Assembly: GCA_027021705.1 (NCBI GenBank) | Contig: JALUTT010000170.1 | Coordinates: 2,429 to 66,428 of the forward strand | Origin: Anaerolineae bacterium | Lineage (GTDB): Bacteria; Chloroflexota; Anaerolineae; S140-20 | DNA: 64,000 bases | Direction of reading: 5' to 3' | In this document: piece after piece, positions 1 to 64,000 of the stretch | How the letters are laid out: each line of letters begins with the position of its first letter | Position numbering within the stretch: the first letter of the stretch is position 1 | Position numbers and translations under genes: made by a program | The notes under the pieces: generated by a model | Databases searched by the model: none | What the model was told of the DNA's origin: nothing | What the model saw: only the letters and a program-made list of their open reading frames with translations

Positions 1-286
1 AGCCGGGTCTTCTAGCAGGCGGGCCCAAGCTGTGATCCGTTGGGAGGGGACGAAGGGGACCAGGAGGGGTTGCAGCAGCCACAGTGCATGGGCTCCCAGG
101 AACCCCAGCCCTCGCCCCACCTCCCGCAGGAGAGGGAACATACTTCCCAGGCCAGCGCGGTGCAGCCGGGCCAGCCCTGAAGCAAGCTCACGTTCAGCCC
201 CCGCCAGGGGATCCCTTTTCCTTCCCACGATAGTATACCACAATCCGTCCCCATTCCCAATGGGGAAATCGGTCCTGGGTATCTGT

Positions 287-395
287 TCAGCCTACCCTCC
301 CACAGGTCACCGGTCGAGGGCGCTTTCAGCCCCGATGGGCTATTTGAAGCACGGTTTCGCGTCGGAAACGCGCCTAACCTGCGGGAGGGTGAACA
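287..395. repeat. copy 1 of roughly 120-bp MITE/REP-like element with terminal inverted repeats
   Basis: Near-identical to 29825-29935 and to the reverse complements of 37727-37852 and 48625-48745. Terminal inverted repeats ACCCTCCC(A/G)CAGGT / ACCTGCGGGAGGGT. Confidence 0.85.
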
Positions 396-612
396 CGGTC
401 CTGGTAGAAATGTTGGCCCTCTACTGGGCCGTTCTGTGCTCAGTATAGCACGAATTGGCCGGGGAGTAAAGGGAGTTCGTGGACGACTGATTCCCTATCC
501 CCAAGATATGGGCAATCACCAAAGTGGGACGTGTTGCGCGTTGCATATTGTGCTCCACCGGCACAGCCCGGAAGCGCCGGTGCTGGGGCAGCCTTCGCCC
601 GGTTCCGCCGCT

Positions 613-1401
613 TCAAGAAGGTGCAAGCTCTCCGGCGTCTAGCCCGGCCAGGAAGTCGGCCACGGCCTGGGCGACGGCCTGAGGCTGTTCTAGCATCATC
701 ATATGTCCCCCACCTTCGATGGTCACCAGCCGGGCGTTGGGGATGTGGGCCTCCAGATAGCGGGCATATTTGAGCGGCGTTAGCCGGTCCGCCGTTCCTC
801 CCACGACCAGGGTGGGAGCCTGGATCTGGTCCAGCCGATCCATCACGTCGAAGGCGTTGCAAGCGGTGAAGTCCCCCAGGAGCACGGTGGGTGGGGTCTG
901 GGCGGTGATCTCGCCGCCCCGTTGAACCAGGGGCTTCGGCGCATCCGGGCTCCAAGCCATCCGGGTGATCAGGTCCACGGTGGCGAGGAAGTCGGTCTGG
1001 ATGCCCTCTAGGATGGCCGGGAGGACGCGCAGCCGGGCTCCTGTGCCGATCAGAACCAGGCCGGCTACCCTCTCAGGGCGGGTCAGAGCCAGGTGCAAGG
1101 CGATGGCCCCGCCCATCGAGTGACCGCCGATGACGGCCTGGGGCAGCGCGAGGGCGTCCAGCAGCGCTTCCAAGACCTCAGCGTAGCTGGCGATGGAACG
1201 CTCTCCTTCCCCCTCGGACCGCCCATGCCCCGGTAGGTCCAGCGCATAGACCGTCCTTCCGGGCAGACGACGGAGTTGGGCCGGCCAGTGGAGGTGGGAC
1301 CCGCCGGCACCGTGCACTAACATCAGAGGAGGATGGCCGGGTTCCCCCTCCTGGTGCAGGGCGTAGAACAGGGAACGACCATGGATGGTGGCGTAGGGCA
1401 T
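613..1401 (-). CDS. alpha/beta-fold hydrolase
   Basis: 262 aa. GHSMGG nucleophile-elbow motif and an HGAGG oxyanion-hole-like N-terminus. Typical size for this fold. Confidence 0.8.
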   Translation of the reverse strand: MPYATIHGRSLFYALHQEGEPGHPPLMLVHGAGGSHLHWPAQLRRLPGRTVYALDLPGHGRSEGEGERSIASYAEVLEALLDALALPQAVIGGHSMGGAIALHLALTRPERVAGLVLIGTGARLRVLPAILEGIQTDFLATVDLITRMAWSPDAPKPLVQRGGEITAQTPPTVLLGDFTACNAFDVMDRLDQIQAPTLVVGGTADRLTPLKYARYLEAHIPNARLVTIEGGGHMMMLEQPQAVAQAVADFLAGLDAGELAPS

Positions 1402-1624
1402 GCTCTCCCTCCAGGCTTCTCTGGGTTCCGGGCAGCCTCGGCCGCGTCGAATTTATTGTACTCCCGATTCGTGAACCCGTCAATTTTGAGCCGGCTGACC
1501 GGCCAATTGGCCGCCATTTGCCCTAAAGGGCCGACTATGCTAGAATTGACCTCGGTCCTGGGCATCAGGGCGATGGGGGCATGCCCCGAGGCTCAATTCC
1601 CTGTCAGGCAAGGAGGAGGTTGCT

Positions 1625-2110
1625 ATGGAGTTGCTCACGGTGAAGATCGAGAAGCCGGAGGCGATCAACCTCATCTTGGGCCAATCTCACTTCATCAAGA
1701 CGGTCGAGGACATCCACGAGGCCCTGGTGACGGCAGTGCCCGGCATCAAGTTCGGCCTGGCCTTCTGCGAGTCGTCGGGCGAGGCCCTGGTCCGATGGAC
1801 GGGCACCGATGAGGCGATGATCGAGCTGGCCAAGAAGAATGCCCTGGCCCTCTCGGCCGGCCATTGCTTCATCCTCTTCCTGGCGGAAGGCTTCTACCCC
1901 ATCAACGTCCTCAACGCCGTCAAGATGGTCCCCGAGGTCTGCCGCATCTTCTGCGCTACGGCAAACCCGGTCGAGGTGATCCTGGTCGAAACGGAGCAAG
2001 GGCGAGGTATCCTGGGCGTCATTGACGGGGTGAAGACCAAAGGCGTTGAGGACGAGGCGGGGATCGCCTGGCGCAAGGGATTCCTCCGCCAGATCGGGTA
2101 CAAGTTATGA
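1625..2110 (+). CDS. adenosine-specific kinase family protein (PF04008-like)
   Basis: 161 aa. The N-terminus, MELLTVKIEKPE...ILGQSHFIKTVEDIHEAL, and the overall length match my recollection of the small 'adenosine specific kinase' family. Confidence 0.5.
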   Translation: MELLTVKIEKPEAINLILGQSHFIKTVEDIHEALVTAVPGIKFGLAFCESSGEALVRWTGTDEAMIELAKKNALALSAGHCFILFLAEGFYPINVLNAVKMVPEVCRIFCATANPVEVILVETEQGRGILGVIDGVKTKGVEDEAGIAWRKGFLRQIGYKL

Positions 2111-2673
2111 AGGGAGCCATAGATGCGCTCCTCTATCTCCTGCTCCAGGCCAACCGGCTAAAGGTAACCCCTCGAGGGGGCTGGGCGGTCCGGGGGCTGA
2201 CCGACGTGGAGAGCGTTGCCGATCACAGCTTCGGTGTCGCCTTCATCGCCCTGGTGCTGGCGGAGCTTCTGGGAGAGCCGGTGGATCGGGCCAAGCTGCT
2301 CACCATCGCGCTGCTGCACGACCTGCCGGAGAGCGTGCTCACCGACATCCCGACGCCGGCCCTGCGCTATTTCCCGCCGGGGGCCAAGCGGGAGGCGGAG
2401 ATGAGGGCCCTGGCCGAGGTGCTAGAGGGGGTTCCCTTCGCCGATCGTCTCCGTGCCTGGTGGCAGGAGTTCGAGGACCGGACCAGCGTCGAGGGTCGGC
2501 TGGTGCGTGACGCCGACCGGCTGGAACTGCTGCTCCAGACTTACGTCTACGAGCGTACCACGGCCAACCGCTATCTGGAGGAGTTTTGGGCTGGTCAGGA
2601 GGGCCGTCCTTTCGAGTTCCCCATCTCCCAACAGTTCTTTGAGCGGTTGCTGGCCCTGCGCCACGAGCGTTGA
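2107..2673 (+). CDS. HD-domain phosphohydrolase (YfbR-like 5'-deoxynucleotidase)
   Basis: 188 aa. H...HD motif (VADHSFGVAF ... LLHDLPE) with conserved downstream acidic residues. Start overlaps the upstream gene's stop by 4 bp. Confidence 0.75.
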   Translation: MKGAIDALLYLLLQANRLKVTPRGGWAVRGLTDVESVADHSFGVAFIALVLAELLGEPVDRAKLLTIALLHDLPESVLTDIPTPALRYFPPGAKREAEMRALAEVLEGVPFADRLRAWWQEFEDRTSVEGRLVRDADRLELLLQTYVYERTTANRYLEEFWAGQEGRPFEFPISQQFFERLLALRHER

Positions 2674-2692
2674 CCTGTAGCTCGCTTGCACG

Positions 2693-5600
2693 ATGCCACT
2701 TTCCAGGAGGATCCTGAACCGTATGCGTCGCTACCTCCCCCGGTCCTGGGAGGAGCAGCTACAGCCACCCCTGGACCAGGCGGTGCTCGTGCGCTGTCAG
2801 GCACACCTGAAGGCGTTGCTGGAGGTCGTGGTCACCTACCTGCCTCGGGGGCTGGTGCAGGCTCAGTTGGACCGACCAACGCCGGGGCGATCCCAAGGCC
2901 AGTTCCGCGAGGGCACCGTGATGTTCGCCGATGTCTCCGGCTTCACGGCGATGTCGGAGCGGTTCGCCCAGGCTGCCGATGCTCGGGCCGGTGCCGAGGA
3001 GATCACCGAGATCGTCAACCGCTACTTCGAGGCGATGATCGGCATCGCTCAAGCTTATGGCGGTGACCTGTTGAAGTTTGGCGGTGATGCGCTGTTGACC
3101 TTCTACACCGGCCCGGAGGCGGCTCTGCGGGCCTGCCAGGCGGCGCTGGCGATGCAGGAGACGATGGATCGCCAGTTCGCTCAGGTGGAGACCTCGCTGG
3201 GGCCCTTCCCGCTGCGGATGTCTATTGGCCTGGGCAGCGGCGAGGTCTTCCTGGCCAGCCTGGGCTCGGTGGAAGGGATGGAGTATGCCGTGATGGGGCC
3301 GGCCCTGGCCGCGATGGGGGAAGCGGAGAGCCTGGCCCAGGCAGGGATGGTGATCCTAGATCGGGCAACTTGGGAGGCGGCCGGCCCGGCCATCGAAGCC
3401 CACCCCACGGCGGCTCAGGGGTTCTACCACCTGCGGCGGATTCGACGTTCGGTACCCCCCCAGAGCTCCTCTCAGGTGACCCTCTTGCCCCCGCTGGACG
3501 ATCCGGCCAGGGCGATCCACTGGCTGGTGACCCGGCTGGACGCTCTGGCTCCCTACCTACCCGATGAACTCCTCCAGCGGATTCGCCCGGACCCCCGCCA
3601 CATCGAGCCTCTCGATGAGCGACGACCGGTCACCGTCCTCTTCGCCGATCTGCACGGGGTGGAGCGGACGGTTGAACGGATGGGCCGGGACCAGGCCAAC
3701 ATCCTGACCGATTACCTGGACACCTACTTCAATGAGTTGCGAGCCGTCGTCCGGCAGTACGGTGGCGTGGTCAACAAGATCGGCGCAGGACCGGTCGGTC
3801 CCCACCTGATGGCCCTCTTCGGTGCGCCCCGCGCCCATGAGGACGATCCGGAGCGGGCCGTCCGGACGGCGCTGGAGATGCAGGGAGTGGTCGCGACCCT
3901 GCGGGAGCGTTTCCCCGGACTGGCAGACCGGATGGGAGCCATCGGCATCAACAGCGGCAACGTCTTCGCCGCCAACGTCGGCTCTGCTACCCGCCGGGAA
4001 TACACAGTGATGGGCGACGAGGTGAACCTGGCCTTCCGACTGATGACGACCGGCCAGCCGGGGGAGGTCCTCGTCCGCCAGGAGACCACTGCCCAGGAGG
4101 TCCAGCATCGCTTCTTCCTGGAGCCGCTCCCTCCTGTCCGGGTCAAGGGCAAGGCCCAGCCCATCGCCATCTGCCGGGTGACTGGCCTGCGGGAAATTGC
4201 TCCCTTGAGCCGAGACCGGGGGGGGCCTCTGGTCGGTCGAGATGCTGAGATGGACCAGGCCCTCCAGATCGTTGAGAAGGCCCGTCAGGGGGAGGGGCAG
4301 GTCCTTACCATCACCGGTGGGGTGGGGATGGGCAAGTCCCGCTTCGCCGAGGCGGTTATCGCCCACTGCCAGGAGCGGGGGGTGACCGTTCTCTCCGGCA
4401 CTTGCCTCTCCTACGGCCGGGAGATCCCCTACCTACCCTGGGCGGCGATCCTGCGGCTCCTCTTCGGTTTGCGAGAGGGGGAGCCGCCGGAGGTGCGCCG
4501 TCGCAAGCTGTCCACGGCGCTGGCCTCCGCCCGTTTAGAAGAGTGGGGGGCGGTCATCGGAGAGGTGGTCGGTGTCTCCCTGCCGGAGAGTCCCCTGAGC
4601 GCTTCGCTGGACCCCCGGCTGCGTCAGCAACGCTTCTTCGACATCGCGTTGGAACTTCTGCGCCGGACCGCCAGCCGCCGACCCCTGGCCCTCCTGATCG
4701 AGGACGTCCAGTGGATAGACCCGGCCTCCCTGGCTCTGCTCAACTACGTGGCTCGCAACATCGCCCGGGACCCCATCCTGCTGCTCATCGCCCAACGCCC
4801 GGAAGGGGATCTGGACCGGGCCTGGACCCGGCTGCCGCACCATACGGAGATCGTCCTGGGCGAACTCTCCTTGCCGGCGATCTGGCAGTTGGTGGCTGCG
4901 CTGTTGGAGACCGACCGGGTGCCGCCGGCCATCGAGGAGGCGATGTGGGTGCTGGCCCTGGGGGAACGCCCAGCGCCCGATAGTACGCTGGATACCTCCG
5001 CTCTGATCTCCTACTGGGGCACTCCCTTCTTCACCGAGGAGCGGGTGCGGGCCCTCATCGAGGCGGGCATCTGGCAGCGGCGTCCCGACGGCCAGTGGGA
5101 AGTGGCGGTGGATGTGGAACGGGTGGAGTTCCCGGAGACCTTGCAGGGCATCATCCTCAGCCGCATTGACCGCCACCCGGAGCCGGAACGGCGCACGCTG
5201 CGAGTCGCCTCGGTCATCGGACGCATCTTCGCCTACTTGGTGCTGGAAAACGTCTACCCTTATGGAGACCAGAATGGGTCACTGAAGGAGCGGCTCGATC
5301 GCCTCATAGATTTGGGCATCACCCTGCTCTCGCCCGACGACCCGGCGCTGACCTACATCTTCCGCCACGCGCCGGTGCGGGACGTCGCCTACGAGAGCAT
5401 CCCTTCCCGCCATCGCCGCACCCTCCACCGGCTCATCGGGGATTTCCTGGAGGCCACGGGGGCAGGGGAGGAGCAGCCGGGGCTTCTGGCCTACCACTAC
5501 TATCAGGGATGGGATTGGGAGAAAGCGCTGAAGTACGCGCTAGAGGCTGGAAAGCTGGCCCAGCGGGAGTACGCCAACGACACGGCCATCGCTCATTACC

Positions 5601-6910
5601 GCCGGGCCCTGGAGATCGCCGATCGCCTGGAGGGAGACATCCGAGAGGAGCGGCTGATCGCCTGGGAAGGGCTGGGCGACGTGCTCTCCGTCGTGGGGGA
5701 ATACGAGGAAGCGCTCCGCTACTACACCGAGGCCAGGACGACGTTGGAGGCTGCTGAACCCTCGGTGGCCCGGGACCGCCGGCTGGCCGACCTCTACCGA
5801 AAGATCGCCAGCGTCTACACAGCGATCAGCGATTACGAGACCGCCTTCGCCTGGCTGGAAAAAGGGCTCCGCCTGCCGGGTCTGGAGGGCCAAGTGGAGC
5901 AAGCCCGGCTCTACTTGGCTGGGGCCGGGGCCTACCACTTGCAAGGCAAAAACGACCAGGCTTTCACCTGGTGCCAGCAGGCGCTCCAGGTGGCCAAGCC
6001 CCTGAAAGGAAAGGCCGCCCAGCGGGAGATGGCCCATGCCCTCTACCTGCTGGGGGCCATCTCCAACCGCCTGGGGGAGAACCAGCAGGCCATCGCCTAC
6101 TGCGAGCAGAGCCTGGCCCTCTACGAGGCGCTGGAGGATGCCAACGGGATGGCCCAGGCCCACATCAACCTGGCCAGCTCCTTGGTGGAGATGGGGATAT
6201 GGTCCCAGGCTGCCCACCACTATCGGGAGGCGTTGAAGATCAAGCAACGTATCGGCGATGCCTTTGGACAGGGGCTCATCGCCAACAACCTGGGGGAGAT
6301 CCACCGGCTGCAAGGAGACCTGGACCAGGCGGAACGTTTCTACCGACAGAGTCTGGAGACGTGGGAGCGGCTGGGCTCCACCTATGGCATTGCTTTCCTG
6401 CACAACAATCTAGGCGCGGTCTATCACCGGCGCGGTGAACCCGAGAAGGCCCTGGCCTACTTCCAGAAGAGCCTGCGCCTGGCCGAGGAGATCGGTTCCG
6501 AGGATTTCCTGGCCGAGCTCTGCCGCAACCTGGCCTTGGTCCACTTGGAGATGGGCGAGATGGACCGGGCCTGGGACTGCGTTCAACGTTCTCTGGCAGT
6601 GGCGACGGAGCAAGGGATGCGGACCGAGGAGGGAATCACCCGGCGGGTGCTGGGGCAGGTGCTCTGGACCCAGGGGAAGCGACGGGAAGCCCAGGAAGCC
6701 TTGGCCGAGAGTGCTCGCTTGCTGGAGGAAGCGGACAGCCAATACGAACTGGGGCAGACATTGCTAACCTGGGCACACCTTCTGGTCTCAGAAGGGTCAG
6801 AAGCCCAGGCGATCCCCCTGGCCCGCCGGGCCTATCGTCTGTTGGAGAAGGTCGGTGCCCGTCAGGAGGCCCAGGAGGCCCGAGAACTGGCAGAAGGAGC
6901 GAGGGGATGA
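2693..6910 (+). CDS. signal-transduction protein: two tandem class III adenylate/guanylate cyclase domains, AAA ATPase (STAND-like) and C-terminal TPR repeats
   Basis: 1405 aa. Two cyclase-homology motifs (VMFADVSGFTAMSERF and VTVLFADLHGVERTVERMG). Walker A GGVGMGKSRF. Long TPR-like region (AIAHYRRALEIA..., repeated A..Y...L motifs). Confidence 0.8.
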   Translation: MPLSRRILNRMRRYLPRSWEEQLQPPLDQAVLVRCQAHLKALLEVVVTYLPRGLVQAQLDRPTPGRSQGQFREGTVMFADVSGFTAMSERFAQAADARAGAEEITEIVNRYFEAMIGIAQAYGGDLLKFGGDALLTFYTGPEAALRACQAALAMQETMDRQFAQVETSLGPFPLRMSIGLGSGEVFLASLGSVEGMEYAVMGPALAAMGEAESLAQAGMVILDRATWEAAGPAIEAHPTAAQGFYHLRRIRRSVPPQSSSQVTLLPPLDDPARAIHWLVTRLDALAPYLPDELLQRIRPDPRHIEPLDERRPVTVLFADLHGVERTVERMGRDQANILTDYLDTYFNELRAVVRQYGGVVNKIGAGPVGPHLMALFGAPRAHEDDPERAVRTALEMQGVVATLRERFPGLADRMGAIGINSGNVFAANVGSATRREYTVMGDEVNLAFRLMTTGQPGEVLVRQETTAQEVQHRFFLEPLPPVRVKGKAQPIAICRVTGLREIAPLSRDRGGPLVGRDAEMDQALQIVEKARQGEGQVLTITGGVGMGKSRFAEAVIAHCQERGVTVLSGTCLSYGREIPYLPWAAILRLLFGLREGEPPEVRRRKLSTALASARLEEWGAVIGEVVGVSLPESPLSASLDPRLRQQRFFDIALELLRRTASRRPLALLIEDVQWIDPASLALLNYVARNIARDPILLLIAQRPEGDLDRAWTRLPHHTEIVLGELSLPAIWQLVAALLETDRVPPAIEEAMWVLALGERPAPDSTLDTSALISYWGTPFFTEERVRALIEAGIWQRRPDGQWEVAVDVERVEFPETLQGIILSRIDRHPEPERRTLRVASVIGRIFAYLVLENVYPYGDQNGSLKERLDRLIDLGITLLSPDDPALTYIFRHAPVRDVAYESIPSRHRRTLHRLIGDFLEATGAGEEQPGLLAYHYYQGWDWEKALKYALEAGKLAQREYANDTAIAHYRRALEIADRLEGDIREERLIAWEGLGDVLSVVGEYEEALRYYTEARTTLEAAEPSVARDRRLADLYRKIASVYTAISDYETAFAWLEKGLRLPGLEGQVEQARLYLAGAGAYHLQGKNDQAFTWCQQALQVAKPLKGKAAQREMAHALYLLGAISNRLGENQQAIAYCEQSLALYEALEDANGMAQAHINLASSLVEMGIWSQAAHHYREALKIKQRIGDAFGQGLIANNLGEIHRLQGDLDQAERFYRQSLETWERLGSTYGIAFLHNNLGAVYHRRGEPEKALAYFQKSLRLAEEIGSEDFLAELCRNLALVHLEMGEMDRAWDCVQRSLAVATEQGMRTEEGITRRVLGQVLWTQGKRREAQEALAESARLLEEADSQYELGQTLLTWAHLLVSEGSEAQAIPLARRAYRLLEKVGARQEAQEARELAEGARG

Positions 6911-9900
6911 AAGCGAAAGTCGTGGTTCAGTGGAGTCTTCTCCTTATCGTGGGCATCGGGGTGACGGTCCTGTTGCTGGTAGGGATGCAGGCAACCCAGG
7001 CGGCAAGCCTCAATAGCGAGGGGGAAGGGCCGACGGTCCCCTCGCGCCAGGCGGTGACGTCGGGAAGAAGCCAGGTCCAGAGCACGGGAGGGCTGGGAGG
7101 GTATTTCGTGCGACCTGCGGGCAACGCTCTCTCCTGTTTTGCCCCCTTTGTCACCCAGGGCGGTGATTGGGAGACCGATCTGATCATCTACAACGGTATG
7201 GATGTGCGCCTTTCTTTCACCGTGACCCTGTATGATGAAAACGGATCTCCTCTACATTCCCTGGGAGATGTCCTCTCTGGACTGAGCAGCGTGGTCTATC
7301 CGTTGGAGACCTTTTCGGCCACCCTAGGTGTCCCCTTCACGGGGACGGCGAGGGTGGAGGGTGACCAGTCCTTGATGTGCGTCGTCCGGCTGCGTCGAGC
7401 CGACTTCACCCCTGGGGATACGTTGATGCTCTACCAGGGAAGCCCGCAGCCGCCGAGCAGCGTTGCTCTGCTGGCCCCTTTCCTCAACAAAGGACAAGAT
7501 GGCTGGCACAGCCGGCTCATTGTGATGAACACCGATGCCATCACAACGGCCGACGTCGTCGTGGATTTCCTCGACTCGGGAGGGAGTTCGGTTGCCCAGG
7601 AGTTCCTCTCTGTGCCCCCTTTGGGTGCTCGGATCCTGGACCTGGACAGCCTGCCCTCCTTACCGGTCGGCTTCCAGGGGGTGGCCTTCGTATCCTCGAT
7701 GCAGAGCCTTGTCACGGTGGTCGTGAACGAGCGGGATACGGGGGAGGCCGAGGCCCACGGAGGATCCGACTTCCTTTACGCCTGGGCTCCCCTGCTTGGC
7801 CTGGTGAAGGACGATGGCGGGGCATACAGCGAGTACTTCCTCTACAACGGGATCTCCAGGACATTGCTGGTCACAACAACCTTCTTGAACGCGGCTACCG
7901 GTAACAGGGATCAGGTCTTGACCCAGACGCTGGCCCCTTCTGCCACGCTCCCGCAGTCCCTGAACGCCGTCACCGGGCTTCCTGCCGGCTGGAAGGGTAC
8001 TGGGCTTTTCTCTTCCTCGTTCTCTGATTTCTTCCTCCTCACCGGCCTGCGCTACGAACCGACAGGTCTGGCCGCCGGCTACGGAGCAGCCCCGTCCAGT
8101 TGGGGGTCCGATTTCTATCCCGCCGCTGTACCGGCCCTGGTGCGGATGCCTGATACCGCTTCGGAGATCATCCTTTGGAATTCCGCTTCTGCAGCCAATC
8201 CGGTGACAGTGACTTTCTACGATCTAGGAGGGATGACGGTCCACGAAATCACAACGACGTTGGCCCCCAATGGCAGCCTCTCTCTGGACCTGCGTACGAT
8301 GGCGGAGTTGGGTTCCTTTTTCGAGGGTTCGGCCACCATTCAACCGGCTTACGATTTGTACGTCTTGGTCCTGGAACGGTATATCCCTTCTGATGTGTTC
8401 CAGGATGCCTACGAACCCAACGATACCTTTACGACAGCCTACACGATCTCGCTGGGTACCGACTACTACGCCCTGATTGGCCATTCGGAGGACGTGGACT
8501 GGTACGCGGTGGAGATCACCCGGCCCTCGGCCTTGAGCGTGACGCTAGACGAGTTGCCGGCCGATTACGATCTGGCCCTCTTCGCCGACCTCCGGACCGA
8601 CCCACCGGCCACCGATGCCAACACCTTGGGCGACCTGCAGGACTCCGTGGATGTGGACGCGACGGGCGTGATGCGGGCCATCGGGGTGATGCGGGCCATC
8701 GGGGTGATGCGAGCCATTGGGGTGATGCGAGCCATTGGGGTGATGCGAGCCATCGGCGCCGGTCCGGAGACGACGCCGGAGCAGGTCTCCACCCTGGTCT
8801 ACGAGCCGGGGCTCTACTACATCCTGGTCATCAACAACAACGGGGAATGGTCGGGGAAGCCCTATCACCTGCGGGCTCAGGCGGTGCCCTTGAGTCAGAC
8901 GCCGGGCTGCACCTGGGTCCCTACCTACACCCTAACGGCACCGATGACGCCCATCACCGGCACCTACGTGCCCATCTCCGGCCCCTTGACCCTCATCCTG
9001 GTCAACAAGACGCGACTGGATCAGACCTACGGGGTGACAGCAACGGCTCCCCTGAGCCAGGCCCTGAAGCAACTGGCCGACCATCCCTCGGTGCGGGGGC
9101 TAGTCATCCCTGTGGAGCAGGATTCCTGGGTTTCCACTGTCTACAGTGACTGGAATTTCAACTACTGCAGCGTCCAGAAGGCCAACGCCGTGGGCCGGGC
9201 GATCCGGGAGCAGATCATCAGTCCTACATTGGCCGCCTATCCCTCCATCCGCTATCTGGTCCTGGTTGGAGGGGATGAACAGATCCCCTTCTACCGGGTT
9301 CCTGACGAGGCGAAGATCGCCAACGAGCGGGAGTACCGGGACGCGGCCAAGGTCAAGGTAGGGGCGCTCTACGCGGCGCTGGATCAGGGCTTCTTCCTGA
9401 CCGACAACTTCTACGCCGTTCGGCCTGGCTACGAACTGGGCTGGCGGGGGCGCCGGCTGTGGGTGCCCAACCTCGACCTGTCGGTGGGGCGGTTGGTGGA
9501 GACCCCCCAGGAGATCCAGGCGGTCATCAACGCCTACCTGGCTTCCCCGGTGATCAGCGCCACGACCGCCTTGGCGACGGGCTACGACTTCCTGAACGAC
9601 AGCGCTCAGGCTATCAGCAGCACCTTCGGCTCGATGGGCCTCGCCACCCAAGCGTTGGTCGGCGACACTTGGACCCGTAGCGACCTTGTCCAGGCCTGGC
9701 CGGAACGGAGCGGGGGTGTGCCCGACCTGGCTTCCATCAATGCCCACTTCGAGCACTGGCGGAGCCAGCCGGCGGACTACCTGAGCGGGCTTTTCTACGC
9801 CTCCGACATCGCCACAGCCAGCAACCCCTTCAGCGGCACCCTGAGTTGGTCTATGGGCTGTCACGCCGGCCTCAACGTCCCGGATAGCAACAGCACGTTG

Positions 9901-11010
9901 CCCCAGGCCGCTATGGACTTCCCCCAAGCACTGGCCCGTCGGGGTGGATTTTGGCTGGCCAACACCGGCTATGGCTACGGGATGGACGACGACATCGCCC
10001 TCTCTGAGCGGCTAATGTTCTACTTCGCTCAGGAGCTGGGGCGGAGCCAGAAGGTCCCGGTGGGGCTGGCCTTCAGCCGAGCCAAACGGCGCTACCTGGG
10101 CAGCCTGCCCGCCGGTGGGTTCGGGGTCTACGACGAGAAGATCCTCAGCGAAGCCACCCTCTATGGCCTGCCGATGGTCGAGGTCAGCGTGCCCACCCCG
10201 CTGACGCCGGAGACGCGGGACATCTCTTACACCCTCTCCGGACCCCAGTTCGCGGGAGGCCTCTGGATGGTCACCGCCACCATCCGGCCCACGCTGACCC
10301 TGCACACGGTCTCGGGAACGGATCGGTCGGGCTACTTCTTCAGCATCGCCGGGAACACCCAGGGGAACCCCGGACGTCCGCTCCAGCCCCGGGCCACGGT
10401 GCTCATCACCGGCCCAGTAGGTGCGCTTCCCCACGGCACGTTGCTGCTGGCCGGTCGGTACACGGAGATCACCGGTTTCGATCCCTACATCTCCCGCCCG
10501 GTGACCGATGTAGCACTGCCCGAACCCGGCTTTGCCGGACAGGGCTGGTTCCCCGATCAGCCCTTCCTGGTCAACCGCTTTGGTGGCCTAGACCGGCTGG
10601 TCGTCGTGCCGGGTCAGTACAACGGGCGCACCAGCATGGAACGGATTTACACGGAGATGACCCTGGGAGTCTACTACTCGTACTCCAGCGACTTCACGCC
10701 GCCGGCCATCGTCCGGGTGGAGGCCCGTCAGTTCCAGAGCCAGGCGAGCTTCGCCGTCTTCCCGCGCGACGCCAGCGGCATCCACCGGGTGCTCGTCACC
10801 TGGAGCGATGGCAGTGGCTGGCGGAGCTTTGACCTGAACCCTTCGCCCCTGGGCGGCTGGCGGGGCTCCCTGAGCGGTCTCAGCGGCGAGGTCACCTTCT
10901 TTGTCCAGGTGGTGGACAGGGCGGGCAACGTCACCGTCAGCAGCAACAAGGGGGCCTTCTTCGAGCCGGAGAGGAACCGGATCTTTCTGCCGTTGGTGAT
11001 GAAGCAGTAG
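6907..11010 (+). CDS. large secreted multidomain protein: N-terminal signal/TM, beta-rich region, PPC (pre-peptidase C-terminal) domain, C-terminal caspase-fold (C25/gingipain-like) cysteine peptidase domain
   Basis: 1367 aa. ATG overlaps the stop of the cyclase gene (ATGA). Hydrophobic N-terminus. PPC-like motif YEPNDTF...DVDWYAVEI...YDLALF. Putative His/Cys dyad region INAHFEHW...SWSMGCHAG. Contains the 5x GVMRAI tandem repeat. Confidence 0.55.
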   Translation: MKAKVVVQWSLLLIVGIGVTVLLLVGMQATQAASLNSEGEGPTVPSRQAVTSGRSQVQSTGGLGGYFVRPAGNALSCFAPFVTQGGDWETDLIIYNGMDVRLSFTVTLYDENGSPLHSLGDVLSGLSSVVYPLETFSATLGVPFTGTARVEGDQSLMCVVRLRRADFTPGDTLMLYQGSPQPPSSVALLAPFLNKGQDGWHSRLIVMNTDAITTADVVVDFLDSGGSSVAQEFLSVPPLGARILDLDSLPSLPVGFQGVAFVSSMQSLVTVVVNERDTGEAEAHGGSDFLYAWAPLLGLVKDDGGAYSEYFLYNGISRTLLVTTTFLNAATGNRDQVLTQTLAPSATLPQSLNAVTGLPAGWKGTGLFSSSFSDFFLLTGLRYEPTGLAAGYGAAPSSWGSDFYPAAVPALVRMPDTASEIILWNSASAANPVTVTFYDLGGMTVHEITTTLAPNGSLSLDLRTMAELGSFFEGSATIQPAYDLYVLVLERYIPSDVFQDAYEPNDTFTTAYTISLGTDYYALIGHSEDVDWYAVEITRPSALSVTLDELPADYDLALFADLRTDPPATDANTLGDLQDSVDVDATGVMRAIGVMRAIGVMRAIGVMRAIGVMRAIGAGPETTPEQVSTLVYEPGLYYILVINNNGEWSGKPYHLRAQAVPLSQTPGCTWVPTYTLTAPMTPITGTYVPISGPLTLILVNKTRLDQTYGVTATAPLSQALKQLADHPSVRGLVIPVEQDSWVSTVYSDWNFNYCSVQKANAVGRAIREQIISPTLAAYPSIRYLVLVGGDEQIPFYRVPDEAKIANEREYRDAAKVKVGALYAALDQGFFLTDNFYAVRPGYELGWRGRRLWVPNLDLSVGRLVETPQEIQAVINAYLASPVISATTALATGYDFLNDSAQAISSTFGSMGLATQALVGDTWTRSDLVQAWPERSGGVPDLASINAHFEHWRSQPADYLSGLFYASDIATASNPFSGTLSWSMGCHAGLNVPDSNSTLPQAAMDFPQALARRGGFWLANTGYGYGMDDDIALSERLMFYFAQELGRSQKVPVGLAFSRAKRRYLGSLPAGGFGVYDEKILSEATLYGLPMVEVSVPTPLTPETRDISYTLSGPQFAGGLWMVTATIRPTLTLHTVSGTDRSGYFFSIAGNTQGNPGRPLQPRATVLITGPVGALPHGTLLLAGRYTEITGFDPYISRPVTDVALPEPGFAGQGWFPDQPFLVNRFGGLDRLVVVPGQYNGRTSMERIYTEMTLGVYYSYSSDFTPPAIVRVEARQFQSQASFAVFPRDASGIHRVLVTWSDGSGWRSFDLNPSPLGGWRGSLSGLSGEVTFFVQVVDRAGNVTVSSNKGAFFEPERNRIFLPLVMKQ
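8665..8754 (+). repeat. perfect in-frame tandem repeat, 18 bp x5 (encodes GVMRAI x5) inside the PPC-like domain
   Basis: ggcgtgatgcgggccatc repeated five times with only synonymous g/a and c/t changes. Confidence 0.9.
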
Positions 11011-11028
11011 GCCGGAATTGATGGGGGT

Positions 11029-11412
11029 GTGATGATCTGGTGGATCGCCTACAATGGGAGCCGGGGGGAGGTGCTGGTCCCTCGGGTGCGGCGCTGTGCC
11101 AGCTTCCTATGTCGGCTGCGGGGCCTCACCTTCCGCCGGCGACTCCCCTCGGACGAAGGACTCTTGCTGGTGGGGCGGCGGACCGGTCGCTGGGAGACGA
11201 GCATCCATATGTTCTTCGTCTTCTTTCCCATCGCCGTCCTCTGGCTGGATGCCGAGGGGCGGGTGGTGGACAAGCGACTGGCCCGGCCCTTCCGCCCCAT
11301 CTACCTGCCCCGGACGCCGGCCCGCGACGTGCTGGAAGCTTCCCCCGATGTGCTCGACCGCGTTGCACAGGGGGACCGGATTCAATTCGTTCGGCAGGAG
11401 GCAATGCGATGA
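11029..11412 (+). CDS. DUF192 family protein
   Basis: 127 aa. The IHMFFVFFPIAVLWLD core resembles the conserved DUF192/COG1430 motif. Confidence 0.55.
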   Translation: MMIWWIAYNGSRGEVLVPRVRRCASFLCRLRGLTFRRRLPSDEGLLLVGRRTGRWETSIHMFFVFFPIAVLWLDAEGRVVDKRLARPFRPIYLPRTPARDVLEASPDVLDRVAQGDRIQFVRQEAMR

Positions 11413-11786
11413 GTACCCATCAGGTCACGATACCACCCGACCTCGTGGAGCAAATCCGTGAGTTTGTACAAGAGAAGCGGATAAGCGTTGAAGAGTTCGT
11501 GAGCCAGGCTATCCAGGAGCAATTGGAGAGGTTGGCCGATCAGAAGTTGGCAGCGGAAGGGAGGGCATTCGTCGCTATGCATCAGCAGTTGGTCAAACAG
11601 TACCTGGGCCAGTTTGTGGCCATCCACAATGGTCAGGTCGTGGATGCTGACGCCGACTTTGCGGCTTTGCTATTGCGAGTACAAGATCGCTTCGGGAGAG
11701 TACCCGTGCTTATCCGTCAAGTAGGTGCAGCTTCTGTGGTGGAACTGCGTGCCCCCAGTCCTCGCCTGGAGTGGAAGAAGCAATGA
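11409..11786 (+). CDS. small hypothetical protein, N-terminal ribbon-helix-helix-like segment
   Basis: About 125 aa. ATG at 11409 overlaps the DUF192 stop (ATGA). The long ORF 11040-11786 is probably over-extended upstream. Translationally coupled to the downstream protease gene. Confidence 0.45.
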   Translation: MSTHQVTIPPDLVEQIREFVQEKRISVEEFVSQAIQEQLERLADQKLAAEGRAFVAMHQQLVKQYLGQFVAIHNGQVVDADADFAALLLRVQDRFGRVPVLIRQVGAASVVELRAPSPRLEWKKQ

Positions 11787-12169
11787 ACCGCTATCCCTAC
11801 AGCACTGAGTACGTCCCAGCAGCACCTGTGGTGCAAATCCACCTGGGAGCCCCAGGAGAATCCACTATCTTGGGTCCTCTCGAGGCTTTTGTGGATACCG
11901 GCGCTGATGCTACCCTCATCCCGGTGGAATACCTACGGCAAGTTGAAGCCAGAAAAGTCGACTGGGCCGTTTTACGTAGCCAGTGGGGGGAACGCCGTCC
12001 GGTGCCTCTCTACGCTGTAGCAATGCAGATCAACCATCACTACTTTGCTGCTATATGGGTGGTAGGCGATGAGTACAGCGAGGAAGTCGTGCTGGGGCGC
12101 AATGTGTTGAATCAGATCCGCTTACTCCTGGATGGTCCTGCGATGACGCTAGAATTGCTTGAGGGTTGA
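11771..12169 (+). CDS. retropepsin-like aspartic protease (clan AA)
   Basis: VDTGADATLIP catalytic D-T/S-G-A motif. About 130 aa, single-lobe size. The alternative ATG at 11783 overlaps the upstream stop (ATGA). Confidence 0.6.
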   Translation: MEEAMNRYPYSTEYVPAAPVVQIHLGAPGESTILGPLEAFVDTGADATLIPVEYLRQVEARKVDWAVLRSQWGERRPVPLYAVAMQINHHYFAAIWVVGDEYSEEVVLGRNVLNQIRLLLDGPAMTLELLEG

Positions 12170-13676
12170 TGTGAGCTCCAAGGTCCAAAGGCAAAAGGGA
12201 GACTCCCAACAGAAGCCAGGGCGTGGTTCCCGCATCCTCGGAGCCGGGCTCGCCCTACTGCTGGCGACGGCCCTCTTCCTGGCCTCGTCGGTCCTGGCCG
12301 TGGCAGCAGCGGAGTCCTCAGGCATGAGCAACGGGGAGGCCATCACCCTGGCCCTGACCCCCACGCCTACCCCTCAAAGGCCGATCACCTACGTGGTTCG
12401 GCCAGGCGACACGCTCTTCTCCATCGCCCAACGCTATAGCACGACGGTCGAGGCCATCGTCCAGGCCAACGGGCTGACCGACCCCAACCTTTTGGCGGTC
12501 GGTCAAGAACTGGTGATCCCCGCGCCGACAGGGCCGCTCCCGGCCCGGACCACCTGGACCGTCGGGCCGGGGGAGACGCTGGCGGGGATCGCCCGGCGCT
12601 ACGGAATCGCCGTCCAGGAGATCGCCCGGCGAAGCGGGCTGGTCAACCCCGCCCAGCTCTACGTCGGTCAGTCGCTGGCGATCAGCGACGCGGAGATAGA
12701 GCCGCGCCCCGGCGGCCTCTACGTCGTCCGACCCGGGGAGACGCTCCTCTCCATCGCCCTGCGCCACCGCCTCTCTCCCTGGCTGCTGGTCCAGGTCAAC
12801 GGGCTGCCGGGGCTCGAGCCGCTGCTGGCCGGCCAGCCCCTCTACATCCCCGGCCAGGAACCGGTCACGCCCACCCTGCCTTTCCCCTTCCTCACCGCCG
12901 ACCTCAAGCCGGTGCCGGCCGTGCAAGGAGAGACGGTCCGGCTGGCCGTGCGCACGGAGCAGCCGGTGACGCTGACGGGCCGCCTGGGCGACACACCCCT
13001 GACGTTCGCCCGGGAAGGGGACGCCTACTACGCGCTGGCGGGCATCTACGCGATGGCGTCGCCGGGGCTCTACCCCCTGGTGCTCACGGCAACGACGCCC
13101 TTGGGAGAGAAGGGCTGGCTAGAGACGAGGGTGCTGGTGACGGCCGGCGACTACGCCCGGGAGCAGATCATCCTGCCGCCGGACCGCGCTGCCCTCCTGG
13201 ACCCAGAGGTGATCCGGGCGGAGCGGGAGCGGATGCGGGCGCTGGGGGCGATCTTCACGCCCCAACGGTACTGGCAGGGCCGCTTTCAGAAGCCGGTGGA
13301 CAACCCCATCACCTCTCGCTTCGGCACCCGACGCTCCTACAACGGGGGGCCGTACACCAGCTTCCACGGTGGGACCGACTTCTACGGGCTGACGGGGGAT
13401 CCGGTGCGGGCACCGGCGGCGGGGGTTGTCGTCCTGGCCGAGCCGCTCCAGGTGCGGGGGAATGCCATCGTCCTGGACCACGGCTGGGGGGTCTACACGG
13501 GCTACTGGCACCTCTCGGTCATCAGCGTGACGGTGGGGCAGCGGGTGGAGCCGGGGCAGGTGATCGGGGCCATCGGCTCCACGGGGCTCTCCACCGGATC
13601 GCACCTGCACTGGGAGATGTGGGTGAACAACGTAGCCGTCAACGCCCTCCAGTGGACGGAGGAGCCCTTCCCTTAA
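12159..13676 (+). CDS. LysM-repeat peptidoglycan-binding protein with C-terminal M23 metallopeptidase domain
   Basis: Four LysM-like repeats (YVVRPGDTLFSIAQRY..., VGPGETLAGIARRYG..., etc.). C-terminal HxxxD ... HLHWE M23 motifs. Confidence 0.8.
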   Translation: MRVDVSSKVQRQKGDSQQKPGRGSRILGAGLALLLATALFLASSVLAVAAAESSGMSNGEAITLALTPTPTPQRPITYVVRPGDTLFSIAQRYSTTVEAIVQANGLTDPNLLAVGQELVIPAPTGPLPARTTWTVGPGETLAGIARRYGIAVQEIARRSGLVNPAQLYVGQSLAISDAEIEPRPGGLYVVRPGETLLSIALRHRLSPWLLVQVNGLPGLEPLLAGQPLYIPGQEPVTPTLPFPFLTADLKPVPAVQGETVRLAVRTEQPVTLTGRLGDTPLTFAREGDAYYALAGIYAMASPGLYPLVLTATTPLGEKGWLETRVLVTAGDYAREQIILPPDRAALLDPEVIRAERERMRALGAIFTPQRYWQGRFQKPVDNPITSRFGTRRSYNGGPYTSFHGGTDFYGLTGDPVRAPAAGVVVLAEPLQVRGNAIVLDHGWGVYTGYWHLSVISVTVGQRVEPGQVIGAIGSTGLSTGSHLHWEMWVNNVAVNALQWTEEPFP

Positions 13677-14458
13677 GCGCGGAACCCGATGACCGCACCG
13701 AAGCGGCCTGTCCTCCCCCGTTCGGCCCGGTGGGAGTACCACTCCTCGGTGTGGCAGGCAGTGCAGAGGCCGGCCACCTCGATCTCCTCCACGCCACCGG
13801 CCCGCAACTGCCCGACGATGGCGCTCCAAAGGTCTAAGTGGACTCGCCCGCTGGGCTGCTCTCGGAGCACCGGCGGGCCGCTCAGCCCCAAACGGCGCAC
13901 CGGCTCGATGACGTCGGGGCCGACCTCGTAGCAACAGGGGCCGATGGCCGGGCCGACGCCGGCCCACAGGTCCGCCGGCCGCGTGCCGAAGGCCGTGGCC
14001 ATCCGAGCCAGGGCGGCGGGAGCTGCGCCGGCGACCAACCCCCGCCAGCCTACGTGCACCAACCCCACCGCCCGGCGCTCCCGGTCGTAGAGGAGCAGCG
14101 GAGCACAGTCGGCGAAGCGGAGCATCAGGAGCACGCCGGGCCGGTCGGTCACCAACCCGTCCGTTGCCCGCTGCACCGTTCCCCGATCTCCCTCCCCGAC
14201 CACCTGCACGTGGTTGCCGTGCACCTGGTGGGCCGTGGCAACGGCTTCCCGGGGCCAGCCCACCGCCGCCAGCGCCCGCTGGTGGTTGATCCGCACCGCT
14301 TCCAGGTCATCCCCCACCGTATGGCCCAGATTCAGCGTGGCAAAAGGGGAACGGCTCACCCCGCCCAGCCGGGTGAAGACGGCGTGGCTGAGGCCCGGCT
14401 CATCGGCCAGCCCTTCAAAACGGTAGTAGACCAGTCCGTTGCGGCTCACGCGGATCAT
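13673..14458 (-). CDS. pgeF: peptidoglycan editing factor PgeF / YfiH (laccase-domain, purine nucleoside phosphorylase-like)
   Basis: 261 aa. Conserved HQVHGN, CAPLLLYD and HVGWRG motifs of the YfiH/DUF152 family. Confidence 0.8.
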   Translation of the reverse strand: MIRVSRNGLVYYRFEGLADEPGLSHAVFTRLGGVSRSPFATLNLGHTVGDDLEAVRINHQRALAAVGWPREAVATAHQVHGNHVQVVGEGDRGTVQRATDGLVTDRPGVLLMLRFADCAPLLLYDRERRAVGLVHVGWRGLVAGAAPAALARMATAFGTRPADLWAGVGPAIGPCCYEVGPDVIEPVRRLGLSGPPVLREQPSGRVHLDLWSAIVGQLRAGGVEEIEVAGLCTACHTEEWYSHRAERGRTGRFGAVIGFRA

Positions 14459-14494
14459 CGTCTTCTCGGTTCCCTTTGTCCTTGGGGAGAGCGG

Positions 14495-15355
14495 TTAGAG
14501 GACAGGCGCATCGTCGTCGGCGGGTTCGATCAGGTTGTGTTCTCTCAGGATCTGGAGCACCTGATCCCGCGTGGAAGGGGGGGGACGGTGGGGGTGCGGG
14601 GGGGAGTCGGACGTTTCAGGACCCCAACCGTAGCGGGCCTCCAGCGTCCGCCGGATGTCGGCCATCCCTTCCTCGAAGTTGGGATAGGCCAGCCAGGCCA
14701 AGCTCAGGCCGAAGAGGGCACCGGTGATGACGCGCAGGTACCAGGTGCTCTCCCGAACGGGGAGGAAGGGGAGGAGGTAGCTCAGCATCTGGCTGCCCCC
14801 ATCGGCGGCGATGGGGAGAATGCCGATGAGGAAGAAAAGGCGGAGGGAGGGGGGGGCGATCCGTCGGCGATGGCGCAGCAGGGCGAAGAGGAGCCCACCT
14901 AGGAAGAGGGCTCCGTAGATGGCCACGTCCCGCTGGCACAGAGCCACCTTGTAGCCCATAGTCGCGTTGCCCACAAAACGCCGGGCTTCCAGCCAGTCGG
15001 CTGTTCCAACCAGGGCGGCGAATTCGTCTCGGGGGTAGACGACCTGTTGCCCGAAGAGGAACCAGGAGCGGAAGGCGAGTTGGTGGCAGAAGGGGGAGTA
15101 GACAGTGTAGAGGAGACGGGCCGGTCCGCTCCAACCCAGCTTCATCAAGAGGGGGGCTAGGAAGGGCAACCCTACGTAGAGCAGGGCCAGGCTGTTGGCC
15201 AGGGCCAGCCAGTGCCGGGCCAGGCCGTAGATCAACCGTTGTAACGCCAGGACCAGGCGGTATTGGCGATTGGAGAGGGACTTTTCACGTCCCTCCCGCT
15301 GCTGGGGCTGGAGAGAGGGAGCGAGCTTATCCGTCCCCTCGGCCTTGGGTCTCAC
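14495..15355 (-). CDS. DUF2085-like integral membrane protein
   Basis: Multiple TM helices. An FCHQLAFRSW motif resembles the CHQxPxRSF signature of DUF2085. Proline-rich cytoplasmic tail. Confidence 0.4.
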   Translation of the reverse strand: MRPKAEGTDKLAPSLQPQQREGREKSLSNRQYRLVLALQRLIYGLARHWLALANSLALLYVGLPFLAPLLMKLGWSGPARLLYTVYSPFCHQLAFRSWFLFGQQVVYPRDEFAALVGTADWLEARRFVGNATMGYKVALCQRDVAIYGALFLGGLLFALLRHRRRIAPPSLRLFFLIGILPIAADGGSQMLSYLLPFLPVRESTWYLRVITGALFGLSLAWLAYPNFEEGMADIRRTLEARYGWGPETSDSPPHPHRPPPSTRDQVLQILREHNLIEPADDDAPVL

Positions 15356-16941
15356 GCTTCGTCCTCGTCGCTTCCCGGTTCCTCAGCTTCCCGCCGAACC
15401 CGCTCCAGCATGCTCTGCCAGCTTTCGACATCCATGTGTCCATCTTGCACGATAGCCACACCCTTGTCCCGAGCCAGTCGGAGGACGTCGTCGGGCCAGT
15501 CCCGTCCGGCTGCTACCGGGAGAGCCAGGAGCCCCGTCTTGCGCAACACGGCTGCCCGCTCCAAGGCACGTGCTACGTCGGGTTCCTCAACCCGCCACGA
15601 AGCCTCCACGACCAGCACCACCGGTTCCCCTGTTGCCCGGAGTCTCCCACCCCATAGCAGGTCGCTGGCCAGGGCATGGAGATACTCTTCTTCGGAGATG
15701 CGACCGCTGTCCAACGCTTCTTGGAGGCGATCGGCCACGTCATTGGTGACATCTGTGCCGCGTCGCACCCAACGTCCGAAGATGCCGGCGGCACGTTGGC
15801 GGTAAAAGACCTCTCGGGCATCTCCCTTCAGGTCCCTTACATCCTTCTTGAGGATCTTGATCTCCTCCCAGATGCGCTTACGATCCTCGGCAGCTTCGGC
15901 GAAGCCCCGCCGACGCTCCTCGGCAGCTTCGGCGAAGCCCCGGGCCATCTCCTCCCGGATTCGCTTGCGGTCTTCGGCAGCCTCGGCGAAGCCCCGCCGA
16001 CGCTCCTCGGCAGCCTCGGCGAAGCCCCGGGTCATCTCCTCCCGGATTCGCTTGCGGTCTTCGGCAGCCTCGGCGAAGCCTCGGGCCATCTCCTCCCGGA
16101 TCCGCTTGCGGTCTTCGGCAGCCTCGGCGAAGCCTCGGGCCATCTCCTCCCGGATCCGCTTGCGGTCTTCGGCAGCCTCGGCGAAGCCTCGGGCCATCTC
16201 CTCCCGGATCCGCTTGCGGTCTTCGGCAGCCTCGGCGAAGCGCCGCTCCATCTCCTCCCGGATCCGCTTGCGGTCTTCGGCAGCCTCGGCGAAGCGCCGC
16301 TCCATCTCCTCCCAGATCCGCTTGCGCTCCTCAGCGGCCTCGGCGAAGCCCCGCCGACGTTCCTCGGCAGCCTCGGCGAAGCGCCGCTCCATCTCCTCCC
16401 AGATTCGCTTGCGCTCCTCAGCGGCCTCGGCGAACTGCCGGGCCATCTCTTCCCAGATCCGCTTGCGCTCCTCAGCGGCCTCGGCGAAGCCCCGCCGACG
16501 TTCCTCGGCAGCCTCGGTGAAGCGCCGCTCCATCTCCTCCCAGATTCGCTTGCGCTCCTCAGCGGCCTCGGCGAACTGCCGGGCCATCTCTTCCCAGATC
16601 CGCTTGCGCTCCTCGGCAGCTTCGGCGAAGCCCCGCCGGCGCTCTTCAGCGGCTTCGGCGAAGCCTTGCTCCACCCGCTTCGCAAGCCGTTCTAACGCCT
16701 CCTCGGTCTGCCGCTGAGCCTCGGCCAGGGCCTCAAGCGCACGGGGCAGGTTGAGAAAGACCTCCGGGAATAATGCTCGCAGGAGTCGCGCCCGCAGGTC
16801 GGGATTGGCCTCCAGAAGCTGTATCAGGTCATCGAAATCGCTTATGAAGAAGCTCATCTCCTTCAACGGTGTCTTTGCCAAGGGGATCTCCTTGGAAAGG
16901 CGAGGGCGGTGGTCAACGTGAGTATGGAAAGTATACCACAA
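15352..16941 (-). CDS. tandem-repeat coiled-coil protein (unknown function), with a non-repetitive C-terminal globular domain
   Basis: About 15 copies of FAEAAEE(R/D)(K/R)RI(W/R)EEM(A/E)R(Q/R/G) and related 11-aa units. True start probably at MSFFISDFDD (about 16857). Confidence 0.5.
   Translation of the reverse strand: MWYTFHTHVDHRPRLSKEIPLAKTPLKEMSFFISDFDDLIQLLEANPDLRARLLRALFPEVFLNLPRALEALAEAQRQTEEALERLAKRVEQGFAEAAEERRRGFAEAAEERKRIWEEMARQFAEAAEERKRIWEEMERRFTEAAEERRRGFAEAAEERKRIWEEMARQFAEAAEERKRIWEEMERRFAEAAEERRRGFAEAAEERKRIWEEMERRFAEAAEDRKRIREEMERRFAEAAEDRKRIREEMARGFAEAAEDRKRIREEMARGFAEAAEDRKRIREEMARGFAEAAEDRKRIREEMTRGFAEAAEERRRGFAEAAEDRKRIREEMARGFAEAAEERRRGFAEAAEDRKRIWEEIKILKKDVRDLKGDAREVFYRQRAAGIFGRWVRRGTDVTNDVADRLQEALDSGRISEEEYLHALASDLLWGGRLRATGEPVVLVVEASWRVEEPDVARALERAAVLRKTGLLALPVAAGRDWPDDVLRLARDKGVAIVQDGHMDVESWQSMLERVRREAEEPGSDEDEA
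15880..16680 (-). repeat. about 800 bp of near-identical 33/54-bp tandem DNA repeats inside the CDS
   Basis: Repeated ...ctcggcagcctcggcgaagccccg... units. They give rise to long shadow ORFs on the opposite strand. Confidence 0.85.
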
Positions 16942-17067
16942 AAATGGGGAAAGAACACATGGGCAACCTCCGCCTTTGGCCTCTTTCGAGGCCGTGGGGA
17001 GATTGCCCGGTTGTCGGGCAAAGGCTGTTCAGGGGAGAAAGGGGACGCTTCCCACCTGACCAGGGCG

Positions 17068-17712
17068 CTACGGCGTCAAGACTTCCGCCAGGTAGTCGTT
17101 GATCTGAGCCGGGGTCATCGCCCCTACGTGGATGGCTCGGATAATGCCCTCCCGATCCACGAAAATGCTGGTGGGCAGCCCCATCGCCTGGTAACGTGAT
17201 GATACCTCACCCTTGCTATCCAGCAGCGGGGTGAAGGTCAGACCGAACTCCTGGACGAAGCTGCGCACACTGCTGGCCGGTTCGGCCACGCTGACGGCCA
17301 GGACGGTGAACCCTTTCTGATGGTTGGCCTCATAGGCATCCTGGATGGCGGGCATCTCCATCCGGCAGGGGGGGCACCAGGTGGCCCAGAAGTTGATCAA
17401 GACGACCTGACCCCGCAGGTCCGACAGGCGGACCGTCTTCCCATCCAGGGAAGGCAGCGCAAAGTCTGGGGCCGGATTTCCCACCTTCACCGATCCTGTC
17501 GAAGGGGCAACCTCGTTCGGGGCCTTTGTTGGGGAGACTTCGGTGGCACTGCTGCTTCCCAGGATCAGGTATACTCCTCCCGTCGCTAGGAAGAAGGCAA
17601 GGGCTCCCAGGACCAGGAGCATCCGACGGGAACCGGCGCGTCCGTTGGGCTGCACGCTTGTCCGCTTCCGGTGCGATGATCGGGTGGCCTTGTGCTGCTT
17701 CGCCTCTCCCAT
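17068..17712 (-). CDS. TlpA/ResA-family thiol:disulfide oxidoreductase (cytochrome c maturation)
   Basis: WATWCPPC thioredoxin active site. N-terminal membrane anchor. Confidence 0.8.
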   Translation of the reverse strand: MGEAKQHKATRSSHRKRTSVQPNGRAGSRRMLLVLGALAFFLATGGVYLILGSSSATEVSPTKAPNEVAPSTGSVKVGNPAPDFALPSLDGKTVRLSDLRGQVVLINFWATWCPPCRMEMPAIQDAYEANHQKGFTVLAVSVAEPASSVRSFVQEFGLTFTPLLDSKGEVSSRYQAMGLPTSIFVDREGIIRAIHVGAMTPAQINDYLAEVLTP

Positions 17713-17716
17713 CTGC

Positions 17717-18652
17717 TTACCCTCCGAAGAAAGCGATCACCCGCTCCTCCAGGCTGATGACCCAGAACTGTAGATCCACAAGCCACTGCTGGGCGCTGTT
17801 GGGCAGGAGTGACTGCACCGTCCGGCCCTGCACCATCAGCACCCCTAGCCCGATGAAGAGCAGACCGCTGACGATGTTGGTTGTGTGCAGCAGGAGCTCC
17901 CGACGTCCCAGGCGGACGACCCAGCCTTTGCCCCGCAGGATGCGCCAGAAGAGGCTGGTGCGAGGTTGATCCCCGAAGAAGGTGGAGACCAGCATCAAGG
18001 GCAGACCCAGCCCCAGAGCATAGATGAAGAGCAATACGGTGCCCTGCAGGACCGTCTGGGCCGAGGCGGCCAGGGCCAGGATGGAGGCTAGGATAGGACC
18101 AACGCAAGGGGTGAGGGCGAAGCCGAAGGTCAGGCCGAAGAGGAAGGACCCCCCCAAGGTAGCTGAGGGATTGGTAGCGAAGTTGGGGCCGCTGAAGCCC
18201 ATATCCAGCAACGTCATCAGGCCCAGGAGGATGATCACCGCGCCGCTGAGCATCGTCAGGGTCTGTAGGTGCTGGCGCAGAAAGCTGCCGATGAAGGAGG
18301 CCGAAGCGCCCAGGAGGGTGAAGACCAGGGCCAGCCCGACGAAGAAAGCGGTCGTCATCAGGGCGATTCGCCGGCGGTCCGACTGAAAGGTGAAGGCGAA
18401 ATAGGCCGGCAAAATGGGCAGCGTGCAGGGGGAGGTGAAGCTGAGCACGCCGGCGATAAAGGCCAAGATGGTCAAGGCGACGAAGCTGGCATCGCCCAGA
18501 TCGGCTGAGGGGCCCCCCTGCGTTTCGGAAGGAACTGGCCGGCCGAAGAGCAGGGCCACAACGATGAGGATGAAAGCCACCGCTGCCATCGCCAGGATGA
18601 TCCGCTTCAGCCAGGAGAGGTCCGTGAAGGAAGGCCCCGCCGACCTGAACAT
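17717..18652 (-). CDS. ccdA: cytochrome c biogenesis protein CcdA (DsbD-like transmembrane electron transporter)
   Basis: FTSPCTLPILPAYFAF and LTPCVGPIL motifs with the two conserved Cys. Polytopic membrane protein. Confidence 0.8.
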   Translation of the reverse strand: MFRSAGPSFTDLSWLKRIILAMAAVAFILIVVALLFGRPVPSETQGGPSADLGDASFVALTILAFIAGVLSFTSPCTLPILPAYFAFTFQSDRRRIALMTTAFFVGLALVFTLLGASASFIGSFLRQHLQTLTMLSGAVIILLGLMTLLDMGFSGPNFATNPSATLGGSFLFGLTFGFALTPCVGPILASILALAASAQTVLQGTVLLFIYALGLGLPLMLVSTFFGDQPRTSLFWRILRGKGWVVRLGRRELLLHTTNIVSGLLFIGLGVLMVQGRTVQSLLPNSAQQWLVDLQFWVISLEERVIAFFGG

Positions 18653-18653
18653 C

Positions 18654-18800
18654 CTACGACTTTTCCTCCTCGACCAGGCTCTCCAACATCCGCAGCTCTT
18701 TCTCCAGGTTCTTCTGGCGTTGGATCAAGCTGAAGACGTAGAAGAAGGTGAATCCCCAGAAGATCAGATAGGCGACGACCAGGTATCCAAGGGTTCCCAT
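18654..18800 (-). CDS. ccmD: CcmD-like small membrane protein (haem exporter protein D)
   Basis: About 48 aa, MGTLGYLVVAYLIFWGFTFFYVFSLIQRQKNLEKELRMLESL... A single TM followed by a charged helix, which is the typical CcmD layout. Too short for the ORF track. Sits between ccmC and ccdA. Confidence 0.55.
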   Translation of the reverse strand: MGTLGYLVVAYLIFWGFTFFYVFSLIQRQKNLEKELRMLESLVEEEKS

Positions 18801-19020
18801 GGGGTTATCCTCCTTGCGTTGCAGGCCGGCATCGTTGCCACGCTCTGGAATTTAGACGCGGCATCCTTGCCAACCTTACTTCTTTTAGATGCAGAAAAGG
18901 CGACAAGGTTACATCGTTGGGATGCGGGTGAGGGCAAAGAAGTCCCCGGTTGCCTTTTGCAGCACCGGTGGGCATCCGCCCATCGGTGGTCTGTCCATCC
19001 GACAAGGCGGTCAGGCCGGC

Positions 19021-19722
19021 TCAGCGGATCAGAAGACGTTGGCGCAGGTAGGCCACCCGATCGCTCATCTTCTCCAGGCGGATCCGTGCCCGCAGCAGGA
19101 CCAGGTACAGGACGGTGAAGGTCGCGATGGAGAAGAGCAGCGTGTGCAGCATCCGAGGGGTGATCGAGAAGCCACCTTGAGCTCCCGGCGCGTTGGGATT
19201 CAGGATGTCCGGATGGATGGTCCGCCACCAGCGGATGGCCATAAAGCTGAGGGGTACGGTGATGAAGGCGATGATTCCATAAACGGCGGCGAAGCGGGCG
19301 CGCCGACCGGGCTCTTCCAGCGCACCGCGCAGCATGAAGTAGGCCAAGTAGATCAACCACTGGATGGCACTGATGGTCAGACGGGGCTCCCAGGTCCACC
19401 AGGTGTTCCAGACGGGCCGGGCCCACAGGGAGCCGGTGATCAGCACCATCGTAATGAAGAGGGTGCCCACTTCGGCCGAGGAGAGGGCTAGGACATCCCA
19501 GCGCCGCTCCCGGCGGATCAGGTAGGCAATGCTGGCCAACATCGTGACGAAGAAGGCGAAGAAGCCGACCCAGGCGGCGGAGACGTGGAAGTAGAAGATG
19601 CGCTGCACATCTCCCATCGTCCTCTCGCGCGGCGCGTAGAGGAAGACCATCAACAGGGCCAGGGCGACCATCAGGGCCGCCAGGCCAGCGAGCAGGGGTT
19701 CCCAGTTCCTTGAGCGTGACAC
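19021..19722 (-). CDS. ccmC: haem exporter protein CcmC
   Basis: WWD domain (W..WWTWEPRLT) and polytopic membrane topology. Confidence 0.8.
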   Translation of the reverse strand: MSRSRNWEPLLAGLAALMVALALLMVFLYAPRERTMGDVQRIFYFHVSAAWVGFFAFFVTMLASIAYLIRRERRWDVLALSSAEVGTLFITMVLITGSLWARPVWNTWWTWEPRLTISAIQWLIYLAYFMLRGALEEPGRRARFAAVYGIIAFITVPLSFMAIRWWRTIHPDILNPNAPGAQGGFSITPRMLHTLLFSIATFTVLYLVLLRARIRLEKMSDRVAYLRQRLLIR

Positions 19723-19761
19723 GGTTCCCTCCTGGGGTACGTGTTGCGTGGGACGTGTGGG

Positions 19762-20448
19762 TTACTCTTCCACGACGAAGTCGAAGAGCATCGTGCTGAC
19801 TGTGACGATGATGACGTCGTAGACAACGAGCAGACGGAGCCAGTAGGCCACATCAGCGATAGGCAGGGCTTCCAGAAAGCCGCCAGTGGCCCGGACGGCG
19901 GCCATCAGCACGGGGACGGCGGCAGGCAGGAGCAGGATGGGCAACATCACCTCGCGGGCTCGGGTGTTGACGGCCATCGTGGCGAAGAGGGTGCCCACAG
20001 CAGCGTAGCCGGCTGTCCCTAAGAGCAGGGTCAGCAGCACGCCGGCCCGGAAGACGGGCAGGTTGAAGAGGACGGCGAAGACGGGCAGGACAACCGCTTC
20101 CACCAGGGTGATGAAGAAGAAGTTGCCGATGGCCTTGCCCAGGTAGATGGTGCTGCGGTCCATCGGGGCCAGCAACATCCCGTCGAAACAGCGGTTCTGC
20201 TCTTCCTGGGCCATCGAGCGGCTGAGGCCCAGGCTCCCGGCGAAGGCCACGGTGACCCAGAGGACGCCGGGGGCCGTCTGTTGGGCCGTGGCTGCCCGCA
20301 GGTCCAGGGCGAAGCTGAAGATCAGCACCGTCAGCAAGGCGAAGACGAGCATCGAGCTGAGCATCTCTCGGGTGCGCAGCTCGGTGATCACATCTTTGGT
20401 TAGGATGGCGAGGAGGCTGCGGAGGAAATTCAAAGACGCTCGCTCCAA
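19762..20448 (-). CDS. ccmB: haem exporter permease CcmB
   Basis: About 228 aa. Six-TM ABC-2-type permease with a CcmB-like N-terminus (LRSLLAILTKDV..ELRTRE). Confidence 0.75.
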   Translation of the reverse strand: MERASLNFLRSLLAILTKDVITELRTREMLSSMLVFALLTVLIFSFALDLRAATAQQTAPGVLWVTVAFAGSLGLSRSMAQEEQNRCFDGMLLAPMDRSTIYLGKAIGNFFFITLVEAVVLPVFAVLFNLPVFRAGVLLTLLLGTAGYAAVGTLFATMAVNTRAREVMLPILLLPAAVPVLMAAVRATGGFLEALPIADVAYWLRLLVVYDVIIVTVSTMLFDFVVEE

Positions 20449-21317
20449 GTTGTCTTTCGCCAGTGTGATGGTCCCAAATGCTCCACGAGACCCATGTCGC
20501 GAAGGATTTGAAGCTGTTGCCGGACCTTGGCCTGCACATTCCGATTGTTCGGGTAGTGTTGCCGGAAGACGGCTTCCCGGGCGTAGAGGTCCTGATTGGT
20601 GAACTCCCCGTCGGGCAGGTGGGTGTAAACCAACTTTAGCCAGCCGACAAGGTCATGGGCAAGGGGTGAGGGGCGTCGGAGATGCCGTACCTTCTCCCGA
20701 AACGCCCTGGTCAGGTCCCGGTCTGCTCGCCCGCCCTGCCGGGGACTGCGCCTCTTCCTCGTGCAAAGCGCTTCGTACAGCTCCAGGAACTCCTCATCGG
20801 GCTCGACGCGGTGGGGATCGAACTTGAGGCGGTTGTAGACCCCGTAGAGGTCGGAGATGATCTCCGTCTCCAGAGAGGCCTGGATGACCATGTTGACTTC
20901 CACGTTGTCCTCCAACCCCCCTTGGGTCAAATTTGACGACCCCACGATGGCGACGACGTCTGCGTCGTTGCGCATCAGGTAGAGCTTCGGATGGTAAAGG
21001 GATGCGGTACCGGGATCGGTGTAGCAATACAGAGCCAATTGCGAAGCCCGGGACGTCTCGTACAGATGCCACAGTGCTTGGGGCTCGGTGACCGTCGCAT
21101 CCAATCCGACGAGGAACTCTACGGCCCCTCCGGTCTGGAGCACCTTCTGGAGAGGAGGCCACACGCGATCCAGGCCCGATTGGGAGAGAAAGGCCACGGC
21201 GATCCTCACATCGCGGGAGCGTTCAAGAGCGGATTGCAGAACCGAGGCCATCGTCTGTTGAGCGTTGTCGGCGACGGTAATCTGCATCCTGGTGCCGCCT
21301 TTCTGGGAATTCCCCAA
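20430..21317 (-). CDS. PLD-family (single HKD) nuclease-like protein with a distinct C-terminal domain
   Basis: HKD signature YHPKLYLMRNDADVVAIVGSSNLTQGG in the N-terminal half. The C-terminal roughly 140 aa is unrelated and basic/helical. The gene lies between ccmA and ccmB and overlaps the ccmB start by 19 bp. Confidence 0.6.
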   Translation of the reverse strand: MGNSQKGGTRMQITVADNAQQTMASVLQSALERSRDVRIAVAFLSQSGLDRVWPPLQKVLQTGGAVEFLVGLDATVTEPQALWHLYETSRASQLALYCYTDPGTASLYHPKLYLMRNDADVVAIVGSSNLTQGGLEDNVEVNMVIQASLETEIISDLYGVYNRLKFDPHRVEPDEEFLELYEALCTRKRRSPRQGGRADRDLTRAFREKVRHLRRPSPLAHDLVGWLKLVYTHLPDGEFTNQDLYAREAVFRQHYPNNRNVQAKVRQQLQILRDMGLVEHLGPSHWRKTTWSERL

Positions 21318-21347
21318 GCTGGATGACGGAGCTTTGCCGACGGGCGG

Positions 21348-22052
21348 TCACCCCGACACCACCCGCTCATACACACCGGGGAAAGCGTGCGGGTCAATCT
21401 CGCTCCGGGGGGCCTGGTAGACAACCTTGCCCCGGTTCAGGATGACGACCCGATGGCAGCGGTTCAGCGCCCGCTCGATGTTGTGGGTGGTGAGCAGGAC
21501 AGTACGGCCGGCGGCGGCAACTTCCTGTAGGATCCCATCCAGGATGGCCGCTGCCCGCTGGTCTAGCCCTGTGTAGGGCTCGTCGAAGAAGACGAGGCGG
21601 GGTCGGTGCAGGACGGCCCGGGCGATGGCCAGCCGCTGTTGCATCCCCCGCGAGTAGGTGCGCACGGGGTCGTGCCGCCGCGCCGACAGATCCACCATGG
21701 TCAGCATCTCGTCAATCCGCGCGTCCAGCTCCGAATTGTCCAGGCCGTAGAGCCGACCGTAGAAGCGCAGGTTCTCCTCGGCTGTCAGGTGGGGGTAGAG
21801 CAGGGTCTGGTGGGAGATGAGGCCGATCTGACGCCGGACGGCCGGCCCTGCCTTTTGCACATCGTAGCCGGCCACCTGCACCACCCCGGCCGTCGGTTTG
21901 CTCAGCGTGGCCAGGATGCGTAGCAGCGTCGTCTTGCCCGCTCCATTCGGCCCCAGGATGGAGACGAACTCCCCCGGCTCCACGTCCAGGTTCACACCCC
22001 GCAGCGCTGTGTGGACGCCAAAGGCCTTGACCAGTCCCCGCACGTGGATCAT
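21348..22052 (-). CDS. ccmA: ABC transporter ATP-binding protein CcmA (haem exporter)
   Basis: Walker A GPNGAGKTTLLRIL. Signature and Walker B motifs present. Genomic context. Confidence 0.8.
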   Translation of the reverse strand: MIHVRGLVKAFGVHTALRGVNLDVEPGEFVSILGPNGAGKTTLLRILATLSKPTAGVVQVAGYDVQKAGPAVRRQIGLISHQTLLYPHLTAEENLRFYGRLYGLDNSELDARIDEMLTMVDLSARRHDPVRTYSRGMQQRLAIARAVLHRPRLVFFDEPYTGLDQRAAAILDGILQEVAAAGRTVLLTTHNIERALNRCHRVVILNRGKVVYQAPRSEIDPHAFPGVYERVVSG

Positions 22053-23887
22053 CGTGCTTGCATCCGCTCGATCAGCTCCTCCACCAGCTCCGACCGCTCC
22101 CGACGGTACGTCGCTTCGTCCAGTTCGCCGGCCTCATAAGCGTCGTCTAGGTCGGCGATGGCCTCCAGCAGAGCCTGACGGTCGCTGGCGACGCGGACCC
22201 GGGCCAGCGCCTGGCGCGGCGACCATCCCTGCCAGATCAGGTAGGCAGCCACCACTCCCAGGGCCAGACCGATCAGCCCCAGTCCCAGGGCCTGGCGCTC
22301 GGTGGGGCCGGGTCGCCTGCTGGTCTCCCCCGCTGCCGTCGCCGTGGACGGTCGGGGCTTGCCTTTCATCTTCCACGAGACCTCCTGGCCCGGCGTGAGG
22401 GGACCTGTGCTGTAGTTGTAGACCACCTCCCCCTGCATCGGTACCGGCGTTGGCTCTCCCAATTGCTCGCTCTCAACAGTGATCCCCACATCGGGTACCA
22501 ACAGGTTGAGCGAGTTCACCGGATAGAGGAACCGACGGGTGATGACCAGCCCGTCCCGATAGGCTAGCGCATAGGAGAAGAGCAGTTCCGTTGTGCCCTC
22601 GCCAGGAAGCACGGGGGCCGTGTCTATGAACCCCTCGTCGGTCTCCGTGAAACGACCGGCCATCGTGCCCCGCTCGAAGCGCAGGTTGGTGGCTTCATCG
22701 GGCAGGGGGATCTGCAAGGAGCCGACATAGGTTCGGTCGCCTGCGTTGCTGACGATGTAGAGTTCGCCGATGCGCAGCCGGTCGGAGGCGGGGAAGTCGG
22801 CGAAGATGTGGACCCGATCGAAACGGATGGCGTCAGCCTGGTCGGTGGTCTCATACACGGTCAGGGTGACCTCGCCCTCGGGCTTGCTGACGGAGAGCTG
22901 GATAGCATCGCTGCCGTAGTTGACGCCTCGGTATTCCGTCGTGACCACGTAGGCAACTTGAGCTTCGGGGTCCAGGTCGGCGAAGCGGAAGGAACCATCG
23001 CTCTGGACGGTGGTCGAGAGGGTGCCGACCATCTTCACCTGCGGGCCGGCCTCGAAGGCGATGAGGGTGACGGTGATGCCCTGAGGCAGGACAGCCCCTG
23101 TCGTGCCGTTCACCACCTGTCCGGTGATGACGCCAGGACCGCCGGCGAAGGGGTCCTTGCCGGGCACGGCGAGGGCAGGCGGCGTGTAGTCGTAGCTGAA
23201 GGTGCGCAGGTAATCCACCACCTGCCAGCGGGCCTCCTCGTCGAGTTCGTCGGCAAAGGAGGGCATCCCTTTGGTGGGACGTCCCTGGGTCACGGTCTCG
23301 AAGAGCTCCTGTTGGCTCTTCTGGGCCATCATCGCCAGGTCGGTGAAGTCGGGCATTGGGCCGGGGGCTGCTGGCCCGCTCCCGGTGCCATCATCCCCGT
23401 GGCAGGCGGCACATCGGCCTTGGTAGATCCTCCGTCCTGCCTCAATCTGGTCCGAGGGCGTGCTCAACGTGTAGAGGTAGAAGACCAGGTCCCATCGCTC
23501 CTGCTCACTGAGGGGATTGCTGGAGGCTGGGCCAAAGGGGGGCATCGCCGTCCCCTGCCGGCCGTTGGTAATGGTCTCGAACCAACGGGCGGGTGTGGTG
23601 GCCCGAGCCAAGGCGGGATCGGTCAGGTCGGGCATCGGCAGCCCTACCGCCTGGGCCTGGGGACCATCCCCCTGGCCATTCTGACCATGGCAGGGGAGGC
23701 AGCGTTGGGCAAAGATGCTCGCGGCTCGCTCGGGCGAAGGCTGGGAAGGGGGCCCCCCTTCCTGAGCGCGGGTCAGGGTCGGGAGTAGGGCAAGGGCAAA
23801 GGTGAAAGCAAGCCAGCCGGCGATCACCCTGCCGACCTGAAGCTTACCTTCTATCCAACGGGAACGGACTGACTTGTTCACGCTCAA
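22049..23887 (-). CDS. membrane-anchored dihaem cytochrome c with a large beta-rich extracytoplasmic domain
   Basis: Two class I cytochrome c motifs (CLPCHGQNG and CAACHGDDG). A central beta-sandwich-like region. A single TM near the C-terminus followed by an acidic helical tail. Confidence 0.65.
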   Translation of the reverse strand: MSVNKSVRSRWIEGKLQVGRVIAGWLAFTFALALLPTLTRAQEGGPPSQPSPERAASIFAQRCLPCHGQNGQGDGPQAQAVGLPMPDLTDPALARATTPARWFETITNGRQGTAMPPFGPASSNPLSEQERWDLVFYLYTLSTPSDQIEAGRRIYQGRCAACHGDDGTGSGPAAPGPMPDFTDLAMMAQKSQQELFETVTQGRPTKGMPSFADELDEEARWQVVDYLRTFSYDYTPPALAVPGKDPFAGGPGVITGQVVNGTTGAVLPQGITVTLIAFEAGPQVKMVGTLSTTVQSDGSFRFADLDPEAQVAYVVTTEYRGVNYGSDAIQLSVSKPEGEVTLTVYETTDQADAIRFDRVHIFADFPASDRLRIGELYIVSNAGDRTYVGSLQIPLPDEATNLRFERGTMAGRFTETDEGFIDTAPVLPGEGTTELLFSYALAYRDGLVITRRFLYPVNSLNLLVPDVGITVESEQLGEPTPVPMQGEVVYNYSTGPLTPGQEVSWKMKGKPRPSTATAAGETSRRPGPTERQALGLGLIGLALGVVAAYLIWQGWSPRQALARVRVASDRQALLEAIADLDDAYEAGELDEATYRRERSELVEELIERMQAR

Positions 23888-24065
23888 AGGCTATTCCCTT
23901 TCCTTGATGGCAAGCACGAATCCGATTTGCTTCTGGGGTCCCCTCAATGCTCAGGCTGGTGGCAGAAATGGGATGCCCTTGGTGCGAGACCTGCCAAGCC
24001 GGCATTGAGGTCAACGGAGGTTCGCTCCAAGAGGGGCTGCCTTTTCCGAATGGCCTCCTCCGGGC

Positions 24066-24651
24066 CTACTGGGCAGGCGCACCACAGCGGGCGCAGAACC
24101 GGTCATCGGAATCCAGAGGGGAGCCACACTGGGAGCAGACCGGCAGCGGGGTGCCACACCGGGAGCAGAAACGGTCTCCCGGATCCCCTCGATGCCCACA
24201 GGATGGGCAGGCAGGTCCCACCGCTGTTGACGTTTCGACGGTCGGCTCCCGGCCCCCGGAGGATGCCACAGCGGCGGGCTCCGCGACCGGCTGGCCGCGC
24301 TGGCGTCGCAGTGCGGCGACCTGCCGCTCGATCTCGGCCTCCAGCGCTGCCCGCCCATCTCCACCGGTCAGTTCATCAATGCGTTTCAGAATCTCCACCC
24401 CCTGGGCAACGTACTGATCCCGCAGGGGTTTGTAGTCCTCTTCGGCGATCTTGCCGGTCTGGTAGTCGAAATCCAGTTCCCGGATGGCTGTGTAGATCGC
24501 CTCACGCTGCTCGTACAGTTCCTTCAATGGGTTCTCGTCGTCGGTGAGGGGAGCGGGTTCATCGGAGGACTGGAAGAGGGGGCGGAGAATCCAGGCGACG
24601 GTCACCAGCAGCAAGCCGGCTCCAAAAAGCAGGGCTCCAAGGTTCATCGGT
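24066..24651 (-). CDS. single-pass membrane protein with a C-terminal double zinc-ribbon
   Basis: TM LGALLFGAGLLLVTVAWIL. C-terminal CPSCGHRG..FCSRCGTPL..CSQCGSPL..FCARCGAP. Start taken at MNLGALL (the long ORF extends to 24743). Confidence 0.5.
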
Positions 24652-24773
24652 GCGTATTCCGTATTCCGTATTTCGTGTTTCGCATTTCGTGCTTCGTATG
24701 CCGTCCCGCCCTTCACGCTTCCTGGGCTCGTTTGGCGTTTCACGTCTCACAGGCCGCGTGCTGCGGGGGGCGC

Positions 24774-25337
24774 TCACTGGGAGAGCAGGTCTCGGATGGC
24801 CTGATCCAGCTCGCCGGGCCTGAAGGGACCCACTTTGGTCAAGACGATGCGTCCCTCTCGATCTATGATGAAGGTCTCGGGAACGCCGGTGATGCGGTAG
24901 GCGTCAGAGATGCGGCTGCGCAGGTCTGGCCCGTTGGGGTAGGTGATGTTGAACTCCTCCAAGTAGGCCCGGGCCTTGCTCTCCGTGTCCACGTAGTCCA
25001 CACCCAGGACGACGACCCCCTGGTCCCGGTACTTGCGCCACACCATCTCCAGCTCCTCGGCCTCTCGTCGGCATTCGACACACCAGGAGGCCCAGAAGTT
25101 GACGACGACGATCCGTCCGCGCAGTTGGGAGAGGGTGACCTCGCCGCTGGTGAACTCGTTCTCGTAGCCGCTGAAAATGGGCAGCGTGAAGTCGGGGGCC
25201 AGGCCCGACTCCGGCCGGGTCTGGGACTGGCGGACGAGCCCCCAGCCCAGCAGGCCCAGCAGGGCGAAGGTAACGACCCAGACCAGCAGACGACCTACGC
25301 GCAGACCGGTTTTTGGCTGCACCGCTTCTTCTGCCAT
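24774..25337 (-). CDS. TlpA-like thioredoxin-fold thiol:disulfide oxidoreductase
   Basis: FWASWCVECRRE CxxC motif. N-terminal TM. Start taken at MAEEAVQ, since the longer ORF would overlap ccmH by 86 bp. Confidence 0.7.
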   Translation of the reverse strand: MAEEAVQPKTGLRVGRLLVWVVTFALLGLLGWGLVRQSQTRPESGLAPDFTLPIFSGYENEFTSGEVTLSQLRGRIVVVNFWASWCVECRREAEELEMVWRKYRDQGVVVLGVDYVDTESKARAYLEEFNITYPNGPDLRSRISDAYRITGVPETFIIDREGRIVLTKVGPFRPGELDQAIRDLLSQ

Positions 25338-25341
25338 CGCC

Positions 25342-25839
25342 TCACTCCCACTCACGCAGCTCCCGCTCCAGGCGGGCGACGTAATCTTCGGGTAGGTCGC
25401 TGCTGGCCCGTACCGGTGAAGGTTCAACGGGGATGGTCGCGGTAGCCACCGTCCGTCTCCCCATCCAGCGTCGGAAGAGTTGGATCATAATGCCGATGCC
25501 CGCCAGGGTCCCTACCACAGGCAGGATCCAGACCCAGAGGGCGAAACCTGCCTGGCGGGGGAGGGCCCGCACCCGGTCTCCATACCGCTCGGTAAAGTAG
25601 TTGATCACCTCTTGATCACTGTAACCAGCAGCCAGCAGTTCACCGATCTGCTCTCGCCAGTCAGCACAGGCTTGGGTCTCGCACACGTCCAGGGGGGTGT
25701 TCTCGCAGACGGGACAGTAGAGTTGCTTGGCCACACGGTTGATGTCGTCCTTGGTGACCTCGCCGCCTTGGGCATAGACGACGCCAACCAAGAGCAGGCT
25801 GATGAGCGCAAGCCCTATCCATAGCCACCATCTCTTCAT
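25342..25839 (-). CDS. ccmH: cytochrome c-type biogenesis protein CcmH/CycL-like
   Basis: Signal/TM, LYCPVCEN (LRCxxC-type) motif, and a second TM. Lies between ccmF and tlpA. Confidence 0.65.
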   Translation of the reverse strand: MKRWWLWIGLALISLLLVGVVYAQGGEVTKDDINRVAKQLYCPVCENTPLDVCETQACADWREQIGELLAAGYSDQEVINYFTERYGDRVRALPRQAGFALWVWILPVVGTLAGIGIMIQLFRRWMGRRTVATATIPVEPSPVRASSDLPEDYVARLERELREWE

Positions 25840-25886
25840 TGGGGTTACCTCCTCCAGAGGTCGGAGCCTCCGGTGATGCGCCCCTT

Positions 25887-27881
25887 CTAAACCTGTTGGG
25901 GTGCGATGGTCAGGCGCGGCATCACCATCCGTCGCTCCGCCTCAAAATCGGGCCAGCCGGCCACCAAAGTCCCTACCACGAAGATCAGCCCTCCTAGCCA
26001 CAGCCAGTTCACCAACGGGTTGATGTAGACGCGGAAGGTGGCTGTCGCTCCACCACTTTCCCAACCTGTCAGGAGCACGTAGACATCTTCGGCCATCGTG
26101 CTGCGCAAGGCCGGGATCGTCATCGTCTGCTGGGTGTTCTGATAGAACTCCCGCTTGGGGTGGACGGTCTTGAGCAGTTGGTCACCCTGGTAGATCTCCA
26201 CCGTGGCTTCGGTGACTATCAAGTCTCCGGGGCCTGGGTAGGTACGTAGCGTCCGATAGACGGTTCGGAAACCGCCGATCTCCAGCGATTCCCCAGGCCG
26301 CAAGGTCCCCTCGGTATCCTGCTGGAAGAACTCGGTGCCGATGATGCCCAGGGCCATGCAGACGACACCCAGGTGGACGATGTAGCCGCCGTAGCGCCGC
26401 CGATTCCGCCCGGCCAGCCGCCAAAAGGCCACCAGCCAAGGCTCCCCTCGGGCACGGCGCCGGGCGATCACGCCTCGGACGTACTCCCACAGGGTAGTGA
26501 CGCCCACGAAGGTCACGAGGAGGAAGCCCAGCAGTGCCCCCCAGGAGTGCACTCCCCGCAGGAAGAGGCCGATGACAACGACCACGGCGATCAGGAAGGG
26601 CCACCATAAGCTGCGTCCCAGCCGCTGGGCGGCCGTCTTCCGCCAGGCCATCAGCGGGGCGATGCCCATCAGGGCCAACAGCAGGGCGAACTGGGGTGCA
26701 GTCACTCGGTCGAACCATGGGGGACCGACGGTGATCTTCTCGCCCGTCACCAACTCAGAAACCATCGGCGAGATGGTGCCGATGAAGACCGAGAAGGTCA
26801 GGGTTATGAAGAGCATATTGTTGAGCAAAAAGGCCGCTTCCCGCGAGAGCAGGGCGTCCAGCCGGTTCTCCGACTTCAGATCGTCCAACCGCCGCAGCAA
26901 CGTGGCCACCGAGGCCACAGCCGTCACGGCGATGAAGGAGAAGAAGAGGGGGCCAACGGCTGACTGGGCAAAGGAGTGCACGGACGAGATAACGCCGCTA
27001 CGGGTGATGAAGGTGCCGAAGATCACCAATCCGTAGGTGAGAATGATCAACACCATATTCCAGACCTTCAGCATGCCCCGCTTCTCCTGAATCATCACCG
27101 AGTGCAAGAAGGCGGTGCCGGTCAGCCAGGGCATGAAGGCCGCGTTCTCCACCGGGTCCCAGGCCCAATAACCTCCCCAACCCAGCACGTCGTAGGCCCA
27201 TCGCCCGCCCAGCAGCAACCCCAAACTGAGGAAGAGCCAGGCTGCCAGCGTCCAGCGGCGGGTCACCCGGATCCAGTGGGGATCCGTGCGGCGGGTGACC
27301 AGGGCGGCCATAGCGAAGGCATAGGGGATGACGAACCCCACATAGCCTAGATAGAGCGTCGGCGGGTGAGCGACCATTCCCGGATGGCGCAGCAGCGGGT
27401 TCAGCCCTTGACCATCGGGAGGGATGAAGGAGAGCTTTTCGAAGGGGTTGGCCACAAAGGTGGTCAGGCCGACGAAGAAGACCAGGGTGCCTGCGGTCAC
27501 GAAGATGACGTGGGGCAGCAGCTCCCGGTCCTCATCCCACCGCCGAAGCATCACGATGAAGGTGAAGGAAGCCATCAGGAAGGACCAGAAGAGCAGCGAT
27601 CCGTTCTGCCCTCCCCACAAGGCGGTCACCTTCAGGAAGAGGGGCATATCCCGGCTGGAAGTGGTGGCGACGTATTTGAGCTGGAAGTCTCCCACCACCA
27701 GCGCGTAGATGAGAGTGAGGGAAGAGAGGCCGAGGAGGGGGGCCAAGGTCATCGTAGCGTGCCGGGCGCTGTTGACCCACCGCTCCTCTCCCTTGAAGAA
27801 GCCGTACAGGGAAGCGATGGTGGCGTAGACGGCCCCCACCAGAGCCGTCACCATCGCGAGGTAGCCTACGTCAGGAATCAT
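25887..27881 (-). CDS. ccmF: cytochrome c-type biogenesis haem lyase CcmF
   Basis: 664 aa polytopic protein. WWD domain GWGGYWAWDPVENAAFMPWL. Confidence 0.85.
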   Translation of the reverse strand: MIPDVGYLAMVTALVGAVYATIASLYGFFKGEERWVNSARHATMTLAPLLGLSSLTLIYALVVGDFQLKYVATTSSRDMPLFLKVTALWGGQNGSLLFWSFLMASFTFIVMLRRWDEDRELLPHVIFVTAGTLVFFVGLTTFVANPFEKLSFIPPDGQGLNPLLRHPGMVAHPPTLYLGYVGFVIPYAFAMAALVTRRTDPHWIRVTRRWTLAAWLFLSLGLLLGGRWAYDVLGWGGYWAWDPVENAAFMPWLTGTAFLHSVMIQEKRGMLKVWNMVLIILTYGLVIFGTFITRSGVISSVHSFAQSAVGPLFFSFIAVTAVASVATLLRRLDDLKSENRLDALLSREAAFLLNNMLFITLTFSVFIGTISPMVSELVTGEKITVGPPWFDRVTAPQFALLLALMGIAPLMAWRKTAAQRLGRSLWWPFLIAVVVVIGLFLRGVHSWGALLGFLLVTFVGVTTLWEYVRGVIARRRARGEPWLVAFWRLAGRNRRRYGGYIVHLGVVCMALGIIGTEFFQQDTEGTLRPGESLEIGGFRTVYRTLRTYPGPGDLIVTEATVEIYQGDQLLKTVHPKREFYQNTQQTMTIPALRSTMAEDVYVLLTGWESGGATATFRVYINPLVNWLWLGGLIFVVGTLVAGWPDFEAERRMVMPRLTIAPQQV

Positions 27882-27926
27882 TGGATCCTTCTCCTTAAGA
27901 TGTTGTCCCCCACAGCCTTCCCCGTC

Positions 27927-28451
27927 CTACCCTTTACTCTGGGAAGGTATATCTTCTTCGTAACGGGTCGGGCACTTCAGGAGCAGTTCGTCGGCGTAGA
28001 AGATCCCGTCTTCGCCGAGCTTGCCGGTGACGATCGCCTGGGCCTCGTGTTGCATCAAGTCCGGCTTGGGACCGTGATAGCGGACGGTGAGCCGAGGGAC
28101 CTGAGGATCGCTGACTGCCTGGCGGAGGACAACGGCCAACCCACCGGCGGCTTCGATCTCCTTGTTGGAACCCGGGACGTGCGCGATGGTGAACTCCAGA
28201 TCCAGGTTCTGGGCATCGTACACGATGGTGTCCCCGATGACCGCACCGGAGACGCGCACCTGGCGGCCCTGAAGCTCATCACGCCGGGCCAGGAGTTCTT
28301 CGACGGTGAGGAAGTACTCGGCGTGGGCCCCGAAGCTGCTGACGATGAGGTAGGCCACCGCTGCTAGGATGATCAGACCACCCACGTAGAATTTGGCCCG
28401 GGATCTGCCGGCGGTCTGGAGTTCAGTCTTGGGCACAGTCGCTTCCTGCAT
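27927..28451 (-). CDS. ccmE: haem chaperone CcmE, variant with CxxxY haem-binding motif
   Basis: N-terminal TM anchor plus an OB-fold core (VRVSGAV.GDTIVYD). The C-terminal KCPTRY replaces the canonical HxxxY. Confidence 0.7.
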   Translation of the reverse strand: MQEATVPKTELQTAGRSRAKFYVGGLIILAAVAYLIVSSFGAHAEYFLTVEELLARRDELQGRQVRVSGAVIGDTIVYDAQNLDLEFTIAHVPGSNKEIEAAGGLAVVLRQAVSDPQVPRLTVRYHGPKPDLMQHEAQAIVTGKLGEDGIFYADELLLKCPTRYEEDIPSQSKG

Positions 28452-28571
28452 TGAGATCCTCCCACAGTCACTGGAGCAAAGCGTGATCCTTCACGCCTTT
28501 ACGCTTCACGGGTTACCTCGACACGGTTCCTTTGCCCGCGTAGACCTCCGAGGTCCGCCAGAGGTCCGAGT

Positions 28572-29576
28572 CTATGACACCCGCTGGTCCAGGGGCTTGG
28601 CCCGGGTGCCACAACGGGGGCAGAAACGGTCTTCCACGGCGAGAGGCGTGCCGCACTGGTGGCAGAAGCCTCCACCTTGGTCCGAGACGGAGGTCCTCGG
28701 AAGGGCCGGCGCTTTGCGCCGACGTCCTCGCGAGCTCCGTCGTGGCCTCGGAGGTGGGGATGGTGCTGCTGTTGCCATTGTGCGCTGGGTCCACACCCAC
28801 CAGATGCCCCCGACGACGATGAGGATCACGGCGACCCCGATCAGGGCTGCGCCCAGGATGGATCGGACGGAGATGCGCTGAGAGGAGGGGGTGGAAGAGG
28901 ATGGCCCGGCCACCGGCTCACTCTGCACAGGCGGCGGCATCGCTGAGATGGTGAGGCGATCGTCGGGCTTTTGGTAGGCCACGGTGACCTGGAGGGTCTC
29001 ATCGGCCTGCAGGCTCCCAACCTGCCACCGATGGATGGTGACTCCTTCAGGCCCCGGCGCGGCTTCGGGAAAGGGAGGGGTCAGCGTGACATTCGTCGCG
29101 GAGAGGGGCTCCTTGAAGACGAGGACCATCTCCTGGATCGGGTAGTCACCCGGCCAGGTGAAGGTGTAGCGGCGCTCGTCGCCCTGGCGTTCCAGGGGTG
29201 CATAGTACTCGACTTGGAAGGCGGGCTGATCCATCGTAGCGCGGATGAGGAGCCAATCCCCTACCGGTTCGGTTTCGTAAGGTGCGTTGAGGAGCTCTCC
29301 GCGCTCGTTGGCCACGGCCACCGCTGTCGGCCCCCCCGCATCCGCGGGGATCCGCAGTTCCACTGTAATGGGCAGCGTCACCTCGTCCGCCAGTCGGCCC
29401 CGGTAGATGACCAGCATCGAGGACCGATCGTATTCCGGCCACAGCTCAACGATCAGCGAAACCAGGGAGACCGATGGCAACTGCGCCCACGCTAGGGCGG
29501 CTTGGGGGATCAGCATACCCCCGATGAGCAGGAGCGTCAAGATCACGGTCTGTCGTCGCATCACGGACCCGTTCAA
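28572..29576 (-). CDS. signal-peptide / single-TM protein with extracytoplasmic domain and cytoplasmic C-terminal zinc-ribbon
   Basis: N-terminal signal. TM LGAALIGVAVILIVVGGIWWVW near the C-terminus. CHQCGTPL..FCPRCGT ribbon. Confidence 0.45.
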   Translation of the reverse strand: MNGSVMRRQTVILTLLLIGGMLIPQAALAWAQLPSVSLVSLIVELWPEYDRSSMLVIYRGRLADEVTLPITVELRIPADAGGPTAVAVANERGELLNAPYETEPVGDWLLIRATMDQPAFQVEYYAPLERQGDERRYTFTWPGDYPIQEMVLVFKEPLSATNVTLTPPFPEAAPGPEGVTIHRWQVGSLQADETLQVTVAYQKPDDRLTISAMPPPVQSEPVAGPSSSTPSSQRISVRSILGAALIGVAVILIVVGGIWWVWTQRTMATAAPSPPPRPRRSSRGRRRKAPALPRTSVSDQGGGFCHQCGTPLAVEDRFCPRCGTRAKPLDQRVS

Positions 29577-29824
29577 CGTTGAGGGGCCGGCTGGGTGGGG
29601 GATTCATACCACCTAAATTGGCCAATCTGGACCGGCTCCGTTATGTTGGACCTGATTATACCACACAACAGGGAGGGCTTCAACCCGCCATTGTGCGGAT
29701 TTTCTCTTACTCGAAAGGGTAGAAGGTGGTAAGGGAGGGCGGTGTGTGGTACAATATCGGGGACGTCGTTCCGGCGCGAGCGGACCTGCGGCCTTCTGGC
29801 CTATCTGCCGTCGGTCGTATCTAT

Positions 29825-29935
29825 TCAGCCTACCCTCCCGCAGGTCACCGGTCGAGGGCACTTTCAGCCCCGATGGGCTATTTGAAGCACGGTTTCGCGT
29901 CGGAAACGCGCCTAGCCTGCGGGAGGGTGACAGTT
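29825..29935. repeat. copy 2 of MITE/REP-like element (same orientation as copy 1), in the metG leader
   Basis: Direct sequence identity with copy 1 except for a few substitutions. Confidence 0.85.
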
Positions 29936-29986
29936 AGTCGGTCTGGCTGCCGTCGGTTTGTCTGCTGCTCACAAGGGGAGGAGAAG

Positions 29987-31768
29987 ATGGCGCGCAACAT
30001 CCTGGTGGCCGTTGCCTGGCCTTACGCTTCCGCCAACATCCACGTGGGAAACCTGGGGGGCGCTTACCTGCCGGCCGACATCTACGCCCGCTACCACCGA
30101 CTGGCCGGCGACCGGGTCCTGATGGTCTCCGGCTCCGACAGCCACGGCACCCCCATCACCGTGGCCGCCGACCGGGAGGGCGTGCACCCCCGCGATCTCT
30201 TCGAGCGCTACCACCGCCACTTCCTGGACCTCTTCGTGGCGATGGGGTTGAGCTACGACCTCTTCACCCACACCGACACGGAGAACCACCACCGGGTGGC
30301 CCAGGACATCTTCCTGCGGCTGCACGAGAACGGCTTCCTCCTGCGCAAGCGGGAGAAACAGCTCTATTCCACCACCGAGGGCCGCTTCCTGCCCGACCGC
30401 TACGTGGAGGGCACCTGCCCCTTCTGCGGCTACGAGCACGCCCGGGGCGACCAGTGCGAGCACTGCGGTCGGCTGATGGACCCCCTGGAGCTGATCAACC
30501 CCCGCAGCCGCATTGACGGCAGCACCCCCATCGTGCGGGAGACAGAGCACTTCTACCTCAATCTGCCCGCCTTCAGCGAGGCCCTCAAAGCCTGGCTCCA
30601 GGCCGGCAAGGCCCACTGGCGGCCCCAGGTCCTCAACTTCGCCCGCAACATGGTCGAGCAGGGGCTCCAGCCCCGCCCCATCACCCGCGATCTGGACTGG
30701 GGCATCCCGGTTCCCCTCCCCGGCTGGGAGGGCAAGTGCCTCTACGTTTGGTTCGAGGCGGTGATCGGCTACCTCTCCGCCTCCATCGAGTGGGCTCAAC
30801 ACCGGGGGACGCCCGAGGTCTGGAAGGATTGGTGGTACGACCCCGAGGCCCGCACCACCTACTTCATCGGCAAGGACAACATCGTCTTCCACGCCGTCAT
30901 CTGGCCGGCCCAACTGATGGGCACCGTCCGCCTCTACGAGGATGACCCCGACCGGCGTCTCAACCTCCCCTGGCACGTCCCGGCCAACGAGTTCGTCACC
31001 CTGGAGGGGCGGAAGATCTCCGGCAGCCGCAACTGGGCCATCTGGGTGGACGATTACCTGACCCGCTACGACCCCGACCCGCTGCGCTACTACCTGACGG
31101 CCAACGCGCCGGAGACGCGGGACACCGACTTCTCCTGGGCCGACTTCCTGCGCCGCAACAACGACGAACTGGTCGCCACCTGGGGCAACCTGGTCCACCG
31201 CACCCTCAACTTCGCCTACCGGAACTTCGAGGGGCGGATCCCCATCCCCGGCTTGATGGACCAGCGGGACGTGGAGCTGCTGGCGACCATAGACGTCGCC
31301 TTCAAGCCCATCGGCCGGCTCATCGAGGTCGCCCAGTTCAAGGCCGCCCTGAGCGAGGTGATGGCTCTGGCCCGCCAGGTCAACGCCTACTTGGACGAGA
31401 AGAGCCCCTGGTTCCAGATCAAGGAGGACCGGCAGGCGGCCGGCACGACCATCTACGTGGCATTGCGGGCCATTGATTCCCTCAAGGTCCTCTTCTCTCC
31501 CTTCCTCCCCTTCTCCAGCCAGCGGCTCCACGAGATGCTGGGTTATGAGGGGACCATCATCGGCGAGCAGCGGATCGAACTCTACCGGGAGCGGGAGCGG
31601 ACCCACCTGGCCCTGACCTACGACGGCAGCCGGTTGGCGGCGTCGTGGAAGGCCAGCGAACTGCCGGCCGGTCAGCCCCTGGCCAAGCCCAAGCCCCTCT
31701 TCAAGAAGCTGGACGAGTCCATCGTTGAGGAAGAGTTGGCCCGGCTGCGAGCCGGAAGTGCTGGGTAG
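29987..31768 (+). CDS. metG: methionyl-tRNA synthetase
   Basis: Class I aaRS HIGH-like motif (ANIHVGN). CPFCGY..CEHCG zinc knuckles. Anticodon-binding helical C-terminus. Good RBS ggggaggag upstream of the ATG at 29987. Confidence 0.85.
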   Translation: MARNILVAVAWPYASANIHVGNLGGAYLPADIYARYHRLAGDRVLMVSGSDSHGTPITVAADREGVHPRDLFERYHRHFLDLFVAMGLSYDLFTHTDTENHHRVAQDIFLRLHENGFLLRKREKQLYSTTEGRFLPDRYVEGTCPFCGYEHARGDQCEHCGRLMDPLELINPRSRIDGSTPIVRETEHFYLNLPAFSEALKAWLQAGKAHWRPQVLNFARNMVEQGLQPRPITRDLDWGIPVPLPGWEGKCLYVWFEAVIGYLSASIEWAQHRGTPEVWKDWWYDPEARTTYFIGKDNIVFHAVIWPAQLMGTVRLYEDDPDRRLNLPWHVPANEFVTLEGRKISGSRNWAIWVDDYLTRYDPDPLRYYLTANAPETRDTDFSWADFLRRNNDELVATWGNLVHRTLNFAYRNFEGRIPIPGLMDQRDVELLATIDVAFKPIGRLIEVAQFKAALSEVMALARQVNAYLDEKSPWFQIKEDRQAAGTTIYVALRAIDSLKVLFSPFLPFSSQRLHEMLGYEGTIIGEQRIELYRERERTHLALTYDGSRLAASWKASELPAGQPLAKPKPLFKKLDESIVEEELARLRAGSAG

Positions 31769-31780
31769 TCGCTTGGTCAC

Positions 31781-31930
31781 TCGGTCGGGTGGTCGAGTGG
31801 TCGGATGGTCGGGTGGTCCTCAGTCCTTGGTCCTTAGTCCTCGGCCCGCCGCCAGGCCGCTAGGCCGCTAGGCGCTAGGCCGCCAGGTCGCTTGGTCGTA
31901 TGCAGTCTCCACTCCTCAGTCCTCGGTCCT
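31781..31930. repeat. low-complexity intergenic region of short degenerate direct repeats (ggtcg / gtcctcggtcct / aggccgctaggc)
   Basis: Visible as tcgggtggtcgagtggtcggatggtcgggtggtcc and gccaggccgctaggccgctaggcgctaggccgccagg. Confidence 0.7.
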
Positions 31931-33399
31931 CGGTGCCTGATGCCCATCGCGCGGTTGGCGGTCGGTGGCCCGGTGGGGTGCTGCTCCTGATCCTCCTGGC
32001 CTACCTGGTCATCGGCTTCCTCTACGCGGCCAAGACGCCCGCCTGGCAGGTTCCCGACGAGCCGGCCCACTACAACTACATCCGCCACCTGGCGGAGACG
32101 GGCCGCTTCCCCGTCCTGGAGATGGGGGACTACGACCAGGACTACCTGGCCCGCCTCGCCGCCGAGCGCTTCCCCCCGGACCTCCCCATCGAGCCCCTGG
32201 AGTACGAGGACCATCAGCCGCCCCTCTACTACCTCCTGGCCGCGCCCCTCTACCGGCTGGCGGGGGGCAGGCTGCTCCCCTTGCGCCTCCTCTCCCTGCT
32301 GCTGGGGGCCGGCCTGATTCCCCTGGCCTACGCCGTCGCCCACACCCTCTACCCCCACCGCCCGGCCATCGCCCTGGGGACGGCAGCCTTCGTCGCCTTC
32401 CTGCCCCAGCACGTGGCGATGATGGCCGGCGTCAACAACGACGCTCTGGCCGAACTGCTCCTGGCTGCCATCCTCTGGCTGGCCCTGCGGGAGCGGCGGG
32501 GGGAGGGCCGGGGCCGGGGGGAGCGGCTGGGGCTGGGGCTGCTGCTGGGGCTAGGGCTGCTCACCAAGACGACCGTCTACGTTGCCCTGCCCGTCGTCCT
32601 GGCCGCCCTGGCCCTGCGCCGGTGGGGGGATCGCCGGGGGCTGGGGAGGGCGGCGTTCCTGGTGCTGGGGCCGGCCTTCCTGCTGGCCTTCCCCTGGTGG
32701 CTGCGCAACGTCGCCCTCTACGGATGGCCCGACTTCCTGGGGCTGATCCGGCACGACGCCGTCGTCGTCGGTCAGCCCCGCACGGCCGCTTGGATCGCCG
32801 GCCACGGCTTCGGAGGCTGGCTGAGGCGGGGTCTGCTCTTCACCTTCCAGAGCTTCTGGGGGCAGTTCGGCTGGATGGGGGTGGTGATGGACGCCCGGCT
32901 CTATCAGGGGCTGGTCCTCTTCTCGGCGCTGGCCGCCCTGGGGTGGGGGCTGGCGGTCCTGGAGGCGAGGGGCCGGCGACCGACCGCCGGGCCGGGAGGG
33001 GGTGGGCTGCTTGCCTTCGCCGCCGGGCTGACGCTGCTGAGCTACCTGGGGTACAACCTCACCTTCGTCCAGCACCAGGGCCGTTACCTCTTCCCGGCCC
33101 TGGTGCCCATCGCTCTGGCGGTAGCGCTGGGGTGGGAGCGGCTGCTGGAGCCACCGACGGCCCGGCGGGTGGCCGGGGGGCTGGTCCTCCTGCTGTTTCT
33201 GCTGGCCGGCGCGGGCCTCCTGCGGGGGGACCTGCCCCTCTGGCCGATGGGCTGGGTAGGGCTGGCCGCCGTCGGCCTGGGAGGGCTCTCCCTGGCCCCG
33301 GCGGGGCTGCGCCGCCTGACCTTCGCCCTCCCCTACCTCGCCCTCGCCCTCCTCGACCTCTACGCCCTCTTCCGCTTCATCCTGCCGGCGCTGGGCTAG
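31900..33399 (+). CDS. GT-C fold glycosyltransferase-like polytopic membrane protein (ArnT/PMT, family 39/83-like)
   Basis: About 12 predicted TM segments. The first-loop PDEPAHYNY motif resembles the DE catalytic motif of GT-C enzymes. Confidence 0.5.
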   Translation: MQSPLLSPRSSVPDAHRAVGGRWPGGVLLLILLAYLVIGFLYAAKTPAWQVPDEPAHYNYIRHLAETGRFPVLEMGDYDQDYLARLAAERFPPDLPIEPLEYEDHQPPLYYLLAAPLYRLAGGRLLPLRLLSLLLGAGLIPLAYAVAHTLYPHRPAIALGTAAFVAFLPQHVAMMAGVNNDALAELLLAAILWLALRERRGEGRGRGERLGLGLLLGLGLLTKTTVYVALPVVLAALALRRWGDRRGLGRAAFLVLGPAFLLAFPWWLRNVALYGWPDFLGLIRHDAVVVGQPRTAAWIAGHGFGGWLRRGLLFTFQSFWGQFGWMGVVMDARLYQGLVLFSALAALGWGLAVLEARGRRPTAGPGGGGLLAFAAGLTLLSYLGYNLTFVQHQGRYLFPALVPIALAVALGWERLLEPPTARRVAGGLVLLLFLLAGAGLLRGDLPLWPMGWVGLAAVGLGGLSLAPAGLRRLTFALPYLALALLDLYALFRFILPALG

Positions 33400-33496
33400 G
33401 TCCTGCTACCCCTGAATCCCTGAAGCCCCTGAGGATTTGATGAAGGCACTGACGGCCCGGCCGCCCCATCCCAGTGCCCTCAGTCCTTTCAGTTGA

Positions 33497-33664
33497 TTCG
33501 TTTATTCGTTCCCCCATTCGTTGGCTCATCGGTCAACGAATTGCCAACGAATAAACGAATGTGGTCCGACGAATGCGGTCCGTGGCACCCGTTGACTCGT
33601 TGACTCGTTGACTCGCTGACTCGCTGACTCGCTGATTCGTTGATTCGTTCCCCCATTCGTTGAC
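33497..33664. repeat. intergenic composite repeat: 14-bp perfect palindrome arms (ttcgtttattcgtt / aacgaataaacgaa), 8-bp tandem array (gttgactc/gctgactc/gttgattc x7) and a duplicated 19-mer
   Basis: Read directly. Arms at 33497-33510 and 33546-33559. Tandem array at 33591-33649. ttcgttcccccattcgttg occurs at about 33503 and again at about 33645. Confidence 0.8.
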
Positions 33665-33690
33665 CGACTGAGTCGAGGCGCAAGGGAAGG

Positions 33691-35103
33691 TCAGTAAGCG
33701 TTCCGATCCGTAAAGAGCTGAAACAGCGTGCGGACGATGATCTTGAAGTCCAGCCACAAGGACCAGTTCTCGATGTACCAGAGGTCGTATTTGGTCCGCT
33801 CGGCGATGGAGGTGTCCCCCCGCAGCCCGTTGACCTGGGCCCAGCCGGTGAGCCCCGCCTTCTCCCGGTGGCGCTCCATGTAGCGGGGGATGCTGCGCCG
33901 GAACTGGTTGACGTAGACGGGCCGCTCGGGCCGGGGGCCGACCAGGCTCATGTCGCCCAGGAGGACGTTGATCAACTGGGGAAGCTCGTCAATGGACAGC
34001 CGGCGCAGGATGCGCCCCAGCCGCGTGACCCGGGGATCCCCCGGCCGCGTCCAGCCGGGGCCGTCCGCCTCGGCGTCGGCCCGCATCGAGCGGAACTTCA
34101 GCATCATAAAGGGCCGGGCGTCCAGCCCCATCCGCTCCTGGGCGTAGAAGACCGGGCCGGGGGAGTCCAGCTTGATCAGGATGGCCGTCAGCAACATCAG
34201 CGGCGAGAGGAGGACCAGCGCCACGGCGCTGCCCACGATGTCCACCGCCCGCTTGACGGCCAGCCGCCAGCCCCGCAGGGCCACGTCCCGCACGGTGATC
34301 AGGGGCAGCCCCCCCAGGTCGCCGATGGAGACCTGGCTGGCCATGATCTGGAAGAGGTCGGGGAAGACCTTGATGCTGACGGAGCCCCGGTCGCACTGGG
34401 AGAGGAGCATCAGCAGCTCCTGGTGGGTGGCCTCGGGCAGGGCGATGATCACCTCGTTGACGTCGTACTGCTCGATCAACTCGCCCAGCCGGTCGGCGGT
34501 GCCCACCACCGGTGCGCCCACGATCTGGTTCTCCGCCCCGTTGGTGGCGACAACTCCCACCACCTCGTAGCCCAACTGGGGGGACCACCGGATCTTCTGG
34601 AGGATCATCCGGCCCACCTCCCCCGTGCCCACGATAAGCACCCGGTCAGTCCCCCATCCCTGGGCCTGGAAGTGGGCCTTGACCTTGTGGTGGACCAGCC
34701 GCCCCCCGGTCACCAGGACGATGGTCAGCAACCAGGCGTAGAGGATCATCGCCCGCGAGTAGTCCAGCTCCAGGACGCTGTTCTTGAAGACGAAGCTGGT
34801 GATGGCGACCGAGAGGAGGGTGCCGACGGAGACGCCGCCGAAGATCTGGTAGAACTCGTCAATGCGGGAGACGGCCCGGGCCAGGTGGTAGAGGCGGGTG
34901 GCGAAGAAGACGACCAGGATGGTGATCACTTGGATCACCATCATCCCCACGTAGTTGGAGAAGGGGCCGAGGTTGACCGCCTTGCTGGGCCAGTCAATCC
35001 AGAGCCGGAGCCAGTAGGCCAGGTAGAAGGCCAGGGCGGTCATTCCCGCGTCCAGCAGCACCTGGAGGATGGTGAAGAAGGCCCGAACCCGTCGCTTGCT
35101 CAT
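33691..35103 (-). CDS. undecaprenyl-phosphate sugar phosphotransferase (WbaP/exopolysaccharide priming glycosyltransferase family)
   Basis: C-terminal bacterial sugar transferase motif DELPQLINVLLGDMSLVGPRPERP. N-terminal TM segments and a central Rossmann-like domain. Confidence 0.85.
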   Translation of the reverse strand: MSKRRVRAFFTILQVLLDAGMTALAFYLAYWLRLWIDWPSKAVNLGPFSNYVGMMVIQVITILVVFFATRLYHLARAVSRIDEFYQIFGGVSVGTLLSVAITSFVFKNSVLELDYSRAMILYAWLLTIVLVTGGRLVHHKVKAHFQAQGWGTDRVLIVGTGEVGRMILQKIRWSPQLGYEVVGVVATNGAENQIVGAPVVGTADRLGELIEQYDVNEVIIALPEATHQELLMLLSQCDRGSVSIKVFPDLFQIMASQVSIGDLGGLPLITVRDVALRGWRLAVKRAVDIVGSAVALVLLSPLMLLTAILIKLDSPGPVFYAQERMGLDARPFMMLKFRSMRADAEADGPGWTRPGDPRVTRLGRILRRLSIDELPQLINVLLGDMSLVGPRPERPVYVNQFRRSIPRYMERHREKAGLTGWAQVNGLRGDTSIAERTKYDLWYIENWSLWLDFKIIVRTLFQLFTDRNAY

Positions 35104-35115
35104 CTTCCTCCTCCT

Positions 35116-36060
35116 TCAAGGACGCCGGCGCAGGGCCAGCCGCAGCCGCACCCAGCCATCCCGCAGGCCGATGCCCGCCAAGACGAGGAGGTGGAGCCAG
35201 CGGGGGGTGGTGGCGGCGTAGTGCTTCTCGTAGAAGATGCGCATCGCCCGGTTGAACTCGATCTGAGCGCGGGCACTGCGCCGGCTGGAAGCCCGCTTCA
35301 CGTGGTGGACGATCACCTCCGGGTAGTAGTAGACCTTCCACCCCGCCTCTTTGATCCGCTTGGCCCAGTCCAGGTCCTCACCGTACATAAAGAACGCCTC
35401 ATCCAGGAGCCCCACCTGACGGATCGCCTCCCCGCGCACCAGCATACAGGCCCCGACAACGGCGTCCACCTCCGCCGTCTCGTCGGGGTCCAGGTAGGTC
35501 AGGTTGTAGCGCCCAAAACGGCGGCTGCGGGGGAAGAGCTTGCTCAGCCCCGTCATCCGCCAGAAGGAGACCTCCGGCGTGGGGAAGCTGCGCCGGCAGG
35601 CCAGGTCCAGCGAGCCATCCATCCGCAGCAGCTTGGGGCCGACGATGCCCGCCTCGGGGTGCCGGGCCATGAAGTCCAGCAGCCCCTGGAGCGCCCGAGG
35701 GGGAACGACGGTGTCCGGGTTGAGCAGGAGGGCGAAGGAAGGGGGAGGGGTGGGGGCGGGGGGCTCGCCGGGGGCGCGGAAGCCCAGGGCCCGCAGCCCC
35801 AGGTTGTTGGCGTAGGCGTAGCCGCCGTTGACGGGGGAGCGGATGAGGCGCACCTGGGGGAAGGTCTGGGCCACCATCTCGGCGCTGCCGTCCTGGGAGG
35901 CGTTGTCCACAACGCACACCTCAAAGGCGAAATCCCCCTCGCTGGCGAAGAGGGAGGCGAGGCAGTCCCGCAGCAGATCGCGGGTGTTGTAGTTGACGAT
36001 CACAACCCCCAGGTCCGACATAGCGCCCCGTATTCTAACACGGCTGGAGAGGGCGGTCAA
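35116..36060 (-). CDS. family 2 glycosyltransferase
   Basis: VIVNYNTRDLLRDCLASL N-terminus. DxD region. Confidence 0.8.
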   Translation of the reverse strand: MTALSSRVRIRGAMSDLGVVIVNYNTRDLLRDCLASLFASEGDFAFEVCVVDNASQDGSAEMVAQTFPQVRLIRSPVNGGYAYANNLGLRALGFRAPGEPPAPTPPPSFALLLNPDTVVPPRALQGLLDFMARHPEAGIVGPKLLRMDGSLDLACRRSFPTPEVSFWRMTGLSKLFPRSRRFGRYNLTYLDPDETAEVDAVVGACMLVRGEAIRQVGLLDEAFFMYGEDLDWAKRIKEAGWKVYYYPEVIVHHVKRASSRRSARAQIEFNRAMRIFYEKHYAATTPRWLHLLVLAGIGLRDGWVRLRLALRRRP

Positions 36061-36124
36061 CCACTCCCCCTTTACGCCCTCTTTACGTCAATTTTATGCC
36101 GTCCTTATGGTTTCCTTCTTCCTT

Positions 36125-37717
36125 ATGAACTACAATGCGTTTGAACGAGCCCACCGTTGGCTGTTGGACAAGACCCTATCGCAGAAGATGCTCCACCAAT
36201 TCGTTCGACAGAACCGAGCCTTGCTGCGCAAGTTGGTGACCGGCTGGCAGGCCATCGGGGCGGAGGGATTCGCCTGGTATGGACCGAAGGGGGAGAGCCT
36301 CTACGTCGCGGGTGACCTGATGCAGAAGATGCTCCTGCAGGCCACCCTAGCCGGCTTCGGTCGTCTGGTCGTCGCCTTCCCCGACGACCAGCCTCGCCTG
36401 CCGGTCCAGAAGATGCTGGAGGCCCAGGCCAGTATGCTCGAGAGCCTCCTACGCCGGGAGCGGGAGCTGGAGCAGATGACCGCTGAGTTGATGCGCTCCT
36501 ACGACCAGCTCGTCGCCATGTACAATGTTTCCCAGGTCTTTCGGAGCCGACTGGAGCCTGAGGCGGTCCTCCTCTCCCTGTTGGAGCAAGCCGTCCACCT
36601 GACAGGGGCCCGGCGCGGCTGTATCGGGCTGGACCTCGAGGGGAGTGGCGAGGTGCGAGTCCTGACCTATCCGGAGGACCCGCCCGAGGACGAATCTCTG
36701 ATCGCGCGGGTGCTCGCCTACGTGCGTCGGACGGGACGGGTCCTGCTGGCCAACGCGCCGGCCCACTACGCCGACCTGTGGCCGGCCGATCCCGCCCCTT
36801 TCCAGCGCATTGCCGTGGCCCCCATCCGGGTGACCGAGACGGTGGTCGGCTTCCTGGGCCTCTTCGACAAGCCCACCGACTTCGAGGCGGGCGACCAGAA
36901 GCTGCTCTCCGCCCTGGCCGATGAGGGGGGAGCCCTACTGGAGCGGGACCGGCTCTACCGGGAACTGGTGGCCCGGGAGCGTATGCAACGGGAGCTGGAG
37001 ATCGCTGCCCAGATCCAGACCGGCCTCCTGCCCAAGACGGTGCCCCAGGTCCCCGGAGCCGACATCGCCGGTGCTTCCTATCCGGCCACCGAGGTCGGTG
37101 GCGATTTCTACGACTTCTTCACCCTACCCGACGGGGAGGTGGGGTTGGTGCTGGGCGATGTGACCAGCAAAGGGGTGCCTGCTGCCCTCTTCATGGCCGT
37201 CACCCGTGCCCTCCTGCGGGCGGCCGCCCCGATCCACACCTCCCCCCGGGCCGCGCTGGCCTGGGTCAACGCCGACCTCTACGACGACCTGAGCGAGGCC
37301 GGGATGTTCGTCACCCTCTTCCTGGCCCGCTACCGCCCGGCAGAGCGTGAACTGGTCGCCGTCAACGCCGGTCACTCGCCCGTCATCCTCTATCAGGAGG
37401 GCGAAGCACGCCTCTGGGAGGCCGACGGCCCTCCTCTGGGTGTCCTGCCGGAACTGCTGAGTGAGGACCAGACGGTCCCTCTGGCTCCAGGAGACCTCTT
37501 GGTCCTGCTCTCCGACGGCTTCAACGAAGCCCGCAACCCGGCCGGGGAGATGTTGGGCGTTGAACCCCTGTTGGAAACGGTCGTCCTCCACGCCGGTGAG
37601 TCGGCCGCCGAGATTCAGGAAGCCCTCTTGCGACGGGTGGCCGAGCACGCTCAGGGGACGCCGGCCAGCGACGATCGAACCATCGTTGTGCTGAAAAGCG
37701 TCCGGCGCCCTGCGTAG
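36125..37717 (+). CDS. GAF-domain-containing PP2C-type (SpoIIE/RsbU-like) serine phosphatase
   Basis: Central GAF-like region. C-terminal PPM motifs GGDFYDFF and GDVTSKGVPAALFMA. Start taken at the ATG at 36125 to avoid overlapping the convergent gene end. Confidence 0.75.
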   Translation: MNYNAFERAHRWLLDKTLSQKMLHQFVRQNRALLRKLVTGWQAIGAEGFAWYGPKGESLYVAGDLMQKMLLQATLAGFGRLVVAFPDDQPRLPVQKMLEAQASMLESLLRRERELEQMTAELMRSYDQLVAMYNVSQVFRSRLEPEAVLLSLLEQAVHLTGARRGCIGLDLEGSGEVRVLTYPEDPPEDESLIARVLAYVRRTGRVLLANAPAHYADLWPADPAPFQRIAVAPIRVTETVVGFLGLFDKPTDFEAGDQKLLSALADEGGALLERDRLYRELVARERMQRELEIAAQIQTGLLPKTVPQVPGADIAGASYPATEVGGDFYDFFTLPDGEVGLVLGDVTSKGVPAALFMAVTRALLRAAAPIHTSPRAALAWVNADLYDDLSEAGMFVTLFLARYRPAERELVAVNAGHSPVILYQEGEARLWEADGPPLGVLPELLSEDQTVPLAPGDLLVLLSDGFNEARNPAGEMLGVEPLLETVVLHAGESAAEIQEALLRRVAEHAQGTPASDDRTIVVLKSVRRPA

Positions 37718-37726
37718 ATTCCCGGA

Positions 37727-37852
37727 GAGAGTAACTGTTCACCCTCCCGCAGGTTGGGCGCGTTTCCGATGAGAAACCGTGCTTCCAATAGCCCATCGGG
37801 GCTGAAAGCGCCCTCGACCGGTGACCTGCGGGAGGGTGGGCTGAATAGATAC
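37727..37852. repeat. copy 3 of MITE/REP-like element (inverted orientation)
   Basis: Reverse complement of copies 1 and 2. Intergenic between the PP2C phosphatase gene and the response regulator gene. Confidence 0.85.
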
Positions 37853-37863
37853 CGGGGGGAAAG

Positions 37864-38241
37864 GTGATGCCTTACCGAATCCTGGTCATAGACGATGAAC
37901 CCCATATGGCCCGTCTGGCCTCCTACGTGCTCCAGACGGCCGGCTACGAGGTGCTCACCGCCGAGGACGGCAGGGATGGGCTCAAGAAACTGGCTCAGTT
38001 TGAGCCCGATCTGGTGATCTGCGACATCACGATGCCGGAGATGGATGGCTTTGAAGTCGTCAGCACCTTGCGGGCCGATCCCCGCTGGCACCACCTGCCC
38101 GTGATCATGCTGACAGCCCGAGGGCAGGAGCAGGACATGCAGCGGGCCGAGGAGGTGGGGGCCAACAGCTACCTCACCAAACCCTTCAGTTCCCGCCAGC
38201 TTCTGGGCGAAGTACAGCGCTACCTCAACGGGATCGGCTGA
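37864..38241 (+). CDS. single-domain response regulator (CheY-like receiver)
   Basis: ILVIDDE, phospho-acceptor D in DLVICDITMPEMDG, and the conserved T/K positions. Confidence 0.8.
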   Translation: MMPYRILVIDDEPHMARLASYVLQTAGYEVLTAEDGRDGLKKLAQFEPDLVICDITMPEMDGFEVVSTLRADPRWHHLPVIMLTARGQEQDMQRAEEVGANSYLTKPFSSRQLLGEVQRYLNGIG

Positions 38242-38383
38242 GCGTCGCTTGGGGAGCGGCCAGGCTGTCCAGGGCGGCCCATCTGGATCGCCGACCCGGT
38301 CCGACCGCCTGCCCCTACAGCCGGGAACCGTCCAGACCGCCGTCGGTAAACGGTCCGTTTGCCTTACCTTGGAGGGGGGACCT

Positions 38384-41300
38384 ATGGGCTGGCAGTATCC
38401 GCCTCACCTTTTTCCCCTGGTCATAGCAGCCGTCACCTCAGCCTCGCTCGCCCTGCTCAGTTGGCGACGGCGTGCCGTGCCCGGTGCCTGGGCGTTCCTC
38501 GGACTGATGGGGGCCGTAGCTGGATGGTCACTGGGATATGCGCTGGAACTAGCGAGCGCCGACGAGGCAGCCAAGCTCTTCTGGGCCAAGGCCCAGTACC
38601 TGGGCATCGTCCTCGTACCAGCGGCCTGGCTGGTCTTCGCCCTTCAGTACACCGGTCGGGGCAGGGGGGTAACGCGCCGCTTCCTCGCCTTGCTGTCCAT
38701 CGAACCCCTCATCACGTTGGCGTTGGTCTGGACCAACGAAAGTCACGGGCTGATCTGGCGTGAGCTCAGGCTGATCACTTGGGGGAACTTCTCGCTGCTG
38801 GAATCCGTCCACGGGGCGGCCTTCTGGATCCACACCGCCTACTCCTACCTACTGCTCCTGCTGGGCACGATCTTGCTCTTCCGCACCTTCGTCTGCTCCC
38901 CCACCCTCTACCGCCGGCAGGCCGGGGCCATCCTTGTCGGCATGCTGGTCCCCTGGGCTCAGAACGCTCTCTACCTCTCCGGCCTGAACCCCTTCTTCCC
39001 CTATCTGGACCTCACCCCCTTCGCCTTCACCGTCACGGGCTTGGCGGTAGCCTGGGCTCTCTTCCGCTTCCGACTCTTCGACATCGTGCCGGTGGCCCGC
39101 GAGGCGGTGATCGAGAGCATGGAGGAGGGCCTGATCGTCCTAGATCGGCAGAACCGCATCGTGGACATCAACCCGGCCGCCGCCCGGGTCATCGGCTGCA
39201 CCATTTCGGAGGCGATCGGCCGGCCGGCCAATCAGGTGTTGGTCAAGGTCCGGGACCTGGTACAGCGTTACTGGGATGTGATGGAGGCCCACACCGAGAT
39301 CACGATGGAATGGGAGGGACGCTCTTGCTACTACGACCTGCGTATCTCCCCCCTGCGCGATGAGCGGGGTCGCATCACCGGACGGGTTGTGCTTCTACGG
39401 AACATCACCAAGCGCAAGCGGGCCGAGGAGGCGCTGCGGGCCCGGGAGCAGTTTCTCGCCCTCCTGAACGAGATCACCCGGGCCGCCCTGGAGATGCCCG
39501 ACCTACCCACGATGACCCAGGTCCTCGCCGACCGGCTGGGGGAGCTCTTCCACGCCGACGGCTGCTACATCACCCTCTGGGACGAAGAGCGGGAGGTCCC
39601 CATCCCGGCAGCCGCCTACGGAGAGTGGCGGGAGCGCTACCGCTCGGTGACCGTGATGCCCGATGAGACGACGGTGACCGGTTCCGTCCTGGCGGCCGGC
39701 CGCCCGTTGGTCATCGAGGATGTCTTCGACAGCCCCTACCTCAGCCGGCGCATCGCCGAGATCTTCCCCGACCGCTCGCTGTTGGCCCTCCCTCTCATCG
39801 CCCGGGAGCGGAAGCTGGGAGCGGCCCTCATCGCCTTCAACGAGATCCACCACTTCACGCCGGAGGAGATCGGCCGGGGTGAGCAGGTAGCCCAGCAGAT
39901 CGCCCTGGCCCTCGACAAGGCCCTCCTGCTAGAGGAGGTGCAGGCCCAGTGGCGTGAGGCCGAGACCCTGCGCCAAGCAGCCGCAGCCATCACCGAGACC
40001 CTGAGCTTGGACGAACGGCTAGAGCGCATCCTGGTACAACTGGAGCGGGTGGTGCCCTACGACAGCGCTTCCGTCCAACTGCTGCGGGAGGGCTTCCTGG
40101 AGATCGTGGGCGGACGGGGCTTCCCCGACCCGGAAGCGGTCATCGGTCTGAAGTTCCCCATCCCTGGGGACAATCCCAACACCATAGTCGTGCTAGAGCG
40201 CAGGCCCGTCATCCTGCGCGATGCCCGATCCGCCCATCTCCCCTTCCGTCAGCCGCCTCACGACCACATCCGCTCCTGGCTGGGCGTTCCCCTCATCGTC
40301 CACGACCAGGTGATCGGCATTCTGGCTGTGGATGGCGTGGAACCCAACCGTTTCGACGACCGAGACATCCGCCTGGTCATCCCCTTCGCCAACCAGGTGG
40401 CGGTGGCCATCGAGAACGCCCGGCTCTTCGAGGAGACCCGGCGGCTGAAGGTCTTCAACGAGAACATCGTCCAGAGCGTTGCCGAGGCCATCCTCATCGA
40501 GGACGCGCGAGGCGTGCTCACCTTCGCCAATCCGGCAGCCGAGGAGATGTTGGGATACACCCGTGAGGAGCTAATCGGCCTCCACTGGACCGCTCTCACG
40601 TCCGAGGAAGAGCGTGAGAAAGTGCGGCGGGAGAGAGCCCGGCATGCTCTGGGGGCCACAGGCCGTTATGAGACGGTCCTGGTGAACAAGGAAGGTCGGC
40701 GAATCCCTGTCATCGTCAGCGCCCGCCCCTTCTTCGAGGAGGGCCGGTTCGTCGGCGTCCTCTCCGCCCTGACCGACATCACGGAGCGCAAGCAGGCGGA
40801 GATCGAACGGGAAAAGCTCATCGAGGACCTGGATGCCTTCGCTCACACCGTCGCCCACGACCTCAAAGCTCCGCTCTCCCTCATCGTTGGCTTTGCCGAG
40901 GTCCTCTTGGAGGACTACACGGCGATGCCGGCCGAGGAGCGGGAGGAGTTCCTCAGGACCATCGTCCAGGTTGGGCGCAAGATGAGCAACATCGTGGACG
41001 AACTGCTGCTCCTGGCCAGCGTGCGCAGCGCCGAAGTGGAGATGGCGCCTCTGGATATGGCGGCCATTGTGGCCGAGGCCCAACAGCGCCTGACCTACCT
41101 GATCGCCGAGCGCCAAGCCCAGATCATCCTCCCCGAGCACTGGCCGGTGGCCTTGGGCTACGGGCCGTGGGTCGAAGAGGTTTGGGTCAACTACCTCAGC
41201 AACGCCATCAAGTACGGCGGTCAGCCGCCCCGTATCGAGTTGGGGGCGACGGTCCAGCCGGACGGCATGGTCCGGTTCTGGGTGCGCGACAACGGCCCCG

Positions 41301-41536
41301 GCCTCACGCCGGAGGAGCAGGCCCGGCTGTTCACCCCCTTCACCCGTCTCGACCAACTACGTGTCACCGGGCACGGCTTGGGGCTTTCCATCGTGCGGCG
41401 CATCGTGGAGAAGCTGGGCGGAGAGGTAGGGGTCACCAGCGAGGTTGGACAGGGGAGTACCTTCAGCTTTACGCTGGTGGGAGTTCAGGATTGTCCGGTC
41501 TCGATTGTGCCGGTGGATAGGCAGCGAGCTTGGTAG
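38384..41536 (+). CDS. sensor histidine kinase: 7TM N-terminal domain, PAS, GAF x2, PAS, HisKA, HATPase_c
   Basis: About seven TM helices at the N-terminus. H-box FAHTVAHDLKAPL. N, G1 and G2 boxes in the C-terminus. Start taken at MGWQYPP (ATG at 38384). Confidence 0.8.
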   Translation: MGWQYPPHLFPLVIAAVTSASLALLSWRRRAVPGAWAFLGLMGAVAGWSLGYALELASADEAAKLFWAKAQYLGIVLVPAAWLVFALQYTGRGRGVTRRFLALLSIEPLITLALVWTNESHGLIWRELRLITWGNFSLLESVHGAAFWIHTAYSYLLLLLGTILLFRTFVCSPTLYRRQAGAILVGMLVPWAQNALYLSGLNPFFPYLDLTPFAFTVTGLAVAWALFRFRLFDIVPVAREAVIESMEEGLIVLDRQNRIVDINPAAARVIGCTISEAIGRPANQVLVKVRDLVQRYWDVMEAHTEITMEWEGRSCYYDLRISPLRDERGRITGRVVLLRNITKRKRAEEALRAREQFLALLNEITRAALEMPDLPTMTQVLADRLGELFHADGCYITLWDEEREVPIPAAAYGEWRERYRSVTVMPDETTVTGSVLAAGRPLVIEDVFDSPYLSRRIAEIFPDRSLLALPLIARERKLGAALIAFNEIHHFTPEEIGRGEQVAQQIALALDKALLLEEVQAQWREAETLRQAAAAITETLSLDERLERILVQLERVVPYDSASVQLLREGFLEIVGGRGFPDPEAVIGLKFPIPGDNPNTIVVLERRPVILRDARSAHLPFRQPPHDHIRSWLGVPLIVHDQVIGILAVDGVEPNRFDDRDIRLVIPFANQVAVAIENARLFEETRRLKVFNENIVQSVAEAILIEDARGVLTFANPAAEEMLGYTREELIGLHWTALTSEEEREKVRRERARHALGATGRYETVLVNKEGRRIPVIVSARPFFEEGRFVGVLSALTDITERKQAEIEREKLIEDLDAFAHTVAHDLKAPLSLIVGFAEVLLEDYTAMPAEEREEFLRTIVQVGRKMSNIVDELLLLASVRSAEVEMAPLDMAAIVAEAQQRLTYLIAERQAQIILPEHWPVALGYGPWVEEVWVNYLSNAIKYGGQPPRIELGATVQPDGMVRFWVRDNGPGLTPEEQARLFTPFTRLDQLRVTGHGLGLSIVRRIVEKLGGEVGVTSEVGQGSTFSFTLVGVQDCPVSIVPVDRQRAW

Positions 41537-41549
41537 CGAGGAGGGAAAG

Positions 41550-41936
41550 ATGGCCTACATTCTCTCGATGGAAGACGAACCTCACCTCCAGCGGCTCATC
41601 CAGTACACCTTGCAGACGGCGGGGCACCGCGTCGTCGTAGCCGAAGACGGCGAGCAAGGGCTCGCCCTGGTGCGGGAGCAGCCGCCCGACCTGATCCTGC
41701 TGGACCTGCTGATGCCCAAGGTGGATGGCATAACCGTCCTGAAGGTGCTGAAGGCGGATGCCTCGACTGCCCACATCCCCATCCTCATCGTCACCGCCAG
41801 CGCCCAGCGACACGAGGCCGAGCGTGCCATCACCCTGGGGGCCGATGGCTACTTGATCAAACCCTTTCGGGTCACCGATCTGGTTGAGCAAGTTAACCAT
41901 CTGCTGATGGCCATAGGAAGGTTCAGGGAACGATGA
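41550..41936 (+). CDS. single-domain response regulator (receiver)
   Basis: MAYILSMEDEPH..., DLILLDLLMPKVDG. Good spacing after the histidine kinase gene. Confidence 0.8.
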   Translation: MAYILSMEDEPHLQRLIQYTLQTAGHRVVVAEDGEQGLALVREQPPDLILLDLLMPKVDGITVLKVLKADASTAHIPILIVTASAQRHEAERAITLGADGYLIKPFRVTDLVEQVNHLLMAIGRFRER

Positions 41937-44900
41937 CGGTCCAAGAGCGCGTCTACGCCATCGAGGACCTGACCCAGGATCTCACCCAGGAGAAGGTCCG
42001 CTGGTTGATCAACGCCCACTGGGTCGCGATTACCACGGTGGTGGTGGTCACGCTGGTAGCTGGCTGGCTGCAGACCAACCCCCAGATCTGGCTGACTGGT
42101 AGTGTCGCGGCCTTCATCGCCTATCTGGGTAACCTGCTGTTCGCCTTCGTCTACCGCCGGATACCGGAGCGCTTCCTTCCCCGCGCCATCTTCGCCATCC
42201 TGGTGCTGGATGCGACGGTGATGACGGCAGGGCTCCACTACAGCGGCGGCGTGATGAGCCCCTACGTCTACCTCTACATCCTGCCCATCCTGATGGGCGG
42301 CGTCCTCCTCTCCAGCCGGGCCGCCTGGCTGTTGGCCCTCTTGGAAGGAGGACAGATCGCCCTCCTGACGGTGATCGAGCAGTGGGGGCTCTGGTCTCCG
42401 ACCAGCACGCTGGGAGGCCATCACGTCGGCCAGAGTTCGCCGATCCAGGCAGCCGAGGCGATCTTGGCCGTCTGGGGGATGTGCGGGCTCACCGCCTTCA
42501 TCTACACCTACACAGCGAACCGGTTGCATCGTCAGGAGCACCATCTGCTGGGAGCCAACCGGGCGCTCCGAGCTCGTAGCCGGGAGCTGGAAGCGCTCAA
42601 CCAGGTCTCCGACGCCATTCGGGACAGCCTAGATCCCCACGAGGTGATGACGCGGGCCCTACAGGCTGCCCTGGGGGTCACCGGTCTGGATGCCGGCTGG
42701 TTCATCCTGGGGGATGGTCACGAGGTGTGGGAGTTGCCCGTGGCCCATGGGCTGACCGAGCAGATGCTCCAGGCGGAGCGTGACACCCCTCCCACCTCGG
42801 ACTGCATCTGCGTGCGGGCCTTCGATACCGGTCAGATCCAGCACGCCAGCGAGATGCTGGCCTGTCCCCGCCTCGCCTGGGATACCATCGCTGGCAGCGG
42901 CCTACGCCGCCACATCAGTGTCCCCCTCAAGGCCGGCGACCAGGTGCTGGGCGTCCTCAACCTGGCTTCCTCAGACCACCGGCGGGAATTCAGCCCTGAG
43001 GAACTGCGCATGCTGGAGATGATGGGCACCCAGATCGGCGCGGCTCTGACCAATGCCCGTCTCTTCCAGGAGACTCAGCATCGGGCCGAGGAACTGGAGC
43101 GCCTCTATCGGGTTGCTGTGGCGGCCAGCCGGTCCTTGGACCTAGAGACCGTTCTGGAGAGCGCGTTGGACGAGGCGCTCTCCATCCCGGTCCTCGAGAG
43201 CCGGGGAGGGATCTTCCTGCTGGATGAGGACAAGGGGGTGCTCCGACTCACTGCCCACCGGGGTCTCCCTTCCGACTTCGTTGCTGGCGAACAGGAGGTC
43301 CCCCTCGGGGAGTGCCTCTGCGGCCTGGTAGCCTTGACCAAGCAGTCTTGCATCACCAGGGGCGATGATCCCCGCCACACCCGAGTCTGCCCCTTCTCCT
43401 CCTGGAGCCACGTCAGCGTCCCCATCCTCAGCCACAACCGGCTCATCGGCGTCCTCTTCGTCCACGTCCGGCCTGGCTGCACCGTAACGGCCCAGGAGCA
43501 GCGCCTGCTGGAGACCCTTGGGCAGCAGATCGGCCTGGCTGTGGTCAACGCCCGCCTCTACGCGGCGGAGCAGGAACGGCGACGGGTTGCCGAGACGCTG
43601 CGGCAGATGGCCGGGTTGGTCAGTTCCAGCCTCGCCCTGGAGGAGGTCCTGGACCTCGCCCTCCTCGCCCTGCGTCAGATCGTCCCTTACGCCACTGCAT
43701 CCATCATGCTGCGCGAGGATGATGCGATGGTGGTGACGGCGGTGCGGGGCTTCGAGGAACCGGAAAGGGTGCTGGGACGGCGTGTCTCTCTGCAGGAAGG
43801 GACCCTCTCAGCCGACATCGTGCGCTACAAGGAGCCCATCCTCCTCGACGACGTGCGCCAGGACCCCCGCTGGCTCCCCTGGGAGGAGACGGCCCACGTC
43901 CGTGCCTGGTTGGGCGTCCCCCTCATCGTCCAGGACGAGGTGATCGGCCAGCTCTCGCTCGATGGCGATCGTCCAGGGCTGTTCCGGGAGAAACACCTGG
44001 AGGCCCTGACCATCTTCGCCCAGCAGGTGGCCAATGCCATCGAGAACGCCCGGCTCTACGAGGAGGTGCGGACGAAGGAGAAGGAACTGGCCTATCAGAT
44101 TGACCACGCCTCCGATCCCATCTTCAACCTGGATGCCGAGGGGCGGTTCACCCTCTTCAACCGGGCTGCCGAAGCCCTCTCCGGCTACTGGCGGGAGGAG
44201 ATCCTGGGGCGGCCCTACACCGACCTCTTCTGCCCCGATTACCACGATGGGGTGGCCGACCTGCTCGCCAAAACCGGCGGCGAGGGCTCCCGCCCCTACG
44301 AGGTCGAGATCCTCACCAAGGACGGGGAGCGGGTGCCGGTGGAGATCCGCCTGGCTCCCCTCTACCGGGATGGACAAGTGATCGGAGCCCAGGTCATCGC
44401 CCGGGACATCCGAGAGCGGAAGCAGTTGGAGCAGATGCGGGAAGACTTCATTGCCAGCGTCTCCCATGATCTGCGCACGCCGCTGGCCTCTATCACCGGC
44501 TTCACCGAGGTGCTGCTCTCCGAGGCTCCGGGACCCTTGACCGAGGTGCAGCAGGAGTTCCTGGACATCATCGCTGAGAGCGGTGAGCGACTGCTCAAAC
44601 TGGTCAACCAGATCCTGGATGTCTCCAAGCTGGACAGCGGACGCTTCGAACTCCACCCGGCTCCCGTGGACCTGCGGCTGATGGTGAAGAGCCTGGTAGA
44701 TCAGATCCGCCCCTTGGCGACGAAGAAGCAGATCGCCCTGGAGGTGGAGATCGCTTCGGACCTGCCCGTCATCACGGCGGACCCGGACCGGATGGAACGG
44801 GTGCTGGCGAACCTGCTCAGCAACGCCGTCAAATTCACGCCTGAGGGGGGCTCGGTGAGGGTGCGCCTGATGCGCAACGGGGAGGCGATCCGCTGTGAGG

Positions 44901-45133
44901 TTTCGGACACCGGTATCGGCATCCCTTCCGAGGACCTCCCCCATCTCTTTGAGCGCTTCCGTCGCGCCAGCAATGCCCAGAAGAGACGGGTCAAGGGGGC
45001 CGGTCTGGGGCTCTACATCAGCAAGGCCATCGTCGAGGCTCACGGGGGGGAGATCGGCGTGGAAAGCCGGCTGGGGGAGGGAACGACCTTCTGGTTCACC
45101 CTGCCCATCGGCGGGGATGGGGAAAACCGCTAG
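41933..45133 (+). CDS. sensor histidine kinase: polytopic N-terminal membrane domain, GAF x3, PAS, HisKA, HATPase_c
   Basis: H-box SVSHDLRTPL. HATPase motifs (GAGLGLYISKAIVEAHGG). Confidence 0.8.
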   Translation: MTVQERVYAIEDLTQDLTQEKVRWLINAHWVAITTVVVVTLVAGWLQTNPQIWLTGSVAAFIAYLGNLLFAFVYRRIPERFLPRAIFAILVLDATVMTAGLHYSGGVMSPYVYLYILPILMGGVLLSSRAAWLLALLEGGQIALLTVIEQWGLWSPTSTLGGHHVGQSSPIQAAEAILAVWGMCGLTAFIYTYTANRLHRQEHHLLGANRALRARSRELEALNQVSDAIRDSLDPHEVMTRALQAALGVTGLDAGWFILGDGHEVWELPVAHGLTEQMLQAERDTPPTSDCICVRAFDTGQIQHASEMLACPRLAWDTIAGSGLRRHISVPLKAGDQVLGVLNLASSDHRREFSPEELRMLEMMGTQIGAALTNARLFQETQHRAEELERLYRVAVAASRSLDLETVLESALDEALSIPVLESRGGIFLLDEDKGVLRLTAHRGLPSDFVAGEQEVPLGECLCGLVALTKQSCITRGDDPRHTRVCPFSSWSHVSVPILSHNRLIGVLFVHVRPGCTVTAQEQRLLETLGQQIGLAVVNARLYAAEQERRRVAETLRQMAGLVSSSLALEEVLDLALLALRQIVPYATASIMLREDDAMVVTAVRGFEEPERVLGRRVSLQEGTLSADIVRYKEPILLDDVRQDPRWLPWEETAHVRAWLGVPLIVQDEVIGQLSLDGDRPGLFREKHLEALTIFAQQVANAIENARLYEEVRTKEKELAYQIDHASDPIFNLDAEGRFTLFNRAAEALSGYWREEILGRPYTDLFCPDYHDGVADLLAKTGGEGSRPYEVEILTKDGERVPVEIRLAPLYRDGQVIGAQVIARDIRERKQLEQMREDFIASVSHDLRTPLASITGFTEVLLSEAPGPLTEVQQEFLDIIAESGERLLKLVNQILDVSKLDSGRFELHPAPVDLRLMVKSLVDQIRPLATKKQIALEVEIASDLPVITADPDRMERVLANLLSNAVKFTPEGGSVRVRLMRNGEAIRCEVSDTGIGIPSEDLPHLFERFRRASNAQKRRVKGAGLGLYISKAIVEAHGGEIGVESRLGEGTTFWFTLPIGGDGENR

Positions 45134-45239
45134 GGTGAAAGCTGCCCGATAGCGACTGGGGGTGATGGTTTTCCGGCGAAGCGGTGTATAATCCCATGCA
45201 AGGGATCCCTGCGCACCGATAGCCATTCGGATTGGACCT

Positions 45240-45818
45240 GTGGACGAAACGGACCTGATTGCGCGTGCTGTCCAGGGGGACGAGGAGGCCCTGGCGGCTC
45301 TCTACAACCGTCACGCCCCAGCCCTCTACCGGCTGGCCTACGGCCTCTTGGGAGATGCGGAGGATGCCGAGGAGGTGGTCCAGGACGCCCTCGCCTACGC
45401 CCTGCGCCGGCTGGACCACTACGATCCCACTCGATCCGCCTTCACGACCTGGCTGCACACCATCACCGTCAGTCGCTGTCGGAACAAGCGCCGTCGCCGC
45501 TGGTTGCCCAGCCTGCGGCTCGCCGACTGGCTGGAGAGGGGCCGAGACCTGCCTGACCCCGATGCCGACCTGGAGGCCGTGGTAGTGGCCGACGAGGAGG
45601 CCCGCCAAGTCTGGGAAGCGGTGCAGCAACTCAGCCCCGTCGTGCGGGAAGTGGTCGTCCTCCGCTACTGGGGCGGTCACACCATCCCGGAGATCGCCCG
45701 CATCGTCGGCTGCCCGCCGGCCACCGCCCAATCCCGGCTGCGGCTGGCTCACGAGCAACTGCGCCGCCACCTGCACCCCCTTTCGACCTCTTGGAGCCCA
45801 GCGGAGGAGGCGGGATGA
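45240..45818 (+). CDS. ECF-type RNA polymerase sigma factor
   Basis: Sigma-70 region 2 (DAEDAEEVVQDALAYALRRLDHYD) and region 4 HTH (HTIPEIARIVGCPPATAQSRL). Start may be a GTG. Confidence 0.8.
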   Translation: MDETDLIARAVQGDEEALAALYNRHAPALYRLAYGLLGDAEDAEEVVQDALAYALRRLDHYDPTRSAFTTWLHTITVSRCRNKRRRRWLPSLRLADWLERGRDLPDPDADLEAVVVADEEARQVWEAVQQLSPVVREVVVLRYWGGHTIPEIARIVGCPPATAQSRLRLAHEQLRRHLHPLSTSWSPAEEAG

Positions 45819-48562
45819 AGAAGCACCTCACGGCCCAGCAACTCAGTGACCTGGCGGAGGGATTGGTCTCCCCTGATCACCGGGTCACCCTGGAGGCCCA
45901 CCTGGCTTCCTGCTCCCACTGTCGGGAGGCCCTGGCCGCCCACCAGGCCCTGGTCGAGCAGCTGCGCCGGGGGCTTCCCGCCTATCTGGAGCGGACTCCC
46001 TTGCCTCCCACCCTGCGCTGGGACACGGTGCGCCATCAGCTCCTGAAAGCTGCCTCCCCCAGGTTCGAACTTCAGAGGAGGATCGTGATGTGGAGACGAA
46101 TGCGCGCGGCTGTCGGTAGCCTCGTTGCCTTAACCTTGTTGCTGGGGATGATCCTCGTCCTGAGCGCCATCTTCCGCCCGATGAGCACCACCCTCGCACC
46201 CGGCGAGGAGGGCGCCCCTCCAGGAGCGGTGCTCGAAATGAGCGGCGTCCTGCCCTCTAGTGCGGGGCTCTTCGGTCCTCGATCCGTCACCTTCACAGTG
46301 CGGGCTGCACTGCCGACGGTGCCCGAGAGCGTCCCCCTCTACCGGATGGAGCCCGTCCTGCGGGAGATCACCCCCGACGTACTCCGCCTCTGGGCCGGTC
46401 GCCTGGGGATGGGACCGGTGCAGATCTACCGGGGCGATCTCCCAATGGCCGGGCCCAACAGCCTCACCGGCTTCGACGAAAGGTGGAGATCCCTCACCCT
46501 GGGCGCTGAGGGGACCTTGGTCTTCCAGCGACGCGGTTTCCGGTCGAGTGAGATGACGGGGCTGGCGACTCCTCCCCAAGAAGGGGTGGAAGAGTCCGAA
46601 GCCAGGAGGGTGGCGACCGCCTTCATCACGCCGTTGATCCCCTACTTGGTCACCGTGGAGGGGACGGACTCTCCCCCGTCCGTGGGCTTCTCCCTCACCC
46701 CGCGGGAGGATCTCTCTCCCGCCGACACAGGCGTGTGGGCCTATCAGGTCGAGATCACCTTGGATGGCGTCCCCTTCGCCTCTGAAGCCCCCGGAAACAT
46801 CGTGCTGGTGGGGGCGGATGGCGAGGTGATCACCGCCTTCCTCACCCCGGTTCGCCTCACCCCGGCCGGCAAGCAGGTCGCCCTGCGGCCCATCGAGGAG
46901 ACGCTGCAGGCTTTCCTGCAGGGCGATGCCTCACTGCTGGATGGCAGTAGTTGGCGCGAGAAGCTTCCCTCCGACGCCATGCCTCGTTTCTTCCAACGCC
47001 CCCTCTCCTTCCAAGAGGGAGAGAGGGTCGCCGTGAGCGGATGGGTCCAGCGGCTCTCAGGGGTGGAGGGTGCGCCAGACCTGGTGTTGCTCCACACTGT
47101 CACCAATGGGGGGACTTTCGTCCTGGAGGGAGGGGATCCAGCGCTTTCGTCGGAGAGCGGTCCGGTCCGGGTGGAGGGGACGGTGAGCCGTACCGACGTC
47201 CCTGACGTGTGGCGACTCCGGGTGGAGCGGGTGATGCCGATGGCACCCGAGGAGAAGGGCAGTTGGGATGGGGTGGTGGAGCGGCGGGAAGACGGCCTCT
47301 GGTTGAAGACCTTGGAGGGGCAGCAGTTCCGCCTGCCCGATCCACCGGAAGGGCTGCCCGACGGTGCCCGGGTGTCGGTGATGGGGATGCCGGCCCTGGA
47401 TGACCCCCAGCGTCTGGAGTGGAGCCTCATTGTCCTCCTGCCCGAGGCGGAACTTCCGCCAAGGCGGGCGGTGCAGGTGGAAGCGCCCCCTCCCCCGCCT
47501 CCGCCGTCCCTGCCCACGCCGGCCCCCCTTCCGACGGCCATGGCTACGGAGACCCTCGAAGGGCCGGTGGTCAGCGCTCCTGTCTCCCCCACCGCGCCGC
47601 TGGCGCCATCGCCGGTGGCAGTCCAATCCAGCGAGGTCGTCGTCGTGCCGGTGGTTCCCCTGGCCCCCGGAGCCCCCTCTCCGGAGCCTCCCCCGTGGTG
47701 GGAGCACCAGCCGGGCGACGTGGTGACAGTGGTGGGGCTCCTATCTGTGAACGGCTTTCGCGAACCCGACGGTACCATCCAGGCCTGGGCCAACCTGACC
47801 ATCGAAGGTCCCACGGAGGATGTTCCGAACTTCTTCCTGCCCCTGGCGGGCGAGGACCTGGAGGCCCTAGCCCCTTGGGATGGGCTACACGTGCGGGTGC
47901 GGGGACAAATCCTCACCGAGGAGGAGGCCACGGAGAAGTTGGGCGAGCCCATCCCCGGCTCCGCTGGTCAAGTCCTCTGGATCGAGGAGGCCGAGCCGGC
48001 GTGGCCGGAGGAGACGAAGGACGTCTACACCGGCCCGCTGCGCATCGAGGAGGTGGAGGGCCGAGAGGTGGCCCTGCTGGAGGACACGCTCACTGGCCAG
48101 ACCTTTGCCCTGGCCGGCGGGGAAGGCGACTTGGACCTCTACCGCCGCTACGCAGGGCTGGAGGAGCCCATCGCCATCATCGGCATCCGGGTCCCTCAAG
48201 AGCAGGTAGGAGGCTACCCGGTCCTGCGGATGGCGCGGCTGGGCACCGGCGAGGGGGCGGTGGAGGACCTGCGGCGGCGGTTGACCGATCCATTCGGTCC
48301 ACCCATACCGGCGCCGTCCGGCCCCACCGAGGTGATCATCGAAGAAGTGAAGCTGGCCTACATAGTGCAGAGATTTCATCCAGATCCCTCCAGGGAAGGG
48401 GAACCGGTGGCCTTGCTCACCAAGCCCTTCTACCTCCTCATTGGCCGCTCCCCTGATGGACGGTATCGGGTGACGGTCCGGCTGCGGGCGACGGAGGAGG
48501 CCATTCCTTCGGAAACGCCATCGGTCTTCTTCCTGACGCCCACCACGGTCCCTGGGCCGTAG
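45815..48562 (+). CDS. anti-sigma factor (zf-HC2 N-terminus, single TM, very large extracytoplasmic domain, Pro-rich linker)
   Basis: HLASCSHCREALAAH zinc-finger-like anti-sigma motif. TM AVGSLVALTLLLGMILVLSAIF. ATG overlaps the sigma factor stop (ATGA). Confidence 0.65.
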   Translation: MKKHLTAQQLSDLAEGLVSPDHRVTLEAHLASCSHCREALAAHQALVEQLRRGLPAYLERTPLPPTLRWDTVRHQLLKAASPRFELQRRIVMWRRMRAAVGSLVALTLLLGMILVLSAIFRPMSTTLAPGEEGAPPGAVLEMSGVLPSSAGLFGPRSVTFTVRAALPTVPESVPLYRMEPVLREITPDVLRLWAGRLGMGPVQIYRGDLPMAGPNSLTGFDERWRSLTLGAEGTLVFQRRGFRSSEMTGLATPPQEGVEESEARRVATAFITPLIPYLVTVEGTDSPPSVGFSLTPREDLSPADTGVWAYQVEITLDGVPFASEAPGNIVLVGADGEVITAFLTPVRLTPAGKQVALRPIEETLQAFLQGDASLLDGSSWREKLPSDAMPRFFQRPLSFQEGERVAVSGWVQRLSGVEGAPDLVLLHTVTNGGTFVLEGGDPALSSESGPVRVEGTVSRTDVPDVWRLRVERVMPMAPEEKGSWDGVVERREDGLWLKTLEGQQFRLPDPPEGLPDGARVSVMGMPALDDPQRLEWSLIVLLPEAELPPRRAVQVEAPPPPPPPSLPTPAPLPTAMATETLEGPVVSAPVSPTAPLAPSPVAVQSSEVVVVPVVPLAPGAPSPEPPPWWEHQPGDVVTVVGLLSVNGFREPDGTIQAWANLTIEGPTEDVPNFFLPLAGEDLEALAPWDGLHVRVRGQILTEEEATEKLGEPIPGSAGQVLWIEEAEPAWPEETKDVYTGPLRIEEVEGREVALLEDTLTGQTFALAGGEGDLDLYRRYAGLEEPIAIIGIRVPQEQVGGYPVLRMARLGTGEGAVEDLRRRLTDPFGPPIPAPSGPTEVIIEEVKLAYIVQRFHPDPSREGEPVALLTKPFYLLIGRSPDGRYRVTVRLRATEEAIPSETPSVFFLTPTTVPGP

Positions 48563-48624
48563 CGTGCGGTAGTAGGAGGGCCTTCCCAGCCGCTGGCGGC
48601 CGAGGAAAGCCACCCTACCTCATT

Positions 48625-48745
48625 AGTAACTGTTCACCCTCCCGCAGGTTAGGCGCGTTTTCGACGCGAAACCGTGCTTCCAATAGCCCATCGGGGCTGA
48701 AAGCGCCCTCGACCGGTGACCTGCGGGAGGGTGGGCTGGACAGCA
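48625..48745. repeat. copy 4 of MITE/REP-like element (inverted orientation)
   Basis: Reverse complement of copies 1 and 2. Immediately downstream of the anti-sigma factor gene. Confidence 0.85.
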
Positions 48746-48905
48746 GCCCGTTTTTAAAACGGACTGCTGTCAGGGGATTGAACGGAGAGGAGTGCTCCCG
48801 TAGAGGGCGATCCAGCCGGTCCGAATCCCCTTGGTCAGAATCCCCTTGATGGAGTACCAGTCCCTCCCCCCGGTGATGACCCATATCTTTGGAGATAGGG
48901 AGACG

Positions 48906-48982
48906 AGCCGTCCACGAATGGGGCACGAGTACACGAATTAAGGACCACCTCATTCGTGCATTTGTGAGAAATTCGTGGACGG
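48906..48982. promoter_or_regulatory. nested inverted repeats with four CACGAAT/ATTCGTG half-sites (candidate operator array or RNA structure)
   Basis: gccgtccacgaat ... cacgaat ... attcgtg ... attcgtggacggc. Outer 13-bp arms are perfect. Confidence 0.45.
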
Positions 48983-49036
48983 CCTGCTACGGACCACCCT
49001 CTCGCTCGCTTGGGGGTAATCACCGGCCTCCCCGAC

Positions 49037-49065
49037 TTGACAAAATCGCCCTTTTCGGCTATAGT
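49037..49065 (+). promoter_or_regulatory. consensus sigma-70-type promoter (TTGACA-17-TATAGT)
   Basis: ttgaca at 49037-49042, a 17-nt spacer, then tatagt at 49060-49065. Confidence 0.55.
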
Positions 49066-49356
49066 TCCGGCGCTTCGGGCTGTCCTCTGTCTACTTCCTC
49101 AAGAGCGAGTCGAGCTGTCGAATCCTTCTTTGCTGCACTACTTCCACCGGATAGGCCCTCCGGCTGGTCAGGTAGGTTGCGGAATTCCCCTGAGGAGAGA
49201 AAAGGCGCGCAAGGGTCTCTTCTGCCATCGCGTGCTGGAGGTGTCCGGTGGCTAGAGGGTAGCCCTGGCTAGACCGACAGGCTACACCCACCATAAGCTT
49301 GTCCGGGGGCGTGAGCTCACTCCTGCCGGACAGGTCCAATCTCAGGAGGTGCGCCT

Positions 49357-49866
49357 TTGGTCAGAGCGTTAACAAACAAAAGGATGGGACTGGTGCTTCT
49401 GGTGCTGGCCTTGTGGGCAGCGGCCGGCTGTGCCCAAGTGGAGGTGGTGGAGCGCTCCTCTTCCTCGCAGGGTGCCAACGGCCTCTTAAACCAGTCGGTG
49501 GTGCTGCACAACTTGGCCGTCCAATCCATTGCTTTTGAGCCTCCCCTGGATGAGATCGGCCAGGCGGCCTTGCGCCATGGTGTGGACTTACAGGTCCGCA
49601 TCATCAACACGGGCCTGACCCAGGAGCGCGATGTGCGGGTAGAGGTCCAGCTCAGCCTGGCCAGCGGCGAATCATTGGGGAGTCAGGAGGCACCCATCGA
49701 GCTCCTCAAGCCGGGCCAATCCCGGACGGTCCGCTTCCGGGTCAACGGGATCCTGCCCCAATACCCCCACTACGTCCTCACCGTCCGGGTTGCCCCCTCG
49801 CCAGGCGAGCAATTCACACAAGACAATGAAAAGGTCTACGACCTCTACGTGGAGACGAAGCCCTAG
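49357..49866 (+). CDS. putative lipoprotein with CARDB-like beta-sandwich domain
   Basis: TTG start 7 nt after AGGAGG. Signal peptide with lipobox LWAAAGC. Alternative ATG at 49384. Confidence 0.4.
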   Translation: MVRALTNKRMGLVLLVLALWAAAGCAQVEVVERSSSSQGANGLLNQSVVLHNLAVQSIAFEPPLDEIGQAALRHGVDLQVRIINTGLTQERDVRVEVQLSLASGESLGSQEAPIELLKPGQSRTVRFRVNGILPQYPHYVLTVRVAPSPGEQFTQDNEKVYDLYVETKP

Positions 49867-49906
49867 CGCCGCTGCACCAAACCGGTCTGGACGTTTCAGA
49901 AAAGAC

Positions 49907-49930
49907 CGCCTCAGGCATTGCCTGAGGCGG
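49907..49930. terminator. bidirectional hairpin terminator between convergent genes
   Basis: ccgcctcagg-cattg-cctgaggcgg, a perfect 10-bp stem flanked by A-rich and T-containing tracts. Confidence 0.5.
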
Positions 49931-50040
49931 CTATTGTCCTTCCTGCGTCCAGCCTCATCTCTTCCCAGAGTTCGAGGCCTTCGCGATGAAAGCCTCCTTT
50001 GGCACTTTTCCTCATCCTCTACACGTTCTGGCAACCCCCT

Positions 50041-50271
50041 CTAACGGCGGGGCGAGCAGGTGGCACAGGCGGCCGATGGTGTGCAACCGCCACATCCGCC
50101 GCTGCCGGCGACCGCCCGTCCCTCGGCGTGGGCGGCAAAGAGGGAGATCATTCGATGAGTCTCCCGGGAGCCGCAGGACGGGCAGGGAAGCGGTGCATCG
50201 GCCTGAGACTTGGGGCGTAAGGTCTCGAAACGGGTCCGGCAATTCTCACAGAAGTACTCATAGATTGGCAT
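50041..50271 (-). CDS. FmdB-family zinc-ribbon protein
   Basis: MPIYEYFCENC...CPSCGS architecture characteristic of the FmdB/Zn-ribbon_8 family. Confidence 0.6.
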   Translation of the reverse strand: MPIYEYFCENCRTRFETLRPKSQADAPLPCPSCGSRETHRMISLFAAHAEGRAVAGSGGCGGCTPSAACATCSPRR

Positions 50272-50345
50272 CTTCCTCCCTCCTGAGAAACCACCCGGCA
50301 GGCCGGCAGGGCCAGCCTCCGCGCCAGCCGGTGGACTCAGTGTGC

Positions 50346-51524
50346 TCAGATCAATCCCATCTCTCTTCCAACCCTCTCGAAAACGTCCAGCACGAAGTCC
50401 AACTGTTCGTCGGTATGGGTCGCCATGTAGCTGGTGCGCAGGAGGGATTTGTTGGGGGGGACGCCCGGCGGGATGACGGCGTTGACGTAGACCCCTTCCT
50501 CGTAGAGGCGCTTCCAGGTCATCAGGGTGCGCATATCGTCGCCGATGATGATGGGGATGATGGGCGTCTGGCTTTCGCCCACGTTGTAACCCATCGCCCG
50601 GTAAGCCTGGCGCATCCGGTCGCCGATGGCGTTGACCCGCTCGATTCGCTCCGGCTCTTCCTGCATCACCTCCAGGGCGGCCAGCACAGCGGCCACATTG
50701 GAGGGAGGCATGCTGGCGCTGAAGATGAGGGAGCGGGCGTGGTGTTGGATGTAGTGGATCACCGCTTCATCCCCGGCGATGAAGCCGCCCAGCGAGGCGA
50801 AAGACTTGCTGAAGGTGCCCATGATCAGGTCCACATCCTCGGTGACACCAAAGTGAGCCGCCGTGCCACGCCCACCTCCCAGCACCCCGATGGAGTGGGC
50901 ATCGTCCACCATCAGCCGGGCGTTGTACTTCTTGCCCAGGGCGATGATCTCCGGCAAGGGGGCCAGATCCCCTCCCATGCTGTAGACCCCGTCCACGACG
51001 ATCAGCTTGCCCGCCTCGTGGGGCAGGGAGGAGAGCACCCGTTCCAGATCCGCCATATCGTTGTGGCGGAAGCGCTTCATCGTCCCCATCGCCAGCCGAC
51101 AGCCGTCAATGATGCTGGCATGGTCTTCCTTATCGGTGATCACGTACTCGCCCTTGCCCACCAGGGCGGAGATAGTGCCCAGGTTGACCTGGAAGCCGGT
51201 GCTGAAGACCAGGGCGGCCTCCTTGTTTACGTACTCGGCCAGGCGGCGCTCCAGCTCCCGATGCATCTCCAGCGTACCGTTGAGGAAGCGAGAGCCGGTG
51301 CAACTGGTCCCAAATTGCTCCACCGCTCGAATGGCCGCCTGACGGACCTTGGGGTGGGTGGTCAACCCCAGGTAGTTGTTGGAACCGATCATCACCAGGC
51401 GGTGATCTCCATCGTAGACCACCGTTCCCTCGCTCTCGGAGAAGGGGATGAAGTAGGGGTAGAGGCCGGCCGCTTGGGCCATTCGGGCCTCGGTGAACTG
51501 ATGGCATTTGTCGAACAGGTCCAT
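50346..51524 (-). CDS. PLP-dependent alpha-oxoamine synthase (8-amino-7-oxononanoate synthase / 2-amino-3-ketobutyrate CoA ligase / serine palmitoyltransferase family)
   Basis: 392 aa. GSNNYLGL, a PLP-Lys region (GTFSKSFAS) and family-typical spacing. Confidence 0.75.
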   Translation of the reverse strand: MDLFDKCHQFTEARMAQAAGLYPYFIPFSESEGTVVYDGDHRLVMIGSNNYLGLTTHPKVRQAAIRAVEQFGTSCTGSRFLNGTLEMHRELERRLAEYVNKEAALVFSTGFQVNLGTISALVGKGEYVITDKEDHASIIDGCRLAMGTMKRFRHNDMADLERVLSSLPHEAGKLIVVDGVYSMGGDLAPLPEIIALGKKYNARLMVDDAHSIGVLGGGRGTAAHFGVTEDVDLIMGTFSKSFASLGGFIAGDEAVIHYIQHHARSLIFSASMPPSNVAAVLAALEVMQEEPERIERVNAIGDRMRQAYRAMGYNVGESQTPIIPIIIGDDMRTLMTWKRLYEEGVYVNAVIPPGVPPNKSLLRTSYMATHTDEQLDFVLDVFERVGREMGLI

Positions 51525-51621
51525 CGGGAGCTCCCTCCTTACACTGGTCGCCGGTGGCAGATAACCCGACCGGTGCGCCCTGGGGACGCCCTGCTATCCG
51601 ACCAGGGATTGTACTGAGGTT

Positions 51622-51635
51622 TTGACGTTTGTCAA
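51622..51635. promoter_or_regulatory. FNR/FixK-type box TTGAC-N4-GTCAA (TTGA-N6-TCAA)
   Basis: Perfect palindrome ttgacgtttgtcaa in the divergent intergenic region. Confidence 0.5.
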
Positions 51636-51836
51636 GGTGGGGAGCAACGCGGTAGCGGAGTGGTGAGGCGGCGGGGCGATGAGGCAACGGGGCAGTGAAC
51701 CGGTGGGGGAGGAGGAAATGAGGCAACGAGGGATGAGGAAAGAGGTAAGGCGGCTTTCCCTAGCTGCCCGAAACTTGGGGGGGATCGCCGGAGAGAACAA
51801 CGAGGCGACGAGGGATGAGGCGATTAGGGGAGAGCG

Positions 51837-52832
51837 ATGGAGCAACAAGCGATGAAGGTGTCGGCGGGGCGTGGGGAACCGGGGGATTCCCGGGAGCCCG
51901 GTGCGGAGGCCGCCATTGTCCTGGAAGGGCTGCGCAAAGTCTACGGGCGCAAGGTGGCCGTCAGCCGCCTCACGCTCCGGGTGGAGCGGGGGGAGGTCTT
52001 CGGCTTTCTGGGGCCGAATGGAGCTGGGAAGACGACGGCGATCAAGATGATGCTGGGGCTGGTGCACCCCACGGCCGGTCGGGGCTGGCTGCTGGGCCGG
52101 CCCCTGGGCGACTGGCGGGTCCGGGAGCGGATCGGCTTCCTGCCTGAGGACTTCCGCTTTCACCCGTGGTTACGGGCTGCCGAGTTCCTCGACGTCCACG
52201 GTCAGCTCTACGGCATGCCGGCCCAGGAGCGGCGACGGCGTATCCCGGAGCTGCTGGAACTGGTCGGGCTGGCCGACGAAGCCCGCACCCGTCTGGCCCA
52301 CTTCTCCAAGGGTATGTTGCAGCGGATCGGCCTGGCCCAGGCCTTGCTCAACCGCCCCGATCTGGTCTTCCTCGACGAGCCGACCTCAGGGTTAGACCCC
52401 CTGGGGCGGCTGTTGGTGCGCGACGTGATCCGCCATCTGCGTGAAGAGGGGACCACCGTCTTCCTCAACTCCCACCTCCTGAGCGAGGTCGAGGTGACCT
52501 GCGATCGAGTGGGCTTCATCAAGGCGGGAGAACTGGTCCGCGTCGCCGACCTGCGCCGTCTGGTGGAGGGCGAGACCGAAGTGGAGCTGCGGGTTGGCGA
52601 GGGGGAGGCGACACCCGCCCTCCTGGAGGGGCTGCGCCGCCTGGGGGCCTGGAAGGTCCAGGCTCACGACCGCCGGGTGACGATGACGGTGGACCGGGAG
52701 GAGAAGTTGCCGGAGATCGCCCGCTGGGTCCTCAGCCAGGGCGTCCACCTCTACGCTCTGACACCTCGCCGCCTCTCACTGGAAGACCTCTTCGTCCGCA
52801 TCGTCCAGGATCAACAGGAGGGAGCGCGATGA
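51837..52832 (+). CDS. ABC transporter ATP-binding protein (ABC-2/DrrA-like)
   Basis: Walker A GPNGAGKTT, signature LSKGMLQR and Walker B LVFLDEP. C-terminal extension. Confidence 0.8.
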   Translation: MEQQAMKVSAGRGEPGDSREPGAEAAIVLEGLRKVYGRKVAVSRLTLRVERGEVFGFLGPNGAGKTTAIKMMLGLVHPTAGRGWLLGRPLGDWRVRERIGFLPEDFRFHPWLRAAEFLDVHGQLYGMPAQERRRRIPELLELVGLADEARTRLAHFSKGMLQRIGLAQALLNRPDLVFLDEPTSGLDPLGRLLVRDVIRHLREEGTTVFLNSHLLSEVEVTCDRVGFIKAGELVRVADLRRLVEGETEVELRVGEGEATPALLEGLRRLGAWKVQAHDRRVTMTVDREEKLPEIARWVLSQGVHLYALTPRRLSLEDLFVRIVQDQQEGAR

Positions 52833-53683
52833 AGCTCTGGGGCATTGCCCGGTTCACCTTTCGGGAGGCCCGTCGTCGCCGGCTCCTCTGGGTGGGGCTG
52901 GGGCTGGGCATCCTCTTCTTGGGCCTCTTCGCCCTGGGGTTCTCGCTCATCTATCGGGAGATGCAGGCGGATATTGGACGCAGCCCGACCGCCCAGGCGA
53001 TGGTCGAGTTCGCCGTGGGCCAGTTCGAGATGGCTGCTCTCTTCGTCATCAACTTCCTCATCGTCCTGACGGCCATCCTGACAACTATCACCGCGCTGCC
53101 GAGCGAGATCAACTCCCACACCATCTACGCCGTGGTCACCAAGCCGGTGCGCCGTTGGGAGGTGTTGCTGGGCAAGTGGCTGGGCCACGCGATGATGCTG
53201 ACCGCCTACGTGCTGTTGCTGGCCGGCGGCGTGATGCTCATCGTCTACGTCATCGCGGGCTACGTGCCCCGCCATCCCATCCGTGGCCTGGCCCTCCTGG
53301 TCCTGGAGGGATTGGTGCTGACCAGCCTGACCTTCCTCGGCGGGACACGTCTCTCCAGCTTGGTCAACGGCGTCGTCGTCTTCATGCTCTACGGTCTCGC
53401 CTTCATCGGTGGGTGGGTGGAGCAGTTTGGTAGTCTGCTGGGCAACCAGACGGCGGTGCAGCTGGGCCACCTGCCGGCCATCGTGATGCCCAGCGAAGCT
53501 CTCTGGCGGCTGGCCTCTCACATGATGAGCCCGCCGCCTCCGTTGGGGGTGGGCTTCACGCCGGGCGGGTCCCTCTTCGCCTTTGGACGACCACCGGCGG
53601 CCTCTACAGCCCGCTACGGGTTGATCTACGTTGTCGTCGTACTTTTCTTGGCCATCCTCTCCTTTCGCCGACGGGACCTGTGA
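52829..53683 (+). CDS. ABC-2 family transporter permease
   Basis: Six predicted TM helices. Start overlaps the ATPase stop (ATGA). Confidence 0.6.
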   Translation: MKLWGIARFTFREARRRRLLWVGLGLGILFLGLFALGFSLIYREMQADIGRSPTAQAMVEFAVGQFEMAALFVINFLIVLTAILTTITALPSEINSHTIYAVVTKPVRRWEVLLGKWLGHAMMLTAYVLLLAGGVMLIVYVIAGYVPRHPIRGLALLVLEGLVLTSLTFLGGTRLSSLVNGVVVFMLYGLAFIGGWVEQFGSLLGNQTAVQLGHLPAIVMPSEALWRLASHMMSPPPPLGVGFTPGGSLFAFGRPPAASTARYGLIYVVVVLFLAILSFRRRDL

Positions 53684-54049
53684 GACCAGAGCCCCGCGCC
53701 CTGGTATTTCCCCCCACGCTCCCCTTCCCATTTCCCCCAACGCACTCTCTCCGAGATCCCCACAACTTAGGATATGTTGCCATAGGGCTCAGTGCTCAAG
53801 CAAGACCCAGATTCCCGGGGTCTCCGCGCGGCGATCCTCCCTTTGGGATGCCCCCGACGAGGCGAGCACGTTGCCTCTCAGAGAGCCCTGTGTTCCGCCA
53901 GCCATAGCGTGGCCTGTGGAGAGGTGGTGAGCGGTCGGGCGGTTGGCGAATGGGGTGGAAACCCACCAATCTTCCCTTGTCTCCCCTGTAGATACGATGG
54001 ATATGGGGGTAGACCCCCACTGGATAATGGGTAATTCTACCCACAAAAA

Positions 54050-54086
54050 GTGACATCCATCACAATGCAGTGGTGACATCCCTCAC
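54050..54086 (+). promoter_or_regulatory. two tandem CRP/FNR-family boxes (GTGACATCCATCAC and GTGACATCCCTCAC) at class-II position relative to a TATACT -10
   Basis: GTGA-N6-TCAC at 54050-54063 and 54073-54086. tatact at 54110-54115. No -35 at proper spacing. Confidence 0.55.
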
Positions 54087-54167
54087 TATCCCTTGGTCCG
54101 GCTATCCTCTATACTGGGCCTTGAGGCGCCACCCCAGGCCCGTTACCTGTAGCAGGAGGAGCGTGTT

Positions 54168-55412
54168 ATGAGACGTCAGGGGCTGTTCATCCTTGGGGCG
54201 TTGTTGTTGATGGCGCTCCTGGTCGTAGCCTGTGCCGGCCCTCAGGGACCCGAGGGACCGCCCGGTCCGGCAGGACCGCCGGGGCCGGAAGGGCCTCAGG
54301 GTCCTCCAGGCCCCCAAGGCCCTCCAGGGCCTCAAGGACCGCCAGGGCCACAGGGACCACCAGGAGAGGCCGCCGCTGCCGAATACGTCGGGAGCGACGT
54401 TTGCGCTTCGTGCCATGAGGAGATTTATGATGTCTTTATAAAGTCGGGCCACGCCTGGAAGCTGAATCCGGTCGTGGACGGCAAGCCCCCGGAGTACCCC
54501 TTCACCGAGGTCCCAGAGCCGCCGGAAGGCTACACCTGGGATGACATCGCTTACGTCATCGGGGGCTACAACTGGAAAGCCCGGTTTATTGACAAAAACG
54601 GTTACATCATCACCGGCCCCGACGAGAATGCCACGACCCAGTACAACTTCGCCAATCCCGAGGTGGGCAAGGAGGCCGGCTGGGTGGCCTACCATCCCGG
54701 CCAGGAGAAGCCCTACAATTGCGGGCCCTGCCACACCACCGGTTACAAGCCGGAGGGCCACCAGGACGGCCTGGAAGGGATCGTCGGCACCTGGGCGGAG
54801 CCGGGCATCAAGTGCGAGCGGTGCCATGGCCCAGGCAGCCTGCACGTTGCCAACCCCTATACCGTGCGCATGGTCGTGGACCGCGATTCCGAGCAGTGTG
54901 GTGAATGCCATCTGCGGGGCTCGCCCGAAGCGGTCAACGCCAAAGGTGGCTTCATCCAGCACCACGAGCAATACGAGGAGCTCTTCCAGAGCAAGCATAT
55001 CACCCTGCGGTGCGTGATCTGCCACGACCCCCACGCCGGAGTGGTGCAACTGCGCAAAGCGGGCGAGCAGACCACACGCACCCAGTGTGAGAACTGTCAC
55101 TTCCAGGAGGCCAAGTACCAGAACTCCGAGGTACACAAGGCCGTGGGGGTGACCTGTATTGACTGCCATATGCCGCGCATCGTCAAGAGTGCCTGGGGAG
55201 ACGCCGAGAAGTTCACGGGGGACATCCGCACCCATATGATGGCCATTGACCCGGATCAGATCGAGCAGTTCACCGAAGATGGCAAGACGGCGCTGTCGCA
55301 GATCGGGCTGAACTTCGCCTGCCGCCATTGCCACGTCGAAGGGGGGAAGGCGACCCCGAAGACCGACGATGAACTGCGCGAGAGGGCAACAGGCTATCAC
55401 GCCCGGCCTTAG
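54168..55412 (+). CDS. octahaem c-type cytochrome lipoprotein with N-terminal collagen-like (Gly-Pro-X)15 tether
   Basis: Lipobox LLVVAC. 15 consecutive G-P-X triplets. Eight CxxCH motifs (CASCH, CGPCH, CERCH, CGECH, CVICH, CENCH, CIDCH, CRHCH). Confidence 0.8.
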
Positions 55413-55526
55413 ACCGACCGATCCGGATCGTTGCCAAGAGCACGTCTGCGGGCCGGGGACTGCCTCCCGGCCCGCATTCCCATCTGGGCTCGCCGTCCAG
55501 CAGCGCAGGATAGTGGGTGGATAACA

Positions 55527-56639
55527 ATGAAGCGGTTTGCCGTGCTCCCAGGTCTGGTGGGGCTGGTTCTGGTGAGCCTCGCCCTCGTAGCCGCCCCCAC
55601 AGCGGCTCAGCCGGCCCGGCCCACCCCGTCGGTCCCGAATGTGGGTGATGAGACCTGCCTGGCCTGTCACGACACACCGGGGTTGCAGATCACGCTCCCC
55701 TCGGGTGAGCCCCTCTACCTGACCGTGGACCGGGTGATCTACAAGACCTCGACCCACGGGCGGCTGGGCTATGCCTGCGTCCAGTGCCACACGGATATTG
55801 GCGAGTTCCCTCATCCGCCCCTACAGGTGACCAGCCGGCGGGAATTCACGTTGAAGCTGTACCGGTCCTGTGCTCGGTGCCACGAGGACAAGTACGAGGC
55901 CACCCTGGACAGCGTTCACCAGGCTGCCCTGGCTGCAGGCCACCCGGAGGCTGCCGTCTGCACCGACTGTCACGGGGCCCACAACATCGGGCCACCGGAC
56001 AAACCGCGCAGCCACATCTCCCGAACCTGCCGCCGTTGCCATTCCCAGATCTATGACCTGTATGAGAAGAGCGTCCACGGCGCGGCGCTGATTGACGAAG
56101 GGAACCCTGATGTCCCCTCTTGCACCGACTGTCACGGGGTGCACAGCGTCGAAGGGCCCTCCACCAGCCCGTTTCGCCTCTTCTCACCACAGATCTGTGC
56201 CCGCTGCCACGCCGATCCGAAGCTGATGGGGCGCTATGGCATCAGTACCGACGTCTTCGACACCTACGTCGCCGACTTCCACGGCACCACCGTCATCCTC
56301 TTCGAGGCCATTGCCCCGGATCAGGAGACCAACAAGCCGGTCTGCATTGACTGTCATGGCGTGCACGACATCCAGACGACGGACGATCCGGAGAGCCGGG
56401 TCATTAAGGAAAACCTGCTTGCCACCTGCCGGAAGTGCCATCCTGATGCCACGGCCAACTTCCCTACCGCCTGGCTCAGCCACTACCGGCCCAGTCCCGA
56501 GCACGCACCGCTGGTCTACTTCGTCAACCTGTTCTACGAGATCCTGATCCCCACGGTGATCGGGGCAATGGTGATCTTCAACGCTACCGACATCTACCGA
56601 CGGGTTGTCTGCCGCCTTCGGGAGCGCCGCCATGGGTGA
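55527..56639 (+). CDS. nonahaem c-type cytochrome with signal peptide and C-terminal TM anchor
   Basis: Nine CxxCH motifs. Signal MKRFAVLPGLVGLVLVSLALVAAP. C-terminal hydrophobic helix ILIPTVIGAMVIF. Confidence 0.75.
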   Translation: MKRFAVLPGLVGLVLVSLALVAAPTAAQPARPTPSVPNVGDETCLACHDTPGLQITLPSGEPLYLTVDRVIYKTSTHGRLGYACVQCHTDIGEFPHPPLQVTSRREFTLKLYRSCARCHEDKYEATLDSVHQAALAAGHPEAAVCTDCHGAHNIGPPDKPRSHISRTCRRCHSQIYDLYEKSVHGAALIDEGNPDVPSCTDCHGVHSVEGPSTSPFRLFSPQICARCHADPKLMGRYGISTDVFDTYVADFHGTTVILFEAIAPDQETNKPVCIDCHGVHDIQTTDDPESRVIKENLLATCRKCHPDATANFPTAWLSHYRPSPEHAPLVYFVNLFYEILIPTVIGAMVIFNATDIYRRVVCRLRERRHG

Positions 56640-57786
56640 GGTTCGTAAGTACCTGCGTTTCCCCCTCTCCTACCGCCTCGAGCACGGGCTGCTTATGCTC
56701 AGCTTCACGGTCCTGGCCATCACCGGCCTGGTCCAGAAGTACGCCGGCACCGGCCTTGCCGAAGGGGTCGTGGCCTTGATGGGGGGCATCGAGCGCGTGC
56801 GCATCACGCATCGGGTCGCCGCCATCGTCCTGATGATCGAGACGGTCTACCACGTGGGGGCTGTGGGCTATCGCCTCTTCGTACACCGCGCCCGCCCCAC
56901 AATCCTCCTGACGTTGGACGATGGGCGCATCGCGCTCCAAATGCTGCTGTACAACCTAGGCCTGCGGAAGGAACGCCCCCTTCAAGGTCGCTACACAGTA
57001 GAAGAGAAGATCGAGTACTGGGCCGTGGTCTGGGGAACGCTGATTATGGCGGTCACAGGGTTTATGATGTGGAACCCCATCGCCACCACACGCCTCTTGC
57101 CTGGGGAGTTCGTCCCGGCGGCCAAGGCGGCCCACGGCAACGAAGCCCTTCTGGCCGTGCTGGCCATCCTCGTCTGGCACGTCTACCACGTGCACCTCCG
57201 CCACTTCAACAAGAGCATCTTCACCGGCTACCTCACCGAAGAGGAGATGCGGGAAGAGCATCCCCTGGAGCTGACCACGGTGGAGACGAGGGCCGCTGTG
57301 GAGAGCCCCAGGGTACTGGCCCGGAGGCGCTGGGCCTTCTTCTCCATCTACGGCACGCTGGCAGCCGCCATGTTGGTGGGCATCTACCTCTTCGTCACTT
57401 TCGAGGAGACGGCCATCACGACGGTACCGCCGCCGGAACAGGTGGTGATCTACGCACCGCTGACGCCGACGCCTCTGCCGACGCCGTTGCCTACCCCCAC
57501 GCCGCTGCCTCAAGTGGCCGCCTCCTGGAAGGGGGGGGTGGCCATGCTGCTCCAGGAGCGGTGTGGCAACTGCCACAACAGCACGGCCAGGTTGGGTGGC
57601 CTGGACCTCAGCAGCTACGAAGGAGTCCTGGTGGGCGGTGCCAGCGGCCCGGTCATCGTTCCGGGTGATCCCGCAGCCAGCCTGCTGGTGGTCCGGCAGG
57701 CGGCGGGGGACCATCCTGGCCAGCTCAGTGGTGAAGAGCTGGCCCTGATCCGCCAGTGGATTCAGGCGGGTGCACCAGAACAGTGA
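56632..57786 (+). CDS. membrane b-type cytochrome (cytochrome b561 / hydrogenase-cytb-like 4-5 TM) fused to C-terminal PSCyt1-type c-haem domain
   Basis: Conserved His in TM helices (HRVAAIV..., HGNEALLAV..WHVYHVH). C-terminal CGNCH...GGLDLSSYEGVLVGGASGPVIVPGDPAASLLV. 8-bp overlap with the upstream gene. Confidence 0.65.
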   Translation: MGEVRKYLRFPLSYRLEHGLLMLSFTVLAITGLVQKYAGTGLAEGVVALMGGIERVRITHRVAAIVLMIETVYHVGAVGYRLFVHRARPTILLTLDDGRIALQMLLYNLGLRKERPLQGRYTVEEKIEYWAVVWGTLIMAVTGFMMWNPIATTRLLPGEFVPAAKAAHGNEALLAVLAILVWHVYHVHLRHFNKSIFTGYLTEEEMREEHPLELTTVETRAAVESPRVLARRRWAFFSIYGTLAAAMLVGIYLFVTFEETAITTVPPPEQVVIYAPLTPTPLPTPLPTPTPLPQVAASWKGGVAMLLQERCGNCHNSTARLGGLDLSSYEGVLVGGASGPVIVPGDPAASLLVVRQAAGDHPGQLSGEELALIRQWIQAGAPEQ

Positions 57787-57822
57787 GGGCGATGGGGAGT
57801 CGAGGACGAGAGGAGAAGGACG

Positions 57823-59520
57823 ATGGGTCGTATCCGGCAGGTGTTACGCAGCCTCTTCTTCCCCCCGCCAGGGACCCGGCTATGGCGGTGGCTATTGCCC
57901 TACGCCATCCTGGGCGTGATGACCCTGGTGGTGCTGATCCTCGGCGCGTATAGCTGGGAGTACACCAACTCTCCGGAGTTCTGTGGCACAGCCTGCCACA
58001 CCATGCCTCCCGAGTACACCGCCTACCTGGTCTCACCCCACGCCCGGGTGAAGTGCGTCGAGTGCCACATCGGACGCAGCTTCATCGCCACCCAGATTTC
58101 ACGCAAGGCTGGGGACATTGAGCACATCGTCTCCTTGGCTTTCCGGCGCTACGAGTTCCCCATCTACGTCAGGACGATGCGGCCGGCGCGGGAGAGCTGC
58201 GAACGCTGTCACTACCCGGAGAAGTTCTCCGACGACAGCCTGCGCGAGATCAAGCGCTTCCGCGACGACCGGGACAACACGCCCTACAGCATCTACCTCA
58301 CGCTGAAGACGGGCGGTGGCAGCAAGCGCCAAGGACTGGGAAGGGGCATCCACTGGCACATCGAGAACCCCGTCTACTACCTGGCCCTGGACCCCGATGA
58401 GCAGGTGATCCCCTACGTGCGGGTGGTGGGCGACGATGGGTCCGTCACCGAGTATGTGGATGTCGAGGCCGACATCAACCCGGCGGAGATAGACCCGGCC
58501 GACCTGAAGGAGATGGACTGCATCACTTGTCACAACCGCATCACCCACCTGATCCGCCCGCCTGACGATATTGTAGACCAACTGATGGCGCGCCGAGTGA
58601 TCTCGCCGGAGATCCCGGAGATCCACCGCAAGGCCGTCGAGGCGCTCAGCACCCGTTACGACTCCATCGAGATAGCGATGAACGCCATTGCTGGCCTGAT
58701 GGGCTACTATCAGACCTACTACCCGGATTTCTACGCGGCCAACCGGGATCAGATTGAGGCGGCCATTGCGGCCCTGCAGGAGGCCTACCGACAGAGCGTC
58801 TTCCCGGAGCAGAAGGCCGATTGGACCACCCACGTCAACGAGATTGGTCACAAGTACTCACCCGGCTGTTTCCGTTGCCACGACGGCAAGCACTTGAACG
58901 CGCAACAAGAGGCCATCCGGCTGGAGTGCAACCTCTGTCACTCGATCCCCGTGGTGGTCGGCCCCAACGACTTCGTCGCCAGGATCGAGATCAGTCGGGG
59001 GCCGGAGCCTAAGTCCCACCTGCACGCCAACTGGATTGGCCTGCACCGCGACATCTTCGACGACACCTGCGCCAACTGCCATACCACCGAGGACCCCGGA
59101 GGGACCAGCAACGTCTCCTTCTGCTCCAACAGCGCCTGTCACGGTACGGTGTGGGAGTACGCTGGCCTGGATGCGCCGGAACTGCGCAAGATCCTGGCCC
59201 AGCAGATCCCCCAGATTGCCCCGACCCCGACCCCCATCCCCGAAGGCATCGCCCTTACCTACGCCGATACCATCGGGCCGCTGCTCCGGGACCGCTGTGG
59301 CACCTGCCACGGGGAGAAGGGGATCCAGGGGCTCAACCTGACCACCTACGAAGGGCTGCTGAAGGGTGGGGCCGGCGGGCCAGCCATCGTGCCCGGCGAC
59401 CCGGACAAGAGCTTGCTCGTTCAGGAGCAGCGGGGGGAGCAACCCCACTTCGGTCAGCTGACCGACCAAGAGCTGGAATTGGTCATCCAATGGATCGAGG
59501 CTGGTGCACCGAAGGACTAA
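57823..59520 (+). CDS. NapC/NirT/NrfH-like membrane-anchored multihaem cytochrome c with C-terminal PSCyt1 domain
   Basis: N-terminal TM plus CGTACH / CVECH tetrahaem quinol-dehydrogenase-like arrangement. Further CxxCH motifs (CERCH, CITCH, CFRCH, CNLCH, CANCH). C-terminal CGTCHGEKGIQGLNLTTYEGLLKGGAGGPAIVPGDPDKSLLV. Confidence 0.7.
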   Translation: MGRIRQVLRSLFFPPPGTRLWRWLLPYAILGVMTLVVLILGAYSWEYTNSPEFCGTACHTMPPEYTAYLVSPHARVKCVECHIGRSFIATQISRKAGDIEHIVSLAFRRYEFPIYVRTMRPARESCERCHYPEKFSDDSLREIKRFRDDRDNTPYSIYLTLKTGGGSKRQGLGRGIHWHIENPVYYLALDPDEQVIPYVRVVGDDGSVTEYVDVEADINPAEIDPADLKEMDCITCHNRITHLIRPPDDIVDQLMARRVISPEIPEIHRKAVEALSTRYDSIEIAMNAIAGLMGYYQTYYPDFYAANRDQIEAAIAALQEAYRQSVFPEQKADWTTHVNEIGHKYSPGCFRCHDGKHLNAQQEAIRLECNLCHSIPVVVGPNDFVARIEISRGPEPKSHLHANWIGLHRDIFDDTCANCHTTEDPGGTSNVSFCSNSACHGTVWEYAGLDAPELRKILAQQIPQIAPTPTPIPEGIALTYADTIGPLLRDRCGTCHGEKGIQGLNLTTYEGLLKGGAGGPAIVPGDPDKSLLVQEQRGEQPHFGQLTDQELELVIQWIEAGAPKD

Positions 59521-59549
59521 CCTCCTTCTCCGTCTCCCGGTCGGTGGTC

Positions 59550-59587
59550 GGACCGGGCACCGGAGGGTGCCCGGTCCCTCTTTTGGG
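59550..59587 (+). terminator. rho-independent terminator of the cytochrome operon
   Basis: ggaccgggcacc-ggag-ggtgcccggtcc followed by ctcttttgg. Confidence 0.7.
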
Positions 59588-59737
59588 GCGAGTGACCGGG
59601 CGATCCCCCCCCCGGGTCGGTGGTCTAGGGGCGCTCTGCCGCGCCGTCGAAGGGTCCTGTGCTTCCGGGTGTCCTGGGGGACAGGGAGATACCGGTGCGA
59701 AAAGAGCCTCTCTCTAAAATTTTTGGGGTTGGACAAC

Positions 59738-59766
59738 TTGACAACTTCGACCTCATGGACTACAAT
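59738..59766 (+). promoter_or_regulatory. consensus sigma-70 promoter of the tRNA cluster (TTGACA-17-TACAAT) with an upstream A/T-rich tract
   Basis: ttgaca at 59738-59743, a 17-nt spacer, then tacaat at 59761-59766. tRNA-Phe begins at 59779. Confidence 0.7.
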
Positions 59767-59778
59767 TAAGGGCGAAGC

Positions 59779-59852
59779 GCCGAGGTAGCTCAGCCTGGTA
59801 GAGCACTTGACTGAAAATCAAGGAGTCCCCAGTTCAAATCTGGGCCTCGGCA
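59779..59852 (+). tRNA. tRNA-Phe (GAA)
   Basis: Manual cloverleaf folding. Acceptor GCCGAGG/CCTCGGC. Anticodon loop CTGAAAA. T-loop GGTTCAAATCC. Confidence 0.8.
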
Positions 59853-59860
59853 TTGTGCCA

Positions 59861-59934
<74 letters not shown>

Positions 59935-59957
59935 TGATCTCCCTCCGGGGAGCCACT

Positions 59958-60028
59958 GGCGGCGTCGCCAAGGGGTAAGGCAAGGGTCTGCAAAACCCTC
60001 ATCGCCGGTTCGAATCCGGCCGCCGCCT
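59958..60028 (+). tRNA. tRNA-Cys (GCA)
   Basis: Acceptor GGCGGCG/CGCCGCC. Anticodon loop CTGCAAA. T-loop GGTTCGAATCC. Confidence 0.8.
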
Positions 60029-60093
60029 CTGAGGGAATGCAACGGGAGGGGTCAAGGCCGGTAGCGATTTGCTATCGGCTTTCGTTGTTGTGT

Positions 60094-60175
60094 GGGGCGG
60101 TGGCGGAACGGTAGACGCATCGGTCTTAAAAACCGAGGGGCTCGGCCCGTGTGGGTTCGAATCCCACCCGCCCTA
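60094..60175 (+). tRNA. tRNA-Leu (TAA), long variable arm
   Basis: D-arm TGGCGGAACGGTAGACGC. Anticodon loop CTTAAAA. Variable arm GGGGCTCGGCCCGTG. T-loop GGTTCGAATCC. The 5' end is approximate. Confidence 0.7.
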
Positions 60176-60284
60176 CTTCCCCCGCTCCTCTTGCGAGGCC
60201 CTCCCCTTGTGACCCGCCCTCCCTCAAACCAAGTGGAACTGGCAAGGGCAACCGACCGGGGTTGCCTTTGCTTTAGGAGGCAAC

Positions 60285-61826
60285 GTGACCCTTCTGGCCG
60301 TGCTTTACAGCATCGCCGGCGTCTGGCTGGCCCTCTACGGGCTGAACGCCCTGGTTTTGGCCCTGCTTTACCTGAGAGCGAGGCCTACGTCTTTCCTCCG
60401 AGAGGAATCCTCCGTCCCCCGGCTCCCTTCCGATCCCCCACCGGTGACCATCCAGTTGCCCATCTACAACGAGCGCCACGTGGTCGTCCGACTGATAGAC
60501 GCCGTCGCGGCCCTGGACTACCCGCGCGACCGCCTCCAGGTCCAGGTGCTGGACGATTCCGACGACGAAACGACGGCACTGGCCGCCCGACGGATCGCCT
60601 ACCACCAGAGCCGGGGCGTCAGAATCGAACTGGTACGGCGGCCCGACCGGTCCGGTTACAAGGCCGGCGCGCTGGCCTACGGCCTCACCCGGGCCTGGGG
60701 GGAGTTCATCGCCGTCTTCGACGCCGATTTCGTCCCGCCCCCTGACTTTCTGAAGCGCACCCTCCCCTACTTCCTGCAAGACCCCCGCTTGGGGATGGTT
60801 CAGGCCCGGTGGGACCACCTGAACGCCGAGTACTCCCCTCTCACCCGTGCCCAGGCGCTGGCCCTGGATGGCCATTTCATCGTAGAGCAGACGGCCCGCA
60901 ACCGCCACGGGCTGCTGATGAACTTCAACGGCACTGCCGGCGTCTGGCGACGGCGTTGCATTGAGGAGAGCGGGGGGTGGCAGACAGACACCCTCTCGGA
61001 GGACCTGGACTTGAGCTATCGGGCTCAGTTGGCTGGCTGGCGCTGCCTCTACCTGCCCTGGGTGGCCGTTCCTGCCGAACTGCCGCCCCAACTGGCGGCC
61101 CTCAAACGGCAGCAGTTCCGATGGGCCAAAGGGTCCATCCAGTGCCTGCTCAAACTGACCCCCTCTCTCCTCACTTCCCGGCTCACCCTGTCTCAGAAGA
61201 TCGGGGCGATGCTGCATCTGAGTAGCTACCTGGCCCATCCGCTGATGCTGTTGTTGTTGCTGACGGCGCTTCCCCTCTTCCGATACGCCGGAGAGGTTCG
61301 CCTGCCGATGGCGATGGCCTACCTGGGCTTCGCCAGCCTTGGTCCGCCGCTGGTCTACGCCCTTGCCCAGGTGGCCCTGCACCGGGACTGGCCCCGTCGT
61401 CTGGCCTACTTTCCCCTGTTGGCCCTGCTGGGGACCGGCATCGCGCTGAACAACACCCAGGCCGCCCTCCAGGCCCTGCTCCGACGCCCCAGCGGGTTCG
61501 CCCGCACGCCCAAGTTCCGCCTGGAGGGAGGGCAAGGCCGTTGGGAGCGCAGCGACTACCGGCTCTCCGTGGACTGGACGGTGGTGGGGGAGGTGTTGTT
61601 GAGCCTCTACGCGCTGCTGACGATGGCGGTCGCCTGGCGGAGCGGTAACGGGTACGCACTGCCCTTCCTGGCCCTCTACGCGGTAGGCTTCGGCCTCACC
61701 GCTTGGCTGGGGGTCTGGCAGGGGTGGGTCGTCCCGGCCCGTTCCCGCCGTCGCTTTCCTACCGTTCCCTCGCTCACTTATGGGTGTCCGCCGGGACAGG
61801 ATCACCAGGAGTTGTCCGGGCGATAG
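60285..61826 (+). CDS. processive family-2 glycosyltransferase (cellulose-synthase-like, QxxRW type)
   Basis: DDSDD / D.D motifs. QQFRWAKGS (QxxRW). N- and C-terminal TM helices. Confidence 0.75.
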   Translation: MTLLAVLYSIAGVWLALYGLNALVLALLYLRARPTSFLREESSVPRLPSDPPPVTIQLPIYNERHVVVRLIDAVAALDYPRDRLQVQVLDDSDDETTALAARRIAYHQSRGVRIELVRRPDRSGYKAGALAYGLTRAWGEFIAVFDADFVPPPDFLKRTLPYFLQDPRLGMVQARWDHLNAEYSPLTRAQALALDGHFIVEQTARNRHGLLMNFNGTAGVWRRRCIEESGGWQTDTLSEDLDLSYRAQLAGWRCLYLPWVAVPAELPPQLAALKRQQFRWAKGSIQCLLKLTPSLLTSRLTLSQKIGAMLHLSSYLAHPLMLLLLLTALPLFRYAGEVRLPMAMAYLGFASLGPPLVYALAQVALHRDWPRRLAYFPLLALLGTGIALNNTQAALQALLRRPSGFARTPKFRLEGGQGRWERSDYRLSVDWTVVGEVLLSLYALLTMAVAWRSGNGYALPFLALYAVGFGLTAWLGVWQGWVVPARSRRRFPTVPSLTYGCPPGQDHQELSGR

Positions 61827-61885
61827 AACTGTGCTACAATGAAACGGGTCGCTTACGAATTGCAGAATGAAGGAGGGAAACACCT

Positions 61886-62782
61886 ATGGGCAACAACGGA
61901 CGCGGAAGAGGCTCAATGGAACTGCGGGGGTTGATGCCCACGCCAGAGGAGCGTTGGGCCTTGATGCGCAGTTACTTGGAGCTGGGGGAGAGCGACCTGG
62001 AGGCTATGGCTGCAACGGTGGAGCCTCTCTTTCGACGCGGGCCCGACCTGGTGAAGGAGAACTATGACTACCTGGCCCGCTTCCCGGAGACGGCGGCGGT
62101 GCTGGGCTGGGAGGACGGCATTGACGAAGAGCACCTGGAGGAACGACGTCGCTTCTTCACCATCTGGCTGGCTCGGTTGCTGGGGCTGGACCTGAGCGAC
62201 GATATGGCCCGTTACATGTTCTACGCCGGTAAGGTCCACGCCGGCCACGGCCCCCGCCGCATCCACGTCCCCGACATCTTCGTCACCGGGGCCGTCAGCC
62301 GGGTGCAGGCCGACTTCGCCGCCACCATCCAGGCCCACATCTCCGACGCCGGTCTGATCGCCCGAGCCCTGGCCGGCTGGAACAAAGTGCTGACCATGCA
62401 CCTGGACATGATGCTGATGGGCTACCAAGTGGCGCGGGCGGTGGATGAAGGCCCCAACCCGGTGCGGGTTACCCTCTTCGGACGGTTGCGCTCCCTCGTC
62501 GGCCGCCAGGAGATGGTCATCCGCACCGGCCCGAACGCCCGGGTGGCCGACGTGCTACGCAAGTTCTTCAACTACTACCCGGAGGCCCGCCACGAGGCCC
62601 TAGAGGCCCATCCCGAGCCCCTGGAGGAAGGAGAGTCGCTCTGGCTGGAGCTGACGGAAGTCTACGTGCCCCGCAAGTCGTGGCGGGTGCTGCGCAACGG
62701 GCGCGACCTGAACTACAACGGCGGTTTTGAGGCCCCCGTCGAGGCGGGAGATGAAGTCGCCCTCTTCCCACCAGGACGCTGA
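61886..62782 (+). CDS. protoglobin-domain protein fused to a C-terminal MoaD/ThiS-like beta-grasp domain
   Basis: N-terminal roughly 190 aa match the protoglobin pattern (ENYDYLARFPETAAVLGWEDG...ERRRRFFTIWL...YMFYAGKVHAGHG). C-terminal VRVTLFGRLR...VLRNGRDL...AGDEVALFPPGR is MoaD-like but lacks the terminal GG. Confidence 0.5.
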   Translation: MGNNGRGRGSMELRGLMPTPEERWALMRSYLELGESDLEAMAATVEPLFRRGPDLVKENYDYLARFPETAAVLGWEDGIDEEHLEERRRFFTIWLARLLGLDLSDDMARYMFYAGKVHAGHGPRRIHVPDIFVTGAVSRVQADFAATIQAHISDAGLIARALAGWNKVLTMHLDMMLMGYQVARAVDEGPNPVRVTLFGRLRSLVGRQEMVIRTGPNARVADVLRKFFNYYPEARHEALEAHPEPLEEGESLWLELTEVYVPRKSWRVLRNGRDLNYNGGFEAPVEAGDEVALFPPGR

Positions 62783-62849
62783 GGAAGGGGGTGCAAATCT
62801 TTGATCCACCCTTCCAGCGTGGGGAGGTCCTGGCCCCGTTGCGCTAGCG

Positions 62850-63120
62850 CATCCCGCCCTTGCGGGAAGAACGTCCTTTGAAGCAGGTCGTGCTGTTTGG
62901 CGCTTATGCGAAGGGGACGTAATCGCTGTCCGTGAAGTTGAACTCCCGAACGTTTGTGAAGGGGAGCCCCGCGAAGACGCCTACGCCCTGGTCAAACAGA
63001 CCTTGGGCATCCGTCGCCTGGAGCTTCACGTCTACGCGGAAGGGGAGTATGAGCAGCTCAGGCCGACCATCGCCCGGATGATCAGGGTGGTATCCCGCTG
63101 CCGGAGAGCACCGAAGGGGC
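62850..63120 (+). pseudogene. frameshifted remnant of a nucleotidyltransferase (MNT-type antitoxin-like) gene
   Basis: One frame reads KQVVLFGAYAKGT then stops (taa). The -1 frame continues DVIAVREVEL..., resembling LFGSYARG...DIDLAV of minimal nucleotidyltransferases. Confidence 0.3.
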
Positions 63121-63181
63121 AGCGGATCCGTAGGCGCTCCGGGGCCCACCGTTGGACGGCCTCGTGCCTGGGGACCCTGCG

Positions 63182-64000
63182 GTGACTTCTGCGGAAGAGG
63201 ACAGACGCCAGATCGTCCGGGCGGCAACGGTGGTGATGACCGCCTTCATCCTCAGTCGGCTCTTGGGGCTGGTCCGGCAGCGGGTGATCGGCCTCTACTT
63301 CGGCACCAGCGCCGACCTGGACGCCTACCTGGCTGCCTTCCGCATCCCTGATCTCATCTTTCAATTGATGGCCGGCGGAGCCCTCGGCTCCGCCTTCATC
63401 CCCACTTTCACCGGCTACCTGGCCCGAGGTGACCGGCCCGGAGCTTGGCGGCTGGCCAGCGCCGTCATCAACTTGCTGCTGGTCACGCTGACGGGGTCCG
63501 CCCTCCTGGCCGGCCTGACCGCCCCCTGGCTAGTCGCTACCCTCATCGCCCCCGGCTTTCCCCCGGCCCAACAGCAGCTCACCGTCGCGCTGATGCGGGT
63601 GATGCTCCTCTCGACCATCGTCTTCGGCGTCAGCGGTGTGGTGATGGGGGCGCTGAACGCCTACCAGCACTTCCTGTTGCCGGCCGTGGCTCCGATGCTC
63701 TACAACCTGGGGATCATCGGGGGGGCGGTCCTCCTCTCGCCCACGCAGGGGGTGATGGGGCTGGCGGTGGGGGTGGTGGTCGGCGCGGCGCTCCACCTCT
63801 TGGTCCAGGTGCCGAGTCTCCTCCGCTTCCAGGCTCGCTACACTCCTCTGCTCACCCTGCGGGACCCCGGTGTGCAAGAGGTGCTCCGGCTGATGGCCCC
63901 TCGGGTGCTGGGGCTGGCCGTCGTCCAGGTCAACTTTCTGGTCAATACCAACCTGGCTTCCCGGCTGGGGGAGGGGCCGCTGTCAGCCCTCAACTACGCT
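63182..64000 (+). CDS. murJ: lipid II flippase MurJ (3' partial, runs off the window)
   Basis: GTG start. AFILSRLLGLVRQRVIGLYFGTSADLDAYLAAFRIPDLIFQLMAGGALGSAFIP is the canonical MurJ/MviN N-terminus. Confidence 0.8.
   Translation, partial: MTSAEEDRRQIVRAATVVMTAFILSRLLGLVRQRVIGLYFGTSADLDAYLAAFRIPDLIFQLMAGGALGSAFIPTFTGYLARGDRPGAWRLASAVINLLLVTLTGSALLAGLTAPWLVATLIAPGFPPAQQQLTVALMRVMLLSTIVFGVSGVVMGALNAYQHFLLPAVAPMLYNLGIIGGAVLLSPTQGVMGLAVGVVVGAALHLLVQVPSLLRFQARYTPLLTLRDPGVQEVLRLMAPRVLGLAVVQVNFLVNTNLASRLGEGPLSALNYA

Follow-up and report, generated by a model that had tools for sequence, protein, structure and literature searches.

The gene found between ccmA and ccmB in the 64,000-nucleotide stretch of DNA analysed here (the window) encodes a protein with an N-terminal single-HKD PLD nuclease domain and a C-terminal DpnI-type winged-helix (wH) domain. 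It is probably a solitary PLD-wH type IV-like restriction nuclease that reads m6A in ApT sites, most likely Gm6ATC, and that is carried in the ccm operon as a horizontally acquired passenger; a probability of about 0.65 is assigned to this reading. The protein is judged, from its sequence, to be of the PLD-wH kind already described, with a placement that is unusual.

The list of open reading frames contains an uninterrupted frame at 20430..21317, which gives 295 aa from a TTG codon and includes YHPKLYLMRNDADVVAIVGSSNLTQGG. It lies on the minus strand, a detail absent from the earlier note on this DNA. The frame itself is real and not a chance occurrence: the PLDc_2 and DpnI_C domains score above the Pfam cut-offs, there are at least 302 homologues, and a comparison with an orthologue gives a dN/dS ratio of 0.13. 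The start codon assumed in the note, in contrast, has to be revised. An identical 285-aa protein is annotated on two public contigs, and gene callers start it at the ATG at 21287. This ATG and the GAAAGG/GAAGGGG stretch upstream of it are kept in an orthologue of 87% identity (locus L003), whereas the TTG at 21317 is not. Based on gene-caller usage and on conservation of the ATG rather than the TTG, the true start is almost certainly ATG 21287, and the gene is given here as 20430..21287 (minus strand, 285 aa). The spacer between ccmA and the gene, compared with that of the orthologue, thus occupies 21288..21347 (minus strand) and measures 60 nt instead of the 30 bp reported previously; within it a purine-rich GAAAGG, resembling an RBS, precedes the ATG by 10 nt. 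In public records the gene bears the label "phospholipase D-like domain-containing protein" or "HKD family nuclease".

The nuclease domain comprises aa 1-160 (20808..21287, minus strand) and matches PF13091 at aa 36-148 with 38.7 bits (cut-off 27). The full-length AlphaFold model of the protein has a pLDDT of 91.9, and the top Foldseek matches of the domain are the SauUSI PLD domain, NgoAVII, NucT and BfiI (E 4e-12 to 2e-7 for these four) and Nuc. The domain score, the single HKD motif and these structural matches agree with the earlier description of a single-HKD, PLD-family nuclease-like gene. An enzyme of the phospholipase D or cardiolipin synthase type was also considered, and it was rejected because only one HKD motif is present and the best structural matches are nucleases. 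The named residues of the catalytic segment, H99-x-K101 ... G116-S-S-N119 ... E130 (20898..20993, minus strand), do not vary among 36 homologues with identities as low as 44%. In a profile alignment to 2c1l, the spacing of H99, K101, N119 and E130 (+2, +18, +11) equals that of H105, K107, N125 and E136, the active-site residues of BfiI (PMC4081073). The motif had previously been written as HxK(x4)D(x6)GSxN, and in this literal form it does not hold: the residue five after K101, at the place of the Asp, is Arg106, and no conserved Asp occurs between K101 and G116. The conserved set consists of H99, K101, G116-S-S-N119 and E130. Loss of the catalytic His or Lys in homologues, named beforehand as an argument against nuclease activity, was checked as well, and both residues are among those invariant in all 36.

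The nuclease domain is followed by a helical linker (aa 161-215; 20643..20807, minus strand) with modelled helices at 165-180 and 187-201. It is the least constrained part of the protein (dN/dS 0.23) and is common to sister families bearing other C-terminal domains. The C-terminal half had been described as a domain of unknown type; aa 216-278 (20454..20642, minus strand) in fact form a DpnI-type winged helix, a putative Gm6ATC reader, which matches PF17726 (DpnI_C) with 60.7 bits (cut-off 23; E 1.6e-16) and DpnI 4esj with E-values of 1.5e-11 (profile) and 1.8e-6 (single sequence). Its topology in the model is helix-strand-helix-helix-hairpin. The assignment is based on the Pfam and PDB profile matches together with the full-length model, which is of high confidence; a single-sequence AlphaFold prediction of the C-terminal 80 aa alone was all-helical, reached a pLDDT of only 66.9 and was not used for fold searches. 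The recognition helix NVQAKVRQQLQILRD (aa 251-264; 20496..20537, minus strand) aligns to DpnI IKEKIRQQLQILRD. In DpnI, K229, R231, Q232 and Q235 lie within 5 Å of the m6A methyl groups, which E228 also surrounds (PMC3424567). The counterparts of the former, K254, R256, Q257 and Q260, are invariant in the family, and E228 is replaced by Ala253, so that four of the five methyl-pocket residues of DpnI are kept. The domain is followed by the tail TTWSERL and the stop codon (20430..20453, minus strand), which overlap the start of ccmB. These 7 aa occur only in the window protein and its 87%-identical orthologue; other family members terminate at ...WRKV.

Several known systems share parts of this architecture. 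The likeness to BfiI proposed in the earlier note is borne out: as in BfiI/BmrI and NgoAVII, which are PLD-family type II enzymes, a single-HKD N-terminal nuclease is joined to a C-terminal DNA reader, and the spacing of the H-x-K...N...E site is identical to the BfiI type. By analogy with these enzymes, two identical subunits would be expected to share one active site and to work through a covalent phospho-histidine. Their reader, however, is a B3-like barrel that recognizes a sequence without modification, and cognate methyltransferases accompany them, whereas the window protein has a putatively methyl-dependent winged helix and no methyltransferase. R.DpnI of Streptococcus pneumoniae (type IIM/IIE; PDB 4esj, 4kyw) possesses a homologous winged helix with a near-identical recognition helix, K-[IV]-R-Q-Q-L-Q-I-L-R-D, apart from the change of E228 to Ala. 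The catalytic domain of DpnI has a PD-(D/E)XK fold, needs Mg, recognizes Gm6ATC itself and cleaves inside the site. The PLD domain of the window protein, in contrast, is metal-independent and would be expected to cut without specificity and outside the site. SauUSI (type IV, PDB 7clg) provides the best match of the PLD domain (Foldseek E 3.8e-12; profile E 2.6e-10) and is likewise a modification-dependent enzyme that uses a PLD domain. It differs in its size of about 950 aa, ATP dependence, helicase and DUF3427 (SRA-like) reader, and it targets 5mC/5hmC rather than m6A. In PADLOC, the best match of the protein is the C-terminus of a methyl-directed type II REase. A PADLOC match to PbeA was discarded, its score being far below the cut-off and the partner genes absent. 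DrmC of DISARM, a single-PLD defence protein with weak HMM similarity, has no winged helix; it was rejected on a score of 19.2 bits for NF038319 (cut-off 133) and on the neighbourhood, which consists of ccm genes instead of DrmA, DrmB and a methyltransferase.

Recognition of the C-terminal half as a DpnI-type winged helix places the protein in the published PLD-wH family. This architecture was described in 2024 for Aba4572I and CbaI (Anaerolineaceae, Chloroflexi bacteria), putative m6A-dependent type IV restriction enzymes (Helbrecht et al., Front Microbiol, PMC11037411). The window protein resembles them in its N-terminal PLD nuclease, its C-terminal DpnI-like winged helix, its source phylum and its stand-alone position in housekeeping surroundings; the CbaI gene, for example, lies near genes for Leu-tRNA ligase and a menaquinone methyltransferase (PMC11037411). 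The kinship is judged from the described architecture, since neither the article with its supplements nor the preprint lists sequences or accessions, and the NCBI names of family members provide no link to REBASE. In vivo, the toxicity of CbaI is Dam-dependent. Aba4572I, one of two members tested, is toxic in Dam- cells, and its toxicity is weaker in Dam+ cells, an observation that speaks against the main reading (PMC11037411). The published count is 27 members (PMC11037411). The present analysis found at least 302 close homologues and, in metagenomes, about 458 relatives; full-length sequences form roughly 45-50 clusters at 50% identity. Plasmid and phage collections contain no full-length homologue, only single-domain matches, and IMG/VR holds one full-length match, at 36% identity. 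No conserved partner gene was found across 24 family loci (69 Pfam families among 65 neighbours), and the 64-kb window contains no DNA methyltransferase or R-M gene.

The upstream neighbour of the gene is ccmA, the haem-exporter ABC ATPase (21348..22052, minus strand; PF00005; TIGR01189 with 148 bits, cut-off 131.6). Downstream lie ccmB (19762..20433, minus strand; 223 aa; PF03379 with 112 bits; called on two contigs) and ccmC (19021..19722, minus strand; PF01578 with 110 bits). The 19-bp overlap with ccmB noted previously applies only to the longest ccmB ORF (19762..20448), the TTG start of which corresponds to CTG in the orthologue. Both sequences share the TTG at 20433, which leaves a conserved 4-bp TTGA overlap with the stop codon of the PLD-wH gene. 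A scan of the coding strand found no promoter-like or terminator-like sites; the result carries little weight, since an E. coli-type sigma-70 consensus was applied, which may miss Chloroflexota promoters. As anticipated in the earlier note, the gene is probably co-transcribed with the operon, and it is probably translationally coupled with ccmB.

The statement that ccmA and ccmB are normally adjacent is supported by 69 of 77 Chloroflexota loci. The PLD-wH gene separates them only in the window and in the one 87%-identical relative; the 80 other ccm loci compared in Chloroflexota all lack it. Among 33 loci of the family, two are linked to ccm genes, both in one lineage, and the remaining 31 are not beside such genes, members being located after rpsI, before fmt, after a sigma-70 gene and after ogt, among other unrelated contexts. 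Because the ccmA-ccmB placement is limited to this lineage, the gene is taken, on comparative grounds, to be an insertion and not a ccm component. Of the two origins considered initially, entry of a defence or selfish gene into the operon is consequently the best reading, and a role in cytochrome maturation is not favoured. The GC3 of the gene, 0.745, is the second lowest among 39 window genes (z = -1.75). Relative to the orthologue in the same placement, dN/dS is 0.16 in the PLD domain and 0.04 in the winged helix, values that indicate maintenance under purifying selection. The protein is 87% identical between the two lineages, versus 95-98% for CcmA, CcmB and CcmC. A search for direct or inverted repeat pairs at the gene borders gave nothing convincing, the ccm cluster contains no transposase, and the nearest tRNA lies at 59.8 kb; cargo of an insertion sequence or transposon was therefore rejected.

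In the proposed mechanism, the single-HKD domains of two subunits would come together, as they do in Nuc and BfiI, in a single metal-independent active site. His99 of one subunit would attack the phosphodiester, giving a covalent phospho-histidine intermediate. The DpnI-type winged helices are predicted to read fully adenine-methylated ApT, most likely Gm6ATC, and to steer cutting to nearby DNA. Phage or plasmid DNA that enters the cell with Dam methylation would be cut. Host DNA would be safe only if its own GATC sites are not methylated. Such sites are frequent in the window (398 sites, O/E 0.78, about one per 160 bp), and the model consequently requires that the host lack Dam. The gene would have been acquired horizontally and inserted co-directionally between ccmA and ccmB in the ancestor of an Anaerolineae-like lineage. 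Having no detected promoter of its own, it would depend on operon read-through and on TTGA coupling to ccmB; as such a passenger, it would be expressed alongside the cytochrome c maturation genes without taking part in maturation.

Alternative explanations differ in which part of this model they dispute. The least credible is that the protein is a repurposed HKD protein which, in this lineage, serves haem export or cytochrome c maturation as an integral accessory factor. The tight position kept in two lineages and the coupling to ccmB would fit such a role, as would the presence at the same junction in relatives of VIT1, an iron transporter that is plausibly haem-related. However, the gene is missing from all 80 other Chloroflexota ccm loci, the other 31 family loci lie away from ccm genes, and both domains, a nuclease fold and a methyl-DNA reader, are DNA-directed. 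In addition, the protein has no signal peptide or membrane segment, though the pathway works at the membrane, and it evolves faster than CcmA, CcmB and CcmC. This faster divergence, together with the slightly atypical GC3 and the 7-aa extension that fuses the 3' end into the ccmB start region, would be in keeping with an inactive relic of an old insertion, retained since its removal would disrupt ccmB expression. A relic is nevertheless very improbable, as the frame is intact and of equal length in both lineages, all family-invariant residues are kept, and constraint is strong, above all in the winged helix. The PLD domain might also be non-cleaving, the protein then being a binder of methylated DNA that blocks replication or transcription of methylated invaders or acts as a regulator. 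According to the authors, PLD-wH toxicity may reflect tight binding instead of cleavage, which they were unable to tell apart; attempts to purify two members failed, and in vitro cleavage has been shown for none (PMC11037411). However, neither the GSSN loop nor any of the four catalytic residues of the BfiI type varies across the family, the PLD domain is itself under constraint, and the closest structures are active nucleases, which makes a pure binder improbable.

A stronger rival, though still an unlikely one, accepts the nuclease and changes its target: m6A in another ApT context (e.g. Cm6ATG), another modification, or unmodified DNA guarded by an unlinked host methyltransferase, as in classical type II systems. 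The DpnI winged helix tolerates S-m6A-T-S, the counterpart of E228 is Ala, and the full GATC/m6A motif is present in only about 10% of wH fusions (PMC11037411), so the sequence context of recognition is not certain. Moreover, an N6/N4 DNA methyltransferase gene overlaps the start of the PLD-wH gene at locus L112, another lies 4.7 kb away at locus L180, and the Aba4572I gene adjoins an amino-methyltransferase gene (PMC11037411). Because of these neighbours, some members of the family may work in a classical R-M arrangement. The opposing evidence includes 23 of 24 family loci with no DNA methyltransferase within two genes. The invariant K254, R256, Q257 and Q260 also speak for m6A, as their DpnI counterparts form the methyl pocket and contact bases, and so does the Dam-dependent toxicity of CbaI, which has the same architecture and comes from the same phylum. 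CATG is extremely avoided in the window lineage (O/E 0.29 and 0.16), and Cm6ATG would fit the relaxed S-m6A-T-S context. A tie between this avoidance and the nuclease as a family property was rejected, however, since other PLD-wH hosts do not avoid CATG (pooled O/E 0.90). Cleavage directed by m6A, most likely in GATC, is retained as the preferred reading.

Related Anaerolineae carry different cargo at the junction between ccmA and ccmB: a toxin-antitoxin pair (DUF433/PIN-like, in the closest relative), VIT1, and a nucleotidyltransferase with a peptidase. In four intermediate gaps of 173-291 bp, no convincing ORF was found. This varied and recurrent cargo may mean that insertions are tolerated, or even preferred, at this point. 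A bolder and rather doubtful extension is that the junction of Anaerolineae-type ccm operons is a privileged landing site, where small cassettes lacking promoters and recombinases would repeatedly insert in co-orientation and be kept through transcription by, and translational entanglement with, an essential operon. If true, it would represent a route of "operon hitch-hiking" for defence or selfish genes that is distinct from defence islands.

Knowledge of cytochrome maturation itself is unchanged by these results. Their meaning lies with the PLD-wH family, for which placement in a ccm operon and translational coupling to ccmB have no earlier report. A gene that carries a generic public label now has a specific and testable proposed function. 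With far more members than the 27 of the first report, the family is concentrated in Chloroflexota and evolves under purifying selection; these features add weight to the view that it is a genuine, functioning restriction family. The present example further suggests that a solitary defence nuclease can reside in an essential housekeeping operon, outside defence islands, where island-based discovery would miss it.

The open reading frame (ORF) that the earlier note had placed between ccmA and ccmB is real, and its reading frame, including YHPKLYLMRNDADVVAIVGSSNLTQGG, is present at 20430..21317 on the minus strand, where translation from a TTG codon gives 295 aa. The ABC ATPase gene ccmA lies upstream on the same strand (21348..22052), passing the TIGR01189 equivalog cut-off (148 bits vs 131.6), and ccmB (PF03379, 112 bits) and ccmC (PF01578) follow downstream, also on the same strand. 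Taken as a whole, the cluster holds all of System I, in the order CcmE, CcmF, CcmH, thioredoxin-like proteins, dihaem cytochrome c, CcmA, the ORF (hereafter PLD-wH, a PLD nuclease with a DpnI-type winged helix), CcmB, CcmC, a 48-aa ORF, a DsbD/CcdA-type membrane protein, and a TlpA-like redoxin. A zinc-ribbon (DZR/Zn_Ribbon) gene at 24066-24743 (minus strand), between the thioredoxin-like and dihaem cytochrome c genes, is a second non-ccm passenger in the cluster. Its GC3 of 0.70 is the lowest in the window, and it is missing at the corresponding position of L003, the locus of a PLD-wH orthologue that also lies between ccmA and ccmB.

According to gene calls on two public contigs carrying an identical protein, PLD-wH starts at an ATG at 21287, giving 285 aa. 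The L003 orthologue (87% identity) keeps this ATG as well as the purine-rich run 10 nt 5' of it, but not the upstream TTG. The proposed 19-bp overlap with ccmB has to be revised: the ccmB start behind it is CTG in the orthologue, and the conserved TTG at 20433 gives a 4-bp TTGA stop/start overlap. The overlap exists because TTWSERL, a 7-residue tail past the usual family end, extends the 3' end of the gene; the tail occurs in both the window and L003 proteins, which have the same length. On the coding strand, no sigma-70-like promoter or intrinsic terminator was predicted from the cytochrome c gene to ccmC. The simplest reading would be that PLD-wH is read through with the operon and translationally coupled into ccmB. 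Elsewhere in the window, Cytochrom_c3_2 matches occur in three proteins and MtrC/MtrF-like domain matches in two; these may correspond to four large co-oriented ORFs at 54168-59520 (the hits were not placed on ORFs), after which comes a tRNA-Phe/Gly/Cys/Leu array at 59779-60176. The host seems to have many c-type cytochromes, in keeping with an essential ccm operon.

Within the 295-aa ORF, PLDc_2 covers aa 36-148 (38.7 bits, above the curated Pfam cut-off) and DpnI_C (PF17726) covers aa 232-288 (60.7 bits vs a cut-off of 23). In PADLOC, the top match is to a methyl-directed type II restriction enzyme, at its C-terminus. Because of the DpnI_C and PADLOC matches, the C-terminal half, which the earlier note called unrelated to PLD and possibly a DNA-binding or targeting domain, is the winged helix of DpnI, a Gm6ATC-dependent enzyme. 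A profile of 36 family members matched DpnI (PDB 4esj/4kyw) at E 1.5e-11 across the last 58 residues and, in its N-terminal domain, SauUSI (2.6e-10), NgoAVII (7e-6), and BfiI (5e-3). The AlphaFold model from the 36-member alignment is confident (pLDDT 91.9, pTM 0.89), with two linker helices between a PLD alpha/beta domain and a C-terminal domain of helix-strand-helix-helix-hairpin topology. In a Foldseek search of the PDB, SauUSI, NgoAVII, NucT, BfiI, and Nuc were among the top-ranked structures.

The motif formula HxK(x4)D(x6)GSxN does not hold literally, as the fifth residue past Lys is Arg106 and there is no conserved Asp at that position. H99, K101, G116-S-S-N119, and E130 are invariant in homologues as distant as 44% identity, and the loss of the catalytic His/Lys, which would have spoken against nuclease activity, was seen in none. 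By alignment offset, the site has the same spacing (+2, +18, +11) as H105, K107, N125, and E136 of BfiI (PMC4081073). In the DpnI winged helix, E228, K229, R231, Q232, and Q235 lie within 5 Å of the two m6A methyl groups (PMC3424567). The aligned PLD-wH residues are A253, K254, R256, Q257, and Q260, the last four invariant in the family, and the DpnI recognition helix EKIRQQLQILRD nearly equals AKVRQQLQILRD of PLD-wH.

A CcmB probe recovered 80 Chloroflexota ccm loci from species-representative genomes; the best CcmB identity, 67%, means that the window's own species is absent from the set. Carriage of the same gene by relatives' ccm clusters would have pointed to an integral function; a PLD-wH homologue was found in 0/80. 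As the earlier note assumed, ccmA and ccmB are normally adjacent, in 69/77 loci with an upstream ccmA (≤134 bp between aligned segments). Among 33 loci with full-length family members, the gene adjoins ccm genes in two, the window's contig and the L003 locus, which come from different metagenomes. Other members lie after rpsI, in a glycosyltransferase-fmt gap, after a sigma-70 gene, or overlapping ogt, and further neighbours include a NiFe hydrogenase subunit (upstream), a DDE transposase, a Fic protein, and an NTase/HEPN pair. A census of 24 loci yielded no recurrent partner gene (69 Pfam families among 65 neighbours). Given the varied neighbourhoods, the lack of a recurrent partner, and the absence from relatives' ccm loci, the pattern is what a solitary gene that moves horizontally would show, and not that of a ccm component; a true ccm role is poorly supported. 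Among 39 window genes >150 aa (mean GC3 0.828), only one has a lower GC3 than PLD-wH (0.745, z = -1.75); no flanking repeats, transposase, or tRNA target were found at the gene. The idea that the gene is a decaying remnant is also poorly supported. Identity between the window and L003 is 95-98% for CcmA, CcmB, and CcmC and 87% for PLD-wH, and dN/dS for PLD-wH is 0.13 overall (PLD domain 0.16, linker 0.23, winged helix 0.04). These values indicate that the protein is under selection, with the reader domain most constrained.

Gene-sized insertions occur at the ccmA-ccmB junction in 4/77 related loci, all co-oriented with the operon. They comprise a DUF433 + DUF5615 (PIN-like) toxin-antitoxin pair in the closest relative (L011, 4338-4953), a VIT1 family transporter (iron-transporter homologue) in L030 (4158-4964) and in L033 (4130-4936), and a nucleotidyltransferase with an M24 peptidase in L061 (1541-2700). 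Four more gaps, of 173-291 bp, contained no convincing ORFs. Going by these four loci, cargo of different kinds is tolerated at, or may be attracted to, the ccmA-ccmB junction in Anaerolineae.

A word-indexed search returned at least 302 homologues. The best 120 are all ~280 aa with both Pfam domains, come from Chloroflexota, Anaerolineae, and Dehalococcoidia MAGs, and, where named, are called only "HKD family nuclease" or "phospholipase D-like domain-containing protein". A metagenome contig scan found 458 relatives, and an exhaustive search with the profile across 1.84 billion representatives gave 102 matches at E ≤ 1e-30, roughly 45-50 of them full-length PLD-wH clusters at 50% identity. Plasmid and phage collections held no full-length member; IMG/VR held one distant member (36% identity). 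At L118 3298-5837 and L119 94-2396, the gene for a distant member (36-39% identity) comes straight after that for a NiFe hydrogenase large subunit, and here too the nuclease closes a housekeeping operon. Two PLD-wH loci, L004 (7717-10524) and L178 (1-3118), have an intein-containing gene (Intein_splicing + LAGLIDADG) nearby, one host being a DUF362 protein and one DnaE; this twofold occurrence is probably coincidence. The PLD domain and linker are common to many further proteins whose C-terminal regions have no Pfam match. Sister groups of ~310 aa (P0179, P0186, P0192, P0199) and ~400 aa (P0225, P0229, P0235) match PLD-wH profile positions 1-217 (PLD + helical linker) at E 1e-45 to 1e-28, and their C-terminal 90-200 residues, likewise lacking a Pfam match, may represent DNA-reader domains, so far uncharacterised, carried by a shared nuclease chassis.

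By analogy with the single-HKD nucleases Nuc and BfiI (PMC4081073, PMC2853115), PLD-wH would pair into a homodimer that shares a single composite active site, needs no metal, and cuts strands one at a time via a phospho-histidine intermediate. Fully methylated sites, Gm6ATC or the closely related S-m6A-T-S, would be bound by the two winged helices, which would place the non-specific nuclease close by; other, non-DpnI wH fusions, shown to cut outside their site, offer a model for such nearby cutting. The window contains 398 GATC sites (O/E 0.78), five within the PLD-wH gene itself, and from this count the host would have to be free of adenine methylation at GATC. Neither a methyltransferase nor any other R-M component occurs within the 64 kb, too short a stretch to settle host methylation. 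A methyltransferase lies within two genes in 1/24 family loci (L112 1231-1908, a low-GC metagenomic locus), where an N6_N4 DNA methyltransferase directly upstream overlaps the PLD-wH start by 8 bp; at L180 11564-12493, one lies 4.7 kb away. Both echo the methyltransferase adjoining the published enzyme Aba4572I and raise the question of self-restriction for some members. Separately, CATG is strongly avoided in the window (O/E 0.29; 65 observed, 225 expected) and in L003 (0.16); across 62 related Chloroflexota loci the median is 0.92 (minimum 0.54), and other PLD-wH hosts stand at 0.90. In the window lineage, low values were likewise seen for CTAG and GTAC. The CATG avoidance suggests that this lineage has long been exposed to a restriction system specific for CATG.

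In a search for nuclease domains fused to a wH, Helbrecht et al. (2024; PMC11037411) reported a PLD-wH group with 27 predicted members. Two were tested, Aba4572I from an Anaerolineaceae bacterium and CbaI from a Chloroflexi bacterium (PMC11037411). CbaI gave fewer transformants in Dam+ E. coli and no reduction in Dam-, while the Aba4572I result was anomalous; neither could be expressed or purified, leaving the group without in vitro activity (PMC11037411). Binding of DNA without cleavage is a rival to the proposed nuclease mechanism. The uncertainty over the target is also real, and PLD-wH may recognise a different mark or sequence: the full GATC/m6A motif occurs in only ~10% of wH fusions, and the tested enzymes were picked for carrying it (PMC11037411). 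In the same survey, 87% of the fusion genes had no DNA methyltransferase in the three genes on each side (PMC11037411). Set beside Aba4572I and CbaI by description, not sequence, the window gene fits the family in every testable feature. The proposal that a PLD-type nuclease or defence gene had been inserted was right in outline, with the correction that its C-terminal domain is a known methyl-adenine reader. The architecture is already published and biochemically uncharacterised, and the window gene adds to it a member in an unusual place.

Follow-up and report, generated by a model that had tools for sequence, protein, structure and literature searches.

The four repeats of about 120 bp in the window, by which we mean the whole 64-kb stretch of DNA analyzed, are very likely copies of a MITE with the ends of the ISBst12 group (IS66 family), presumably mobilized in trans by an ISBst12-type DDE transposase. 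A search of the window by nhmmer, using a profile made from the alignment of the four copies, finds exactly these four (E ~1e-41 each) and no others. The copies are 118-122 bp long and share 89.3-92.6% identity in pairwise comparison over the element, which makes the ">90% identity" of an earlier note on this DNA roughly right. The same note had placed two copies in each orientation and all four between genes, and this is borne out by the search, with copies 1 and 2 lying one way and copies 3 and 4 the other. Its four sites are likewise real, but their true bounds, as marked by termini and flanking duplications, are wider by a few bases:

279 to 396, plus strand: MITE copy 1, 118 bp; IRR-type end first; right terminus shortened (GAACA[GTTA]C); nhmmer E=1.3e-41
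29817 to 29936, plus strand: MITE copy 2, 120 bp; IRR-type end first
37731 to 37852, minus strand: MITE copy 3, 122 bp; full termini on both sides, GTAACTGTTCA... from 37731 and ...TGAATAGATAC up to 37852
48626 to 48747, minus strand: MITE copy 4, 122 bp; IRL-type end intact; IRR-type end degenerate (GGGCTGGACAGCAGC), overlapping a separate hairpin

The element begins with GTAACTGTTCA... at one end and GTATCTATTCAGCCCA... at the other, and the long terminal inverted repeat described in the earlier note is real (GTAACTGTTCA-CCCTCCCGCAGGT versus GTATCTATTCAGCCCA-CCCTCCCGCAGGT). Copies 1 and 2 have each lost a little of the right terminus, and thus some copies may be immobile by now. The copies have no coding capacity, the ORFs that overlap them being long spurious frames running through from the flanks. 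Pfam searches of the flanking ORFs confirm the gene contexts that had been proposed (metG, PP2C/response regulator, anti-sigma, and the window edge), so that the four copies are dispersed beside genes unrelated to one another. Copy 1 lies near the window edge, ~220 nt downstream of an alpha/beta-hydrolase gene; it is flanked on the minus strand by promoter-like sites at window 232-260 and 442-470, which are similar to each other (TTGGGA/TTTACT-17-TATACT, each with an upstream TG). The ATG of metG (PF09334) at 29987 follows the end of copy 2 after 50 nt; the description of the copies as lying "inside 5' leaders" is not borne out, no promoter having been located for metG. Copy 3 occupies what was formerly a ~20-nt spacer between a GAF-SpoIIE/PP2C phosphatase gene (stop codon 37715-37717) and a receiver-domain response-regulator gene (start 37864/37867), and copy 4 follows a gene whose 923-aa product has a zf-HC2 (anti-sigma-type) finger. 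The hairpin at the degenerate end of copy 4 (CAGCAGCCCG-TTTTTAAAA-CGGACTGCTG, window 48741-48769) abuts and overlaps that end; its flanking T and A runs are confined to the loop region, and it was not called a terminator in the consensus scan.

Each copy also contains a pair of inner arms:

293 to 307, plus strand: inner arm of copy 1, TACCCTCCCACAGGT; partner at 377-391
29831 to 29845, plus strand: inner arm of copy 2; partner at 29915-29929
37740 to 37754, plus strand: inner arm of copy 3, CACCCTCCCGCAGGT; partner at 37824-37838
48635 to 48649, plus strand: inner arm of copy 4; partner at 48719-48733

The earlier note had made its reading depend on a family extending beyond the window, and related elements are present in more than 100 loci of about 30 Chloroflexota species. 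These were obtained by scanning a collection of species-representative genomes for two arm cores 55-85 nt apart, which gave at least 108 loci (cited below by L number and position); the loci were drawn by exact arm 11-mers, so that conservation of the arms is partly built into the sample. The matches listed are nearly all from Anaerolineae, Thermoflexia or other Chloroflexota MAGs, with ~31 different assemblies among the 80 titled loci and ~30 Chloroflexota species. The genes beside the related copies are of the ordinary housekeeping kind, with 171 Pfam families across 101 adjacent ORFs; among the families listed, none is a transposase and none recurs beyond generic domains. Arm-bearing units are in places tandem or directly abutting (L090:1-330, L041:6256-6445, L012:2356-2555, L037:3396-3484). 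The same pattern also matched an unrelated repeat of ~95-105 bp in Sphingomonadales (L022, L050, L052, L056, L062, L071, L074, L082, L097), each end of which is itself a hairpin (CCCCTCCCGCAGGCGGGAGGGG ... CCCCTCCCGCCTGCGGGAGGGG) in REP-like fashion. A single match to terminus plus arm in a viral contig falls inside a coding region and was set aside as a chance hit.

The earlier note reported no evident target-site duplication, and in this it was mistaken: the flanks match at 8 of 8 positions in copy 1, over 7 contiguous bases in copy 2 and at 6 of 8 positions in copy 3, while the 8-mers flanking copy 4 agree at 4 of 8 and give no convincing duplication. The repeats, to which no strand applies, are as follows:

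271 to 278: left target-site duplication of copy 1, GGTCCTGG, 8/8 identical to 397-404
397 to 404: right target-site duplication of copy 1, GGTCCTGG
29810 to 29816: left direct repeat of copy 2, GTCGGTC, 7 contiguous bases repeated at 29937-29943
29937 to 29943: right direct repeat of copy 2, GTCGGTC
37723 to 37730: left target-site duplication of copy 3, CGGAGAGA, 6/8 against 37853-37860
37853 to 37860: right target-site duplication of copy 3, CGGGGGGA; shares bases with the Shine-Dalgarno region of the response-regulator gene

The related copies show the same flanking repeats. Among 19 copies from other genomes with recognizable heads, eight have a perfect 8-bp duplication and 17 match at six or more of the eight positions, compared with an average of ~2/8 for the next 8 nt outward. 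Such copies are bounded by GTAACTGCTCA... and ...TGAGCAGTTAC, with perfect 8-bp repeats including CTTTCATT, GACAAATC, TACCTCAC and GATTCGAA. A perfect 8-nt direct repeat at symmetric flanking positions was found for 25 of 109 arm pairs, against 1.3% in controls in which the left and right flanks of different copies were paired.

An 8-bp duplication together with ends starting GTAA points to the IS66 family, whose inverted repeats are 20-30 bp long, begin with GTAAGCG and are accompanied by 8-bp repeats (PMC11946415). ISDge4 of Deinococcus geothermalis (IS66 family, ISBst12 group) encodes one transposase of 449 aa and has the terminal inverted repeats GTGACTACTCAGCA / GTAACTGCTCAGCA with an 8-bp direct repeat (PMC12898284), and its ends are nearly those of the heads of the window element and its relatives. 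An IS66-like IS on plasmid pHTA426 of Geobacillus kaustophilus, whose ORF matches DDE_Tnp_IS66 at 1.9e-64, terminates in GTAACTATTCAGCCCG / GTATCTATTCAGCCCA and is flanked by the duplication AACTCGTC. Of its two ends, the second is identical to that of window copy 3 (GTATCTATTCAGCCCA, 16/16), and the other end of the window element, GTAACTGTTCACCC, agrees with the first at 12 of 14 positions; a GTAAC / GTATC asymmetry between the two ends is common to both elements. The same heads, with 8/8 duplications, are found on plasmid-borne IS of Chlorohelix (Chloroflexota), Deinococcus and Acaryochloris. In all, 71 IS head pairs from plasmids, 80 metagenome loci and three long contigs begin with GTAACT(A/G)(C/T)TCAG, the IS that carry them being 1.45-1.7 kb long with inverted repeats of ~15-21 nt. 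Group-type inverted repeats starting with GTAA, which for the ISBst12 group read GTAACTNNTCAG, are present in the window element. The window element thus has in common with the ISBst12 group the terminal GTAACT(A/G)(C/T)TCAGCC and the 8-bp target-site duplication, on the strength of which we assign it as a MITE of that group. Unlike the ISBst12-group IS, it has no transposase gene and measures 120 bp rather than ~1.5-1.6 kb; its 15-bp inner arm pair is absent from every IS examined, and its arms reach further inward than typical ISBst12 inverted repeats (15-21 nt).

The search for an autonomous partner covered both the window and the related loci. With the pHTA426 transposase as query, tblastn detected no IS66-type transposase gene either in the window or in the 108 related loci listed, and no arm-bearing autonomous IS emerged among the 108 loci listed from solo arms or far-apart arm pairs, nor from all-against-all clustering of ORFs. 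Likewise, no ISBst12-type IS with CCCTCCCGCAGG arms occurs in 80 metagenome loci encoding relatives of ISBst12 transposases, or in three long contigs that encode near relatives of the Chlorohelix transposase. As no arm-bearing IS was found, we infer mobilization by an ISBst12-type transposase from the ends and the duplication length; the cognate transposase would be encoded elsewhere in the genome of this organism.

The following scheme can be proposed. The outermost 11-16 bp of the element are ISBst12-group terminal inverted repeats (GTAACTGTTCA... / GTATCTATTCAGCC...), inside which a 15-bp perfect inverted arm pair (ACCCTCCCGCAGGTT / AACCTGCGGGAGGGT) encloses an interior of ~70 nt. A single-ORF DDE transposase (DDE_Tnp_IS66) of ~450-490 aa, supplied from elsewhere in the genome, would mobilize the copies in trans by binding both ends, cutting them and inserting the element via an 8-bp staggered cut. 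A copy that is co-transcribed, as is probably the case for copy 3 within the phosphatase/response-regulator operon, would place a hairpin of -55 to -65 kcal/mol in the mRNA and could affect its stability or translation. Nothing indicates that the hairpin has been selected for such a role.

In an alternative reading, the element would be a structured non-coding or cis-regulatory RNA whose function lies in its fold, a terminal stem with two inner hairpins. Whichever strand is folded, each copy gives a long hairpin (-54 to -65 kcal/mol) that is far more stable than its shuffles (z = -3.7 to -5.6), and a candidate 6-bp inner helix beside one arm is paired in 82% of cells across 26 related copies, with many G-U pairs on one strand. 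We nonetheless consider this reading very improbable. The conserved hairpin with a variable loop, from which the earlier note had argued for selection on structure, comes down to a single copy with two substitutions in the loop, and the stem itself is substituted at one position in copy 4. In an alignment of 26 non-identical copies, oriented alike and drawn from four related subfamilies including that of the window, RNAalifold recovers only the 15-bp terminal stem, which is invariant, with a covariation term of -0.1 and 0 compensatory pairs. The changes in the inner helix are one-sided transitions, which keep the pairing, as a wobble, in 18 cells and break it in 12, and this helix does not clearly exceed its shuffle control. 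The stability of the 62 unrelated interior clusters scarcely exceeds that of shuffles (mean z -0.44). No Rfam match was obtained for the element either at gathering score over the window or at E up to 10 on copy 2; the gathering-score matches in the window are only four tRNAs, all elsewhere, clustered at window 59779-60175 on the plus strand. Both orientations relative to neighboring genes occur, and the target-site duplications show arrival by DNA transposition.

The duplications also bear on a REP/REPIN-like origin, in which two inverted REP sequences would be moved by a domesticated tyrosine transposase of the IS200/IS605 type (RAYT). REPINs consist of two conserved inverted short sequences around a variable spacer, an architecture that lasts over a whole clade, and the window element resembles this in its inverted 15-bp pair ~70 nt apart, its poorly conserved spacer and its clade-wide conservation. 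Single-strand transposition by a Y1 enzyme leaves no target-site duplication, however, and the copies have one, clear 8-bp duplications standing outside inverted repeats of the DDE type; the REP/RAYT reading is therefore unsupported. The element also differs from REPINs in that its arms are not self-palindromic and form no hairpins of their own, and among the Pfam families listed for the 101 flanking ORFs there is no transposase, of the Y1 type or any other, and no recurrent neighboring gene family. We regard this origin as extremely unlikely. Of the earlier suggestion of a MITE/REP-like element or structured RNA, it is thus the MITE that stands, given its 8-bp duplications and ISBst12-group termini, and the REP-like and RNA parts that fall. 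Two further candidates were set aside. An integron attC site would not be expected from copies dispersed beside housekeeping genes rather than in cassette arrays, with GTT/AAC boxes at the inner and not the outer end of the stem. A speculative scheme with a transposase promoter in the interior and the arms as a fold-back lock on a ribosome-binding site gained no support, no sigma-70-like site having been found in the copies.

The inner arms raise a separate question. The arms (ACCCTCCCGCAGGTT and its complement) are alike across ~30 Chloroflexota species among the matches listed, while the interiors they enclose are unrelated and fall into 62 clusters without detectable mutual similarity. Within the search range of 55-85 nt, interior length is 69-72 nt in 39 of the 62 clusters, with a minor group at 55-61 nt and none at 62-65 or 76-85 nt. 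Short forms with arms 7-24 nt apart were also noted (L017:2947-2977, L016:5433-5480, L075:1255-1290 and 6558-6605, L091:1967-1998), and some of these copies still have ISBst12-like heads. ISBst12 heads are found on both sides in 29 of 114 arm pairs and on one side in 17 of 114; many other arm pairs sit in different outer inverted repeats with duplication lengths of their own. Around the outer repeat TAGGGCTTTCTCAAAGT there are perfect 10-bp direct repeats in all three copies, suggestive of a MITE from a different IS family with the same core inside; the duplications are of 9-10 bp with CTACCTGACAGTTTG, 9 bp with GGGTGCATTTCAAATGAG and ~12 bp with TCACTACCCGACAT. ISBst12-type MITEs without arms, 108-169 bp long and with perfect 8-bp duplications, share contigs with arm-bearing copies, from which it follows that the arms are dispensable for mobilization by the ISBst12 transposase family. 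The loci concerned are these:

L003:2214-2360, L083:45-192 and L088:837-983: TAGGGCTTTCTCAAAGT shells of ~147 bp in the Anaerolineales MAG CAZSIG01, with repeats GTTCCATTAG, ACCCCTGCGG and ACTCCGTAAC
L025:1557-1700, L048:214-360, L027:5842-5995 and L108:448-586: further shells with CTACCTGACAGTTTG, GGGTGCATTTCAAATGAG or TCACTACCCGACAT termini and 9-12-bp flanking repeats
L008:5791-5959, L015:789-908, L030:5995-6137, L041:3936-4095 and L070:7276-7397: arm-less ISBst12-type MITEs

These observations suggest a reading in which the two arms, kept at a constant distance of ~70 nt, form a functional module that travels as a passenger in MITE shells of several (at least four) transposase families, serving either as a paired binding site for a clade-specific protein or as a hairpin that aids the spread or persistence of mini-transposons. 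The window copies would then be its version in an ISBst12 shell, and what is conserved would be the passenger and not the transposon ends. The recurrence of the same arms around unrelated interiors, the peaked interior length, the presence of the arms inside other outer repeats with other duplication lengths and the arm-less ISBst12-type MITEs in the same contigs all fit such a module, as does the base just outside the arm core, which changes in concert on both arms (ACCC/GGGT, AACC/GGTT, AGCC/GGCT, ATCC/GGAT). Part of the arm conservation comes from the selection of loci by exact arm 11-mers, however, and neither a protein partner nor a function was identified for the pair. Some copies show no break between the canonical ISBst12 repeat and the arm core (GTAACTGCTCAG-CCTCCCGCAGG in L007), and several true ISBst12 IS have ...CAGCCTCC at the arm position; the arms may therefore be no more than a long inner repeat that belonged to a single IS lineage before nesting and recombination shuffled it. 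On balance, we hold the passenger module to be possible but rather doubtful. Should the pair prove to have a function as a module, this would offer a new insight into why mini-transposons succeed in a bacterial clade. An arm-like hairpin (CCTCCCGCAGGG...CCCTGCGGGAGG) was also seen at L025:6988-7018, 37 nt past the end of an ORF and followed by TTTTTT, which looks like an intrinsic terminator.

Returning to the ISBst12-group MITE, its traits are familiar from other bacteria. MITEs have been defined and exemplified by elements including MITEPsy1 of P. syringae and MITEAba12 of Acinetobacter (PMC3189936). Like bacterial MITEs, the window element is short and non-coding, has IS-like inverted repeats and a target duplication of fixed length, is dispersed in intergenic DNA and can form a long hairpin when transcribed. 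In these traits the Correia elements of Neisseria and ERIC are also comparable. The parent IS family differs, being IS66/ISBst12 for the window element and IS5-like for MITEPsy1, and unlike the named MITEs the element has a Chloroflexota host and inner arms that many species have in common around an interior that has been replaced. The element is an ordinary kind of MITE, and what it leaves unexplained is the conserved inner stem that recurs in unrelated mini-transposons across Anaerolineae. The searchable literature yielded nothing relevant on the arm sequence or on MITEs in Anaerolineae, and no description of an IS66/ISBst12-derived MITE family widespread in Chloroflexota, which the present analysis adds. 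The MITE matters mainly for annotation, in that it explains the four ~120-bp repeats, and the strong hairpins inside a phosphatase/response-regulator operon and upstream of metG in an uncultured organism serve as an annotation warning.

Several insertions lie in or next to Shine-Dalgarno-like sequences upstream of start codons (L011, L016:1139-1230, L028, L054, L107 and window 37723-37860), with duplications such as CTCCTTGG, TACCTCAC and CGGAGAGA; this could reflect a target preference or be the mere result of short intergenic spacers. In another Chloroflexota MAG, an arm-bearing MITE (L017:833-923) lies just upstream of a metG ortholog (L017:1087-2907) whose protein is 54% identical. Its orientation is opposite to that of window copy 2, and the insertion is thus probably independent.

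What the first reader, a model, noticed from the sequence alone, without database searches (positions are those of the whole stretch)
54050..54115. Two tandem CRP/FNR-family boxes in class-II position upstream of the multihaem cytochrome operon
aGTGACATCCATCACa (54050-54063) and GTGACATCCCTCAC (54073-54086) both fit TGTGA-N6-TCACA. They are spaced 23 bp centre to centre, about two helical turns. The promoter-proximal centre lies about 42 bp upstream of the predicted +1, deduced from TATACT at 54110-54115. There is no -35 element. This is the textbook class-II CRP/FNR activation geometry. It implies redox- or cNMP-dependent control of the cytochrome module. Note that the large tandem adenylate-cyclase protein encoded at 2693 could supply the cAMP signal.
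Basis: seen in the sequence. Interest (0 to 1): 0.6.

Follow-up and report, generated by a model that had tools for sequence, protein, structure and literature searches.

The report
Tandem activator boxes before cytochrome operon
Two near-identical 14-bp palindromes sit at a fixed distance upstream of a -10 element, with no -35, in front of a multihaem cytochrome operon; the same layout recurs at over 70 promoters in related uncultured Chloroflexota and their phages, so it is a real regulatory switch, but which protein binds it remains open.

Summary
GTGACATCCATCAC (54050-54063) and GTGACATCCCTCAC (54073-54086) lie 23 bp apart. Exactly 23 nt further on is TATACT (54110-54115), with no -35, ahead of a four-gene multihaem cytochrome operon.

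It is not chance. None of 3000 shuffles gives two such boxes 10-40 bp apart. About 37 of 66 orthologous operons in Anaerolineae-type Chloroflexota carry a palindrome RTGACA-NN-TGTCAY. The full layout (box, 9 nt, box, 23 nt, TATAAT-like hexamer, no -35) recurs at 76 distinct promoters. These drive cytochromes, hemA, an Rrf2-SCO1-cytochrome oxidase operon, an HTH_17-PocR regulator operon and phage genes. The inferred box centres are -42.5 and -65.5, so the class-II activator geometry holds.

The CRP/FNR assignment is neither shown nor excluded.
- A cAMP-type CRP homologue lies next to one such promoter in 4 of 4 related genomes, but its own box is a different subtype.
- The HTH_17-PocR regulator gene always carries perfect tandem boxes, but so does the Rrf2 operon.
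- The closest known architecture is the DevR/DosR tandem Dev box.

The proposed link to the adenylate cyclase at 2693 has no support.

The parts
54028..54043 (.). Second palindrome, TGGGTAATTCTACCCA ('motif B'-like, consensus TTGGGT-N6-ACCCAA), just upstream of the distal box. Probably the site of another regulator or a decayed ancestral promoter/operator.
   Evidence: Read. Related operons carry 2-3 copies of aTTGGGt-N6-aCCCAAt, the first overlapping a TTGACA-18-TAAAAT promoter. These copies are mostly in loci with a divergent HisKA_3/GerE two-component system.
54050..54063 (.). Distal box GTGACATCCATCAC. The left half-site is a perfect GTGACA and the right half-site is weakened (CATCAC against TGTCAC). 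Inferred centre -65.5.
   Evidence: PWM score 14.7 bits against a null 99th percentile of 12.7. A distal site 23 bp upstream of the proximal box is seen in many orthologous and other promoters.
54064..54072 (.). 9-nt inter-box spacer (aatgcagtg).
   Evidence: The 9-nt gap (23 bp centre to centre) is the dominant spacing for site pairs: 8 pairs at 23 bp and at most 2 at any other spacing from 10 to 60 bp.
54073..54086 (.). Proximal box GTGACATCCCTCAC. Inferred centre -42.5.
   Evidence: PWM score 10.0 bits. It has the same register as the strong conserved box of orthologous operons, which is followed by exactly 23 nt and then TATAAT or TATACT.
54087..54109 (+). 23-nt spacer where a -35 would lie. 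There is none (tatccc = 2 of 6).
   Evidence: In 76 aligned promoters this stretch has no information content apart from a T(A) immediately after the box, and the best -35 match is mostly 2-3 of 6.
54110..54115 (+). -10 hexamer TATACT.
   Evidence: A TATAAT-like hexamer lies at exactly this distance at the orthologous and the other tandem-box promoters. It is also present beside 55 of the 152 matches in the motif-selected metagenome loci, where chance would give a few per cent.
54120..54124 (+). Predicted transcription start (about 54122), giving a leader of about 46 nt.
   Evidence: Inferred. A conserved A lies 7 nt after the hexamer in the 76-promoter alignment. The start is not mapped.
54154..54159 (+). 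Ribosome-binding site AGGAGG.
54168..59520 (+). The controlled operon, four genes:
- 54168-55412: lipoprotein-type multihaem cytochrome with an N-terminal collagen-like GPx repeat and an MtrC-like domain.
- 55431-56639: multihaem cytochrome.
- 56605-57786: cytochrome b561-like membrane protein with a c-type haem domain.
- 57823-59520: NapC/NirT-like multihaem cytochrome.
   Evidence: ORFs, Pfam. The same gene order occurs in related loci.

Best explanation
The region 54050-54115 is the core of an activator-dependent promoter for the multihaem cytochrome operon.

Proposed mechanism:
- Two dimers of one DNA-binding regulator bind the two 14-bp palindromes (family consensus RTGACA-WW-TGTCAY).
- The sites are 23 bp apart, so they lie on roughly the same face of the helix, and the dimers probably bind cooperatively.
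- The promoter-proximal dimer, centred at about -42.5, takes the place of the missing -35 element and recruits RNA polymerase to the TATACT -10. This is class-II-type activation.

The same promoter design defines a lineage-wide regulon in Anaerolineae-type Chloroflexota. Its members include multihaem cytochromes, hemA, an Rrf2-SCO1-cytochrome c oxidase operon, an HTH_17-PocR/SQR-like/DsrE/DsrC operon, and ArsR-type regulators. It therefore looks like a haem and respiratory-chain control circuit. Phages of these bacteria copy the design.

What is shown: the sequence architecture, its conservation and its gene associations.
What is inferred: the TSS, activation rather than repression, cooperativity, and the regulator.

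My estimate for the regulator's identity is a CRP/FNR-family protein at about 0.35, the HTH_17-PocR protein at about 0.25, a NarL/DosR-like response regulator at about 0.15, and something else at about 0.25.
For: Conservation at orthologues: 37 of 66 upstream regions of orthologous operons have the palindrome above the 95% null score. About 15-20 of these have it followed by exactly 23 nt and then TATAAT or TATACT, as in the window.

Spacing: a 23-bp gap between paired sites is strongly preferred (8 pairs; at most 2 at any other spacing).

Same architecture at unrelated genes:
- hemA and wzz in L023, Rrf2-SCO1 in L049, and two further cytochromes in L040.
- The Rrf2-cox operon in 4 of 4 independently fetched genomes.
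- The HTH_17-PocR operon in 6 of 6.

Collection scans:
A TATAAT-like hexamer sits 23 nt from one end at 55 of the 152 matches.
- 13 IMG/VR viral contigs carry the pattern, some with 2-4 pairs.

Alignment of 76 unique promoters: no information in the -35 region, and a conserved A 7 nt after the -10.

L060 has the tandem pair flanked by -10 hexamers 23 nt away on both sides, as expected for a bidirectional activator site.

The window pair does not arise in shuffles.
Against: - The window boxes are weaker than the family consensus. Both right half-sites deviate at positions 9-10, and the scores are 14.7 and 10.0 bits against about 21 for the best sites.
- No transcription start has been mapped in any of these uncultured organisms.
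- A repressor bound at -42.5 cannot be excluded from sequence alone.
- No candidate regulator gene lies in the 64-kb window, so its presence in this genome is unknown.
- The closest relatives with the same four-gene operon (the L001/L009/L053 type) use a partly different promoter: TTGACA-18-TAAAAT overlapped by motif B, with a single upstream box.
- The same DNA pattern is used by an unrelated BlaI/BlaR1 repressor system in 12 metagenome contigs. The pattern alone therefore does not identify the protein.
Confidence: 0.8

Rival explanations
1. The boxes are bound by a CRP/FNR-family regulator. It could be the cAMP-type CRP homologue conserved in these Chloroflexota or a paralogue, acting as a class II activator.
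For: - Both boxes are exact GTGA-N6-TCAC.
- The centre is at -42.5 and there is no -35.
- From my own knowledge, the 6-2-6 form matches the PrfA box (tTAACAnnTGTtAa) and HcpR-type GTAAC-N4-GTTAC sites, which belong to the CRP/FNR family.
- In 4 of 4 genomes a cNMP_binding + HTH_Crp_2 gene is transcribed divergently from an Rrf2-cox promoter that carries tandem boxes.
- That protein keeps the cNMP phosphate-binding cassette (FGELAviDGlpRSAtA) and the CRP residues R-E in the recognition helix.
- The family has 915 close homologues in Ardenticatenaceae, Leptofilum, Anaerolineales and related groups, including the genome that holds L012.
Against: - The CRP homologue's own promoter carries a single box of a different subtype, GTGA[A/G]A-WW-TTTCAY with 22 nt to TATGGT, in 5 of 5 cases. 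This includes L209, where no tandem box is near.
- G is essentially never seen and A is rare at position 5 of the tandem-box family (PWM).
- No CRP/FNR gene lies next to any of about 130 tandem sites or 66 cytochrome loci, nor in the window.
- Two dimers 23 bp apart is not a usual CRP/FNR arrangement.
Confidence: 0.35
2. The boxes are bound by a Chloroflexota-specific one-component regulator. It has an N-terminal HTH_17 (excisionase/MerR/BldC-like) domain and a PocR (GAF/PAS-like) sensor with four invariant cysteines. It would activate its own operon and the respiratory regulon in response to a redox or sulfur signal.
For: - It is the most frequent gene downstream of perfect tandem boxes: 10 of 120 motif-selected metagenome loci, including four sequence-divergent types (L122-like, L157, L159/L095, L167).
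- In 6 of 6 genomes fetched by protein similarity, its gene has the strongest tandem boxes with the canonical geometry.
- One of these genomes is the same assembly as L023.
- In L191, L202 and L204 a tandem-box cytochrome operon lies 4-5 kb from it.
- C80, C113, C129 and C155 are invariant.
- The model shows a wHTH, a linker, a GAF-like domain and a long C-terminal helix, which is compatible with a dimer.
Against: - The control shows the same 100% conservation of tandem boxes at the Rrf2 operon, so this association is not specific to the binder.
- The regulator's own promoters, and essentially only they, carry 4-5 NTGCAN repeats with an exact 9-bp period, plus two more between the proximal box and the -10. 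Counts are 3.6+1.5 per promoter against 0.30+0.06 elsewhere.
- BldC-type HTH_17 domains bind 9-bp direct repeats head to tail (PMC5859096). Those repeats are therefore the more natural operator for this protein.
- About 30% of downstream genes are regulators of several families (ArsR, Rrf2, HTH_17). That pattern suggests a master regulator acting above them.
Confidence: 0.25
3. The boxes are Dev-box-like sites for a NarL/GerE-family response regulator of a HisKA_3 two-component system. This would be DosRS- or HrrSA-like, sensing haem, oxygen or redox state.
For: - This is the closest known architecture. DevR sites are palindromes with half-site GGGACT, always occur as at least two tandem boxes in helical phase (for example centres at -42.5 and -63.5), bind cooperatively, and have the proximal box next to the -35 (PMC3177182).
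- The tandem-box consensus G[T/G]GACA-WW-TGTC[A/C]C is in the same register. L031 and L060 have GGGACA..TGTCC variants.
- HisKA_3 kinase plus GerE regulator pairs lie within 10 kb of 22 of 66 cytochrome loci, often divergent from the operon.
- In L060 the tandem pair drives both the operon and the kinase-regulator genes.
- In L194 a pair with a DosR-like helix (EKTVRNHVS) is divergent from a tandem-box promoter.
Against: - Only 2 of 120 motif-selected loci have a GerE regulator nearby.
- The most commonly linked regulators have a FixJ-like helix and co-occur better with motif B.
- L025 and L034 have DosR-like regulators but no tandem boxes.
- There is no GerE regulator in the window.
Confidence: 0.15
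4. The boxes are repressor operators (Rex-, BlaI/CopY-, ArsR- or Rrf2-type), not activator sites.
For: - A BlaI-family repressor uses the same tandem pattern ATGACAnnTGTCAT-N9-ATGACAnnTGTCAT about 12 nt upstream of its own start codon in 12 metagenome contigs.
- ArsR and Rrf2 genes lie downstream of tandem boxes.
- From my own knowledge, Rex sites (TTGTGAA-N4-TTCACAA) overlap GTGA-N6-TCAC, and Rex controls respiratory and hem genes.
Against: - A fixed 23-nt distance to the -10 and the systematic absence of a -35 at 76 promoters fit an activator, not a repressor.
- The Rex flanking TT/AA bases are not conserved.
- No BlaI homologue lies in the window or in any Chloroflexota locus.
- The BlaI loci have a different geometry and a different genomic background (GC about 0.6, with a BlaR1 partner).
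Confidence: 0.1
5. The boxes are a chance direct repeat with no function.
For: The count of GTGA-N6-TCAC in the window is not significant on its own. The window boxes are degenerate relative to the consensus.
Against: None of 3000 shuffles gives such a pair. The pair matches the conserved architecture exactly in spacing, distance to the -10 and position before an orthologous gene.
Confidence: 0.03

Closest known systems
DevR/DosR (NarL-family) tandem Dev boxes of Mycobacterium tuberculosis
   Same: - Palindromic 6-2-6 core sharing G-GAC..GTC-C.
- Obligatory tandem boxes.
- Proximal box centred at -42.5 next to or over the -35, with a second box about two helical turns upstream (-63.5).
- Cooperative activation of weak promoters.
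- Divergent promoters served by one set of boxes (PMC3177182).
- A redox and respiration theme.
   Different: - Spacing is 23 bp, not 21 bp.
- Half-site is GTGACA rather than GGGACT.
- No DosR-type regulator has been shown to be linked here.
- The linked GerE regulators mostly have a different recognition helix.
Class II CRP/FNR-dependent promoters (E. coli CRP and FNR; PrfA boxes of Listeria)
   Same: - Inverted repeat xTGA-N6-TCAx.
- Centre near -41.5.
- The -35 is replaced by the activator.
- The PrfA box tTAACAnnTGTtAa has the same 6-2-6 form with conserved ACA..TGT.
   Different: - The inner CA..TG is as conserved as the outer bases.
- Position 1 is G or A.
- There are two adjacent dimers 23 bp apart.
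- The CRP homologue of these lineages appears to autoregulate through a different box subtype.
Lambda-type operators (cI at OR1/OR2 activating PRM) and LuxR-type lux boxes
   Same: - Adjacent dyad sites about 23-24 bp apart, bound cooperatively.
- The activating dimer is centred at about -42 (the lux box at -42.5).
- Phage genomes carry several copies.
   Different: - The sequences and protein families are unrelated.
- Here the phage contigs examined encode no homologue of the candidate regulator families that were tested.
BlaI/MecI/CopY operators
   Same: The ACA-NN-TGT core and tandem dyads. 12 metagenome contigs with BlaI-BlaR1 pairs carry ATGACAnnTGTCAT twice, 23 bp apart.
   Different: - They have repressor geometry, with the operator abutting the regulator's own start codon.
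- They are found in other, GC-rich organisms.
- There is no BlaI gene near the Chloroflexota promoters.
PocR-domain activators (Salmonella PocR, Eubacterium limosum MtaR)
   Same: A PocR sensor domain, positive autoregulation, and two boxes upstream of the -35 (PMC13602510).
   Different: Those are AraC-type proteins with an N-terminal PocR domain and a C-terminal HTH. The candidate here has the reverse order, an HTH_17 domain and four invariant cysteines.

Membership tests
CRP/FNR class II activator site | Inverted repeat of the type TGTGA-N6-TCACA or TTGAT-N4-ATCAA | tested here: met
   Both boxes are exact GTGA-N6-TCAC. The family consensus RTGACA-WW-TGTCAY keeps TGA-N6-TCA.
CRP/FNR class II activator site | Site centred near -41.5 and replacing the -35 element | tested here: inconclusive
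   The geometry fits: the box is followed by 23 nt and then the -10, there is no -35 at 76 promoters, and a conserved A 7 nt after the -10 gives a centre of -42.5. The TSS is predicted, not mapped.
CRP/FNR class II activator site | A CRP/FNR-family regulator (cNMP_binding-like sensor plus HTH_Crp) encoded in the genome | tested here: inconclusive
   None is in the 64-kb window or within 10 kb of 66 orthologous loci. It is present in related genomes L205-L209, one of which is the genome of L012. The rest of this organism's genome is not available.
CRP/FNR class II activator site | The regulator's own (autoregulatory) site is of the same motif type | tested here: not met
   In 5 of 5 cases the CRP-homologue operon has GTGA[A/G]A-WW-TTTCAY. 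The tandem-box family has C at position 5, with G essentially never seen there.
CRP/FNR class II activator site | Direct binding and cNMP- or redox-dependent activation | not testable with these tools
   This needs EMSA, DAP-seq or reporter assays.
DevR/DosR-type tandem Dev boxes (NarL family) | At least two tandem palindromic boxes in helical phase, with the proximal one at about -42.5 | tested here: met
   Centres are at -42.5 and -65.5, and 23-bp spacing is strongly preferred. DevR has -42.5 and -63.5 (PMC3177182).
DevR/DosR-type tandem Dev boxes (NarL family) | Half-site GGGACT, with the G and C of GAC essential | tested here: inconclusive
   GTGACA shares G-GAC in the same register. GGGACA variants occur in L031 and L060. 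The match is not identical.
DevR/DosR-type tandem Dev boxes (NarL family) | A cognate HisKA_3 kinase plus GerE response regulator, usually linked and autoregulated | tested here: inconclusive
   Such a pair is linked in 22 of 66 related loci and in L194 and L202. It is absent from the window. Only 2 of 120 motif-selected loci have one.
Operator of the HTH_17-PocR regulator | The motif lies upstream of the regulator's own gene across genomes | tested here: met
   Seen in 6 of 6 independent genomes and 10 metagenome loci. It is not specific, because the Rrf2 operon also shows it in 4 of 4 fetched genomes plus L049 and L153.
Operator of the HTH_17-PocR regulator | The DNA-binding mode of the domain fits the site | tested here: inconclusive
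   The nearest characterised HTH_17 protein, BldC, binds 9-bp direct repeats (PMC5859096). Exactly such repeats (NTGCAN-N3) are found only in this regulator's promoters. A dimer binding a palindrome is not excluded (model).
Rex operator | TTGTGAA-N4-TTCACAA with conserved flanking TT/AA, overlapping the core promoter (repressor) | tested here: not met
   The flanks are not conserved, position 5 is C rather than A, and the boxes lie at a fixed position upstream of a promoter that lacks a -35.
BlaI/MecI/CopY operator | Dyads with an ACA-NN-TGT core next to a blaI-blaR1-type gene pair | tested here: not met
   The core is present, but no BlaI homologue lies in the window or in any Chloroflexota locus.

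The most novel reading that the evidence does not exclude
The tandem boxes are the cis-element of an undescribed master regulon for haem and respiratory-chain genes in Anaerolineae-type Chloroflexota. The regulon covers extracellular-electron-transfer cytochromes, hemA and cytochrome c oxidase. It would be run by a new kind of class-II activator, the HTH_17-PocR protein with a four-cysteine sensor: an analogue of FNR built from unrelated domains. Phages of these bacteria would exploit its promoters.
Probability: 0.25. Interest if true: 0.75.

Novelty: new variant of a known kind. Interest (0 to 1): 0.55.

Why it matters
Anaerolineae, Ardenticatenales and Caldilineales are abundant, mostly uncultured bacteria in sediments and wastewater. 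How they control extracellular electron transfer is unknown.

This work gives a concrete, testable promoter code: box, 9 nt, box, 23 nt, then the -10, with no -35. The code ties together multihaem cytochromes, haem synthesis, cytochrome oxidase assembly and several secondary regulators.

It allows three things:
- Regulon prediction directly from metagenomes.
- Testing a short list of three candidate regulators by DAP-seq or EMSA.
- Linking phage contigs to hosts through shared promoters.

For the window itself, it shows that the cytochrome operon is under dedicated positive control rather than constitutive.

Tried and rejected
- **Rfam scan of the intergenic region.** It gave only sub-threshold chance hits, so there is no evidence for a riboswitch or leader RNA.
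- **Sigma-70 promoter scan.** It found nothing, which is consistent with a promoter lacking a -35.
- **Third GTGA-N6-TCAC hit in the window (55087) and the recurrent intragenic hits in relatives.** These are codons for CXXCH haem motifs, such as TGTGAAGAATGTCAT = C-E-E-C-H. I rejected them as regulatory sites.
- **phmmer with E. coli CRP and FNR (sequences from my memory) against all ORFs of 70 loci.** There were no hits. A lineage-specific CRP profile later confirmed the absence near the cytochrome loci and in the window.
- **Assigning the motif to the HTH_17-PocR regulator by autoregulation.** I favoured this at first. I downgraded it after the Rrf2 control and the discovery of TGCA 9-bp repeats specific to that regulator's promoters.
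- **Assigning it to the linked two-component system.** The correlation with motif presence is only modest: 16 of 22 loci with the system against 20 of 44 without.
- **XRE-cupin regulator upstream of 9 loci.** It does not correlate with the motif.
- **PDB sequence search and Foldseek for the HTH_17-PocR protein.** Only weak BldC and IclR-like matches came back.
- **Literature searches.** They found no description of this motif or regulator in Chloroflexi.
- **Cluster-member look-up.** It added no taxonomy.
- **Viral contigs.** The regions held for them encode no homologue of the candidate regulators tested (HTH_17-PocR, CRP homologue, BlaI); there is one GerE-type hit in L216, 6.5 kb from the site.
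Full report
**What is in the window**

- GTGACATCCATCAC lies at 54050-54063.
- GTGACATCCCTCAC lies at 54073-54086.
- The two are 13 of 14 bases identical and 23 bp apart centre to centre.
- TATACT lies at 54110-54115, exactly 23 nt after the proximal box.
- The position where a -35 would lie reads tatccc, a 2 of 6 match to TTGACA. The sigma-70 scanner finds no -35/-10 pair.
- AGGAGG (54154-54159) and the ATG at 54168 open a four-gene operon.

The operon encodes:
- a lipoprotein-type multihaem cytochrome with a collagen-like GPx repeat and an MtrC-like domain;
- a second multihaem cytochrome;
- a cytochrome b561-type membrane protein;
- a NapC/NirT-like multihaem cytochrome.

Upstream is an ABC-2 transporter on the same strand, ending at 53683.

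The window is 65% G+C. It comes from a metagenome contig (ENA ERZ27262676, k141_298277). Its relatives are uncultured Anaerolineae, Ardenticatenaceae, Promineifilaceae and Caldilineaceae.

**Is it more than chance?**

The count of GTGA-N6-TCAC alone is unimpressive: 3 observed against 0.81 expected, and 6 of 100 shuffles reach 3. The third hit, at 55087, is simply the codons for a haem-binding motif, C-E-N-C-H. The pairing is what matters. None of 3000 shuffles has two exact boxes 10-40 bp apart.

**Comparative evidence**

I fetched 70 loci that encode relatives of the first cytochrome and defined each gene's start from its lipoprotein signal peptide.

A position weight matrix iterated on the 450-nt upstream regions converged on a 14-bp palindrome, RTGACA-WW-TGTCAY. 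It is present above the 95% null score in 37 of 66 loci.

In about 15-20 of these loci the box is followed by exactly 23 nt and then TATAAT or TATACT, which is the window's geometry. Many also have a weaker site 23 bp further upstream, as the window does.

Across all loci, pairs of sites prefer a 23-bp spacing: 8 pairs at 23 bp and at most 2 at any other spacing from 10 to 60 bp.

The full layout (box, 9 nt, box, 23 nt, -10) also precedes unrelated genes:
- hemA and a Wzz-like kinase in L023;
- an Rrf2-SCO1 operon in L049;
- two further cytochromes in L040.

At 55 of the 152 matches a TATAAT-like hexamer lies exactly 23 nt beyond one end, where chance would give a few per cent.

Aligning 76 unique promoters gives this consensus:

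aaaGTGACAaaTGTCAtat.aaa.a.aTGACATTTGTCACTa-(about 21 nt without information)-TATAAT-t.....A

The best -35 match is mostly 2-3 of 6. Taking the conserved A as +1, the box centres are at -42.5 and -65.5.

L060 has -10 hexamers 23 nt from both ends of the pair, driving divergent operons.

Thirteen IMG/VR viral contigs and several phage-like metagenome contigs carry one to four such pairs.

I conclude with high confidence that 54050-54115 is a conserved, activator-dependent promoter lacking a -35.

**Who binds it?**

I followed four leads.

*Lead 1: the HTH_17-PocR regulator.*
- The gene most often found downstream of perfect tandem boxes encodes a protein of about 252 aa with an HTH_17 domain and a PocR domain.
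- It has 1263 close homologues in Chloroflexota.
- It is the first gene of a conserved operon with an SQR/NDH2-like flavoprotein and DsrC- and DsrE-like proteins.
- In 6 of 6 genomes fetched by protein similarity, its promoter has the strongest tandem boxes.
- It has four invariant cysteines. Its predicted fold is a wHTH, a GAF-like domain and a long helix.

*Lead 2: the control that weakens lead 1.*
- The Rrf2 operon, fetched the same way, also has tandem boxes in 4 of 4 genomes. Conserved perfect sites therefore mark core regulon members, not necessarily the binder.
- The HTH_17-PocR promoters, and essentially only they, carry 4-5 NTGCAN repeats with an exact 9-bp period, plus two more in the spacer.
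- BldC, the characterised HTH_17 relative, binds 9-bp direct repeats head to tail (PMC5859096). Those repeats look like this protein's own operator.

*Lead 3: a CRP homologue.*
- In the same four Rrf2 loci, the divergent operon encodes DUF3307 plus a CRP/FNR-family protein.
- That protein has an intact cNMP phosphate-binding cassette and the CRP R-E residues in its recognition helix.
- The family is widespread in these lineages.
- However, its own promoter has a single class-II box of a different subtype, GTGA[A/G]A-WW-TTTCAY followed by 22 nt and TATGGT. This holds in 5 of 5 cases, including L209, where no tandem box is nearby.
- The tandem-box family essentially never has G, and rarely A, at that position.

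*Lead 4: a DevR/DosR-like response regulator.*
- The closest known architecture is the DevR/DosR system. It has tandem palindromic boxes with half-site GGGACT, centres at -42.5 and -63.5, and cooperative, phase-dependent activation (PMC3177182).
- HisKA_3/GerE two-component systems lie near 22 of 66 cytochrome loci, often divergent from the operon.
- The association is only moderate. The commonest linked regulators co-occur better with a second palindrome, motif B (aTTGGGt-N6-aCCCAAt). A copy of motif B lies at 54028-54043 in the window.

*A caution about the pattern itself.* Twelve motif-selected contigs turned out to be BlaI-BlaR1 repressor systems from other, GC-rich organisms that use the same DNA pattern. 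The pattern alone therefore does not identify a protein family.

**Verdict on mechanism**

The best-supported statement is that two dimers of a global regulator bind the tandem palindromes and activate a promoter lacking a -35 from -42.5. This places the cytochrome operon in a lineage-wide regulon for haem and respiratory-chain genes.

My estimates for the regulator's identity are:

| Candidate | Estimate |
|---|---|
| CRP/FNR family | about 0.35 |
| HTH_17-PocR | about 0.25 |
| NarL/DosR-like response regulator | about 0.15 |
| Other | about 0.25 |

The suggested supply of cAMP by the cyclase-domain protein at 2693-6910 cannot be evaluated. That protein is a STAND-type protein with two cyclase domains. 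Nothing connects it to this promoter.

**Limits**
- No transcription start or binding data exist for these organisms.
- The window boxes are weaker than the consensus (14.7 and 10.0 bits).
- The rest of this organism's genome was not available.

Noticed in passing
window 54028-54043; L001, L009, L035, L047, L053, L059, L060 and L031 upstream regions: There is a second conserved palindrome, aTTGGGt-N6-aCCCAAt ('motif B'). It occurs in 2-3 copies in the leaders of the closest operon relatives, with the first copy overlapping a canonical TTGACA-18-TAAAAT promoter. It co-occurs with a divergent HisKA_3 kinase plus FixJ-like GerE regulator. The window keeps one copy (TGGGTAATTCTACCCA), but its central hexamer is no longer -10-like.
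   Followed up: partly
L191, L194, L197, L202, L203, L204 and L108, L122, L128, L133: promoters of the HTH_17-PocR gene: There are four to five direct repeats NTGCAN-N3 with an exact 9-bp period abutting the distal box, and two more between the proximal box and the -10. They keep the 9-bp phase across 54 bp and are essentially confined to this gene's promoters (one further motif-selected locus, L156, carries the same promoter sequence as L191). They resemble the 9-bp direct-repeat operators of BldC.
   Followed up: partly
L191-L204 (regulator operon): A conserved operon reads HTH_17-PocR regulator, a Pyr_redox_2 flavoprotein of 410 aa, a 225-aa DUF1641-like protein, a DsrC-like protein and a DsrE-like protein. 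This suggests a sulfide or persulfide link. The regulator has four invariant cysteines (C80, C113, C129, C155).
   Followed up: partly
L205-L209: A conserved DUF3307 + cAMP-type CRP operon has its own class-II box, GTGA[A/G]A-WW-TTTCAY, followed by 22 nt and TATGGT. In four genomes it is divergent from an Rrf2-SCO1-AhpC/SCO1-COX2-CtaB-COX1 operon.
   Followed up: partly
L083, L092, L094, L097, L103, L118, L119, L127, L137, L145, L149, L174: These contigs hold BlaI/MecI-family repressor plus BlaR1-like sensor pairs from GC-rich organisms. Their operator is ATGACAnnTGTCAT twice, 23 bp apart, about 12 nt upstream of the blaI-like start codon.
   Followed up: partly
L074, L078, L088, L114, L162; viral contigs L210-L222: Phage-like and IMG/VR viral contigs carry one to four tandem-box promoters in front of small early-type genes. 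In the regions held, they encode no homologue of the HTH_17-PocR, CRP-type or BlaI candidates; there is one GerE hit in L216, 6.5 kb from the site. They appear to borrow the host factor, which could serve to link phages to hosts.
   Followed up: partly
window 54168-54380 and orthologues: The first multihaem cytochrome is a lipoprotein (LxAC lipobox-like signal). It has an N-terminal collagen-like (GPx)n repeat of variable length, conserved across about 65 relatives.
   Followed up: no
window 55087-55100; about +630 and +910 in many loci: CXXCH haem-binding codons (TGT GAR AAY TGT CAY) mimic the regulatory palindrome. They produce false motif hits inside cytochrome genes.
   Followed up: yes
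window 61886-62782: This ORF combines a protoglobin domain with a C-terminal ThiS-like domain (Pfam). That is an unusual fusion. It lies 2.4 kb downstream of the cytochrome operon.
   Followed up: no
window 2693-6910 and 6907-11010: The first is a STAND-type protein with two adenylate/guanylate cyclase domains, AAA_16 and TPR repeats. It is followed by a 1367-aa ORF with no Pfam match.
   Followed up: no
window 17068-28451 (minus strand): This is a System I cytochrome c maturation cluster (CcmA, CcmB, CcmC, CcmE, CcmF and CcmH-like, DsbD-like, thioredoxin-like proteins). A DpnI-like PLD nuclease gene is inserted at 20430-21317, and a dihaem cytochrome c gene lies at 22049-23887.
   Followed up: no
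window 37849-48562: Two stand-alone receiver proteins each precede a very large GAF/PAS histidine kinase (38249-41536 and 41933-45133). After them comes a possible ECF sigma gene (45240-45818) and a zf-HC2 anti-sigma protein (45791-48562).
   Followed up: no
L031 and L060 upstream regions: A variant of the tandem box, GGGACA-NN-TGTCCY, changes symmetrically in both half-sites of both boxes. It is a natural specificity variant and could identify the regulator by covariation.
   Followed up: no
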